The position numbers were made by a program, and so were the translations under genes. Source: Phyllobates terribilis (Eukaryota). Taken from it: 64,000 nt of DNA. The stretch is from NCBI RefSeq assembly GCF_046119375.1, contig NW_027362765.1, positions 391,468,001 to 391,532,000 of the forward strand. Reading direction: 5' to 3'. Shown piece after piece: positions 1 to 64,000 of this stretch; the stretch's first letter is position 1, and every line of letters starts with the position of its first letter. The notes beneath the pieces were generated by a model, which saw only the letters and a list, made by a program, of their open reading frames with translations, made no database searches and was not told where the DNA came from.

Positions 1-8
1 TCCAAGTC

Positions 9-1895
9 TTGCCGTCCCCACGAGTTGTGCGTCAATCCTCTTTATGTCAAAGTTCCTCCACTGCTTCTGCCTCCTCAACCTCCTCTCGGTCTTCCACCTG
101 CACCCAAAGCCTGTCTGGTCATGCCACAAGCTTTCTAACTGCGCAGAAGGGATCCTGCACACCTCCTTACTATGCTGGCAGTAGGGCTCAACGTCATCAG
201 GCGGTTTTTACATTGAAATGTCTGGGAAATGTGAGTCACACAGCTGAGGAGTTGTGGTCAGCTCTGGAGAACCAATTTCATGAATGGTTGTCTCCACTGG
301 ACCTGAAACCAGGGAAGGCCGTGTGCGACAATGCTGCAAACCTGGGTGCGGCCCTTCGCAGGGGCAATGTCACACACGTGCCTTGTATGGCTCACGTGTT
401 GAACCTGGTTGTTCAGCAATTTTTAGCCCACTATCCCAGACTAGATGGCCTTCTGCAGAGGGCACGGTCGCTGTGTGCTCACTTCCGCCGTTCGCATCCC
501 GCAGCTCAGCGACTTACATCTCTACAGAAGTCGTTGGGCCTGCCACTTCACCGGCTAAAATGCGATGTGCCTACCTGGTGGAATTCAACTCTGCACATGT
601 TGCAGCGACTGTGGCAGCACCGACAAGCCCTGGTGCAATACGTTCTGACGTATAGCCTGGGCCAACGAGATTCAGAGGTGGGGCAAATCACGCTGGAGGA
701 GTGGTCTCAGATCAGGGACCTATGCACCCTTCTGCACAGTTTTGAAATGGCGACGAAGATGTTTAGTGCTGACGATGCCATTATCAGCATGACTATTCCG
801 GTGATTTACATGCTGGAGCACATGTTAAACAGAATTCGGAGTCAGGTGGTGGCACAAGAGGAGGTGGAGGAAGTAGAGGAGGAGGAGTTGTATGCGGAAG
901 GGCTAACATCTGCAAGGTCCAGACGGTCGGCAGCACCAAGGCGGCAGGCATGTGAGGGTGGGGGAGATGATTTTACCAGGGCGCATGGTAGCAGCCAAAC
1001 TAGTGAGGAAGGTGCAGGAGCCCAGGAAGAAGTGGAGGACGAACTGATGGAAGACTCATCAGATGAGGGAGACCTTGATCACATTTCTGTTGTGCGAGGT
1101 TGGGGGGAGAGGACAGAGGAAGGAAGCATGATTGTTACCTCGCCACCAACACAACAGGGACTTGGTGCTCCTGGATGCGCAACACACATGAGTGCCTTCT
1201 TGCTGCACTACCTGCAACATGACCCTCGAATTGTGAGAATTAGAAATAATCCTGACTACTGGGTTGCCACACTGTTAGATCCCCGGTACAAAAGTAAATT
1301 TGCAGAAATTATTCCTGCCATAGAAAGGGATGCACGCATGCAGGAGTATCAGCAGAGACTGTTGCAGAATCTTACATGTGCTTTTCCACAAAATACCAGT
1401 GGTGCACGTAGTGAATCTCACAGTTCCAACTTGCCAACCGTGGGACCGTCAAGTGTTCAGCACTCAAACCGTAACAGAACCACAGTATCTGCTGGTAACA
1501 TCAATTTTGCGGAATCATTTCACCACTTTTTTAGCCCATCCTTTGCAAGGCCACAGGAGACAAGAAGTCTGACACATAGTCAACGCCTAGAGACGATGGT
1601 ACAGGAGTATCTCCAAGTAAACATTGAAGCCACGACTGTGTCACTGGACCCTTGCTCTTTTTGGGCTTCCAATCTGGATAAATGGCCGGAGCTAGCCACT
1701 TACGCCTTGGAGATCTTGTCATGCCCCGCAGCCAGCGTTCTGTCTGAACGTGTGTTCAGCGCTGCTGGTGGTGTGCTGACAGATAAGCGCACGCGGCTCT
1801 CCACTGATAATGTAGACAGACTCACGTTCATAAAGATGAACAAATCATGGATCCGAAACGACTTTTCTAACCCTGTGTCATCCTGGGGAGAGTAA
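9..1895 (+). CDS. hAT transposase (ZBED-like), N-terminally truncated by the window edge
   Basis: Motifs AVCDNAANL, PCMAHVLNLVV (CxxH), DVPTWWNSTL, ATLLDPRYK and C-terminal dimerisation domain LSCPAASVLSERVFSAAGGVLTDKRTRLS; no stop in 628 codons. The conserved TRWNS reads TWWNS. Confidence 0.9.
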   Translation: MPSPRVVRQSSLCQSSSTASASSTSSRSSTCTQSLSGHATSFLTAQKGSCTPPYYAGSRAQRHQAVFTLKCLGNVSHTAEELWSALENQFHEWLSPLDLKPGKAVCDNAANLGAALRRGNVTHVPCMAHVLNLVVQQFLAHYPRLDGLLQRARSLCAHFRRSHPAAQRLTSLQKSLGLPLHRLKCDVPTWWNSTLHMLQRLWQHRQALVQYVLTYSLGQRDSEVGQITLEEWSQIRDLCTLLHSFEMATKMFSADDAIISMTIPVIYMLEHMLNRIRSQVVAQEEVEEVEEEELYAEGLTSARSRRSAAPRRQACEGGGDDFTRAHGSSQTSEEGAGAQEEVEDELMEDSSDEGDLDHISVVRGWGERTEEGSMIVTSPPTQQGLGAPGCATHMSAFLLHYLQHDPRIVRIRNNPDYWVATLLDPRYKSKFAEIIPAIERDARMQEYQQRLLQNLTCAFPQNTSGARSESHSSNLPTVGPSSVQHSNRNRTTVSAGNINFAESFHHFFSPSFARPQETRSLTHSQRLETMVQEYLQVNIEATTVSLDPCSFWASNLDKWPELATYALEILSCPAASVLSERVFSAAGGVLTDKRTRLSTDNVDRLTFIKMNKSWIRNDFSNPVSSWGE

Positions 1896-2100
1896 AAGCT
1901 TGATGATTGGTTAAAATCACCCTACCAACCGTTTTAAGCTTTCAAATTACTAATCATGTTTATCTGTATCTTGACTGGAAAATAATTTGGGCTTTGTAGC
2001 AGTGTGCAGCACTGATCCTATTAGGCCATCTATAATAAGCTTCACCAGATTTAAAATTAAAAATAATTTTTAGCTGCATCTAGCCCGGAAAATAATTTTG

Positions 2101-3664
2101 GGCTCCGAGATGCGCAAGACACATAAGTGCCTTCTTGCTGCACTACCTGCAGCATGACCCTCATATTGTCAGAATTCGAAGTAATCATGACTACTGGGTT
2201 GCCACACTCTTAGATCCCCCAAACTTTTCGATCAACCTTTTCATTTTAATAAAGACCAAAAAAATGGTCATTTTTGAAATTATAAGCATTAGCAGGTTGT
2301 TAGAAACTGAAATCAAACAGTTTTCAACTCAAAACTTTATTCTAGGTGATGTTACATTTTCACATAGGACCCCTTGTTCGAAAGGAGCTTCTGAACTCTC
2401 TCGTCCATTGAATTTGTCAGGTTTTGGATGGTTTCTGCTTCAATTGTTTTGCATGAGGACAGAATACCCTCCCAGAGCTGTTGCTTAGATGTGAACTGCC
2501 TCCCGCCATCATAGACACTCCTTTTAATGATGCTCCAAAGGTTCTGAATGGGGTAGAGGTCAGGGGAGCATGGGGGTCACACCATAAGTTTGTCCCCTTT
2601 TATGCCCATATCAGCCAGAGATGCAGATGTTTTATGTGCAGCATGAGATGGTGCATTATCATGCAGAAAAATGATCTTGCTGTGAAATACACGGTTCTTC
2701 TTCTTGAACCATGGCAGGAAGTGCTGTTTGAGAAAATCCACATACATTATGGAGTTCATCTTTAGCGCCTTCAGGGATCCTAAAGGGGCCGACAATCTCT
2801 CTCCCCATGATTCCAGCCCAAAACATTACTCCACCTCCTCCTTGTTGGCGCTGTAGCCGTGTTTGCGTGGGGTGTCCATCAACCAGCCATCCTCCACTCC
2901 ATTCATCTGGACCATCGAGCGCTGCACGGCACTCATCCGTGAACAAAACAGTTTTGAAATCAGTCTTCATGTAATGTTTGGCCCACTGGAGCCGTTTCTG
3001 CTTGTGTGAAGTGGATAGAGGAGGTCGACAGGATGGCGTATGCACAGCTGCAAACCTCTGAAGGACCCTGCATCTTGTTGTTCGGGGGACGTTGGAGGCA
3101 CAAGCAGCTTCAAAAACTTGTCTGCTGCTATGAAAAGGCTTTTTTGCCGCTGCTCTTTCAACCTGACGTAATTGCCTGTAGGAAAGAGTCCTCAATTTGC
3201 CCTTATCAGCACGCACACGTGTGTACTGTGAATCAGCTACATACTTCTTGATTGCCAAGACACTTCATCCTGATCATCGCACAATGTTGATTGTAGTCAT
3301 GCCTTGACCTAAACACTCCACAATTTGTTGCTTCTCAGCAGCCGACACATCCTTTTTCTTTCCCATTTTGGCAGAAAATGTAGGCTGCTTAATAATGTGA
3401 GAGAGCCTTCTTAAGTAGTCTTGCCTTTCATTGGACACACCTGCCAAACTAATTAGCACAGGTGTCTGCAATTGCTTACAGTGATATAAAGAGCCCTGAC
3501 ACACATCACCATCAATGAGTTTAACTGACAAACAAACAAATTCTTCCCTTATCACTCCTAAACACTTTTTGCATAATAATTTGGAACGCGGTGTACATGT
3601 GCTTTTCCACAAAACACCAGTGGTTCACGTAGTGAATCTTACAGTTCTAACTTGCCAACCGTGG
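2101..3664 (+). pseudogene. Second, degenerate copy of part of the hAT transposase (2101-2220 and 3594-3664) split by a Tc1 insertion
   Basis: 2101-2220 repeats about 1180-1285 (LHYLQHDP...WVATLLDP); 3594-3664 repeats about 1373-1442 (TACATGTGCTTTTCCACAAAA...). Confidence 0.85.
2222..3593 (-). mobile_element. Degenerate Tc1/mariner element, 3' terminus deleted
   Basis: Frameshifted transposase pieces MGKKKDVSAAEKQQIVECLGQG, LFTDECRAALDGPD, FLHDNAPSH; terminus TTGCATAATAATTTGGAACGCGGTG followed by TA at 3594-3595; no matching left TIR. Confidence 0.9.
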
Positions 3665-5490
3665 TCTGTATGGAATTGTTCAATAAAGGGCCCAAAATTA
3701 AGATAACATAGATGGGAGAGGTCTCTATGAATAGGAATTCCTAAGTATTTGATACCCTGTGAGGGCCAGGCAAAGGGAAAGTTGGACTGGATGGAATCCT
3801 ATATGGATTTAGGGAGGGAGACATCGAGGGCCTCAGACTTCGCTGCATTGATTTTAAAATTTTACCATGTAACAAAGTGATCTATTTCAGCCATAACAGC
3901 AGGGATGGATATATGTGATTGAGTGATATATACTAGGACATCATCAGCAAATAGAGAGCACTTGTACTCGGTGCCTCCCACCTCAATCCACCTAATATTG
4001 GGGTTATGGCGAATTGATGAGAGCAGGTGCTCCGTCACTAGGATGTATAAGAGAGGGGACAGAGGACATCCCTGCCTTGTCCCATTGGTGATTGTGAAAG
4101 GTGATGAAAATGTTCTGACGCACCCCCTGGGCCTTGGGACACCCGGAGCCGGACCCTTTTTGGTGGATGCTGGTGGTTGTAGTCTTCGTGGCGGCGATCC
4201 GGTTCCGTGGCTCAGGGCGGTCAAACCAGTGGCGGAACTATTTATGTGGTTTTGATGTTTAAATGTCCGACTACGCCACCCGTGGATTGCGGTCAGAGTG
4301 AACCGCCGCTACAGGGCAGACCGCTAAGGCTGGTGTTGTGGGTGCAGCAGAGCGTAGCATACCTCCCCACGGGAGGAGTATAGCCTCAGGGCAGTGTATG
4401 CGGAGGATGGGGGTGATGGTGCAGGGCAGCAGCAGTAACGACACGGAGTCAGTGATGCAGTTCAGGGCCTTTACTCACAGTTCTTATTATCCAGACCACG
4501 TCTGCAGGTAACGGCTGCCCACGTCGTACTGTGCTCACCAGGTGAGGGGCTCTGACAACTCCCAGATAACTTTGGAGCGCTTCACAGGACCCCCTTTGTG
4601 TGTCCTTTGTCTGGCCTTTCTTACCAACACTTCTGTCCGGCTGCCTCGGGCCTCCTCTTGGTAAACTTGGCGCCAGTTTCCCTGACCCTATGTGGTGCCT
4701 TCCTAGCGGGTGGAGCAAGGGGCTGCGCCACATAAAATGTCAGAGCCTCCGGTTTCTAGCTGAGGGTCGTTTCCTGCCTCCACTAGTTCGGGGACCGATC
4801 TCCCCCTTTGGCCTGACCCCTCCACGCAGGTGGATTCGGGCGTGCGGTGGCGACTCGCCCGTCCGCACCCCTGGGATCCCTTCATTCCTCGTTCCTGGAG
4901 CCTTCTCCGCTCCTCTTCCTTCCTTCTCCCTCTTGCAGGCCTGGGCCTCTGTTACTAGGCCCGCCTCCGGAGCAGAGCTCATGCAGAGCCCCTGCTCCCT
5001 GCCACTTCTGCTCAGACTTCTCTGCACTGAACTAAGATGGTGCCCACCTTTTATACTCCCTTCTCAATGCACCCAGGAACTGCTTCCTCCCTGCTCCTGC
5101 ACTACAGGGTTCCCCTTCCTCAGTGTTCCCTCCCCCCACTCCAGCCAGGGACAGGGACTGTCGTGCCCATCTCAGGGGCATATTGGTCGCCCTGCCCCAC
5201 GGCAATGTGGTGTAATGCATGCAGGTGTCGGGTCCTGATCCACACTCCATCCTTACCTGAGAGTGAGATATCACACCTCTGGGTGAGGTGCAATACGTCT
5301 GTAGCAACCGAGCCCTCAGGGTGCTACAGTTCCATTTATCTTCAGCCTAGGTGACGTATTGCGATACAGGGCCGTGATTTTGGCTATAAAAGGGTCCCCT
5401 AGACCCCTACCCCAAGCTCTTTAAGAGAATCATATATGGCGTGCCAGGAGACTCTATGGAATGCTTTCTCAGCATCCAACGAGAGTATCT
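3665..5490 (-). pseudogene. L1-clade non-LTR retrotransposon RT fragment, interrupted by a solo LTR
   Basis: Minus-strand LSLDAEKAFHRVSW (about 5480-5440), LKINGT|FSSPFTITNGTRQGCPLSPLLY across the LTR insertion, CSLFADDVLVYI and IKYLGI. Confidence 0.9.
4116..5328 (-). mobile_element. Solo LTR, same superfamily as the LTRs at 20016/23755
   Basis: Reverse complement starts TGTAGCACCCTGAGGGCTCGGTTGCTACA and ends GGGTGCGTCA; TSD GTTC at 4112-4115 and 5329-5332; its removal restores the L1 reading frame. Confidence 0.92.
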
Positions 5491-5552
5491 AATTACAAAT
5501 TTTTAACTGCATCTAGCCCAGGAAATACTTTGTGCCTAGTAGCAGTGTCTGC

Positions 5553-5865
5553 TAGTCAGCGGATTATCCCGGCTGTTAAGCAAGCTACACCACCTGTAGT
5601 TTAGACACTTAATTTTTTCAAAGGAAATGCTTCGGGACCATGGGATACTTAGTGAAGAGCATCAGGAGGCACCCCAAGGCATAGGGGCTGGGACTGGCAG
5701 TAGGATGCCTTGCGGTGGACAGCCGAGCTCGATCCTTATAAAAGCTTTTTAACTCCAGCAGCTTTAGTGGACGCTACTGGAGCTGGAATTACCGCGGCTG
5801 CTGGCATTAGACTTGCCCTCCAATAGATCCTTGTAAATGGATTTAAAGTGTATTCATTCAAATTA
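5553..5865 (-). pseudogene. Degenerate 18S rRNA gene fragment inside the hAT 3' region
   Basis: Matches recalled 18S reverse-complement sequence: TAATTTTTTCAAAG..GCTTCGGG, AGCTTTTTAACT.CAGC, TGGAGCTGGAATTACCGCGGCTGCTGGCA..AGACTTGCCCTCCAAT.GATCCT, GGATTTAAAGTG; roughly 80-85% identity by eye, left boundary approximate. Confidence 0.88.
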
Positions 5866-6254
5866 GAGAGACAATTTAAATTAAAAAGCTTAGAGCTGCC
5901 TCCACCACAGGGGGGCTCGCTCGACCCACCAGCGGACAGGCACCAGTATTGGGAGAGGGGGGCTGGCCGTCAGGGTTCACCGCGGCTCTGGCACAAACCC
6001 GGCGACACGGAGGTGGCACGGGCAGGAGCGGACTGGCCGTGTCGGCTTCTCACTTTTTGGATTTTAGAAGGGCATGACATGCCTATATCTGTGTCTCCCC
6101 CTCCTTTTACTCCTCCACCTCTTTTATTTTCGCATGACTATATGTACTTGTCACTTTTCCATGTGTTAGTTATGTCTTCTGAGCAGTTTGTCAGCTTTTG
6201 GACATCTTTGAAGGTGTTTTCTATGTGTTTCTATGTGTTTTTGTTTGCCTGCCA

Positions 6255-6371
6255 TTGGTTTTAACGGTGTTCGAAGGTGTTCGACGAACAGTTCGACGAA
6301 CAGTTCGGCGAACACACGGGTGTTCGACGAACCGAACCGAACTCGAACACTACGGGGGTGGCTCAACACTA
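6255..6371. repeat. hAT subterminal repeats and terminal inverted repeat
   Basis: Several GTTCGACGAAC / GTTCGGCGAAC / CGAAC units followed by GGCTCAACACTA. Confidence 0.75.
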
Positions 6372-6380
6372 CTCACTATA

Positions 6381-6830
6381 GTGATGTAGCAGATCCCAGC
6401 AATGCAGCTGAGTTAAGAAGATCAGGATACTTACTGGAGTAATATAGCAGAGTCCATTCATCTAGCAGAGTTAAGTAGGTCAGAAAACTCTCTGGAGTAG
6501 TGCAACAAAGTCCAGCAATATAGTAGAGTTAAGTAGATCAAGAGACTCACTGGAGTAATGTAGCAGATCCCAGCAATGTAGCAGAGTTTAGAAGATCAAG
6601 AGACTTACTGTAGTGATGTAGCAGAGTCCAACAATGTAGCAGAGTTGAGGTAAGAAGACTCTCTGCAGTGGTGTAATAAAGTCCAGCAATATAGTAGAGT
6701 TAAGTAGATCAGGAGACTCATTGGAATGATGAAGCAGAGTACAGCAACGTGGAAAAGTGGAGTGGATCAGGAGATTCATTGTAGCAAGGTAGCAGAGCCC
6801 AGTAATGAAGCAGAGTTGACAGGCCAGGTG
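6381..6830. repeat. Degenerate approximately 60-bp tandem repeat
   Basis: Recurring GATGTAGCAGA(T/G)(C/T)CCAGCAAT...GAGTTAAG(A/T)AGATCA.GAGACT..CTGGAGT units. Confidence 0.75.
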
Positions 6831-7949
6831 GTCAGTACAGCAGTGCTGACTCAGTGTAGGAGCAGAATTGAGTTAGTAGTAAAGTACAAATGCATGGCGT
6901 GGACACAATCTACCTGAATACTCAGTCGACATGAGAAGAGGGACAAAAGAAGCCGGCCGGAGCAGAAGACATGTGGAGGATCCAGCGGTGGAGCTTGAAC
7001 AGTTAACACAAGGTAATTATTACTTGCTTTTTTACATATGTAACCATATAAGCCTTTAAAAATTTAGTCCAGGATAAGTTATTTTTTTAAAAGTACTCTT
7101 CAATCAATCAAAAAATGATTCTGTATTTTTTTGCACTACATGACAAATCTGTTCGTCATCGCCCACTAGGTATAACCAAAGGAATGGGGTAACATTTGTC
7201 CCAACAGTTATATAATAGCTTTGGGAATCTTATTATTTTCTTGTTTTTCTTATCCATTTCAGACGTAGTGTCCTATTAACACCGTATATTACATATCACG
7301 ATTCTTGGCTTGATCTTTTTCTCTTGGAGAAGAATCTCCAGCGAGGAACTGGGAGAAGAAGAGATTGTAAAAAATGGATAAAATGAAGTTACTTATCTGA
7401 GGCACAGTACAAACTCCGTTTCATTTATTCAATTTTTTTCCTTTTATTCTTTGCTGTCTAACCTCATTTATATCACTAAGTAAAAAACGGGCTTCTTTAA
7501 GGCTGCCCCGGGAAGTCTTGAGCTCTGGTTTCCTTGGCAACCATTCTCTTGTCTCTTCTTTTCGTGAAATCATCCGATCTTCCTGTCCCATCTCGTCCTT
7601 ATCAAATCCTGGCCATGATTTATTATTACATGACCAAATGCTACAAATGAGACTTAATTTCATGAATCATCTCGTGTTAATGAACTGGATTAGGAAAAGC
7701 TCCGCTCCGATTTATCTAGTAATATCGCTGGTCACGGGAGGTTTGTCACCAGCGCACATTACAATAATTCATTATCCCAAATAAATAATTGTCAGACTAT
7801 CATGGAAAATAAATTCTGGTTCCTTGTGATTTTAACAGATTTGTACCGTTTACCCTGAGCTAGAGGTGCAAATAGTTGCCGGAGCCATCCACAAGCCTTA
7901 CAACATCCCTGTATAGCTCCGATTTCACACAGGCACTTTATTGTCTCCT

Positions 7950-8382
7950 TAAAGGGGATCTTTCACTGTATTTTTTAATGTAAACTGAGCATCTCCTCCA
8001 ATTGCCACTATTCCACTGATTCGGGAACAGTTTTTCTTTTTCTTCTGAGCCCCTCCGTTCCAAAGTTATGCCCCATAGTAATAAGGATGCAAATGTTCCC
8101 TTCCAACAACTGAGCAAATACCACAGAACTTCTCTCTGGGCATTTGCATTTTTCTTATCTGACGCTGGCCAATCAAAACACAGCCACACCCACAGAGAAG
8201 TTTTGTGGCATAAGCTTAGTTGGTTGAATGGAAAATTTGCACCTTTATTACCAGGGGGCATAACTTTGGAATGGAGGGGCACAAAAGAGAAAGAATAACT
8301 GTTCCAGAATCAGTGGAGCAGCAGCAATTGGAAGAGATATTCAGTTTAAATTTAAAAATTTAGTGAAAGATCCTCTATGAAG
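7950..8382. repeat. Imperfect inverted repeat (about 150-bp arms, about 120-bp spacer)
   Basis: About 7950-8105 is the reverse complement of about 8228-8382 (e.g. TTCCAAAGTTATGCCCC / GGGGCATAACTTTGGAA; CCACTGATTC / GAATCAGTGG). Confidence 0.7.
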
Positions 8383-9294
8383 TGTAGCATCGGCGTCTCT
8401 GCCCCCTACCAGGCACAGACGCCGTCCTTCTCACCTCCCCGCTCCCCGCGCGGGGTCCTCGTGCGCTCCTCTTCCTGCTGCTGCCGGCGCGCGCAGCTTC
8501 CCGGGCACTGTGCTTAGGGCGCGCACGCTCCCTCTCTCTTAAAGGGGCCGCGTGCGCCGTCCTAAGGAGTCCCCGGCCAATAGCCGAGGGTCCTCCCAGC
8601 AAAGTTGATGCACAGCATACTTACCTCTGCTTCAGCCCTCAGGTCCAGTTGCCAGCCTGACTACTGTTCCAGTCCACCAGTCTGACTACTCTCCAGCCCG
8701 ACAGTCTGCCTTCCGTTCTACCCGCCAGTCTGTCTATGGGCAAGTCCACCTGCTTACCAGGAAGCACCTACCAGTTACCTGTCTGCTACCTGCCGTGCCT
8801 GCTAGCCCGCTCACCTGGGAGCACTCGCCTGTTACCTGTTAGCCTACCTGGAGGCTCCTGCTGTCACTTGCCGTGACCACCCGACCACCCGCCTGCTAAC
8901 CTAGAGACTTCAGCCTGCTTGGCCGTCACTTGCCATTGCCTACCCGGAGGCTCCTGCTGTCATTTGCCGTGACCACCTGCCTGTTACCTAGAGGCTTCAA
9001 CCCGCTTTTCCGTCACGTGCCGTGACCACCTGTCAACTACCCAGAGACTTCCGCCTGCCTGTTGTGTCCATCCACTATACCGGTGAGTCCCAGTCTGCTG
9101 ATCCGTGGGAGCCACCTGCTCTCTCACAAGGTCGTCCCCAGAGTAGCACCTGGTCCCTCTGCTCGGTCCCTCCCTGGTCACGGAGTCGCTAGCCGCCGTA
9201 CGACCAGGGTCGGTCTGAGTTGATACTTAGTTACGCCCCTCTGGGTCCCTCCTTGCACCGCGGCACAGAGGTTCCACCACCCAGATCCGTAACA
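8383..9294. mobile_element. Solo LTR (different family, 5-bp TSD)
   Basis: TG...CA termini (TGTAGCATC...CCGTAACA) flanked by TGAAG at 8378-8382 and 9295-9299; internal short CCTG/TGACCACC repeats. Confidence 0.8.
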
Positions 9295-9399
9295 TGAAGC
9301 ATGACTTCTAAGATAGAATGTCTCCATATATAGATAGGCACCAGGGAAGAACCAAAACCACACTGCTACCAAAAACAAAGGTGGCACAGTACTCTGTAT

Positions 9400-9812
9400 G
9401 GGTAACGCCCTTATTTGGCTCCATTGGGTAAGGTCGTTGCTTGGCTCCATTAGGGAAACGTCATTGTTTCGCTCCATTGGGTAATGACGTTGTTTTGCTA
9501 CATATGGATAACGCTGTTGTTTAGCTCCATGCGTAATGCTATTGTTTAGCTCCATTGGGTAACTCCCTTATTTGGCTCCACTGGGTAACGCAGTTGTTTG
9601 GCTCCATATGGGTAACGCCGTTGTTTGGCTCCATTGGGTAATACCATTTTTTGGCTCCATTGGGTAATGCCATTGTTTAGCTCCATTTGGGTAACGCCAT
9701 TGTTTGGCCCCATATGGATAATGCGGTTGTTTGGCTTCATTGAGTGACGCCATTGTTTGGCTCCATTGGGTAACGCTGTTGTTTCGCTACATATGGGTAA
9801 TGCCATTGTTTG
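9400..9812. repeat. Minisatellite, 26-29 bp unit
   Basis: Tandem TGGGTAACGCC(G/A)TTGTTTGGCTCCAT variants. Confidence 0.9.
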
Positions 9813-11236
9813 AAGCTAACCTAATAATGATACAAAGCATTCATCTATTTCAGCCATATCATCCCATTTTATCTGGGAGATTAGAGACAAGCCAATCCAC
9901 CAGATAACTGGGTCCACGTTGTTAGCATTTGATTCCATTTTTTTTATATAGCGAGTTAACAACTGGAGCGTGATACACCAGACCACTGGATACCATCAGT
10001 AAAGGAAATTGGAAAAGAGACAGGTCACAGGTAGTAGGGGAAATAAAAAAGTAAATCACAGCAGTTTCATGATTACAAAAGGAAATTAAATCTTTTTTTT
10101 ATTATTTTTGTTTCCTGCTGCTATTATGTATCGTTACCAGGCATAAAGCATTCCACCTCTATGATTCATTATAGTATAATACCCTGTTCTTACAATGAAG
10201 ACTTATTCTGCAATTCAAGGCTGATTCCTTTTCATTTACGTCGACTGAACCATCAGAGTATGACTCAGCTCTGCAGGCGCTGTAATATATGTAATACTAC
10301 TACAACACAAACAGCAATAGAAAAATTAATACAATTACTAGCATCAATTTTTCAATTTCTTTCATCCTTTTCCCCTCCATCCCAAAATCCAAAGGTTCAA
10401 AAATTTCTCATTATGTGCCCTAATAGATACTCCATGTCCCTTCTCTTGTGAATGCAAAAAAATATTCTGGGAGGCACCATACTGTATCAGAAACCTTCCC
10501 ACCTTGCTGTAGGAAACTAGAGGTCACACCAATAAATTATACTCCATTTAAAGGCTATGTCACAAACCTGTCAGAACTCCTGCTGCTGTTTCTGATTGCT
10601 CTTTCTACTCCTACCCTCTTTTGTATCAGTGTTAGAGATAGCAGGAGGGACGTGGTAGGAAACAGATCTGCAGCGGAGAGAGAAGAAAGCATCTAAAGTC
10701 TTATTGAGAACAGAGGAAACAGACTATAGACAAGGCAGAGAGCAAGGGAAGGGAAACAAATGCAGTATTGGAGCTGTACTGATACATAAAAGCAAGTGAA
10801 GTCAGCAGCACTGTAGATACACACAGATACACACAGACAGCACATTCAGCCTATATTACAGAGAGAGACACTCTCAGAAGAGACATTTGAATTAGGCTGA
10901 AAACTGCATATCAGAGTGTCTAAAGATGAAAGAGAAAAAAGACAGGAAGAAAGAAAGAAGATTGAAGACTGAAACTTAGTACAATTTCCTTAACTAAAGA
11001 GAACCACTAATACATATATGTAATAATTATTACTTTCCATTTCAATGGTGTCCATAGCTTTTAAGTCCATCATGGTAAAGGATGGCAAACAAGGTACCTA
11101 TAAACAACAAGTTAGTTTGCAGTTCATTTTCAGCTTTACCTTCACAATGACACTATGTTGGCACTAAAGTGGTCTAGTAAATACTGTATAAGTGGGTTCT
11201 TAGATTTTTTAAATTCTGCTTCGCCTCCTTTAGTCA

Positions 11237-11740
11237 CCCCTGATGAAGCTATTGTGAAATGCGCATTGGGTTGTTGGTGAGTGAGCAGTGACTATGTTAC
11301 TCTATATTCATGGATTGCTTATATGCTTAAAGTTGAGGGATTGTACCCAATTATGTATGTAGGTTTAATCCACAAATATAACGATTTATGATTATGTTGA
11401 TTATATACTCACTTTGAGTATACGGATATATATTTTCTTTATATTTATGTATTTGATGTATTATTTATATGATCAGAGATTTATTGAGCACTATGTCACT
11501 TTATACCTACAGAATTAATTCGAGTATATACAGTATTGGGCTATCTCTGTTGCTCACTCACCTTTCTGTGCATCATTATACCTGATGTTGGATTCCTACA
11601 ATATTTGTTTGTGTATTTTATTCAATAAAATTTACATCTTTTTAAATAATGTGGATGTATTTTGGTCCTGGCATTTTTTTTTCTTCGTTGGATGTATTTA
11701 TAGGTAATAATGCCCTCTAGGACACCTTATATATACCAGG
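11237..11740 (+). mobile_element. Probable Penelope-like terminal fragment with degenerate minimal hammerhead motif
   Basis: CCC-CTGATGA-agctattgt-GAAA-TGCGCA-TTGGG at 11237-11270 followed by AT-rich tail with AATAAA; resembles PLE-associated minimal type I hammerheads. Confidence 0.5.
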
Positions 11741-11968
11741 GATTCGTTGCAGTTTTTTGTAAGTACACACATATCAGTATATAACACGCATACACAAACA
11801 CACAGACACACAGCACTGCTACATACATTTGCAAAAAAAAAATTCCCACCACCATCTCCCACACTCCTGAAACATCAGAGAGTGAGCAAACATCATTTTG
11901 GATTGCTCACAGGCTTCCCCATAATTCCCTGCAGCTATGACATGTACCAGATTATCACACCTTGTACA

Positions 11969-12509
11969 TGTCATGCAAGGTGTGGGAAAGACTAAGTGCA
12001 ACACAAAGGGAAGAGGGGAAGGGAGCCCAGACTCTAGGGAAAGGGGGAAGTGGAGACCTCCTAGGCTGATCTGATATCACCCTGTCTCCCCTAACGGTCC
12101 CTATATTGGTTCCTCACCAATCGCCGCACAGGAACCTAGACCCTGTATTTCCCTAGTGCTTGGCCCTGGATAGGAAAGAGGGGATGAGCACTAGTCGATC
12201 CCCACTAACTAAAGACAACAAGGAAGACAAACACGGGGGAAAGTAACTTAGCTTTAGCCGACTTCAGAGAGATAACTCAAAACATCCTCCAAGCATTCAC
12301 AAGGAAACATGTGAGTATAACCGGTGCAAACTCTGCTGTAAAGTGAAACTACTTATACACCCAGATCTGGTGCCAATTAGAGCAGGAGGGAGATAGCTGC
12401 TGGGTCCTAGTGTGAGACAGATTAGGAAGGTGTCTGTAATGCAAAACAGAGAGATCTTCTGCAACCAACTGCAGGGCGACTGTCTGTCACATCTGACACA
12501 CCCGTAACA
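11969..12509 (-). repeat. 3' LTR of the Gypsy element
   Basis: TGTCATGC...CCCGTAACA, immediately adjacent to the PPT complement GTACCCCCCC at 12510. Confidence 0.85.
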
Positions 12510-13669
12510 GTACCCCCCCGTCTACGAGTGGCCTCCGGACGCTCAGTACCAGGTTTCTCAGGATAAGAGGTGTGGAATGAACGAACCAACCTGGGGGCGT
12601 TCACCTCTGATGCAGAAAACCCACATCCTCTCTTCTGGACCATAACCCTTCCAGTGCACCAAGTATTGTAGGGAACGATGTTGTAGACGAGAGTCTACAA
12701 TCCTTGAAATCTGAAACTCCAGATTACCATCAAACATTACTGGGGGCGGCAGTAGAGGTGCGGGTTCAAGAGGTTCCACGTATTTCTTGAGGAAGGACCT
12801 GTGGAAAACATTGTGGACCTTAAGGGCCTGAGGAAGCTCAAGATGAAACGCTGCTGGGTTAATGACGGTGGTTATTTTATAGGGACCAATAAACCTAGGT
12901 CCCAGCTTACAAGAAGGAACTTTCAACCTTATATTCTTGGTAGACAACCACACAAAGTCATTCATATTCAGGTCTGGACCTGGCAAGTGTTTTCTGTCAG
13001 CCATGTGTTTATACCTGTCTCCCATGATCTTTCAATTAATCAGAACCCCCCGCCACACCGAGAGATGAAGCAAAACGTTCCTCCTCAGGAACTCCCGAAG
13101 CTCCTCCCTCACTAAAAGTACCAAACTGTGGATGGTAACCGTATGCACCAAAAACATGGACCTGACAGTGGATTCTTGATGGTGATTATTAATGGCAAAT
13201 TCTGCCAGCGGTAAGTAGGATGCCCACTCCTCCTGATTCTTGGAGATGAAACACCTGAGGTAGGTCTCTAAATTCAGATTGACACGCTCGGTCTGTCCAT
13301 TCGACTGAGGATGGAAGGCAGAAGAAAAGGACAGCTGCACCCCCAGTCAAGAACTGAACGCTCTCTAGAACTTGGAAACAAACTGGGTCCCCCGATCTGA
13401 CGCCACATCGGAGGGAACCCCGTGAAGCTTCACAATCTCATTTATAAACACCTGAGCAAGTGTCTTGGCATTTGGAAGTGGAGGTAAAGCGACGAAGTGA
13501 ACCATTTTACTGAACCTATCTACTACCACAAAAGCCACCGTTTTGCCTGCAGAAACTGGTAGGTCACTAATAAAATCCATGGACAAGTGTGTTCATGGCC
13601 TGCTAGGTATAGGTAGCGGAAGAAGAGTACCAGACGGACGGGTATGCGATGCTTTAGCACGCGTGCAAA

Positions 13670-14417
13670 TGTAATGCCAGTGATGCACTACTCTGCCATA
13701 GGTCACACACATGTGGTGTGCGGGTATTACCACTACACTAAGGCAGGAATAAAAGCAAAAGAAAATGTAGTTCGTGATGCCAGGGTGCACTGTATTAACT
13801 TCTGTTTCCTGGTGTGATGGTATGTAGTGCACCCGATTGTTCAGAAAACAGAGAGGCCAATAGGCTACTCATAAGCTTTTCTTGTTGCATACAAACACAG
13901 GTAAATCCAGACAGACGATTCAGTAGAGTTTCAATTTCAATGCAGCAAGCACAGTTACTTTCCAGCATGATAATGCAGATACATAAATGGTGCAGTGATT
14001 CCTAGGTACTATCTTCTGCTTATGTGCACAGTCTATTACAAAGCTGATTGCACCTGAGGCTGTTGTAGTCTCTGATATACACAGGAGATCTGAGTTTCCA
14101 TACCTGCTCCTTCAGCTTCCAGGCAAAGACCAGACACTACACTATAACATGTCTCCTTCTCTCTGGATGCTAAACCCAGGACCTGGTCATGTGGTCTAAC
14201 CATGTGACCTTATTGCCATATATGGAAAGCAGGGCTGGATTGTTAACTCTTTAGTAATCTGATAGCAGAACACAATAGGTACATCACTCTATGCATATAT
14301 AAAACATTCTGTACATTATCTGCAAAGGGGAAAATGAACATTGTGCAAACATAATGAGGTAGCTGCTAGATCTGTTACATCTTAAATGTACATACACATC
14401 AGCTTTGGGGCACCACA
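13670..14417 (-). mobile_element. Solo LTR inserted in the Gypsy integrase region
   Basis: Termini TGTAATGCC...GGGGCACCACA; TSD CAAA at 13666-13669 and 14418-14421; reverse complement begins TGTGGTGCCCC like the related LTRs. Confidence 0.85.
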
Positions 14418-14961
14418 CAAATACTAAAAGCATATACGTGCTCAATCATATCCCGATGCAACCCCGGCCACCAAAAACAACGAGAGAGGAGGTCCGCGGT
14501 TGCCTTACCACCTGGATGACCAGCAAGCACAGTTTGATTTGTTCCTTAATCACTTTGCGGCACAGATTAGATGGCACAAATAACCTTCCTGAAGGGCAGG
14601 AGGCAGGAGCATCCCCCTGAGCCTCCAACACCTCACCCTCCAGTTCAGGAAACAATGCCGAAATGACTAACCCTTTCTGTAATATTGAGGCAGGGGTCTC
14701 ATGGTCATCGCCACCACGGAAGCTCCGAGACAAAGCATCAGCCTTGACATTTTTAACCCCTGGACGAAAAGTGAGAAAAAAAATTGAACCTAGCAAAAAA
14801 CAGGGACCATCTGGCTTGCCTAGGGTTGAGACGTTTAGCTGACTGGAGATATGACAGGTTCCTATGGTCAGTAATAACAGTAATAGGATGGACAGCCCCC
14901 TCCAACCAATGTCGCCATTCTTCGAATGACAATTTGATCACCAAAAGTTCCCTATTACCCA

Positions 14962-15957
14962 TGTGGCACCCCAGAGGGTCTGGTTGCCACAGTGGTATTG
15001 CCTCCCTTAAAAGAGGTAATACCATGTCTGGAGGCAAGCAGGGGTTTCCTGGTCAGGAACATAATACATGCAACACTTCCTGGCTGCAGGCCAGCAAGGG
15101 GAGCTCCTCCCCTTGGCAACTGGATCTGGAGGCGGGGTTAGTTTAGTCAGTGTCGGGGAGTTGAGTTCAAGACATTGAAGAGAGAGGAGCTAGGGACTGG
15201 AGCTGGAGATAGCTCGTCCTAGCTGATCATCACAGAGAACCGGACACCGGAGTCCAAGGCTGTGGGACCCTTCAGGACCAGCAGCGGATAAAGTAGGGCA
15301 GGAGATTGCAGGTCTCCTGGCCCCCATTAGACCCCCGGAGGCTCAGCAGCACCGAGGGACCAGTACCGCCAAGGAGGAGTGAGGCATCCACAAGGCCCGA
15401 GCTGCCAGCCATACAGGTGAGCACAGCACGTTACACTCAGGGACGTGGGCTACAACACAGCTACAAGCAGAATAGCCAAAAGAGTATAGTGAGAACGGCA
15501 GGCCTACAACTCCACCTGTCCAGGGGGACTCTATGCTTGCTCCCAGACTGACCAGACTCTTATCTCTAGCCAGTAGCCAGTACTCCAGTCCAGGCCTGTC
15601 TAATTGCTACCAGTAAAGACCCTGGGACTGCACTATACGGACTCTGTGGTTATTTCTGCACCGCGACACCCTGCACAACCACCATCATCCACACACACTG
15701 CCCTGAAGCTAACTCTTCCTGTGGGGAGTTATACCACCTTTGCTGCTATACCACCGGCTTCAGAGGACTGTTCCGCAGCGGCGCTCTCTATTAACTGCAC
15801 TCCACAGGTGGCGTAGTCGGACATTATATAACCTATATACATCTACTACCCTTGGATTGACCACCTGGGTCACGGACCGGCTCACCGCCACTGTGACTAC
15901 AACCCCCAGCATCTACCGGCCCGGCTCCGGGTACCCCACAGCCCAGGGGGCGCGTCA
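14962..15957 (+). mobile_element. Solo LTR inserted in the Gypsy RNase H region
   Basis: TGTGGCACCCC...GGGGGCGCGTCA; TSD CCCA at 14958-14961 and 15958-15961; splits the motif ERNYDVG|NRELL. Confidence 0.92.
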
Positions 15958-18289
15958 CCCACGTCATAATTCCTCTCAGCTGAAGACAATTTTTTAGAAA
16001 AGAAAGTGCATGGACGCCTTTTACCAGGGGACAGATCAAGAGACAACACAGCCCCAACCCCCACCTCAGATGCATCAACTTCCACAATAAAGGGTTGAGA
16101 AACATCGGGTTGGCTGAGTATAGGTGCCGTGGCAAAACAATTCTTTAAGAAAGAAAAGCATGAAGGGAGAACTCCGATCATTTGGAAAAATCAGAACCCT
16201 TCTTAGTCATGTCAGTAAGGGGTTTCACAATTACTAAGTAATTTTGGAAGAATTTCCTGTAAAAATTAGTAAAGCCCAGAAAATGTTGTAGAGCCTTTAG
16301 GTTCTCGAGGTGGTCCAAATCAAGGACTGCATGGATTTTCTCCGTATCCATCTGAAGATGACAACAAGTACTCCAAAAACTGCACCTCCTGAACAGCAAA
16401 AATTCTATGCCAAACTAGAGAAATGTGTTTGTTATCCCTTAATATCTGTAGCACCTGTATAACATGCCCCCGATGTGTCTAAAAATCAGGTGAGTAAACC
16501 AAAATATAGTCCAGATAGACCACCACAAACCTCCCCACCAAATGATGGAAAATATAATTTATGAAATCCTGAAACACCGCAAGTGCGTTGGTCAAACCGA
16601 AAGGCATAACCAGACTCTCAAAATGCCCCTCAGGGGTATTGAACGTTGTTTTCCATTCATCCCCCTCTCTGATTCTAACCAGATTGTAGGCTCCCCTTAA
16701 ATCCAACTTGGAGAATACCTTAACTCCCACAACCTGGCTGAACAAATTAGGAATCAGAGGAAGAGGGTATGGGTCTCATATGGTAATTTGATTTAATTCC
16801 CGGAATTCTAAACAGGGACGTAGACCGCCATCTTTTTTCTTCACGAAGAAGAACCTTGCTGCCACGGGCGAAGATGAGGGCCTAATGTGTCCCTTCTCCA
16901 GACTTTCCGCAATGAAATCCTTCATGGCTTATCTCTCAGGGCCAGAAAGATTATACAGTCTGGACTTTGGTAGTTTAGCTCCGGGGTTCAGATTATTAGG
17001 ACAGTAATAAGCACGATGAGGAGGCAAATCCTGACACCCCTTCTCAGAAAAAACGTCCTCAAAACCAGACAAAAATGAAGGTAAGGTCTCTGTAGAGACT
17101 GTAGAAAGGGAAATATTTAAGCAGTTCTCAGGGCAGTAATCTCCCCACTCAATGATCTCCCTGGATTGCCAATCCACCAACGGATTATGTTTCACTAATC
17201 AGGGAAGACCCAAAACAATTGGGGTGGGAAGACTGTCCAGGACATAGCAGGGAATTGTCTCACAAACTGGCCCCACCCTCAGTTTTAAACCATGTACAAT
17301 CAGAGTCAGAGCTTTCTGTGCAAGTGACGCTGAGTAGATGGCGAAGATGGGAATGGGCTTAGCTAAAGTACAGCAAGCAAGACGATGAGTTCTCACAAAC
17401 TCAGCATCAGCCATGCTGACTCCAGCTTCACTGTCAACAAATACAGAAATTTTTTCGGTTTTGCTCTCTAGCACCACCTCTGCTCTAAGGACAAACCGGG
17501 AACTGCAGGTTGACGATAAATGCACCCCTTGCTTATCCAACTCCAGACTACCACGGGTTAATAGAGTTTCTCTTTGCTTAGGAATCGAAGGACAGGCCCC
17601 AATAAAATGTAACTTTTTCCCACAAAAAACAATACGCCTTTTTTTTGCAAATCTCCGGGGAAATGGACGATGCATGGGTTCTTCCACCTCCCCCCGTACT
17701 GGTTCACTGCTAGACCGCGCCCCCAGCAAAGGAACATTACCCCGAAAAGAAGGCTCCGGAGAAGGTGGTCTCACCCACCTATCCCGAAGGCGTCTATCAA
17801 CAAGTATAGCCAATGACATGGCAGCCTCCAAGGAAATTGGGGTTTCATACACTGCCAAAGCATCTATCAACTTTTCAGTAAGGCCCTGACAAAATTGGCT
17901 TCTAAGAGCTGGGTCATTCTATTTTGTATTACTTGCCCATCTGTGGAATTCAGAGTTGTACGTCTCCACTGACTGATACCCTTTATGAAGGCAACGCAAC
18001 CTAGACTCAGTCAAGGAGATTCGGTCAGGGTCATCATAAATGATAGCTAGATCCCCAAAAACACCCTCCACAGACTGGAGACACACCGAACCCTGCGGCA
18101 AAGAGAAAGCCCAGGATTGAGGATCTCCTTGCAGCAGTTAGATCACAATTCCCACTCATTGCTCCTTATCTCCAGAGGAGTAAGGACGAAGTTTAAAATA
18201 CAGTTTGCAAGCTTCCTTGAACACAAAAAACTTGCCCCTATCTCCTGAAAACCTGTCCGGGAGGGCAACCTTGGGATCAAGCTGGACCG

Positions 18290-18661
18290 GCCTGAGCACT
18301 GGACAGTCCCTACTATAAACTAAAGACAACAAGGGAGACAAACAAAGGGGGAAAAACTTAGCTTGAGCAGACACCAGAGAGATAACACCAAATGTCCTCC
18401 AAGGGCACCAGAGTGGAAGTGAGCCGACTGCTATTGCTCCAATCCTTCACAATGGAAAATGAGAATATCACCGACAACTCCCTGAAGCAGACTGAGAGTT
18501 TATAAACACCCAGACCAGGGTGTGTCAATCAGAGCAGGAGGGAGGTTGCTGCTGGGTCCAAAAGTCAGAAGGATTAAGAAGGCGTCTGCAATGCCAAACG
18601 CAGTGACCTTCTGCAGCCAGATCCAGAGTGACTGTCTGCTACATCTGACACACCCGTGACA
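18290..18661 (-). repeat. Truncated 5' LTR of the Gypsy element, fused to gag by a deletion
   Basis: Homologous to about 12185-12509 (CTAAAGACAACAAGG.AGACAAACA; ACATCTGACACACCCGT.ACA); distal LTR, PBS and gag start are missing. Confidence 0.8.
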
Positions 18662-19095
18662 CCTGTAGAGTGAAAGCTCTTTTGGTCAGCAGGGTCTTCT
18701 CTCTCTGTCTCTCTCTTCTGTAGAGTGTAAGATTTTATGGTCAGCAGGGTCCTCTCTCTCTCCTGTAGAGTGTAAGCTCTTATGATCATCAGGGTCCTCT
18801 CTCTCTCTCTCTCCTGTAGAGTGGTCAGTGGGGCCCCCTCTTTTCTATAGAGTATAAGCGTTTATGGTCAGCGGGGTGCTCTCACCTGTAGAGTGTAAGC
18901 TCTTATGGTCAGCGGGATCCTCTCTCCTATAGAGTATAAGCTCTTATGGTCAGAGTTGTCCTCTCTCTCTCCTATAGAGTACAAGCTCTTACAGTCAGCA
19001 GGGTCCTTTGTCTCCTGTAAAGTGTAAGCTCTTATGGTCAGTGGGGTCCTTTCAGTCCTGTAGAGTGTAAGATCTTATGGTCAGCGGGGTCCTCT
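18662..19095 (+). repeat. Tandem array (about 40-48 bp unit) resembling an L2/MIR-type 3' tail
   Basis: Repeated CCTGTAGAGTGTAAGCTCTTATGGTCAGC(A/G)GGGTCCTCTCT; similar to recalled L2 tail CTAGACTGTAAGCTCC..GAGGGCAGGG. Confidence 0.7.
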
Positions 19096-20015
19096 CTACA
19101 AGCTTTCCAGTATTGAAATTTGTGTAGATTTATTAGCTGCAAATTGAATTTTTTGGGAAAACTTGTCAAAGTCGACGAATTTGAATTTGAGAAGATCCAG
19201 TCATCTCTAGTGATGGGTACTGTGTCTACAATGAAAACAACAGAGAATACAATTTAATTAAACTAGATCTGATAATGTTCCGCATAGATGGACCCTAAGA
19301 ATCAGGGGAACCCGATTCCCACAAGTCCAAGGAACCCCAGTCCTGTTGCTGCACCTCTACTTTTAGAACAGCATCTTTTCATAAAGGGTGATTGTTGACA
19401 AGGTGAGAAGTCAGCTCAGTAATCATTCCATAAGCTGACACATTCAGAAAATAAATATGTATTGATATATTCAGTGTTCTGTTCACTAATGACCATTGAC
19501 AAGTGGAATCGATATTCATTGGTAGCATGAGGAGCTAAATGCTAATCACGTAATTTTCCAGTAATGGCCGTTATTGACTGTAATGCAGAGAACAATTCTC
19601 CCATACCATCACTATCTCATTAAAGTGGATCTAGCAGGTTTGTTTTTTAACAGGATAGATGGGGGCTGGACTGGGGGGTATATATGGTTATATGGCATTT
19701 GCTATAGTATTGTCAGACCAGTCGCGTAATTTCTTTCAATCTGGTCCCTAAAATGCTGGATTCTTGGCATTGCTTAGTCACTGTTCAGACTCTGTCTGGC
19801 AATAGTAGGTCATAGACTTGTATAATGACAATGATAGCAGCTTTCCCGGTGCATGCACAAAGACAGGTGAAGCATGATGTGAATAAGCCCTTATCACAGT
19901 CTTGTTCTCACTTTCAGCTACTTTCTAATGAAGAAATGTAGAAAGAAGCAGCTAACAAGGAGAATTTTTTTGGACTCTAGCAATGATACTTTATAGACAT
20001 TAATGGTGGTGCATG

Positions 20016-21237
20016 TGTAGCACCCTGAGGATTCGGCTGCTACAGGGGTATTGCACCTCAACCCAGAGGTGTGATATTCCACTCCCGGGTAAGGATGGAG
20101 AGTGGATCTGAGCTCGGTAGGCTGCATGCACTACATACATCCCATTTCCGAGGAACAGGCCGACGGTACTCCCACTTAGAAATGTGCAGGTACGACCGAG
20201 TCTGTTCCTGGCTGGAGTGGGAGGGGGGTGGTACATCCCAAGTAGTGTAGGGGCAGATAGGGGGAGCAGCCTGGGTAAAGTTAGGAGCTCATTGGGTGCT
20301 GGTCACCTGAGCTCACACATAGAGGGATATATAAGGCGGGCACCAACTAGAATCAGGGTCAGACGCAGAGAGTCAGATGCAGAGAGGATCAGCTGCAGAG
20401 AACAAGTCAGGAGAGGAGAGAAGAAAGACCAAGACCCAGAGTGAGAGAGGAGAAAAGAGAAAGACCCAGAGCACAGAAGAGTAGGGACCCAAGAACCCAA
20501 ATCAGAGCACCGGGTGAGGAGTCAGCAAAAGGGTACCGGAACCCAAACTGGTGGGGGTAAAAACAATCCCCAGCCAGAGACCGGAGACCGTGGGCAGTGT
20601 CTGCCACGGTCACCCACCACATTCACCCCGAAGGCACACCACATGAAGGGTCAGGGAACCCAGGGCCAAGGGTGTCCCAACAGAAGGCCCGAGGGAGCTG
20701 GACCTAGGTGGATCACTGGTGGGGACGGCTGAAGAAAGGACAGAGGGAGAGCTCAGGGCCACGCTCCGGACTTGTTTGGGGGTTGGCTGGATCCAGGACC
20801 TGGTGGACGCAGCACGGCTCGGGTGGTCACTAGCAGCTGGAGTGACCAGTACAACATCTGCAGTAAGTAAACACCCTTAACTGCACAACCCGACTCTGTC
20901 TTCACTGCCGTCTGCACTACACCACCACAACCCCCATCCTCTGCGCCTGTCCCCTCTAAGGCTATACCCCTCCCGTTGGGGGTTATTTCACCAAGCTGCG
21001 CACCCACCATCAGCCTCAGCGGACCCTGCTGCAGCGGCGGCCACAGTGACCGCATCACAACGGGTGGCGTAGTCGACACAAAAGAACTTTAGTAACATCT
21101 GTAGAACTGCCACATCACACTGAGCTTGACGCCCTGGGCACGGGACCGGGTCACAGCCGCTCGGAGACTACAAACCCCCATCTGATCCGGTGCCGGGTAT
21201 TCCCCTCAAAAAGGAATATGTCCCAGGGGGCGCGTCA
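20016..21237 (+). repeat. 5' LTR
   Basis: TGTAGCACCC...GGCGCGTCA; near-identical to 23755-24976; TATA-like GATATATAAG near 20325. Confidence 0.95.
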
Positions 21238-23305
21238 GCTTTGGCGTAGTCGGCAGGATTACGTGCCCGCAACAACCGGGTACTGCGTGCCTGAAGAAAA
21301 GTGCAAGTTTACCTCAGAAAGAAGTCTCCTGCCGGTTCCGGAGGGTCCCCGCCATCGGACCCCATCACCAGTCGATTCCAGCCGGTTGTCCGCCATTAAC
21401 AGCGTTTTCCCGCCATCTGCAGAGTTTCCCGCCACTGGGAAGCGATTCCCGCCAAAACCGCAGATTTCCCGCCTTGGAAGAGCAGCGGACGCCATTATGG
21501 GCGTGCCAAAGGGGGGCAGGAGGCCACCTCCCATCGTGGGCCAGGACAGGAAATGGCGCCAAAAGTGGAAACCGCCCCCACCAACAGAGACTGTGATGCT
21601 GGAGGTGTCTGTCAGCGTGAAAGAACTACCCCTGGAGCTGACAGTCACCGAGTTGCCCCGGGACCGCCCTCGAAGTGGGAGGAGACGAAAGAGAAGAGAA
21701 AAGATGGGTGTCGCCTGGAGCAGTCTGGAGCGAGCGCACCCGGAGGCAAGAGGTCTAACGAGGAGTAGCGAAGGAGCTCACCCGGAGATGGAGAGAAAGC
21801 AGAACAGCACCGGCCCGCTGGCCAGGAGTCTGCTAGAGACCGAGGAAGGAGGGCAGAGCAGCACCGGCCCGCTGGCCAGGAGCCTGCCAGAAGAAGAGCA
21901 GAGCAGCACCGACCCGATGGTCAGGAGCCTGCTAGAGTCCACAACCCCGCTAGGTCTAGCGGAGATCTTAGCGCAGCTCCCCCGAGACCGGGAGTGTGCA
22001 CAGACTGCCCTGGAGGGCCTCGCACGGAGGATGGCCCGGGTACAGCGCGAGATACTGGCGGAGTGGAGCCGGGAGATGACCCAGCAAGCTGAGACCAGTC
22101 AACGGAGCACGCTACCCTGGAAGAGGAAGGAGACCGCCTCTGAGGATGGCGCGGGAGGACCCAAGGCCGGAGACGGCGCCGAGAAGGGAGCCGAAGGGGA
22201 CGCCTATACCCCAAGCCGTGACACCGCTTGCCTGCCCCAGCTCCCCGTCGCAGAGCCCGAAAGTCCCCCTGCTGTGCCCGTAGCCGCCATGTCACCGCTA
22301 TGGACTAGGCCCCGACCGGAAGCCGCCGCAGCGACCCCTGTGACGTCACGCGCCTCGACCCGGAGCGTGACAAAGCAGGAAATACCACCAGCCTGGTCGC
22401 AAGGCCTAGTACCCCCGGGCGCCGCATCACCAACAGCGCCCCCTACCTCCGCGGAGCCTCCGGCCTGGCCGCAAGGCCAGGTAGCCCAGGGCGCCGCCGT
22501 CCTAACGGTGCCCTTCACCTTCCAGGTGCCCCAGGCCTGGCCGCAAGGCCTGGGCAACCCGGGCGCCACCACCACCGCGCCCGCGCCCGTAAAACCAAGG
22601 GTGCCACACCTGGGGGAGGACTTGTTCAGCCAGCTCACATGGCCGGACGGGCGGCCCTTCATCTGGCCCGAAGGATACCATGAGCTGGAACGGCAGCAGA
22701 AACTAAGACCCCTGGATGAACCCCTGATTCCGGCTCCGAAGCCCGTGGCACGGATCTCGCCCCCGCTAGCGGAAGCACAGTTTGAGTGGGACCCCACCGG
22801 AGAAGATCTAATGGGGTTCACTCAGGAAACTAGGGCAGCTGCAGCAGAGCGCGCTGAGTGTTGCCGACAGCAGCTCGAAGAGTTCGCGAGGGAGCGGAGA
22901 GAGAGGCGGGTCCGGGAACAACAGGCCCAAATAAGGAGCGCCGAGCAAAAGAGCCGGACCAGGAGGGACCCCCGTGCAGCGCACAGTCCCCGTACCACCA
23001 GGACTGTAATCAAGTTTAACCAACAGCACGGGTGGGGCTTTATCAGAGACAACAACACCCTCGGCGACGTCTTTGTCACGCGCAGAGACGTGGAGTCCCA
23101 TCTGCCGGAGGGGCACAGAGGTCGTGACCTCTACATCGGAGACGAGGTCACTTTCACCCGGCACAAGTGTGCCAAAGGACCTTACGCCCTCCACGTACAC
23201 CGCTTGACGGAGGAGGAGTTGCGGTACGGGGAGGAGGAGCCAGAGGACCCGGATGGGTCTGAAGCAACACCATACCAAGAAAAAGCAGGAGGGAGCCGTC
23301 GTTGA
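21218..23305 (+). CDS. Low-complexity/coiled-coil protein with C-terminal cold-shock domain (695 aa from the first ATG; about 602 aa from the ATG at 21497)
   Basis: Uninterrupted 2.1-kb ORF; 23000-23206 encodes RTVIKFNQQHGWGFIRDNNTLGDVFVTRRDV...LYIGDEVTFTRHKCAKGPYALHV with RNP1-like GWGFI and RNP2-like DVFV, as in CspA/Y-box/Lin28 CSDs. Confidence 0.8.
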   Translation: MSQGARQLWRSRQDYVPATTGYCVPEEKCKFTSERSLLPVPEGPRHRTPSPVDSSRLSAINSVFPPSAEFPATGKRFPPKPQISRLGRAADAIMGVPKGGRRPPPIVGQDRKWRQKWKPPPPTETVMLEVSVSVKELPLELTVTELPRDRPRSGRRRKRREKMGVAWSSLERAHPEARGLTRSSEGAHPEMERKQNSTGPLARSLLETEEGGQSSTGPLARSLPEEEQSSTDPMVRSLLESTTPLGLAEILAQLPRDRECAQTALEGLARRMARVQREILAEWSREMTQQAETSQRSTLPWKRKETASEDGAGGPKAGDGAEKGAEGDAYTPSRDTACLPQLPVAEPESPPAVPVAAMSPLWTRPRPEAAAATPVTSRASTRSVTKQEIPPAWSQGLVPPGAASPTAPPTSAEPPAWPQGQVAQGAAVLTVPFTFQVPQAWPQGLGNPGATTTAPAPVKPRVPHLGEDLFSQLTWPDGRPFIWPEGYHELERQQKLRPLDEPLIPAPKPVARISPPLAEAQFEWDPTGEDLMGFTQETRAAAAERAECCRQQLEEFARERRERRVREQQAQIRSAEQKSRTRRDPRAAHSPRTTRTVIKFNQQHGWGFIRDNNTLGDVFVTRRDVESHLPEGHRGRDLYIGDEVTFTRHKCAKGPYALHVHRLTEEELRYGEEEPEDPDGSEATPYQEKAGGSRR
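21242..21260 (+). promoter_or_regulatory. Primer binding site complementary to the 3' end of tRNA-Ser (AGA/UGA type)
   Basis: TGGCGTAGTCGGCAGGATT, 4 nt after the 5' LTR; complementary to recalled vertebrate tRNA-Ser ...AATCCTGCCGACTACGCCA. Confidence 0.9.
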
Positions 23306-23742
23306 GGACGGGAGTAGAGACTGTATATAGTTGCCCGTCGGGGCACAGTGAACCGTTGCTGCTAAAATAGTCCCCGTTGGGACCAGTGAACTGTTTACCC
23401 GTTAACCCCTTCATCCTACAGGCTGAGGACTGTGAGCAGCCATTCCCTTCCCTCTACCTGGCCGAGGACTGAGAGCGGCCAACTTCCCCTGTAAATAGTT
23501 GCGCGTCCTAAAGCGCCCCCTACCGGTTTTATAGAAAACCTGTTTTTCTAAGAGACTGTCGCACTTTTCCCGGACACACGTTGCACAGTGTCCGGAGGAG
23601 GAACCTGAAACAAGAGACGACGAGAATGTTTATATGAAAAGTTTTATATATATAATGTTTTATATGTTTTATTATGTTTATATGAAAAATTTTGTATGTT
23701 TTGGTGTTTTTGTCTTTACAGCCCGAGGACGTGCTGTGATTT

Positions 23743-23754
23743 ACCAGGGGGGAA
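23743..23754 (+). promoter_or_regulatory. Polypurine tract
   Basis: ACCAGGGGGGAA directly before the TG of the 3' LTR. Confidence 0.85.
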
Positions 23755-24976
23755 TGTAGCACCCTGAGGATTCGGCTGCTACAGGGGTATTGCACCTCAA
23801 CCCAGAGGTGTGATATTCCACTCCCGGGTAAGGATGGAGAGTGGATCTGAGCTCGGTAGGCTGCATGCACTACATACATCCCATTTCCGAGGAACAGGCC
23901 GACGGTACTCCCACTTAGAAATGTGCAGGTACGACCGAGTCTGTTCCTGGCTGGAGTGGGAGGGGGGTGGTACATCCCAAGTAGTGTAGGGGCAGATAGG
24001 GGGAGCAGCCTGGGTAAAGTTAGGAGCTCATTGGGTGCTGGTCACCTGAGCTCACACATAGAGGGATATATAAGGCGGGCACCAACTAGAATCAGGGTCA
24101 GACGCAGAGAGTCAGATGCAGAGAGGATCAGCTGCAGAGAACAAGTCAGGAGAGGAGAGAAGAAAGACCAAGACCCAGAGTGAGAGAGGAGAAAAGAGAA
24201 AGACCCAGAGCACAGAAGAGTAGGGACCCAAGAACCCAAATCAGAGCACCGGGTGAGGAGTCAGCAAAAGGGTACCGGAACCCAAACTGGTGGGGGTAAA
24301 AACAATCCCCAGCCAGAGACCGGAGACCGTGGGCAGTGTCTGCCACGGTCACCCACCACATTCACCCCGAAGGCACACCACATGAAGGGTCAGGGAACCC
24401 AGGGCCAAGGGTGTCCCAACAGAAGGCCCGAGGGAGCTGGACCTAGGTGGATCACTGGTGGGGACGGCTGAAGAAAGGACAGAGGGAGAGCTCAGGGCCA
24501 CGCTCCGGACTTGTTTGGGGGTTGGCTGGATCCAGGACCTGGTGGACGCAGCACGGCTCGGGTGGTCACTAGCAGCTGGAGTGACCAGTACAACATCTGC
24601 AGTAAGTAAACACCCTTAACTGCACAACCCGACTCTGTCTTCACTGCCGTCTGCACTACACCACCACAACCCCCATCCTCTGCGCCTGTCCCCTCTGAGG
24701 CTATACCCCTCCCGTTGGGGGTTATTTCACCAAGCTGCGCACCCACCATCAGCCTCAGCGGACCCTGCTGCAGCGGCGGCCACAGTGACCGCATCACAAC
24801 GGGTGGCGTAGTCGACACAAAAGAACTTTAGTAACATCTGTAGAACTGCCACATCACACTGAGCTTGACGCCCTGGGCACGGGACCGGGTCACAGCCGCT
24901 CAGAGACTACAAACCCCCATCTGATCCGGTGCCGGGTATTCCCCTCAAAAAGGAATATGTCCCAGGGGGCGCGTCA
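23755..24976 (+). repeat. 3' LTR
   Basis: Same length as the 5' LTR; only two substitutions noticed by eye (CTCTAAGG/CTCTGAGG, CTCGGAGA/CTCAGAGA). Confidence 0.95.
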
Positions 24977-25019
24977 CATGCACATAATTAGAAAATAACA
25001 TGATGAGAACAGGCCCTTG

Positions 25020-25579
25020 CTGTTAAATGGATGTGGCATCAAAAATTGACTTATTGTTTAAATCATATTTTTGTGATACATGTATTTTTATTTTAAAGTG
25101 GTAAGTTTTTATTTCATATCACAATGTTCTTTAAAAAACAAAATTAGTAATCATACAATTCTTACACTGGCCACTGGGGCTATTTTAGACTCTAACTTCC
25201 TGTCTTTTCAGGAACAGTTCTCATTATCATCAGAGGCAGGATTACAATGACATGTAACAACGCTAAACACAGCTACTGATAACACAAGATCCACAATAGG
25301 GGACGTCACAGCTCTCCCTCCTGTTCAATGACCTTTGCACATGCGCATTAGATGCTTCACTACAAAAGACAGTGTCTGTGTCCGTTCATTGTGGTTAATG
25401 TACATGTGTTATTTCCTGTAACAACAAAAAGTGAAAGTCTAAAAAAAAAAAAAGCCCCAGTGGCCAGAGTAAAAATTGCAAGATTTCATATTTTTAATTT
25501 TACTAGAGATCTTGATTTTTTTTAAATGGATATTTAAACGATATGTTATTAGGTTATTTTCAGATGACACTTTCCCTTT
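25020..25579. mobile_element. Palindromic MITE-like non-autonomous DNA element
   Basis: Inverted arms CTGGCCACTGGGGCT..TTTTAGACT / AGTCTAAAA..GCCCCAGTGGCCAG and degenerate termini GTGGCATC.AAAAT / ATTTTCAGATGACAC. Confidence 0.55.
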
Positions 25580-26409
25580 GGGGCCACGTTCAGTATTTTA
25601 CATCACTATTTGCATCTGACACCAGATGAAGCTATGGCGAAACATGCTTCGAGCACAAACATCTGATGTGATTTGATATTTTTGATCCAGTCTTTTTATG
25701 TTTACTGCTTTTTTTTATCTTTGGTCCCTGTGTGGTCTCTTAGGGGGATGCATCAGGAAAGGCTCATCCATTACATGCTTATGAAGGAGGCATAGTCATC
25801 AATGTCATAGTATGCAGCATATGCAGCACTCTTTTTTTGCACTTTGCAGGAACATATTATTGCACTTTATTGTATATTTACATATAGCGTTATATATTTT
25901 TTTCATTATCAATTCAAATAATTTTTTATGAATTACTATTTTATGCACTAAGCACTGTTTTCCCTACATATCTATCTCTGTTAGTGGTGACACTGTGCTA
26001 TATATATTTAGGGAAGTCATTTTCCCCCCATTCTACTATCACATACTGTATCTATTTTAATTCTTTCCTGTAAGATTATACAGTATATATCAATTTCTGT
26101 ATTTTGGAGCCACTTTTTAGGTGTATTTTGAATTATTGGATTAATATAAACAAAACCACAAATTTTTTTATTGATATACATAAGACCGTCTCCATGTTTT
26201 TGTTTTGAAAGCTTTTATATGTTAATAATAAAATTAAGCCTTTGAATTATTTATTGTATGCGTAGTCTTTTTTTTATAGGTTTAATAATCAGTATTTGTA
26301 AGCCAAAAGCAGCAGTGGAACAATCAGAATTTCCACCCATTCCTGATTTTGGTTTACAAATATTGATGTAAAATACTGACCAAATACTGAACATGTGAAC
26401 GTGGCCCTA
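25580..26409. mobile_element. MITE with a nested AT-rich Penelope-like fragment (about 25612-26285)
   Basis: Termini GGGCCACGTTCA / TGAACGTGGCCC, AGTATTT repeats on both arms; insert starts with a degenerate CAGATGA..GCGAAAC motif. Confidence 0.55.
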
Positions 26410-27064
26410 TACTGAGAATTTCTAATGTAGAAATGCAGCAAAATAGGCATTGCTGTGCCAACCTCCGCTGCACAGCCCTGTAATACGCAGCAATAGTTGT
26501 TTTTGCATGTACAGAAATAGATTAAAGTGTCTGCATGTAAAACTGCTTTGAAGAAAGAAGTGGTCTACATCCTTTGGTGTCTCAGTTGTAGTAAATCTAC
26601 AATTCCCAAAAAGCCCTAAAAACCTTTTGTTGTCAACCATAATGAAAGTTGTAGATTCGCAACAGCTGGGAAGCCACAGGTTCAAGAGCGCCGCTGTAGA
26701 CCAATATTTTGCACGCCAAAGTATCTGCCTTCTTAATTGTAATGAAAGAGGCCATCATGTTACATTATCAAAAGTGCCATTTACATCCAGGTGCGTCATT
26801 AGATTAAGCATGGCTGCCAATATATCAGTTTCACGTGTAAAATCTAATAAGGTGATGTTTAGCTGATGAAACCGATGTTTGGCTGAAACTCTTGGTTGAA
26901 TATTTCACATCTGTGAGGGCGCAGTATAATAGCTGCTTTTCTATAATCTTTGCTTCTATGAAAATATTCCAGTGTGTTACAGTCAATATTAAATTGAATT
27001 AAACTGCCCTGATAGATGAATATTGAATCACGGAGAAAGGAAGGACACCATGCTATATTATATA

Positions 27065-28626
27065 CACTGTGTGCAGAATTATTAAGCAAATGCGTATTTT
27101 GATCACATGATGCTTTTTATACATGTTGTCCTACTCCAAGCTGCATAGGCTTGAGAGCCAACTACCAATTAAGTAAATCTGGTGATGTGCATCTCTGTAA
27201 TGAGGAGGGGTGTTGACTAATGACATCAACACCCTATATAAGGTGTGCTTAATTATTAGGCAACTTCCTTTCCTTTGCCAAAATGGGTCAGAGGAGAGAT
27301 TTGACGGGCTCTGAAAAGTCCAAAATTGTGAGATGTCTTGCAGAGGGAGGCAGCAGTCTTGAAATTTCCAAACTTTTGAAGCGTGATCACCAAACAATCA
27401 AGCGTTTCATGGCAAATAGCCAACAGGGTCGCAAGAAGCGTGTTGGCCAAAAAAGGCGCAAAATAACTGTCCATGAATTGAGGAAAATCAAGCGTGAAGC
27501 TGCCAAGATGCCATTCGCCACCAGTTTTGCCATATTTCAGAGCGCAACGTTACTGGAGTATCAAAAAGCACAAGGTGTGCGATACTCAGGGACATGGCCA
27601 AGGTAAGGAAGGCTAAAAAACGACCACCTTTGAACAAGAAACATAAGATAAAACGTCAAGAATGGGCCAAGAAATATCTTAAGACTGATTTTTCAAAGGT
27701 TTTATGGACTGATGAAATGAGAGTGACTCTTGATGGGCCAGATGGATGGGCCATAGGCTGGACCAGTAAAGGGCAGAGAGCTCCACTCCGACTCAGACGC
27801 CAGCAAGGTGGAGGTGGGGTACTGGTATGGGCTGGTATCATCAAAGATGAACTTGTGGGACCTTTTCGGGTTGAGGATGGAGTGAAGCTCAACTCCCAGA
27901 CCTCCTGCCAGTTTCTGGAAGACAACTTCTTCAAGCAGTGGTACAGGAAGAAGTCGGTATCGTTCAAGAAAAACATGATTTTCATGCAGGACAGTGCTCC
28001 ATCGCATGCATCCAACTACTCCACAGCGTGGCTGGCCAGTAAAGGTCTAAAAGAAGAAAAAATAATGACATGACCCCCTTGTTCACCTGATCTGAACCCC
28101 ATAGAGAACCTGTGGTCCATCATAAAATGTGAGATCTACAGGGAGGGAAAACAGTACACCTCGGGGAACAGTGTCTGGGAGGCTGTGGTGGCTGCTGCAC
28201 GCAATGTTGATGGAAAACAGATCAAGCAACTGACAGAGTCTATGGATGGAAGGCTGTTGAGCGTCATCATAAAGAAAGGTGGCTATATTGATCACTAATT
28301 TTTTTTGTTTTTGTTTTTGCATGTCAGAAATGTTTATTTCTAAATTTTGTGCACTGATATTGGTTTACCTGGTGAAAATAAACAAGTGAGATGGGATTCT
28401 ATTTGGATTTTATTAAGTTACCTAATAATTATGCACAGTAATAGTTACATGCACAAACAGATATCCTCCTAAGATAGCCAAATCTAAAAAAAAAACCACT
28501 CCAACTTCCAAAAATATTAAGCTTGGATGTTTATGAGTCTTTTGGGTTGATTGAGAACATAGTTGTTGATCAATAATAAAAATAATCCTCTAAAATACAA
28601 CTTGCCTAATAATTCTGTACACAGTG
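27065..28626 (+). mobile_element. Full-length Tc1/mariner element with disrupted transposase
   Basis: TIRs CACTGTGTGCAGAATTATTAAGCAA / TTGCCTAATAATTCTGTACACAGTG, TA on both sides; MGQRRDLTGSEK..., WTDEMRVTLDGPD, FMQDSAPSH, SPDLNPIE pieces broken by a frameshift near 27590 and a stop at 28071-28073. Confidence 0.93.
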
Positions 28627-28678
28627 TATGGATACAAACATAATTCTCACCATAAATGATAAGTGCAATGCATGGACA

Positions 28679-31600
28679 CAGAGGTGCATCTAGGTTTTCT
28701 GGCACCCAGGGCAAGAGTTCATTTTGGCGCACACCCACCTCCCCTATCTCAAGCACATATGAGATTTGCACACTTAGTCATGTGCCGACAAGCGCTCTTC
28801 CTAATTCTCTCAATGTTCAGTAAAAAACTGAAAGAAGCAGAAGAGAAGCTTATTGTCACCTGACGGTAAGTATGAATGAAATGCCCATGTGATGACAGCT
28901 AGAACCAGCAAGCAAAGCTGAATCCTGATAGTAAGGATGTTACACGCTGTTAGGATTGGCTACAGGGCTTCATTTTATAATTATAGGGCTTGTCCAGGTT
29001 TGAGATGAAAGTCTGTAGTCACTCTAGTTGACTGCTGGCTTCTGAATTCTCACAGTGCATACACTGCACACTTTTAGGATTCTTCCTTGCACAAGTATGT
29101 GATTTGTATACTTTGTATGCAAATCGCCAACGCAAGAGTATCCTGACAGCGAGCAGAGTGCACTGAGAGAATTCAGAAGTCTGCAGCCACATAGAATGAC
29201 TGCAGACTCATCAGAAACTTGGACAACCACTTTAATGCTCCTAGAATAATATAAAATATGAGAATTAGTCAGTATCTCTGAAAAACATTTACATCCAGGT
29301 ACCTTATAGATGACGTCGTCTCTGGAGTCGGTCTCTTTCTTTTCTTCTTCATCTTGTCCAGACTCCATGATGACTTTTCTCATCCACATCTCATCTCTGC
29401 AGACTTCCATCTTCTCCGGTCTTCTGCAGCACATCTCCACACGATGCCCTTAAAGATAGCAGTGTCATTATAATGCTCCAGAATAAAACTATCTGTCTTC
29501 AAGTTTCTCCCGTTCCCCATATTCTGCCTGCACCGCTTCCCGTTACACTAAATCTCCCCCATATAGTAAATACCCCCCACACACAGTAAATACCCCCCCA
29601 CACACACAGTAAATACCCCCCCACACACCCAGTAAATACCCCCCCACACAGTAAATACCCCCCACACAGTAAATACCCCCCCACACAGTAAATATTCCCT
29701 CCACACACAGTAAATACCCCCCACACACAGTTAATATTCTCTCCACACACAGTAAATACCCCCCACACACAGTAAATATTCCCTCCACACACAGTAAATA
29801 CCCCCCACACACACAGTAAATACCCCCCACACACAGTTAATATTCTCTCCACACACAGTAAATACCCACCACACACAGTAAATACCCCCACACACAGTAA
29901 ATACCCCCCCACACACACAGTAAATACCCCCCACACACAGTAAATATTCCCTCCACACACAGTAAATACCCCCCACACACAGTAAATACCCCCACACACA
30001 GTTAATATTCTCTCCACACACAGTAAATACCCCCCACACACAGTAAATATTCCCTCCACACACAGTAAATACCCCCCACACACAGTAAATACCCCCCACA
30101 CACAGTAAATATTCCCTCCACACACAGTAAATACCCCCCACACACAGTAAATACCCCCCCCACACAGTTAATATTCTCTCCACACACAGTAAATACCCCC
30201 CCCACACACAGTAAATACCCCCCACACACAGTAAATACCCCCCACACACAGTTAATATTCTCTCCACACACAGTAAATACCCCCCACACACAGTAAATAC
30301 CCCCCACACACAGTAAATACCCCCCACACACAGTTAATATTCTCTCCACACACAGTAAATACCCCCCACACACAGTAAATACCCCCCCCACACAGTTAAT
30401 ATTCTCTCCACACACAGTAAAAAACCCCCACACACAGTAAATACCCCCCCACACACACAGTAAATACCCCCCACACACAGTAAATACCCCCCACACACAG
30501 TTAATATTCTCTCCACACACAGTAAATACCCTCCACACACAGTAAATACCCCCCACCCACAGTAAATACCCCCCACCCACAGTAAATACCCCCCACACAC
30601 AGTTAATATTCTCTCCACACACAGTAAATACCCCCCACACACAGTAAATACCCACCACACACAGTAAATACCCACCACACACAGTAAATACCCCCCACCC
30701 ACAGTAAATACCCCCCAAACACAGTAAATACCCCCCCACACAGTAAATATTCCCTCCACACACAGTAAATACCCCCCACACACAGTAAATATTCCCTCCA
30801 CACACAGTAAATACCCCCCACACACAGTAAATGCCCCCCACACACAGTAAATACCCCCCACACACAGTAAATACCCCCCCACACACACAGTAAATACCCC
30901 CCACACACAGTAAATACCCCCCCACACACACAGTAAATACCCCCCCACACAGTAAATACCCCACACACACAGTAAATACCCCCCCACACACAGTAAATAC
31001 CCCCCCACACACACAGTAAATGCCCCCATACACAGTAAATACCCCCACACACCCAGTAAATACCCCCCCACACAGTAAATACCCCCCACACAGTAAATAC
31101 CCCCCCACACAGTAAATATTCCCTCCACACACAGTAAATACCCCCCACACACAGTTAATATTCTCTCCACACACAGTAAATACCCCCCACACACAGTAAA
31201 TATTCCCTCCACACACAGTAAATACCCCCCACACACACAGTAAATACCCCCCACACACAGTAAATATTCCCTCCACACACAGTAAATACCCCACACACAC
31301 AGTAAATACCCCCCACACACAGTTAATATTCTCTCCACACACAGTAAATACCCACCACACACAGTAAATACCCCCACACACAGTAAATACCCCCCCACAC
31401 ACACAGTAAATACCCCCCACACACAGTAAATATTCCCTCCACACACAGTAAATACCCCCCACACACAGTAAATACCCCCACACACAGTTAATATTCTCTC
31501 CACACACAGTAAATACCCCCCACACACAGTAAATATTCCCTCCACACACAGTAAATACCCCCCACACACAGTAAATACCCCCCACACACAGTAAATATTC

Positions 31601-34600
31601 CCTCCACACACAGTAAATACCCCCCACACACAGTAAATACCCCCCCACACAGTTAATATTCTCTCCACACACAGTAAATACCCCCCCACACACACAGTAA
31701 ATACCCCCCACACACAGTAAATACCCCCCACACACAGTTAATATTCTCTCCACACACAGTAAATACCCCCCACACACAGTAAATACCCCCCACACACAGT
31801 AAATACCCCCCACACACAGTTAATATTCTCTCCACACACAGTAAATACCCCCCACACACAGTAAATACCCCCCCACACAGTTAATATTCTCTCCACACAC
31901 AGTAAAAACCCCCCACACACAGTAAATACCCCCCCACACACACAGTAAATACCCCCCACACACAGTAAATACCCCCCACACACAGTTAATATTCTCTCCA
32001 CACACAGTAAATACCCTCCACACACAGTAAATACCCCCCACCCACAGTAAATACCCCCCACCCACAGTAAATACCCCCCACACACAGTTAATATTCTCTC
32101 CACACACAGTAAATACCCCCCACACACAGTAAATACCCACCACACACAGTAAATACCCCCCACCCACAGTAAATACCCCCCACACACAGTAAATACCCCC
32201 CCACACAGTAAATATTCCCTCCACACACAGTAAATACCCCCCACACACAGTAAATATTCCCTCCACACACAGTAAATACCCCCCACACACAGTAAATGCC
32301 CCCCACACACAGTAAATACCCCCCACACACAGTAAATACCCCCCCACACACACAGTAAATACCCCCCACACACAGTAAATACCCCCCCACACACACAGTA
32401 AATACCCCCCCACACAGTAAATACCCCCCACACACAGTAAATACCCCCCCACACACAGTAAATACCCCCCCACACACAGTAAATACCCCCCCACACACAC
32501 AGTAAATGCCCCCATACACAGTAAATACCCCCACACACACAGTAAATACCCCCCCACACACAGTAAATACCCCCCACACACACAGTAAATACCCCCCCAC
32601 ACAGTAAATATTCCCTCCACACACAGTAAATACCCCCCACACACAGTAAATACCCCCCACACAGTAAATATTCCCTCCACACACAGTAAATACCACCCAC
32701 ACACAGTAAATACCCCCCCACACAGTAAATATTCCCTCCACACACAGTAAATACCCCACACACACAGTAAATACCCCCCCACACACACAGTAAATACCCC
32801 CCCACACACAGTAAATACCCCCCACCCACAGTAAATACCCCCCCACACACACAGTAAATACCCCCCACACACACAGTAAATACCCCCCACACACAGTAAA
32901 TATTCCCTCCACACACAGTAAATACCCCCCACACACAGTAAATACCCCCCACACACAGTTAATATTCTCTCCACACACAGTAAATACCCCCCACCCACAG
33001 TAAATACCCCCCCACACACACAGTAAATACCCCCCACACACACAGTAAATACCCCCCACACACAGTAAATATTCCCTCCACACACAGTAAATACCCACCA
33101 CACACAGTAAATACCCCCCACACACAGTAAATACCCACCACACACAGTAAATACCTCCCACCCACAGTAAATACCCCCCACACACAGTAAATACCCCCCC
33201 ACACAGTAAATATTCCCTCCACACACAGTAAATACCCCCCACACACAGTAAATGCCCCCCACACACAGTAAATACCCCCACACACAGTAAATACCCCCCC
33301 ACACACAGTAAATACCCCCCACACACACAGTAAATACCCCCCCACACACACAGTAAATACCCCCCACACAGTAAATATTCCCTCCACACACAGTAAATAC
33401 CCCCCACACACAGTAAATACCCCCCCAAACACACAGTAAATACCCCCCCACACACAGTAAATACCCCCCCACACACACAGTAAATACCCCCCACACACAG
33501 TAAATATTCCCTCCACACACACAGTAAATACCCCCCACACACACAGTAAATACCCCCCCACACACACAGTAAATACCCCCCCACACACAGTAAATACCCC
33601 CACACACACACAGTAAATACCCCCCACACACAGTAAATACCCCCCACACACACACAGTAAATACCCCCCCCACACACAGTAAATACCCCCCCACACACAC
33701 AGTAAATACCCCCCCACACAGTAAATATTCCCTCCACACACAGTAAATACCCCCCACACACAGTAAATACCCCCCCCACACACAGTAAATACCCCCCCAC
33801 ACACAGGAAATACCCCCCCACACACACAGTAAATACCCCTCACACACAGTAAATATTCCCTCCACACACAGTAAATACCCCCCACACACAGTAAATACCC
33901 ACCACACACAGTAAATACCCCCCACCCACAGTAAATACCCCCCACACACAGTAAATACCCAACACACACAGAAAATACCCCCCACACACAGTAAATACCC
34001 ACCACACACAGTAAATACCCCCCACGCAAAGTAAATACCCCCACACACAGTAAATACCCCCCACACACAGTAAATACCCCCCCACACACAGTAAATACCC
34101 CCCACACACAGTAAATACCCCCCCACACACAGTAAATACCCCCCCACACAGTAAATATTCTCTCCACACACAGTAAATACCCCACAAACACAGTAAATAC
34201 CCACCACCCACAGTAAATACCCCCCACACACAGTAAATACCCACCACACACAGTAAATACCCCCCACGCACAGTAAATACCCCCCACACACAGTAAATAC
34301 CCCACACACACAGTAAATACCCCCCCACACACAGTAAATACCCCCCACACACAGTAAATACCCCCCCACACACAGTAAATACCCCCCACACACAGTAAAT
34401 ACCCCCCCACACACAGTAAATACCCCCCCACACAGTAAATATTCCCTCCACACACAGTAAATACCCCACACACACAGTAAATACCCACCACACACAGTAA
34501 ATACCCCCCACCCACAGTAAATACCCCCCACCCACAGTAAATACCCACCACACACAGTAAATACCCCCCACGTACAGTAAATACCCCCCACACACAGTAA

Positions 34601-36847
34601 ATACCCCACACACACAATAAATACCCACCACACACAGTAAATACCCCCCACCCACAGTAAATACCCCCCATACATAGTAAATACCCCACACAAAGTAAAT
34701 ACCCCCCCACACAGTAACTACCCCCCACACAGTAAATATTCCCTCCACACACAGTAAATACCCCCCACACACAGTAAATACCCCCCACACAGTAAATACC
34801 CACCACACACAGTAAATACCCCCCACCCACAGTAAATACCCCCCCACACACAGTAAATACCCCACACACACAGTAAATACCCCCCCACACAGTAAATACC
34901 CCCCACACAGTAAATACCCCCCCACACACAGTAAATACCCCCCCACACAGTAAATACCCCCCACACACAGTAAATACCCACCACACACAGTAAATACCCC
35001 CCACCCACAGTAAATACCCCCCACACACAGTAAATACCCCCCACGCACAGTAAATACCCCCCACGCACAGTAAATACCCCCCACACACAGTAAATACCCC
35101 CCCACACACAGTAAATACCCCCCACACACAGTAAATACCCCCCCACACAGTAAATATTCTCTCCACACACAGTAAATACCCCACACACACAGTAAATACC
35201 CACCACCCACAGTAAATACCCCCCACACACAGTAAATACCCCCCACGCACAGTAAATACCCCCCACACACAGTAAATACCCCACACACACAGTAAATACC
35301 CCCCACACACAGTAAATACCCCCCCACACACAGTAAATACCCCCCCACACAGTAAATATTCCCTCCACACACAGTAAATACCCCACACACACAGTAAATA
35401 CCCACCACACACAGTAAATACCCCCCACACACAGTAAATACCCACCACACACAGTAAATACCCCCCACGCACAGTAAATACCCCCCACACACAGTAAATA
35501 CCCCACACACACAGTAAATACCCACCACACACAGTAAATACCCCCCACCCACAGTAAATACCCCCCACACATAGTAAATACCCCACACACACAGTAAATA
35601 CCCCCCCACACAGTAACTACCCCCCACACAGTAAATATTCCCTCCACACACAGTAAATACCCCCCACACACAGTAAATACCCCCCACACAGTAAATACCC
35701 ACCACACACAGTAAATACCCCCCACCCACAGTAAATACCCCCCCACACACAGTAAATACCCCCCACACACAGTAAATACCCCCCACACACAGTAAATACC
35801 CCCCCACACAGTAAATACCCCCCCACACACAGTAAATACCCCCCCACACAGAGTCAATACCCCCCACACACAGTAAATACCCCCCACATACAGTAAATAC
35901 CCCACACACACAGTAAATACCCACCACACACAGTAAATACCCCCCACCCACAGTAAATACCCCCCACACACAGTAAATACCCCACACACACAGTAAATAC
36001 CCCACACACACAGTAAATACCCACCACACACAGTAAATACCCCCCACCCACAGTAAATACCCCCCACACACAGTAAATACCCCACACACACAGTAAATAC
36101 CCCCCCACACAGTAAATACCCCCCACACAGTAAATATTCCCTCCACACACAGTAAATACCCCACACACAGAGTCAATACCCCCCACACACAGTAAATACC
36201 CCCCACATACAGTAAATACCCCCCCACACAGTAAATACCCCCCCCACACAGTAAATACCCACCACACACAGTAAATACCCCCCACACACAGTAAATACCC
36301 CCCCCACACAGTAAATACCCCCCCACACAGTAAATACCCCCCCCACACAGTAAATACCCACCACCCACAGTAAATACCCCCCACACACAGTAAATACCCA
36401 CCACACACAGTAAATACCCCCCCACACAGTAAATACCCCCCACACACAGTAAATACCCCCCACACACAGTAAATACCCCCCCAGCCCCCTGTTAAATTTA
36501 ATCTTCAGTGTCTTCAGCTCCACTAATATTGAGCACTTTCCCCAATCTTCAGGGCGCTGGCGAGTGATGTCAGCAGCGTGATTACATGTCCTGATCACGC
36601 TGCTGCCATCGCTCTGACCCGGCGGTCAAAGCTTCATTTTTACTCACGTCTGTCGGACACAAATCCAATTGAACGCTGGAAGCCGGCGCACTGCTCGTTC
36701 TGTGAGCTGGCTCAGAGAACAGGCGACTCCCAATCCGAGGGGCGGCAAAATGCAGCTGGCGGCGGAGGCACTTCGGACCACCACAGTAGGCGGCCCTACT
36801 GCTCCCGGGGCACATGACCCGGCTGCCCCCACCTAGATACGCCTCTG
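28679..36847. mobile_element. 8.2-kb non-autonomous hAT element dominated by an internal minisatellite
   Basis: TIRs CAGAGGTGCATCTAGG / CCTAGATACGCCTCTG and perfect 8-bp TSD CATGGACA (28671-28678, 36848-36855); no transposase. Confidence 0.9.
29565..36481. repeat. 6.9-kb minisatellite, 18-23 bp unit
   Basis: Consensus CACACAGTAAATACCCCC(C) with variants AGTTAATATTCTCTCC and AGTAAATATTCCCTCC. Confidence 0.98.
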
Positions 36848-36904
36848 CATGGACATGGGAACAGTGTGAAGACAAGTGGTAGGCAGATGTCTATGGTAAC
36901 ATCA

Positions 36905-37375
36905 GACAGGGCAACAATGACAGGTAACACCTCTATACACAGGAGATAATACAGGATCCACCATTCACAATAGGTAATGTCACAGCTCACCTTCTCCCTC
37001 TCCTGTACAATGACTGATAACACCTCTATATACAGTAGATAATACAGGATCCACCATTCACAATAGGTGATGTCACAGCTCACCTTCTCCCCCTGCTGTA
37101 CAATGACTAATAACACCTCTATATACAGCAGATAACACAGGATCCACCATTCACAATAGGTGATGTCACAGCTCACCTCCTCCTCCTCCTCCTGTACAAT
37201 GACTGATAACACCTCTATATACAGTATATAACACAGGATCCACCATTCACAATAGGGGATGTCACAGCTCACCTCCTCCTCCTGTACACTGACTGATAAC
37301 ACCTCTATATACAGTAGATAACACAGGATCCACCATTCACAATAGGTGATGTCACAGCTCACATCCTCCCCCTCC
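36905..37375. repeat. About 5 copies of a 90-95 bp tandem repeat
   Basis: GACTGATAACACCTCTATATACAG.AGATAACACAGGATCCACCATTCACAATAGGTGATGTCACAGCTCACCT units; a related single copy lies near 25275. Confidence 0.9.
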
Positions 37376-37437
37376 CAGTATAATGGCTTTTGCCCAGATC
37401 ACAGCATGCCTTTGAAAGCTCTACTGTAGAAGTTAAT

Positions 37438-38628
37438 TGTCGCACCCCCGGGGCCGTGGGGTACTCGGCACTGGGCCTTCAGAAGCTTGGGGGGTATTAC
37501 GGTGGCTGGCCCGGCCCGTGGCCCAGGGCGGTCAACTAAAAGGGGGATAGTTAGATGGATAGGGAATAGGAAAAAGGGGAATGGAAATGTCAAAGTTCGT
37601 GACGCCACCTGTGGTGTCTGGTGAGGATCACCAGTGCTGCAGCAGTCCACTGAGGCCGGTGTTGTGGCAGCTTAGATGGTATCGCTCCCCACAGGTGGAG
37701 CAGGGCCTCAGGGCAGCGTAGGAGGGGGGGGATGCAGGACAGAGGGGACCCAGCCGAGTCAGAGCAAGAATAGGAGCACACACGAAAGTCACTTCTGTAC
37801 CTTTACTGGTGTTTAGTTCAGGAACATCCCGGAGCACTGTAGGGTGAGGGGTGCACGTCCGGATTCTCCCCAGTGAGCGGGTGTAGGGCCTCCTGTTTCT
37901 TGCCTTTGTGTAGTAAGTTTCTGACCTGCCTGGAGCTAGGCCTAACTTTGTCTCTGTCCTGCACCGGCTGACTTGGTGATAGGGCCTTCTGTTGGAGATC
38001 ACTCTCCCTATTCTTTGGGGTCTCCGTGATTCCTGACCCTGGTACGTATCAGCTTTTGGTGATCCTGGGACATGTAGTTCGCCAGGGGTTCCAGTTGTTT
38101 TCTATTGGTCATGAAGGTCCACGTAGACTCTGACCCGGTGTCCGGTATATTCTTCTGGGATGAGCTTGTAAAGCTCCTCTGCCCCCTATGTTACTTTCTT
38201 CCACTTGCCTTCGGCCCCACTCGGGCCCTCACTAGGCTACACACACTGCAGCCGGGACGCTGCTCTTCTTCGCCGCTCTCAGAGTGTCGGCACACTCCTA
38301 GCTCTCTATCCTGAGCTCTGTGAGTTCTAGTCTGGACTCACTCTACAGACTGTACTGAACTCTTTCTGCAGGAACTGCTAGGCTCTGGCTCGACTGCACT
38401 GACTCCTTCTGTGTCTGAGCAGGAACTCCCTAGCTGCTCTGTACTCTAGCAGGCTAGGAACTCAACTGCCTAGCTCCACCTTCCCTATTTATATCCCTAT
38501 CCGGGCTCCCTCTGGTGGTCTGAGATGGATGGTGGAGGTGTGTGTATGCTATGAGGGCCTCTTGTGGAGAAATCCTTCTATGCACCCCTCTAGGATCTGT
38601 GGCACTCCTGCGCAGCAGGGGCGCCACC
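37438..38628 (-). mobile_element. Solo LTR of the same superfamily (diverged family)
   Basis: TGTCGCACCCCCGGG ... GGGGCGCCACC; TSD TAAT at 37434-37437 and 38629-38632. Confidence 0.85.
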
Positions 38629-41089
38629 TAATAAGTCAGGAACAGTTTATTGCTACCATGTCCATATGGCTGATAAAAAGATAGTACAAGTCTTATATTA
38701 GGCCCATGTTAAAGTTCAGAATTTTTTAATCTGGAAAATGTTATTTAAAGAAAGAAATAAACTGTAATTGCAACTGAAAAAATAGGTACATTTATGATGT
38801 CACATAACCTTTAAGAATTTGACATTTTCGGCATTTTCAGCATTCTGCATGCCTGCGCCTAGAATTGTTTGGGATCTATCTCTGCCCACAGTACTGACCA
38901 GTTGTTGTAGGATTGCTACTTCCAATAGGTGGCGCTATAGAGTACAAGTCCTCTTTTTCTCTGAAGAGGCAATTTGCCTAAGGATATAATAAACTCAAAT
39001 GACTATAGGTGGTCAGCGGCAGACTTTGTGCAAGCCACTGGGCTCAGCAGGTCCCAAGATCTTGCTGGTTTACATTTCAATGTCAGGGGGACTGCGCTCC
39101 CTCTTTCATTTTAACACCACTTAACCGAAAACAGCACCGACCATTAGGCACTCAATTATCACCCCCGGAGGGGTCACCATGGCTCAGAAGAGTGCAAAAT
39201 TCTAATAATAAATACATTCCCCAATCTGCTTATTACTGACTGCTGTGACAGATGAAGCCTTCTGAGGCATAACCTCACCAGATGCATATAGCAGAAAAGC
39301 GGTCTGGTCTCTGGTGAGCAGGGGCGTAACTATAGTAGGTGCAGGGGTTGCAATCGCACCCAGGCCCTGGAGCCTATGGGAGCCCAAAAGGTCCTTTTGG
39401 CCCATGTGAAAAAATTATTACTATTAATGACCTGTGATTGTTTGAGGACCCTTTTGGAGATTTTGCATTGGGGCCCATGAGCTTCAAGGTAGGCCACGGC
39501 TGGCGAGGCAAGTGCCAGAATAGCGGGTATCTGTCGCTCCCTACCCTGCAATCTTGCCACTGCTCCTTTCCTTCCTTCCTAGTTGCCCAGTCTTGACTCC
39601 CGGTAAATCTACCCTTTGGTGCTGCCTGCTTTACCCCTCTGTCATTCCCTGGGCTTCCACTATGGTTGGCATTTTTCCCTGTCTTCTGTACTATGGAGTC
39701 CTTACCCCCATCATTGTCCTTCCTTAGAAGAAAAAAAAGAGCACATCTCATTTTTTCTTATTTACCGCTGCCTGAGCGAGCGAGCTTGGCCTTAGGAGAA
39801 AAAATAAAAGCACTGAGTAATAAGAGCGGATCTGTGCGCCGCCGGTAGATGTGGGGAGGGCGGTGTACAACCAGTTGGGTAGTAGCATTGTGCGTTCTTG
39901 TCACATTCTACAGATCTGACCTTTACATTGGGAGCGGCACCTTTTTATTCTCCGAAAACCACAACAAGATGTTTAATCAGATTGTTAACAACATGACTGG
40001 TGAGCGCGTCTTTCATATCTATCCTGGAACGACCTAATTGCCATTTGTTTTACGCAGATCTTCATTTTCCTCCTGCATCGGAGAACCGCAGAGCATCTCA
40101 TTTCTGCAAAGATTTCTGAGTGTTCGGTGCCTCCCAGATCAGCGTATGACTGCAGATCCTTGTCATTAAATCTCTCACTGTATCTAAATGCTTCCTTGTA
40201 GCCCCCGGGAAGAGTGGCAGGCCTGCGCCGCGTACAACATCAGACATTGCTAAATAATTAAAAGGTAATTAGAACAAACAAAAACAGGCACCTTGTTCTG
40301 TGTTAGTCCTACTTTATTCATAGCAACCTAAATCGCCGTGTGCTGCAAGACTAGTCCGGCGGCCCACCAGGGAGTGCCAATGTGTACTACAGCAGAACAA
40401 CGCAAATCACAACCTGGCACACTTCCTCTCACCCACGTCTACTTGCCTAAGGCACAATCGTAGATAAGGTTTTACTTTGCTTGGAGCAGATTCAGTTTGA
40501 CATTCCAACCTTGCAGCTGAACACCTTGGCAGAGTGACTTTTTGGAATCCCCTCTGGAACCCAGAGCACATTTCCCGCATGCCGCCCCTTTGTTATACCC
40601 TGGTCTTAGACCTCACGTGCAGAAATGCATAATAGATCTGTAAAAGGATGCAGCATCCGTAGAAGTATCGTAGAGTTTTTTCTTGTGCCATGCTCAACTT
40701 TTGGTGAAGTCCATCCAGAAATTGCCTCCATGTTTATTCCGCACTGCTCCCCTCCTCTTTCCCAACCCCTACATGGTAGAAACCTTCCAGAAGCTCTCTT
40801 GGATGGACCAGTACCATCTCTTTTGCATGGCTCTGTCCCAAATCCCCAATGACAGATATCATGGACCAACAGATTACAGTTTAGAGCTGGGAGTCCGATT
40901 AGGATGAAACCTCGTGATCAATTTATTCTCAAGAGACCCCTTTAACAAGATGGGATTATTTAAAGGAGAGAACCACTTTAAAGGGGTTGTCTCATGAGCT
41001 GGGGAGAAGGTGGTTGGGTGCTATGTCCCACTTTGGTTTGGATAAGCAGATGGAAGACAGCACGACAGATGAAGTTGTATAGTACTGGA

Positions 41090-41760
41090 GCAATGGAAGT
41101 TGCAGAGGCTGGGTCTCAACTGGAGGAATAGAAATAGTAGATGTTGGATGGCAGCTGGACCAACACAGGATGTAGTGGACAACAAAGAAACCAGAGACTG
41201 AGTAAAGAAGCAGAGTTGAGCGATGTAGCACAGCTGGGCTTGGGTGTGTAAGGAGACAATTATCATTGCAGTAGGGTCCACTGGAACAGCAGAGCAAGTG
41301 ATGTCAAGAGACTCACTAGTGGTGATGTAGCAGTGCTCAGAAGCACAGCAGAACTGGGCATGCCATGAGACAGTCATGTGATCATGAGCCCAGTGGTTGA
41401 GCATAGCTGGGTACGTCAGGCTGCACACTTCTGGAGATGTAGCAGAGCCAAGTGAAGTAGCAGAACTTGGTTTGTCAAGAGACTCAAAAGCTGCAGAGCC
41501 TAGTGGCACAAAAAAGCTGACATGTTAGAAAGCACACTTGTGATGTGGTAGAGCGAAAAAGAGTGCTAATAATGGCGAGTATACATATTATCTGAATACT
41601 CAGGCTGTGGGTTTCCACCAGAGGCATCAATGTGGAACCTCAGAGGTGTGAGCCAATCTTACTACGGTAACGCGATGCTCACAGAAGCATAGGAAGCCGG
41701 CTGCAGGGAAGGAAGATAAACAGGCTGACGGTGGAGCTCAGTCAGATGAATAACCCATCC
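41090..41760. repeat. Interspersed repeat related to 6381-7010
   Basis: Shared GATGTAGCAGAG / CAAGAGACTCAC units and downstream CTGAATACTCAG...GAAGCCGGC...GGTGGAGCT; family not identified. Confidence 0.5.
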
Positions 41761-42173
41761 TGGAACAGGGGAGACCTCAAGGAATTCTGGAAAAGTTAGC
41801 AAATCTCCCAGGAACGTCCTGGAAACTTTCTGAAGGTTTCCTGTGTGCTACTTCACAGTGTCGCATCATTAAATTAGTCCCTTAAATCAAGCATTTCAAG
41901 AAAGGGGTTTGGATGAAGCATGAATGGTTTGGGGCATGGCCTCCAAAGGGGTGTGGATATTGGTAAACTTTTAAAGAAGTTTGCTTCATATGCCATAAGC
42001 ATCAATCTCCCGGTGAGTCACCTTTAAAAGTTGTCAAGCAAAGAGTTAGCAATCTTGATAACAGAACCCAGGGGCGGACACTGATAGCTTGGGGCCGCTG
42101 TGCAAGAAATGTGTATGGGACCCCCTCCTTTTATGGCGACAAAGCTACAGATATATATATATATATATATATA

Positions 42174-43539
42174 CACTGCTCAAAAAAATAAAGGGAACAC
42201 TCAAATAACCCATCCTAGATCTGAATGAATGAAATATTCTCATTGAATACTTTGTTCTGTACAAAGTTGAATGTGCTGACAACAAAATCACACAAAAATC
42301 ATCAATGGAAATCACATTTATTAACCAATGGAGGCCTGGATTTGGAGTCACCCCCAAAATTAAAGTGGAAAAACACACTACAGGCTGATCCAACTTTGAT
42401 GTAATGTCCTTAAAACAAGTCAAAATGAGTCTCAGTATTGTGTGTGGCCTCCACGTGCCTGTATGACCTCCCTACAACGCCTGGGCATGCTCCTGATGAG
42501 GTTGCGGATGGTCTCCTGTGGGATCTCCTCCCAGACCCGGACTAAAGCATCCGCCAACTCCTGGACAGTCTGTGGTGCAACGTGACGTTGGTGGATGGAG
42601 CGAGACGTGATGTCCCAGATGTGCTCAATCGGATTCAGGTCTGGGGAACGGGCGGGCCAGTCCATAGCTTCAATGATTGGCAAAGTCGCCACTGGCTCCC
42701 TGTGCTCTTCACAGATGAATATGCAGGTTCACACTGAGCACATGTGACAGATGTGACAGAGTCTGGAGAAGCCATGGAGAGCGATCTCCTTCCTGCAACA
42801 TCCTTCAGCATGATCGGTTTGGCAGTGGGTCAGTAATGGTGTGGGGTGGCATTTCTTTGGAGGGCAACACAGCCCTCCATGTGCTCGCCAGAGGTAGCCT
42901 GACTGCCATTAGGTACCGAGATGCGATCCTCAGACCCCTTGTGAGACCATATGCTGGTGCGGTTGGCCCTGGGTTCCTCCTAATGCAGGACAATGCCAGA
43001 CCTCATGTGACTGGAGTGTGTCAGCAGTTCCTACAAGATGAAAGCATTGAAGCTATAGTCTGGCCCACCCGTTCCCTAGACCGATTGAGCACATCTGGGA
43101 CATCATGTCTCCCTCCATCCACCAACGTCACGTTGCACCACAGACTGTCCAGGAGTTGGCGGATGCTTTAGTTCGGGTCTGGGAGGAGATCCCACAGGAG
43201 ACCATCCGCAACCTCATCAGGAGCATGCCCAGGCGTTGTAGGGAGGTCATACAGGCACGTGGAGGCCACACACAATACTGAGCCCCATTTTGACTTGCTT
43301 TAAGGACATTACATCAAAGTTGGATCAGCCTGTAGTGTGTTTTTCCACTTTCATTTTGGGGGTGACTCCAAATCCAGGCCTCCATTGGTTAATAAATTTG
43401 ATTTCCATTGATGATTTTTGTGTGATTTTGTTGTCAGCACATTCAACTTTGTACAGAACAAAGTATTCAATGAGAATATTTCATTCATTCAGATCTAGGA
43501 TGTGTTATTTGAGTGTTCCCTTTATTTTTTTGAGCAGTG
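42174..43539. mobile_element. Fold-back Tc1 derivative: two inverted 3' ends, about 500-bp inverted arms
   Basis: 42174-42675 is the reverse complement of 43045-43539; both arms encode the transposase C-terminus (..RCREVIQARGGHTQY); centre holds VLFTDE..MVWGGIS..QDNARPH on +; flanked by (TA)n. Confidence 0.92.
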
Positions 43540-44031
43540 TATATATATATATATATATTAGTGTCCTTTATTATGTATATTGCGGTCCCTTATTAGACAG
43601 TGCTCTCTCTTGTTATGTACAGCTCCGTCCCTTATATATCGGATTATATAGCGCCCTGTTCTTTATTACATACCATCCTCTCTTGTTAGATATATAATGT
43701 AATAACGGCTGATGGGGCATGGGAAAGCTTCTTTTCTTATGGAGGAGCTGATGGACTGGTCTTCTGGTCACCGGCTGCTCCATTAGCAGTCATTTTATAT
43801 CTAACAAGAGACGACTATATAATAAAAGAGGGGGTTGTGAATAACAAAAATAACAAGAATACACTATGTAATAGACAGCACTGTAGATAACAGCAGAGGA
43901 AGCTATATAATAAGAGACGGCACCATATATAACTAGAGAAGATGGTACGTAATAAGAGAGGGTGTTATACATAATAAAAGAGAAAACTATGTAATTAAGG
44001 ACATCGCTATACATAATAAGTGAGTACACTA

Positions 44032-45681
44032 CAGTCATATGAAAAAGTTTGGGCACCCCTATTAATCTTAAGCTTAATGTTTTATAAAAATTGGTGTTTT
44101 TGCAACAGCTATTTCAGTTTGATATATGTAATAACTGTTGGACACAGTAATGTTTCTGCCTTGAAATGAGGTTTATTGTACTAACAGAAAATGTGCAATC
44201 TACATTCAAACAAAATTTGAAAGGTGCATAAGTATGGGCACCCTTATCATTTTCTTGTTTTAAATACTCCTACCTACTTTTTACTGACTTACTAAAGCAC
44301 TTTTTTTGGTTTTGTAACCTCATGGAGCTTTGAACTTTATAGCCAGGTGTATGCAATCATGAGAAAAGCTACTTAAAGTGGCCACTTGCAAGTTGTTCTC
44401 CTGTTTGAATCTCCTCTGAAGAGTGGCATCATGTGCTCCTCAAAACAACTGTCAAATGATCTGAAAACAAAGATTATTCAACATAGTTGTTCAGGGGAAG
44501 CATACAAAAAGCTGTCTCAGAGATTTAACCTGTCAGTTTCCACTGTGAGGAACATAGTAAGGAAATGGAAGAACACAGGGACAGTTCTTGTTAGGGCCAG
44601 AAGTGGCAGGCCAAGAAAAACATCAGAAAGGCAGAGAAGAAGAATGGTGAGATCAGTCAAGGACAATCCTCAGACCACCTCCAGAGAGCTGCAGCATCAA
44701 CTTGCTGCAGATGGTGTCACTGTGCATCGGTCAACTATACAAGGCACTTTGCACAAGGAGAAGCTGTATGGGAGAGTGATGCGAAAGAAGCCGTTTCTGC
44801 AAGCACGCCACAAACAGAGTTGGCTGAGGTATGCAAAAGCACATTTGGAGAAGCCAATTTCTTTTTGGAAGAAGGTCCTGTGGACTGATGAAATCAAGAT
44901 TGAGTTATTTGGTCATACAAAAAGGCGTTATGCATGGTGGCAAAAAAACACAGCATTCCAAGAAAAACACTTGCTACCCACAGTAAAATTTGGTGGAGGT
45001 TCCATCATGCTTTGGGGCTGTGTGGTCAATGCTGGCACTGGGAATCTTGTTAAAGTTGAGGGACGCATGGATTCCACTCAGTATCAGCAGATTCTTGACA
45101 ATAGTGTTCAAGAATCAGTGATAAATATGAAGTTACAAAGTGGATGGATCTTTCAGCAAGACAATGATCCAAAACACCGCTCCAAATCTACTCAGGCATT
45201 CATGCAGAGGAACAACTACAATGTTCTGGAATGGCCATCCCAGTCCCCAGACCTGAATATCATTGAACATCTGTGGGATCATTTGAAGAGGGCTGTCCAT
45301 GCTCGGCGACCATCAAACTTAACTGAACTGGAATTGTTTTGTAAAGAGGAATGGTCAAAAATACCTTCATCCAGGATCCAGGAACTCATTAAAAGCTACA
45401 GGAAGCGACTAGAGGCTGTTATTTTTGCAAAAGGAGGATCTACTAACTATTAATGTCACTTTTCTGGTGAGGTGCCCATACTTATGCACCTGTCAAATTT
45501 TGTTTGAATGCAGATTGCACATTTTCTGTTAGTACAATGAACCTCATTTCAAGGCAGAAACATTACTGTATCCAACAGTTATTACATATATCAAACTGAA
45601 ATAGCTGTTGCAAAAACACCAATTTTTATAGAACATTAAGCTTAAGATTAATAGGGGTGCCCAAACTTTTTCATATGACTG
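44032..45681 (+). mobile_element. Full-length IR/DR-type Tc1 element (1650 bp)
   Basis: About 210-bp TIRs beginning CAGTCATATGAAAAAGTTTGGGCACCCC, inner repeat GGTGCATAAGTATGGGCACC, TA on both sides. Confidence 0.95.
44431..45453 (+). CDS. Tc1-family DD34E transposase, 340 aa, ORF uninterrupted
   Basis: ATG at 44431; GRPRK linker, WTDE, FQQDNDPKH, SPDLNIIE with 34 residues counted between the second D and E. Confidence 0.92.
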   Translation: MCSSKQLSNDLKTKIIQHSCSGEAYKKLSQRFNLSVSTVRNIVRKWKNTGTVLVRARSGRPRKTSERQRRRMVRSVKDNPQTTSRELQHQLAADGVTVHRSTIQGTLHKEKLYGRVMRKKPFLQARHKQSWLRYAKAHLEKPISFWKKVLWTDEIKIELFGHTKRRYAWWQKNTAFQEKHLLPTVKFGGGSIMLWGCVVNAGTGNLVKVEGRMDSTQYQQILDNSVQESVINMKLQSGWIFQQDNDPKHRSKSTQAFMQRNNYNVLEWPSQSPDLNIIEHLWDHLKRAVHARRPSNLTELELFCKEEWSKIPSSRIQELIKSYRKRLEAVIFAKGGSTNY

Positions 45682-46814
45682 TATATACTAAGGGACTATG
45701 GTATACATAATAAGGCTACATTCGTGTATCCGTGTGCAGTGTCGGTGTGCTGCCCTGTTTTACTGACGCATTGAGCATGTCCTATTCTAATCCTCAAAAT
45801 CGGATCAGAATAGGACAGTCTCTGACCCTCTTAGATCTCATTCTCAGATCTGTGATTTTCATGGATGTGTGAATGGATCTATAAAACTCTACGAGTCCAT
45901 GGACCATCCGATAAAAAGATCTGGCAGCACACGGACATTTCACACAAATGTGAGAATGCAGCCTAAGGGATTTTACATGTAACATTATCACTCCAAGTCG
46001 CACAGTGCAGATACTGAATAATATTTACATCCAGGAATTTACCGCTGACATCTCATCTGATCAGAGCCGGTTTCTGTTGCTTCTTCTCCATCTGGTCAGA
46101 CCTTCATGTCGACATCTCCCAGCCACGACTCATCTTGTCACAATCATCACCGCAGCCCTAAAAATAACAAGGTCACATATATTGTATACATACATGTGTC
46201 TCCTCCTCACTGCACCCCTGGCTACCGATATGTACCCCACCATTAATATACTATTAGCCACGTAGCAATCAAAATATAAATTGATTAGCAGCACTGTGCC
46301 CCCATTAACTATAATTTCCGCAGCCCAATAATATAAATTATTTGGTCTTTGTGACGCTCTGCAATTAACTATAAGGGTATGTGCACACGCGACAAACAAA
46401 GTGAATGCGATCCCTGAAGTCTCATGAACTCGTTGTTATTTTTTCCTTGCAGATTTGCAGCAGATTAAAATCTGCATAATGTCAATTCTTGCAGCGTGTG
46501 TCGCCCTTACAAACGAGTGGGGGGAAATAGGCAACAAAAGCATGTAAAAAAACGGTGGCAAAAAATGTATTTTACGTTCTTCCTGCCAACACATTGGGAC
46601 ATGCAGCAGAATTTTCTCCTGAAAATCTTGAATGTGTGAACATAGTCCCTGTCCTGTGTCCCCCCATTCATTATAAGTACTTGATAGCATCATAATGAAT
46701 TTGGAGGTGGGAGAAGACATTATCAGGTACAGAGCATCATGCCACCTCCTAATTCATTACAAGTCCCTGCCAGCGTCTTCTCCCACCTATCAATTCATTA
46801 TAAAGTGTCCGATG

Positions 46815-47200
46815 CACCTTACCCCCATCATTGCTCTCCCTTACCACCCCCATCATAGTTCTCCCACATCACACCTCAGTGTCCTTTCCCCCACCACCTC
46901 CATCATTTCTCTATCATTGCTCTCCTCCACCACCCTCATCATTGCTCTCCCCCACCACCCCCATCATTGTACTCCACCACCCCCATCATTGCTCATCCTC
47001 ACCACCCTCATCATTGCTCATCCTCACCACCCCCATCATTGCTCATCCTCACCACCCCCATCATTGCTCATCCTCACCACCCCCATCATTGCTCATCCTC
47101 ATCACCCCCATCATTGCTCATCCTCACCACCCCCATCCTTGCTCATCCTCACCACCCTCATCATTGCTCATCCTCACCACCCCCATCATTGCTCTCCCCA
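46815..47200. repeat. 24-25 bp minisatellite inside the hAT element
   Basis: Tandem CCATCATTGCTCATCCTCACCACC variants. Confidence 0.92.
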
Positions 47201-48684
47201 GTGTATTAGATATGAAAAACAAAACAAAACACTTACCTCTCTGCACATTCCCCTGTAGCATCGTCGTCACCGGCAACTTCCTCCCTGATACAGGCCCGCA
47301 CTGCTTAATGACATCATCAAGCCTTGCATCTGTATGAGGGAGGAAGCGCCGGGCAGGAAGCAGAGGACGTATCCCTCAGCTCCGCTGCCATTTTCCTCCT
47401 GCCAGCAGCAGAGCTCAGGGATCGCTCCCTACCCGCCGCATATGATGAGGGCAATCTGGCTATGGGCCCCACAGAGCCTGGGGGCCCGAGAAGCAGGCCA
47501 GATTGCCCTCAGTATTAGTTGCCCTGCAAGGGTCCCCCTGCACCTTCGGGCCCCGGTGCAGCTGCACTGGCAGTATGTCCGCCCCTAACAGAACCTCTTT
47601 AATAGGTAATCTGTAATATTATGTGTCAGAGATAACAGTCTGAGAGATTATGCAAATCCCACCACTGTCACCAATCGTCAGGACAATTATGCAATTGACT
47701 GACAAGTGATGGACAAGGCTGCTGCTGTTTTACTACTAGGCCAGTCATTGGGGAACTCACAGTGAGCGTATGGTATATACACCTCCAATTCCAATGCATG
47801 GAATATATATATACATATATATACTGTGATATGATCACTGCCAACTCCACAATAACAAAAGGAACTACTAGCTGCCACCACCAATCTCTTATACAGGCCA
47901 ATTGGACACCCGTTACAGGTAGTTTATGGCTTCAGGGGTGCAGTTTATAGAGCAAGAGGAACAGGGCTTATCAATTTTATATTTTTAATCTGGAAAGGTA
48001 GGCAGTGTTTATAAAAAAAATATACAAAGATGTTACAAAATGGAAACAAAACAATACGGTATATGCAATCACATTGAATAAAAAGAATAACTATTGTATA
48101 AGAGATATTGTTGTCGTGTTTCCTATCACAATGTTATCTTTCTATAGAGATGAAACATCGCATGAATAGCATTATCCATCTAAGTTAGAGGTGTTAGGAC
48201 AGCCTTACGGTGATGTGAGTGAATGCGTTATGTTTGTCACTTCACCACGACGCCAAAAATATATTTCCCATAAATATCGGATTGATGCAAACCCCAATAT
48301 GCATCACTGACCACTGGCTCTAGAGTGTCTAAGATAATTCCTTTAAATAGAGGAATCTTTTGAACCGGGAATTGTACTTTTCCACCTCTGAGTACACGAA
48401 TCCTAGACTTGGTGACTGTCTCTCAGCAGATTTATGCTGTGATTACCTGTTCACAGCAGGAGGTCCTACTTCAATGGAGATTTAAGTGTCAGCTCTTTCT
48501 CACTTCCCCAGTTATAATTAATAAAATATGTTCAATGTGAAGGTGATATGTCTCCTCTCTTGTGATGTCTTTATGGATTTTACAATTTTTCTCTATGACA
48601 TTATGCATCCTCTTTCTACAGCTACACTGCATTTTAATACTCTAAACAAATGAAAGAATTTAAATGCAGTGGCATAACAGTAGA

Positions 48685-49550
48685 GCCTGGAACAATAGGA
48701 GAGCTCCCAAAAACAAGAAAGCCCCCAACAACAGGAGGGATACCAACAACAGGAGAGTCCCAAACAACAGGAGAGCTCTCAACAACCGGTGAAGCTCCAA
48801 CAACAGGAGACTTCACAACAGTATGAGATGCCCCATCAACAGGACAGCTCCCAACAACAGGAAAGGGTCCAACAACAGGAGAACTGTCAAAAACAGAAGA
48901 GCTCCAAAAAGAGGAGCTCCCAACAACAGGAGAGTCCCCAACAACAGGAGAGCCCCCAACAACAGGAGAATTCTTAACAACAAAAGAATTCCCAACAACA
49001 GGAAAATTCCCAACAACTGGAAAGACCCCAACAACAGGTGAAGCCCCAACAACAGGAGAGCTCACAACAGTAGGAGAAGACCCATCAACAAGAGAGCTCC
49101 CCAAAACAGGAGAAAGTCCAACAACAGGAGAGCTCTCAACAACAGGAGAGCCCCCAACAACAGAGGAGCTCCCAAAAACAGGAGAGCCCCCAGCAACAGG
49201 AGAATTCCCAGCAACAGGAGAATTCCCAACAGCAGGAAAATTCCCAACAACAGGAGAGACCCCAACAACAGTAGAGCCCCCCACAACAGGAGAGCCCCCC
49301 AAAAGGAGAGCTTCCAACAACAGGAGAGCTTCCAAAAACAGGAGAGCTCCCAACAACAGGAGATCTCCCAACAACAGGAGATCTCCCAAGAGGAATGCCA
49401 CCAACAACAGAAGAGCTCACAGCAACAGATGAGCTCCTAACAACAGGAGAGCCTCCAAGAACAGGAGAGCCTCCAAGAACAGGAGAGCCCCCAAGAACAG
49501 TAGAGCTCCCAACATGAGAAGAGCACCCAACATCAGGAGAACACCCAATA
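48685..49550. repeat. Degenerate 18-bp minisatellite
   Basis: Tandem CCAACAACAGGAGAGC(T/C)C variants, followed near 49600-49660 by a hAT-MITE-like terminus. Confidence 0.9.
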
Positions 49551-50360
49551 ATCATGGGTCTTAAATAGTATCCAACTCCTCATATGGGCCAATGGGACTT
49601 TTTCGGCCCCCAGGACCCAAAGGTGATTGCAACCCCTGCACCCACTGTAGTTAAACCCCTAGTTGTACAACTGGTGACAAAGTGTACATTTATGGTTTGA
49701 ATGTCTAGCAGCATTTCAGTTGATATCTAATGATAGAGATCTTGCACTGCAGAATATTATCGTGTTCTCCATGATGGATGGAAACCGAGCTTTCATTTAT
49801 TTAATTTAAATTTAATTTAATGTCATGTTGTTAAAGGGGGAGAATAGAGACGTGCCGCGGTTAATGACACGTTCCATCATCTGTAGAAAGTGCCGCCCCT
49901 GGCTGGCATTTAATTTAGCAAGGAGCGTACTGTAAAAAGGGTTGCAATTCCTGCCAAGCATTACTGTAATCCCCTATAGCGCAGTGATCCTCACTGGCAG
50001 AAGGCAATACACAATCCAAGTCCTCTCCAGGGTAGATGTTGGAAGACCTCAGCATGGGGAACGGGGGATTAATAGGGCATCGCTGCAGGATCTGTGCTGC
50101 TGCTGAAAACACGGGAAGTTTTAGATTGAGGATTACAATGACCTCACGATGGCTGGAAACTACTAACACTAATGGGCTAAAAACTATACAAACAAACATG
50201 TCATCTGTAATTATCACAACATGTGCATGAAAGCTACAAAGACTGCGGATCACAATAAAAAATAAGCAAGAAAGCAGGAGGATGACTAAATTTATATTGT
50301 GCATTCATGCCCCATTCAGTATGACTAGTATGTAATAATCATTATTATTGTACACAGCAG

Positions 50361-53300
50361 CAGCATTTTAGTAGTTATATTCTTGTACATAGAGGCAGTA
50401 TTATAGTAGTTATATTCTTGTACATAGGAGCAGTATTATAGTAGTTATATTCTTGTACATAGGGGTAGTATTATAGTAGTTATATTCTTGTACATAGGGG
50501 GCAGTATTATAGTAGTTATATTCTTGTACATAGGGGTAGTATTATAGTAGTTATATTCTTGTACATAGGAACAGTATTATAGTAGTTATATTCTTGTACA
50601 TAGGGGTAGTATTATAGTAGTTATATTCTTGTACATAGGGGCAGTATTATAGTAGGTATATTCTTGTACATAGGGGTAGTATTATAGTAGTTATATTCTT
50701 GTACATAGGGGCAGTATTATAGTAGTTATATTCTTGTACATAGGGGTAGTATTATAGTAGTTATATTCTTGTACATAGGAGCAGTATTATAGTAGTTATA
50801 TTCTTGTACATAGGGGTAGTATTATAGTAGTTATATTCTTGTACATAGGGGGCAGTATTATAGTAGTTATATTCTTGTACATAGGAGCAGTATTATAGTA
50901 GTTATATTCTTGTACATAGGGGTAGTATTATAGTAGTTATATTCTTGTACATAGGGGGCAGTATTATAGTAGTTATATTCTTGTACATAGGGGTAGTATT
51001 ATAGTAGTTATATTCTTGTACATAGGAACAGTATTATAGTAGTTATATTCTTGTACATAGGGGTAGTATTATAGTAGTTATATTCTTGTACATAGGGGCA
51101 GTATTATAGTAGGTATATTCTTGTACATAGGGGTAGTATTATAGTAGTTATATTCTTGTACATAGGGGCAGTATTATAGTAGTTATATTCTTGTACATAG
51201 GGGTAGTATTATAGTAGTTATATTCTTGTACATAGGAGCAGTATTATAGTAGTTATATTCTTGTACATAGGGGTAGTATTATAGTAGTTATATTCTTGTA
51301 CATAGGGGCAGTATTATAGTAGTTATATTCTTGTACATAGGGGTAGTATTATAGTAGTTACATTCTTGTACATAGGAGCAGTATTATAGTAGTTATATTC
51401 TTGTACATAGGAGCAGTATTATAGTAGTTATATTCTTGTACATAGGAACAGTATTATAGTAGTTATATTCTTGTACATAGGAGCAGTATTATAGTAGTTA
51501 TATTCTTGTACATAGGAATAGTATTATAGTAGTTATATTCTTGTACATAGGAGCAGTATTACTGTAGTTATATTCTTGTACATAGGAGCAGTATTATAGT
51601 AGTGATATTCTTGTATACAGGAGCAGTATTATAGTAGTTATATTCTTGTACATAGGGGGCAGTATTATAGTAGTTATATTCTTGTACATAGAGGTCAGTA
51701 TTTTAGTAGTTATATTCTTGTATGTAGGAGCAGTATTATAGTAGTTATATTCTTGTACATAGGGGCAGTATTATAGTAGTTATATTCTTGTACATAGGGG
51801 CAGTATTATAGTAGTTATATTCTTGTACATAGAGGCAGTATTATAGTAGTTATATTCTTGTACATAGGAGCAGTATTATAGTAGTTATATTCTTGTACAT
51901 AGGAGCAGTATTATAGTAGTTATATTCTTGTACATAGGAGCAGTATTATAGTAGTTATATTCTTGTACATAGGAGCAGTATTATAGTAGTTATATTCTTG
52001 TACATAGGAGCAGTATTATAGTAGTTATATTCTTGTACATAGGGGGCAGTATTATAGTAGGTATATTCTTGTACATAGGGGCCAGTATTATAGTAGTTAT
52101 ATTCTCGTTCATACGGGGCAGTATTATAGTAGTTATATTCTTGTACATAGGGGCAGTATTATAGTAGTTATACTATTGTACATAGGGGCAGTATTATAGT
52201 AGTTATATTGTTGTACATAGGAGCAGTATTCTAGTAGTTATATTCTTGTACATAGGAGCAGTATTATAGTAGTTATATTCTTGTACATAGGGGCAGTATT
52301 ATAGTAGGTATATTCTTGTACATAGGGGCAGTATTATAGTAGGTATATTCTTGTACATAGGAGCAGTATTATAGTAGTTATATTCTTGTACATAGGAGCA
52401 GTATTATAGTAGTTATATTCTTGTACATAGGGGGCAGTATTATAGTAGGTATATTCTTGTACATAGGGGGCAGTATTAAAGTAGTTATATTCTCGTTCAT
52501 AGGGGGCAGTATTATAGTAGTTATATTCTTGTACTTAGGGGAAGTATTATAGTAGTTATACTATTGTACATAGGGGCAGTATTATAGTAGTTATATTCTT
52601 GTACATAGGAGCAGTATTATAGTAGTTATATTCTTGTACATAGGAACAGTATTATAGTAGTTATATTCTTGTACATAGGAGCAGTATTATAGTAGTTATA
52701 TTCTTGTACATGGGAGCAGTATTATAGTAGTTATATTCTTGTACATAGGAACAGTATTATAGTAGTTATATTCTTGTACATAGGAGCAGTATTATAGTAG
52801 TTATATTCTTGTACATAGGGGTAGTATTATAGTAGTTATATTCTTGTACATAGGGGGCAGTATTATAGTAGTTATATTCTTGTACATAGGGGTAGTATTA
52901 TAGTAGTTATATTCTTGTACATAGGAACAGTATTATAGTAGTTATATTCTTGTACATAGGGGTAGTATTATAGTAGTTATATTCTTGTACATAGGGGCAG
53001 TATTATAGTAGGTATATTCTTGTACATAGGGGTAGTATTATAGTAGTTATATTCTTGTACATAGGGGCAGTATTATAGTAGTTATATTCTTGTACATAGG
53101 GGTAGTATTATAGTAGTTATATTCTTGTACATAGGAGCAGTATTATAGTAGTTATATTCTTGTACATAGGGGTAGTATTATAGTAGTTATATTCTTGTAC
53201 ATAGGGGCAGTATTATAGTAGTTATATTCTTGTACATAGGGGTAGTATTATAGTAGTTACATTCTTGTACATAGGAGCAGTATTATAGTAGTTATATTCT

Positions 53301-55848
53301 TGTACATAGGAGCAGTATTATAGTAGTTATATTCTTGTACATAGGAACAGTATTATAGTAGTTATATTCTTGTACATAGGAGCAGTATTATAGTAGTTAT
53401 ATTCTTGTACATAGGAATAGTATTATAGTAGTTATATTCTTGTACATAGGAGCAGTATTACTGTAGTTATATTCTTGTACATAGGAGCAGTATTATAGTA
53501 GTGATATTCTTGTATACAGGAGCAGTATTATAGTAGTTATATTCTTGTACATAGGGGGCAGTATTATAGTAGTTATATTCTTGTACATAGAGGTCAGTAT
53601 TTTAGTAGTTATATTCTTGTATGTAGGAGCAGTATTATAGTAGTTATATTCTTGTACATAGGGGCAGTATTATAGTAGTTATATTCTTGTACATAGGGGC
53701 AGTATTATAGTAGTTATATTCTTGTACATAGAGGCAGTATTATAGTAGTTATATTCTTGTACATAGGAGCAGTATTATAGTAGTTATATTCTTGTACATA
53801 GGAGCAGTATTATAGTAGTTATATTCTTGTACATAGGAGCAGTATTATAGTAGTTATATTCTTGTACATAGGAGCAGTATTATAGTAGTTATATTCTTGT
53901 ACATAGGAGCAGTATTATAGTAGTTATATTCTTGTACATAGGGGGCAGTATTATAGTAGGTATATTCTTGTACATAGGGGCCAGTATTATAGTAGTTATA
54001 TTCTCGTTCATACGGGGCAGTATTATAGTAGTTATATTCTCGTTCATACGGGGCAGTATTATAGTAGTTATACTATTGTACATAGGGGCAGTATTATAGT
54101 AGTTATATTGTTGTACATAGGGGCAGTATTATAGTAGTTATATTGTTGTACATAGGAGCAGTATTCTAGTAGTTATATTCTTGTACATAGGAGCAGTATT
54201 ATAGTAGTTATATTCTTGTACATAGGGGCAGTATTATAGTAGGTATATTCTTGTACATAGGGGCAGTATTATAGTAGGTATATTCTTGTACATAGGAGCA
54301 GTATTATAGTAGTTATATTCTTGTACATAGGAGCAGTATTATAGTAGTTATATTCTTGTACATAGGGGGCAGTATTATAGTAGGTATATTCTTGTACATA
54401 GGGGGCAGTATTAAAGTAGTTATATTCTCGTTCATAGGGGGCAGTATTATAGTAGTTATATTCTTGTACTTAGGGGAAGTATTATAGTAGTTATACTATT
54501 GTACATAGGGGCAGTATTATAGTAGTTATATTCTTGTACATAGGAGCAGTATTATAGTAGTTATATTCTTGTACATAGGAACAGTATTATAGTAGTTATA
54601 TTCTTGTACATAGGAGCAGTATTATAGTAGTTATATTCTTGTACATGGGAGCAGTATTATAGTAGTTATATTCTTGTACATAGGAACAGTATTATAGTAG
54701 TTATATTCTTGTACATAGGAGCAGTATTATAGTAGTTATATTCTTGTACATAGGAATAGTATTATAGTAGTTATATTCTTGTACATAGGAGCAGTATTAC
54801 TGTAGTTATATTCTTGTACATAGGAGCAGTATTATAGTAGTTATATTCTTGTATACAGGAGCAGTATTTTAGTAGTTATATTCTTGTATGTAGGAGCAGT
54901 ATTATAGTAGTTATATTCTTGTACATAGAGGCAGTATTATAGTAGTTATATTCTTGTACATAGGAGCAGTATTATAGTAGTTATATTCTTGTACATAGGA
55001 GCAGTATTATAGTAGTTATATTCTTGTACATAGGAGCAGTATTATAGTAGTTATATTCTTGTACATAGGAGCAGTATTATAGTAGTTATATTCTTGTACA
55101 TAGGAGCAGTATTATAGTAGTTATATTCTTGTACATAGGGGGCAGTATTATAGTAGGTATATTCTTGTACATAGGGGCCAGTATTATAGTAGTTATATTC
55201 TCGTTCATACGGGGCAGTATTATAGTAGTTATATTCTTGTACATAGGGGCAGTATTATAGTAGTTATACTATTGTACATAGGGGCAGTATTATAGTAGTT
55301 ATATTGTTGTACATAGGAGCAGTATTCTAGTAGTTATATTCTTGTACATAGGAGCAGTATTATAGTAGTTATATTCTTGTACATAGGGGCAGTATTATAG
55401 TAGGTATATTCTTGTACATAGGGGCAGTATTATAGTAGGTATATTCTTGTACATAGGAGCAGTATTATAGTAGTTATATTCTTGTACATAGGAGCAGTAT
55501 TATAGTAGTTATATTCTTGTACATAGGGGGCAGTATTATAGTAGGTATATTCTTGTACATAGGGGGCAGTATTAAAGTAGTTATATTCTCGTTCATAGGG
55601 GGCAGTATTATAGTAGTTATATTCTTGTACTTAGGGGAAGTATTATTATAGTTATACTATTGTACATAGGGGCAGTATTATAGTAGTTATATTCTTGTAC
55701 ATAGGAGCAGTATTATAGTAGTTATATTCTTGTACATAGGAGCAGTATTATAGTAGTTATATTCTTGTACATAGGAGCAGTATTATAGTAGTTATATTCT
55801 TGTACATAGGGGGCAGTATTATAGTAGTTATATTCTTGTCCATAGGAG
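50361..55848. repeat. 35-36 bp satellite array, left block
   Basis: GCAGTATTATAGTAGTTATATTCTTGTACATAG(GA/GG) repeated about 150 times. Confidence 0.98.
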
Positions 55849-55888
55849 AGGATAGACGTGTGCTTGAGAGCTCTCAGCAGGCGGAGGC

Positions 55889-58393
55889 ATGGCTTCTGAC
55901 CCAGGTGGAGGGGAGGGGAGCTGGGCTGATGATCCAGGGAAAGCCCCTGGTCTGGAGTCTGGCCTGCAGCATGTATCTGATGGTAATGGAAAGTTGGAGA
56001 TGGTGGCTGGTGAGTCTTCTAAACCTGCTTGTAATGTTGCTGGATTAAGTGGTAAAGTTACAAGGCAAAGTTTATTTAAGCTGGAATTGCAAATCAGCAA
56101 ACTAAAAGAAGAAATTAAGAAAGAGACTGATCTTAAGGTAAAACTGATGAAGTGCGAGTGTCTGGATGATTGCAGCCGAGAGCTGCTGATCAGGAAAGAA
56201 AAACTGGAGAAAGGTTTAATCTCTGTGCCCAGAAAGGAGACTTGGGCTAAAGAGAAAAAAAAAGAATCCAGAGCCCAGACTGTGAGCAGAAAACGCTTTA
56301 TTGGGAATATGGACATTAAATATAAAACTGTGTACAGCATTGTGGAGCAAGGAAACCCAGTGAGAAGTGCAGTGCTGATATCAGGGGCACAATGTGAGGG
56401 GTCCGAGACACCAGAAAGTGCTGCAGAGGAAAGTGTGCCAGCAAAAGAGGGGTTAACTGCAGTGACCTCTGTATGCAGCAATGAAGTGAGCTCAGCTGCT
56501 GAGAGTGAGAAAGAAAGTGCACCCTGTACTGATACTGTGAGTGAGACCCCCCTCAGCGCTGTGAGTGAGACCCCGCTCACTGGTGCTAGTGAATGTTTGT
56601 CTACAGCAGATAATACAAATATTATAATGGACTCTGAACCCTCCATGTCAGTGAATGGAGACAATACTGTGCAGCAATCAGTGGTAATGGACTCAATGTC
56701 ATGTATGTCAGCGGATGGAGACCACACTGCAGTGGTAATGGACTCTCAACCCTCCTTGTCAGTGAATAGAGACAATACTGTGCAACAATCAGTAGTAGAT
56801 CTGGGTGTTGTTGCAGCACAGTCAGGTGTCAGTAATCATGGAGCTAGGGAGAGCTCCAGCACTAATCCTCCAGCAGCGGTGGAGATCTCCAGCACTGATC
56901 CACCTGCAGCTGGTGAAAGCTCCGGCACTGACCCATCTGCGGCTGGTGAAAGCTCCGACACTGACCAATCTGCTGACCATCAGTTCAGGAGACTATTCTC
57001 TAATGTCACCAGACCAGTGAACCCCCCACCTCAGAGGAGAAACGCAGTCAGGATAAAATACACAGGACCAGAGGAGAACATCCCATCCAGAATTTACATT
57101 GGGAAAGTTCTCCTGAAAGACTTCATGAAGTTCAATGCGTCTGAGGTCTACGCTCTGATCCATATCCCATCCAGCAGGATCTATGACATCAGCTTTAAGC
57201 TCCAGTGCGATCTGGATTTGTTCTGGAACATCTATAATGACACCAGAGAAGATAAGATCTGGGATGACCTCCATTGTATCCAGCTGTCTAAGCCGCAGGA
57301 GATAACAGCCACTGTCCTGTTCCAGTCTGAGGTGGTGGCGGTGGCAGATCTGCAGCACTGGCTGAACCGGCAGTGCATAGTGAGAAGTCATCCCGACAAG
57401 ATCTATGACGAGGAGCAGATATGGAATGGAGGATAAACTGTGAAAATCCAGCTGATACAACAGAGCGGTGTGACCAGACACCTGCCGCACTCCTTCTACC
57501 TGGGATCAAAGAGGGGGATATGCTACTACCCTGGTCAGCCACGTCTGTGCCATAGATGTGGGGGCCGGCATCTCGCCATAAACTGCTCTCGTATCACATG
57601 CTCATTATGTGGACAGTCAGGTCATACAAAGGACAAATGCACAGGACCCGTCATCGGTAATCTGTGCTCAGAACCAGGGCATACGTTCCGGGATTGCCGG
57701 CATGCAGAACACAATAAATATAATGGCCAGGCTTCCTCAGAAGTTATTCAGGAAGATGTCACCAGAGGTTCTGATGTCCCAGAAGCTGGTATGGATGAGG
57801 ACAGAAGTCACAGTATCAGTGAACCTGCTCCAGAGTCTCATGTATTAACAGATTCTGCACTACTAGGACCACCAGCCACTGAAGAACCACCTAAAGGCCC
57901 ACCAGCCACTAAAGAAAGACCTAAACCGCCATCAGTCAATATAATAAGACCTAAGTTTCGATCAGCCACTAAAGTAGGGCCTAAAATGGCAGTTGTTAAA
58001 GAGAGGCCTAAGGTGTCCAGAAAGCCTGTCACCAAATCATCCAAGCATCAGCCCAGTACATCTGCGGAAGCAGTTAGTCCGCCTGCACTGTCCAGTGTGG
58101 ATGAGGAAGGCTTTGTGACCGTAAAAAGAAAAAATGCATCTGTGGATCCGACCAGAAAAGTCACAACAATACAGAAAACCTCTGAGCCTGCAGTGCTGGC
58201 GATAAGTCCTGGACGTTACAATGTGCTGGGAGAAGACGACCAAGAAGAAGAGGCACAAATGGAGCAAAGTCCTTCATGCGTCCTAGAAAACGTCTCTGAT
58301 GAGGGGGATCCTGACCTTCCCGTGTCCACAAAGATCTGGGGCACTGCAGGTGACAGCAGTGGAAGGAGGAAGAAGACCAAAAAGTCAAAGTGA
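55889..58393 (+). pseudogene. ORF1 (gag-like, ZCCHC3-like zinc knuckle protein) with one in-frame premature stop at 57434-57436
   Basis: The 515-aa and 317-aa ORFs are in the same frame (WNGG*TVKIQL); CHRCGGRHLAINC, CSLCGQSGHTKDKC, NLCSEPGHTFRDC. Confidence 0.85.
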
Positions 58394-61300
58394 TCAGGAT
58401 GCGGCTGAGAATAAGCTCCATTAATGTGAACAGTGTGAGGACTGCGAGCCGGCGGCAGGCGATTTACCAGCGTTTGTCTGACGAGAGATCTGACGTCTTC
58501 TTCTTGCAGGAGACGTATCTGAAGATCAATGCTCATGTGTATGCAGCCAAGAGAGACTGGAGACTTGGGCCGTCATACTGGTCCTTCGGTCTGGAGGGAA
58601 ATGACGGTGTGGGGGTCCTCTTTAATACCATGAATGTCCAGGTGGACAGAGTCCTGGAGATCTGTCCGGGTCGCTGTCTGATGCTGGACTTTACATTGGA
58701 CTCCATCCATTATAGAGCGATAAACATTTATGCTCCGCAGACCAGGAAAGAGCGGAGGGAACTATTTGACCACATGAAACCATATTGCTTTACATCTAAA
58801 GTATTTATATTGTGTGGAGAGTTTAATAATGTGTCCTGTAATGTGGACAGATCCAGCAGTTATAAGCAACTAAGATATGATGAGACGTTCCTTAATAATA
58901 TAGTCCAGCAGGCCCACCTAGTAGACCCCTACGGGTCTCATCATACCAGTAAGACGTACACTTACCATAAGGGTGGTAATGCCAGTAGGATAGACCGGGT
59001 GTATATAAAGAGGGAGGTGAGATGCTCTCAGTACAGGATCAGCCCCCTGGAGTGTTCGGACCATTGTATGGTGAGTGTGACGCTGGATCTGGCCCAAGCT
59101 GTGGTCTGTGGAAAGGGGTACTGGAAGGTGAACAGCTCTGTAGTCCAAGATCCTCGGTTCACAGAGTCCTTCACCACATTCTATAATGAACGTAGGACCA
59201 CCCAGTGTATGTGTGATGACACAGCCGAGTGGTGGGAGATCATGAAGAGTGACATCAAGCAGTTTATTATACGAGCAGCCAGGAGACGTAGTAATATGGA
59301 TTATATGAGATACACAGCCCTGAGACTGCACCTCAGCCGGCTTTACAGCAGGATGAATGGTGGTGAGGAGGTGGACGGACGGAGCGTCAGCCATATAAAG
59401 CAGCGGATGAGGGAGCTGCAGTACGATCGCCTCAAGTCTCTCAAGGCGGAGGGACAGTTTGATAGTTGGGGCGTCCATAACCCAGATCCCTTTATTGCTT
59501 GTAAGAACAGGGTTAGTAAGAAGCTGATCACTGGCTTGTTAGATGAGAATGGGGTGGAGCGTTCAGAGCCGGAGAAAGTCCACAGGATCATTGGGGATTA
59601 TTATAGAGATCTGTATAAAGGGGCTCATATTGATAAGGATGACATTAAAGCCTATCTGAAGGGGGTGTCCCAACCAATGTTAGACCTGGTGCAGGCAGAT
59701 AGTATGGCCGATCCCATAACTGAGGATGAGGTGAAGAGGGGCATTGACTCCTTAAAGGCCAACAAGAGCCCAGGACTGGACGACCTGACCAGCGAGTTTT
59801 ACAAAGAGTTCAGGGACTTGTTGGCTCCGGACCTGGTGCAGGTTTATAATGATTGCCTCTCTGCAGGGAAGCTCCTACAGTCCCAGTATAGATCTGTTCT
59901 GGTTCTCTTAGCAAAGAAGGGAAATCTAAAAGATGTAAAGAACTGGCGTCCACTGTCTTTGCTAAACACTGACTATAAAATCCTGGGCAAGATCTTGTAT
60001 TATCGGCTGAGTGAGGTGGCGGGTGAGCTGATCATCGCCAACCAGACGTGTGGTGTGAAGTGTCAGACGATAGAGGACTCATTGCTGCTGGTGAGAGAAG
60101 CTGTGACGTATATTAAGCAGCACAATGTGGGGGCGTATATTGTGGGCTTAGACCAGAGTAAAGCCTTTGATAGAGTCCATCATGACTACCTGTACCAGGT
60201 GTTGTTACACTATGGCCTCCCGCTGCGGTTTGTGCAGTGGCTGCAGGTTGTGTATAAGGAGGCTGTAAGCCTGCCGCTGATTAATGGTCACTTGGCCCGA
60301 GCCCTTCAGGATCATGTCAGGGGTGAGGCAGGGCTGTCCTCTCAGCCCATTGTTGTATGTTTTCAGTCTGGATCCTTTCCTCAGAAAAGTGCAGGATCAT
60401 ACAGGTTTCACAGGGCTGAGTTGTTGCCTGCAGAGTACAGTGGAGGATGTAAAGTTCTGCACCTATGCGGATGACGTGTCGGTGGTGGTGTCGTCTAGAG
60501 ATGACTGTGCGGCTCTACAGCAGGAGATCACAGCCTTCTCCAATGTGTCTAACTCCTCTGTGAATATGGAGAAGAGCGAGGCGTTGTGGTTGGGGGGTGA
60601 CAGTGATGTCTTCTCTGTGCCCTTCAGAACAGTTCAGGGTCAGATAAAGATTTTGGGAGTAGTGTTTGGAGCTGTAGATGATGGGAAGGTGAACTGGGAG
60701 GAGAAGCTGGTGGTGTGTGAGGAGAAGGTGCAGAGCTGGAGACACTGGAAGCTGATGTATCTGGAGAAGGTCCGCCTGCTGAAGACCTTCCTGCTCCCAC
60801 TCTTCCTCTATATCAGTGTGGTGTTCCCGGTGCCCGATGCGTTACTCCCCAGACTTACCAATGTCTTCTTTCACTTCTTGTGGGGTAACAGAGTGAATGT
60901 GGTCAGGAGAAACATTGTCTACCTCCCCCATAAGGAGGGTGGTCTCTCCATGCCCTGTCCTGAGCTCTTCTTTAATCTTATGTTTCTTATGAAGAACTTT
61001 TCATTTTGTAAGAATTCAGAGAAGACGCCATGGTCTTGTTTGTTTAAGGGCCAGATCCAGCAGTTTGTGTCCGTGTGGTCTGTAGGGGACCCCATCAAGA
61101 GAATCTCAGGACGACTAAAGAATAATGTTTCTTGGTATGGTGTCCATATAATAAGTAAGGTCGTTAGATGGAGGATCCTGTATGAGGACGTCAAGCAGCT
61201 CAGTAGGAAGGAGCTGTATAAGAACGTTCTATCATCTCACTTTAGTGTCCATGTACAACTGAGGGGCGCCCCAAGTCTAGATGTAAAACAGGCTGCAAAA

Positions 61301-61810
61301 AACGTCCTAGATCCCAGAGTCCCCCCTCATATGAGAGACGTGGCGTGGCTGGGGCTCCATGGTAAGATGTACGTCAGAGACAACCTACAGTGCAGGAATG
61401 TATCAGACAGATCATGTCCTAGAGAAGTGTGTCCCCGTACACAGGAGACCATGGAACATCTGCTGCTAGAGTGTCCCTTCAGTATGCAGGTATGGGAGTG
61501 TGTGTCCTTGTCCCTAAAGTTACCGCACCTGGTGGGACAGTCGTATGGTCAGCTGCTGTACGGAGACTTCCAGCCTGAGCTCAGGGCGTATAACAGAAGC
61601 TTCCTGTATGTAATAAATGTGGTGACCATCTATCATCTGTGGTGTGCACGGTGCTGCCTGCTCATCAATAAGGAGGTCCTGTCCTGTGATAGTGTCAGGT
61701 ATAAGATCCTGGAAAGTCTCAAGTCAGTGTATAAGAAGGATATAAAGATTAACTCAGGTAATTTGAACTGGAGGAACATTCATGGATCGGCATTTATCAA
61801 TGTTATCTAA
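58390..61810 (+). pseudogene. ORF2 (endonuclease + reverse transcriptase) with one frameshift near 60295
   Basis: SINVNS, FFLQET, NIYAP, GEFN, SRIDR, SDH; KSPGLDDL, WRPLSLLNTDYKI, DQSKAFDRV | SGVRQGCPLSP, YADDV, EGGL, ETMEHLLLEC. Confidence 0.92.
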
Positions 61811-61926
61811 TGTCATTGTGTAAGTGATGTAATAACACAGTATTTATTTTCTTTAATATTTATTATTTTGTGATTTTAATGTAATTATTCTGTAATATTT
61901 GTTTGTAAGTTTTAAATAAAAATATC

Positions 61927-62611
61927 ATTATAGTAGTTATATTCTTGTACAAAGGAGCAGTATTATAGTAGTTATATTCTTGTACACATGAGCAGTATTA
62001 TAGTAGTTATATTCTTGTACATAGAGGCAGTATTATAGTAGTTATATTCTTGTACACAGGAGCAGTATTATAGTAGCTATATTCTTGTACACAGGAGCAG
62101 TATTATAGTAGTTATATTCTTGTACACAGGAGCAGTATTATAGTAGTTATATTCTTGTACATAGGGGCAGTATTATAGTAGTTATATTCTTGTATATAGG
62201 AGCAGTATTATAGTAGTTATATTCTTGTACATAGGGAGCAGTATTATAGTAGTTCTATTCTTGTACATAGGGGGCAGTATTATAGTAGTTATATTCTTGT
62301 ACATAGGGGCAGTATTATAGTAGTTATATTCTTGTACATAGGAGCAGTATTATAGTAGTTATATTCTTGTACATAGGAGCAGTATTATAGAAGTTATATT
62401 CTTGTACATAGGGGGCATTATTATAGTAGTTATATTCTTGTACATAGGGGGCAGTATTATAGTAGTTATATTCTTGTACATAGGAGCAGTATTATAGTAG
62501 TTATATTCTTGTACATAGGAGCAGTATTATAGAAGTTATATTCTTGTATATAGGGGGCATTATTATAGTAGTTATATTCTTGTACATAGGAGCAGTATTA
62601 TAGAAGTTGTA
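61927..62611. repeat. 35-36 bp satellite array, right block
   Basis: Same unit and orientation as 50361-55848. Confidence 0.97.
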
Positions 62612-63513
62612 TTATTGGGTTCAGGAGATATTTTTTTTAAAATAATTTGGAATAACTTTTAGCATAGATTTGAAGCCAAAGGAGAAAAAGATTGACAAGT
62701 ATGTTCTTCAAATGGGCATAAATATTACCATCCAAATTATGTGCCCCATTGTAGTGATGGATAGCTTGCCGCCAGTATCATACAAATTACTTTTATATTT
62801 TTCAGAAAAATCAACAATTACAAGAGGAAGACGTGTATGTGAGCCTATAGCCAAGATGGTGATGATTGAGTAAAACAAAGAAGTGTTTCTTTTGGAGAAG
62901 ATATGCAAAATCTGTCACAAATTCATCTTCGGAAAAGTCTGAAATATACAGAAGCGTTAATTATTTCAATTATATACACACCCAACAGCGCTACAGTTAA
63001 TACATAAATTGTATGCAGGGAACATTCCACCATCATCTCCATAGCAATGCTGATTTTTTACTAAATTTAATGTTCTGTGGTTTTTAGGGCATCTTGATGC
63101 CGATGATTAAAACTTCTTCGTTGCTAAGTTTTAGAACATTCAAGAAATGCAGAAGAAAGTGAGAGAACAAAGCCGCAATGTAAGGAACACAGAAGATGAA
63201 ATATCAAAAAGTGATTATTCTTTAAGTGATATGCTCGGTGTGAACTGAATCGCTTGATTCCTGTTCTACCTTGGGCAGAAATCCTGAAAATGTCAGAAAA
63301 AAAGAACCAAGAAAGTGTGCCGCTGAGAAAACTAATCCATATTCAGCTGATGCTTCATGTTATTGAATTATGAAAGACTTTTTGCTACTGGAATTTAGAC
63401 TTACAACAACAAGCTCCAAAAAAAAGTTAAACAAGTACTAAACTTCTAAAAAAAATGGCGGCCAACCAGGTAGAAATACTACTTTTGTACTTACTCTTAC
63501 TACAGTATGTTAG

Positions 63514-64000
63514 TGTGGCACCCTGCTACCACAGGTACCACAGGACCCAAAAGGGTGCATGGATGGACTACTCCACAAGAGGCCCTCACTACAGACAAAC
63601 ACCTCCACCCTTCCACCTCATACCACCAGAGGTAGCCCTGTTAGGGATATATATGCCTGTTAGGGATATATGGAGGGTGGAGTCAGGCAGCTCAGTCAGA
63701 GTCAGAGAGTTTAGTCTGAGGAGAGTGTGCTGGCGCTTAGACCAGTGAAGAAGCAGCACGTGAACTGCTGTGTTCTGAGGGCCCCGAGTGTGGCTGAGGC
63801 AAGGAGAAAGGAGTTAAGGGGGCAGAGGAGCATCACAGGCTCACCCCAAGACATAATCCGGACACCGGGTCCGCGCCTACAGGGTCCTCTATACCCAGTA
63901 GGGATTACCGGCATACCAGGAGGATTACAGATCGCTGGTCGACCTGAAGCTAAACCCTTTACAGGACTAGGAACCACGAAGGCCCCGGCATCCAGGGATA
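63514..64000 (+). mobile_element. 5' part of another LTR of the TGTGGCACC superfamily, running off the window
   Basis: Starts TGTGGCACCCTGCTACCACAGGTACCACA (terminal hairpin), TATA-like GGGATATATA, AG-rich tract as in related LTRs; 3' end not visible. Confidence 0.6.

Follow-up and report, generated by a model that had tools for sequence, protein, structure and literature searches.

The stretch of Phyllobates terribilis DNA analysed here (64,000 nucleotides of contig NW_027362765.1, called the window) raises the question why an LTR element without gag and pol keeps an intact gene for a cold-shock domain (CSD) protein. Non-autonomous LTR elements are usually regarded as decaying passengers. 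As the sequence-only reading had described, the element at 20016-24976 is a young LTR retrotransposon with all structural features of this class, i.e. an LTR pair, a target-site duplication, a primer-binding site and a polypurine tract. The LTRs (20016-21237 and 23755-24976, + strand like all stranded features below) are 1222 bp each, start with TG and end with CA, and their pairwise comparison showed 2 mismatches. They are flanked by the duplication CATG at 20012-20015 and 24977-24980, which has no strand. The 5' LTR holds a TATA-like box (20328) and an AGTAAA poly(A)-like signal (20866), both with presumed roles, and a putative U5 in its 3' part (20956-21237), which includes a second primer-site-like motif at 21065. 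The 19-nt primer-binding site (21242-21260) is complementary to host tRNA-Ser, i.e. to CCA plus the 3' end of the tRNA-Ser gene. Its complement has 36 pattern matches in the genome, and 6 of the 26 that were scanned for tRNA were called tRNA-Ser. The leader contains four T(T/C)CCCGCCA repeats (21346-21454), a candidate packaging signal, and the polypurine tract lies at 23746-23754.

A stop-free frame of 751 codons (21050-23305) begins within the 5' LTR. The likely protein start is the conserved ATG at 21497, which gives a single ORF of 602 residues (21497-23305). The second in-frame ATG (21704) may be used instead, since residues 1-69 are near neutral (dN/dS 0.68), but it is present in just 24 of 44 copies, which counts against it. 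The interior had been called nearly filled by the ORF; the single stop-free frame stands, but the wording was generous, as the ORF spans 72% of 2517 nt. Repeats of the form ST(G/D)P(L/M)(A/V)RSL (21806-21931) differ in number among element copies, and of the three STGPLARSL units reported earlier two are exact but the third is a variant. The PxAWxQG repeat does occur three times (22385-22549), in a Pro/Ala-rich middle that is predicted to be disordered. Two long helices are predicted, the first at residues 165-203 (21989-22105) as a possible coiled coil and the second, a charged one, at residues 446-490 (22832-22966), leading into the CSD (22997-23212). The protein finishes with an acidic tail that ends in basic GGxRR (23213-23302). 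Pfam found no gag or pol family in the ORF, which agrees with the earlier observation that capsid, protease, RT, RNase H and integrase are missing. Having neither gag nor PR-RT-RH-IN, the element is not an autonomous Ty3/Gypsy element.

The C-terminal CSD proposed from the letters was borne out by the profile PF00313, which matched with E=2.7e-7 in the whole frame and 8.6e-9 in the C-terminal piece (30.8-35.6 bits against a curated cut-off of 27), and which was found in 28 of 28 family members scanned. AlphaFold predicted the two long helices and a five-stranded OB barrel for the CSD (pLDDT 83; TM 0.84-0.88 to CspA). The element CSD has the same fold as the Y-box proteins YBX1/2 and CspA, at 30-35% identity, and shares with them the three RNP1 and RNP2 aromatic residues, which were retained in 16-17 of 17 diverse element CSDs; the loop after RNP2 has the Y-box length in the element families A, C and D. 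Unlike in Y-box proteins and CspA, the first-strand Trp is replaced, most commonly by K, H or Y, the RNP2 His is retained in only 2 of the 17, an extra conserved aromatic residue stands in the last strand, and the flanks are different. The Trp and the His are canonical RNA-stacking positions, and with both altered in most sequences the domain may have another ligand or bind only weakly.

The link to Y-box proteins, which had been suggested earlier, is a lead only. YBX1 was the best solved-structure match of the CSD profile, by a small margin over CspA, but the tree did not nest the elements in the Y-box proteins: 5 Y-box-like rows formed a clade excluding the elements. A joint clade of elements and Y-box proteins was not rejected (AU p=0.37, 69 columns), and 56% of the bootstrap trees gave all element CSDs a single origin (AU p=0.48). 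A search for a host YBX gene with a degraded copy as query returned no match but the query itself, and a viral fold search with the CSD gave just generic phage and giant-virus CSDs.

The family of the window element is large and young. Exact junctions of tract and LTR numbered 20,167 genome-wide, corresponding to about 20,000 copies, and 0 in the reversed control, so the family is not due to chance. A sample of 60 elements, chosen solely by the pattern of LTR end plus primer site, comprised 47 members of the window family, 11 gag(-pol) elements and 2 others. The short form was seen in 20 of 20 close copies of the window element, and all 15 additional junctions that had no matching primer-site hit showed a short ORF interior with no gag-pol of its own. 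Target duplications of 4 bp were present in 44 of 50 family copies. The copies are dispersed and very young, with an LTR divergence of 0.16% in the median and 0.9% at most (n=50).

The ORF was open from the ATG to the CSD in 34 of the 47 sampled members. When dN/dS was computed on 35 open-ORF copies, with the 13 broken or deleted ones left out, the overall value was 0.29. Residues 151-205 around the first helix gave 0.22, the middle part (residues 206-420, with many indels) 0.50, residues 421-500 around the second helix 0.15 and the CSD 0.054, with a log-likelihood gain of 199 over neutrality. Family copies differed by 0.30 at third codon positions against 0.06 and 0.05 at the other two, and pN/pS of the CSD was 0.05 for changes common to several copies against 0.19 for singletons. 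Since most ORFs are open up to the CSD and the CSD is so constrained, the ORF is under strong purifying selection and its protein is selected. The possibility raised with the earlier reading, that most copies are disrupted or evolve neutrally, is thereby answered in the negative.

These values bear on two other explanations. That the element captured its CSD as a passive fragment, in a frame kept open only to dodge nonsense-mediated decay, is hardly credible, even though bird ERVs acquired CSDs several times according to the available text of PMC12287698. Openness alone does not yield a linker value of 0.5 next to 0.054 for the CSD, which contradicts this explanation, and the CSD is conserved between genera as well as between families whose LTRs are unrelated. 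Domestication, with the protein working for the frog and selection confined to a few fixed loci, has precedents in the available accounts of zebrafish, whose development needs the Bhikhari Gag (PMC13269885), and of Xenopus, where xretpos RNA influences patterning (PMC4585706). It is very improbable here, as the copies are scattered and recent and the strongest constraint is on changes common to copies, i.e. during propagation.

A candidate helper was found in a Ty3/Gypsy family with a PNMA-like gag and PR-RT-RH-IN (L082, L086, L100), which has 6,513 junctions against 20,167 for the window family. PF14893 matched 3 of 3 helper Gags (E about 1e-5), and a CCHC zinc knuckle was found in 1 of the 3 scanned. 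These gag-pol elements share LTR parts with the window family, i.e. the U5, as well as the primer site and the start of the leader, and the helper leader also has four of the repeats. Over about 60 nt from the LTR end the window element and the helper are 92-95% identical, and 4 of 5 helper copies have 4-bp target duplications, as in the window family. By U3 the two families are clearly distinct, with 0.82-0.98 within each and about 0.5 between them, whereas the U5 does not separate them: L129 has a window-family U3, yet its U5 is 93-95% identical to helpers, and the U5 of L103 is 85% identical to one helper against 73% to the window copy. The U5 of the window copy itself is only 70-76% identical to the sampled helpers, so the helper is assigned to the family and not to an exact subfamily. 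L088, L129 and L130 combine a helper leader with 3' sequence of the window family. In two of these mosaics, L129 and L130, the LTR pairs are near-identical and duplications are present, so these two were mobilised in mosaic form. L242, which has a helper LTR at one end and a window-family LTR at the other, indicates that mosaics can also arise by DNA-level recombination, so that the mosaics may stem from co-packaged RNA or from such recombination. Taken together, U5, primer site and duplication length (4 bp) are common to both families, and mosaics and swapped U5s link them, which makes the PNMA-gag family the likely helper, as judged from sequence comparison, and fits the earlier view of a non-autonomous family. 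A CSD was found in 0 of 11 helper interiors, and no autonomous CSD-bearing element was seen among these or the 15 extra junctions.

The helper resembles Barthez1/2 in its PNMA-like Gag, in the order PR-RT-RH-IN and in size (LTRs of about 1 kb, gag of about 350 and pol of about 1450 codons), a placement made from Pfam and size rather than from an RT tree. Ty3/Gypsy elements of the Barthez lineage are described as the source of PNMA genes in the available text of PMC3670739 and PMC11117352. No coding homology connects the window element itself with this lineage. Gmr1-like Gypsy elements are defined by an integrase upstream of RT (PMC4131045), and a helper of this type was ruled out by the domain order in L082, L086 and L100.

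With the helper Gag at hand, the ORF could be compared to a gag. If it were a gag diverged beyond recognition, with the CSD as nucleocapsid, the element would form its own particle and borrow only Pol, like Xenopus 1a11 and zebrafish Bhikhari-1/-2, the latter not being known to carry pol. The ORF does occupy the place of a gag behind the primer site and has its nucleic-acid-binding domain near the C-terminus, and gag-only elements occur in frogs and fish as far as the available descriptions go. However, the profile comparison with the helper Gag gave a probability of 0.2%, no capsid family was matched in 28 of 28 members or in the PDB, and the full-length model was largely disordered, its two helices standing apart instead of forming a capsid bundle, which is weak evidence at a mean pLDDT of 50. 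The loosely constrained, indel-rich middle also argues against a gag, as does the finding that families A, B and C have only the CSD in common. We therefore regard a diverged gag as improbable. With this, each of the three refuting conditions set out with the sequence-only reading was checked, and none of them was borne out. The earlier proposal that the CSD replaces the nucleocapsid is likewise unlikely, because a helper Gag has its own CCHC knuckle.

We favour, with a probability of about one half, a high-copy LTR retrotransposon without gag and pol that is copied in trans by the PNMA-gag helper and whose protein binds its own RNA via the CSD, favouring survival and packaging. Observed parts of this model are the anatomy, copy number, youth, CSD fold and purifying selection, as well as the mosaics and the features common to the helper. 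The genomic RNA would be made from the LTR and translated into the CSD protein, which would coat the RNA it came from while fresh and so act with a cis preference; the long helices and the disordered middle probably serve oligomerisation. The RNA may then enter helper particles through the common U5, primer site and leader, where tRNA-Ser would prime the helper RT, and the helper integrase would leave the 4-bp duplication. Conservation instead of decay in a passenger of 20,000 copies requires a benefit in cis or within the same cell. Host YB-1 aids HIV RNA metabolism and virion yield, according to the available text of PMC6040738.

Purifying selection alone cannot separate RNA chaperoning in cis from anti-silencing. 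The same trans-mobilised element could encode a protein that acts on the host where it is expressed, by blunting silencing through small RNAs or RNA decay, or by competing with Y-box proteins for the storage of maternal mRNA. The selection signal fits this equally, the RNA-binding face departs from that of YBX1 and CspA, and poison-frog ova are rich in Gypsy RNA in the available text of PMC6278860. We consider it rather doubtful, because a diffusible suppressor would aid dead copies and the helper equally and should decay at this copy number unless few loci fire per cell, and because the helpers face the same silencing without a CSD in any interior analysed. Contigs of four sequencing runs, two guessed to be RNA and two of unknown kind, cover the element together with neighbouring repeats, so that transcription and high-copy DNA are inseparable in them.

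The CSD is not confined to this family. Three further pol-less element types in the P. terribilis genome bear related CSDs, and three poison-frog genera have annotated relatives. The close relatives in protein searches were all poison-frog proteins, which does not bound the range because repeats are usually masked in annotation. No element relatives were found in a metagenome scan, and an Atlas search gave just generic CSD leads, under 0.9. A profile search of 1.8 billion proteins was swamped by multi-CSD proteins.

Pol-less partners are also found in plant lineages, unlike the window family, as rice Dasheng/RIRE2 and soybean SNARE (SARE/SNRE), for which we know of no CSD cargo. Like the window family, they are amplified by helper enzymes and exchange LTR parts, in the available account of PMC3701649. 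The Xenopus laevis elements 1a11, xretpos(L) and lambda-olt 2-1 are likewise pol-less frog LTR elements with a protein-coding interior and are transcribed in early embryos (PMC4585706); in the available text 1a11 is called Gag-like, tRNA-Arg is given as the primer of xretpos and the copies number tens to hundreds, which sets them apart by description, and the word 'cold' is absent. Zebrafish Bhikhari-1/-2 are vertebrate LTR elements with a protein that matters in embryos, an ERV Gag in the available text of PMC13269885, whereas Gag homology of the window ORF was tested and not found. In birds, 46 ERVs carry PF00313, from several independent captures which the authors consider possibly adaptive (PMC12287698, available text). 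These are retroviruses classed by RT, whereas the window element is of Ty3/Gypsy type and lacks both gag and pol; the CSD protein is its sole gene, it has some 20,000 copies, and its selection was measured. The sequence-only reading knew of no description of this architecture; CSD capture by retroelements is already published, but for the pol-less, selected form our literature search found no paper, with the reservation that Repbase/Dfam, subscription journals and supplements lay beyond its scope and could hold one. The main text of two poison-frog genome papers has no relevant mention of 'cold'.

The window family thus is a passenger in which a gene other than gag and pol is under purifying selection of core-enzyme strength. 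It outnumbers its likely helper 3:1, and its domain is common to further families and other poison-frog genera. Estimated from the junction count times 5 kb, it probably makes up about 1% of the P. terribilis genome, and this identifies a portion of the LTR sequence, large in poison-frog genomes, that is classed as 'unknown'. CSD elements are also a source of false gene models annotated as 'CSD domain-containing protein'. The long-standing question how a passenger beats its helper in packaging and germline survival becomes testable. Tentatively, satellite LTR elements that dropped gag and pol and evolved an RNA-binding gene of their own may form an old and diversified class in poison frogs; the CSD protein would claim the element RNA in cis and let it outcompete the helper about 3:1 for particles, to occupy about 100 Mb of a 10-Gb genome. 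If true, this class would stand among retrotransposons as satellite viruses with an accessory protein gene of their own stand among viruses.

The LTRs of the window element (20016-21237 and 23755-24976) are 1222 bp each, differ by 2 mismatches, run from TG to CA and are flanked on both sides by CATG. A primer site of 19 nt starts at 21242 and a purine tract lies directly before the 3' LTR; the intact retrotransposition signals described in the sequence-only reading were all borne out. The complement of the primer site is the 3' end of host tRNA-Ser genes, and tRNA-Ser was called in 6 of the 26 scanned pattern matches (36 matches in total). Two inspected matches without a tRNA call had the appearance of related elements bearing longer primer sites. 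A second tRNA-Ser primer-like motif is found in U5 (21065 and 24804), some 165 nt upstream of the LTR end, both in the family of the window element (family A) and in its candidate helper, a PNMA-gag Ty3/Gypsy family. Another primer-like motif at 15809 may mark a further related LTR remnant.

The open frame extends from 21050 to 23305. Translation from the ATG at 21497, the first one downstream of the primer site, would give a protein of 602 residues; the context of this ATG was present in 44 of 60 sampled elements. The cold-shock domain (CSD) was the sole significant Pfam match. Its AlphaFold model (pLDDT 83) was matched by Foldseek to CspA with TM scores of 0.84-0.88 and to YBX1/2 with about 0.75, which confirmed the C-terminal segment previously called CSD-like. 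Most of the full-length model was disordered; residues 165-203 and 446-490 formed long helices, and a capsid bundle was absent.

In the genome of 10.5 Gb, the exact family-specific junction between tract and LTR occurred 20,167 times, as compared with 0 for the reversed control. The 5-kb layout was present in each of the 20 close copies retrieved. A less biased sample was taken from the first chromosome-1 matches to the LTR-end and primer-site pattern (22,259 matches in total); its 60 elements comprised 47 family members, 34 of them open from the ATG to the CSD, 11 gag(-pol) elements and 2 others. The short form was also present at 15 junctions without a matching primer-site pattern. In the 50 copies with both LTRs the median LTR divergence was 0.16%, and 44 had a 4-bp duplication. 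At 44 family insertion sites the bases flanking the duplication showed a palindromic target preference, T(29)G(27)-nnnn-C(33)A(34). Head-to-tail arrays with common LTRs were observed in family A and in family B, a second CSD family (L050, L221, G000:C1:31095135-31101354). The window itself also contains a solo LTR of a sister subfamily (4116-5328, minus strand, 1213 bp, duplication GAAC), a 7-kb minisatellite with a unit of 20-22 bp (29499-36500) and, labelled from their translations, broken chromodomain-type Gypsy pieces (12558-17918, minus strand), a Tc1-like transposase frame of 358 codons (44377-45453, plus strand) and an L1/Tx1-like LINE (55868-61810, plus strand).

Selection was analysed in 35 open copies with a mean identity of 84% and a minimum of 68%, leaving out 13 broken or deleted copies. 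In the CSD, codon positions 1, 2 and 3 differed at 0.060, 0.051 and 0.300, respectively. The codon model put dN/dS at 0.054 in the CSD, 0.15 in helix 2 and 0.22 in helix 1, with 0.50 in the linker and 0.68 over residues 1-69; constraint was stronger on changes common to several copies than on singletons. A frame merely held open against decay was rejected, as it would not yield this pattern. Neutral evolution, for which a check across copies had been proposed, was not seen in the ORF as a whole among these open copies, which is under purifying selection. The family is real, abundant and protein-coding under strong constraint.

The search for gag-pol relatives, also proposed earlier, identified elements under the same pattern that encode a PNMA-like Gag, with a CCHC knuckle in 1 of 3 scanned, and PR-RT-RH-IN. 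Their tract-LTR junctions numbered 6,513. A Gmr1-type helper was rejected because the domain order excludes that of Gmr1; by Gag type and size the helper family fits the Barthez lineage. Similarity of these elements to the window element is confined to the 280 nt at the 3' end of the LTR (70-76% identity), the primer site with about 60 nt (92-95%), the leader repeats and a similar purine tract. No coding homology was found between the two, and a CSD was found in 0 of 11 helper interiors. U3 divides the family cleanly from the helper and U5 fails to: the U5 of L129, a locus with a family U3, is 93-95% like that of helpers, and that of L103, an open family copy, is 85% identical to helper L131 versus 73% to the window element. 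At L088, L129 and L130 a helper leader is joined to family 3' sequence, and L129 and L130 have matched LTR pairs and duplications. Such mosaics would be expected from template switching between co-packaged RNAs. The hybrid L242, with a helper-type LTR, family interior and family LTR, suggests DNA-level recombination in the common U5. Since mosaics can also arise in this way, the PNMA-gag family is called only the likely helper.

A genome search based on the CSD family yielded 33,380 candidates, of which 150 were scored; divergent matches were followed to sister subfamilies down to 38% identity. Families B (L221-L230, L237-L240) and C (L233-L236) have LTRs unrelated to those of the window element, the same tRNA-Ser primer site and mostly 4-bp duplications. 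They are without gag/pol and have a single ORF in which a CSD with 30-39% identity lies behind a charged helix. Their primer pattern had 538 matches, and B or C ORFs were present in 30/30 examined. Only the CSD aligns between families. A fourth type, D, was found at L171 (3727-4623, minus strand) and L231. Named relatives, all of them uncharacterised proteins, come from Phyllobates, Ranitomeya and Anomaloglossus, and therefore the group spans several poison-frog genera. The R3HCC1 database model P0002 opens with about 130 residues of family-A-like CSD protein; it is a chimera produced by gene prediction or else an exonised element.

The top solved match of the CSD profile was YBX1 (E 1.8e-13), narrowly before CspA (2.4e-12), and the loop after RNP2 has the Y-box length in 3 of 4 CSD types. 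In the tree the elements were not nested in the Y-box clade; over 69 columns, a single element clade (p 0.48) was not rejected, nor was a clade uniting the elements with Y-box proteins (p 0.37). The aromatics of RNP1 and RNP2 are retained, the first-strand Trp is replaced, the last-strand aromatic is invariant and the RNP2 His is mostly lost, being retained in type D. Judged by these residues, nucleic-acid binding is plausible, and the specificity may differ. The window copy differs from 15 of the 17 relatives compared at a first-strand position that is nearly invariant (23000), and because of this change its CSD may be impaired. Intronless multi-CSD copies at L141-L146 (G000:C1:734.44 Mb) resemble CSDE1/Unr retrocopies, and L161 is presumably a degraded Y-box-like copy.

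Bird ERVs are reported to have captured CSDs several times (PMC12287698), 1a11 and xretpos are described as pol-less frog LTR elements (PMC4585706), the zebrafish Bhikhari Gag is already known, and plant pairs of a helper and a passenger that swap LTRs are cited in PMC3701649. No description of a Ty3/Gypsy-type family that lacks gag and pol and has a CSD gene under selection was found in the main text of the open-access literature searched. The family is a non-autonomous LTR kind, in a form not found described in the literature searched.

The architecture and trans-mobilisation, which the sequence-only reading had inferred, are given a probability of about 0.85. In the satellite model preferred here, the element would be transcribed from the LTR and its ORF translated, the CSD protein would coat its parent RNA, this RNA would enter helper particles via the common U5, primer site and leader, and the helper RT and integrase would copy it. 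The proposed replacement of the nucleocapsid appears less likely because the helper Gag has its own knuckle. The main rival, a host-directed, anti-silencing role of the CSD protein, we consider rather improbable. A role as an RNA chaperone in cis has about an even chance; that YB-1 aids HIV RNA metabolism (PMC6040738) may be compared with it by analogy alone. Because selection works on copy lineages, we infer that the ORF protein must help its own encoding RNA, or at least the small number of loci that are active within a cell.
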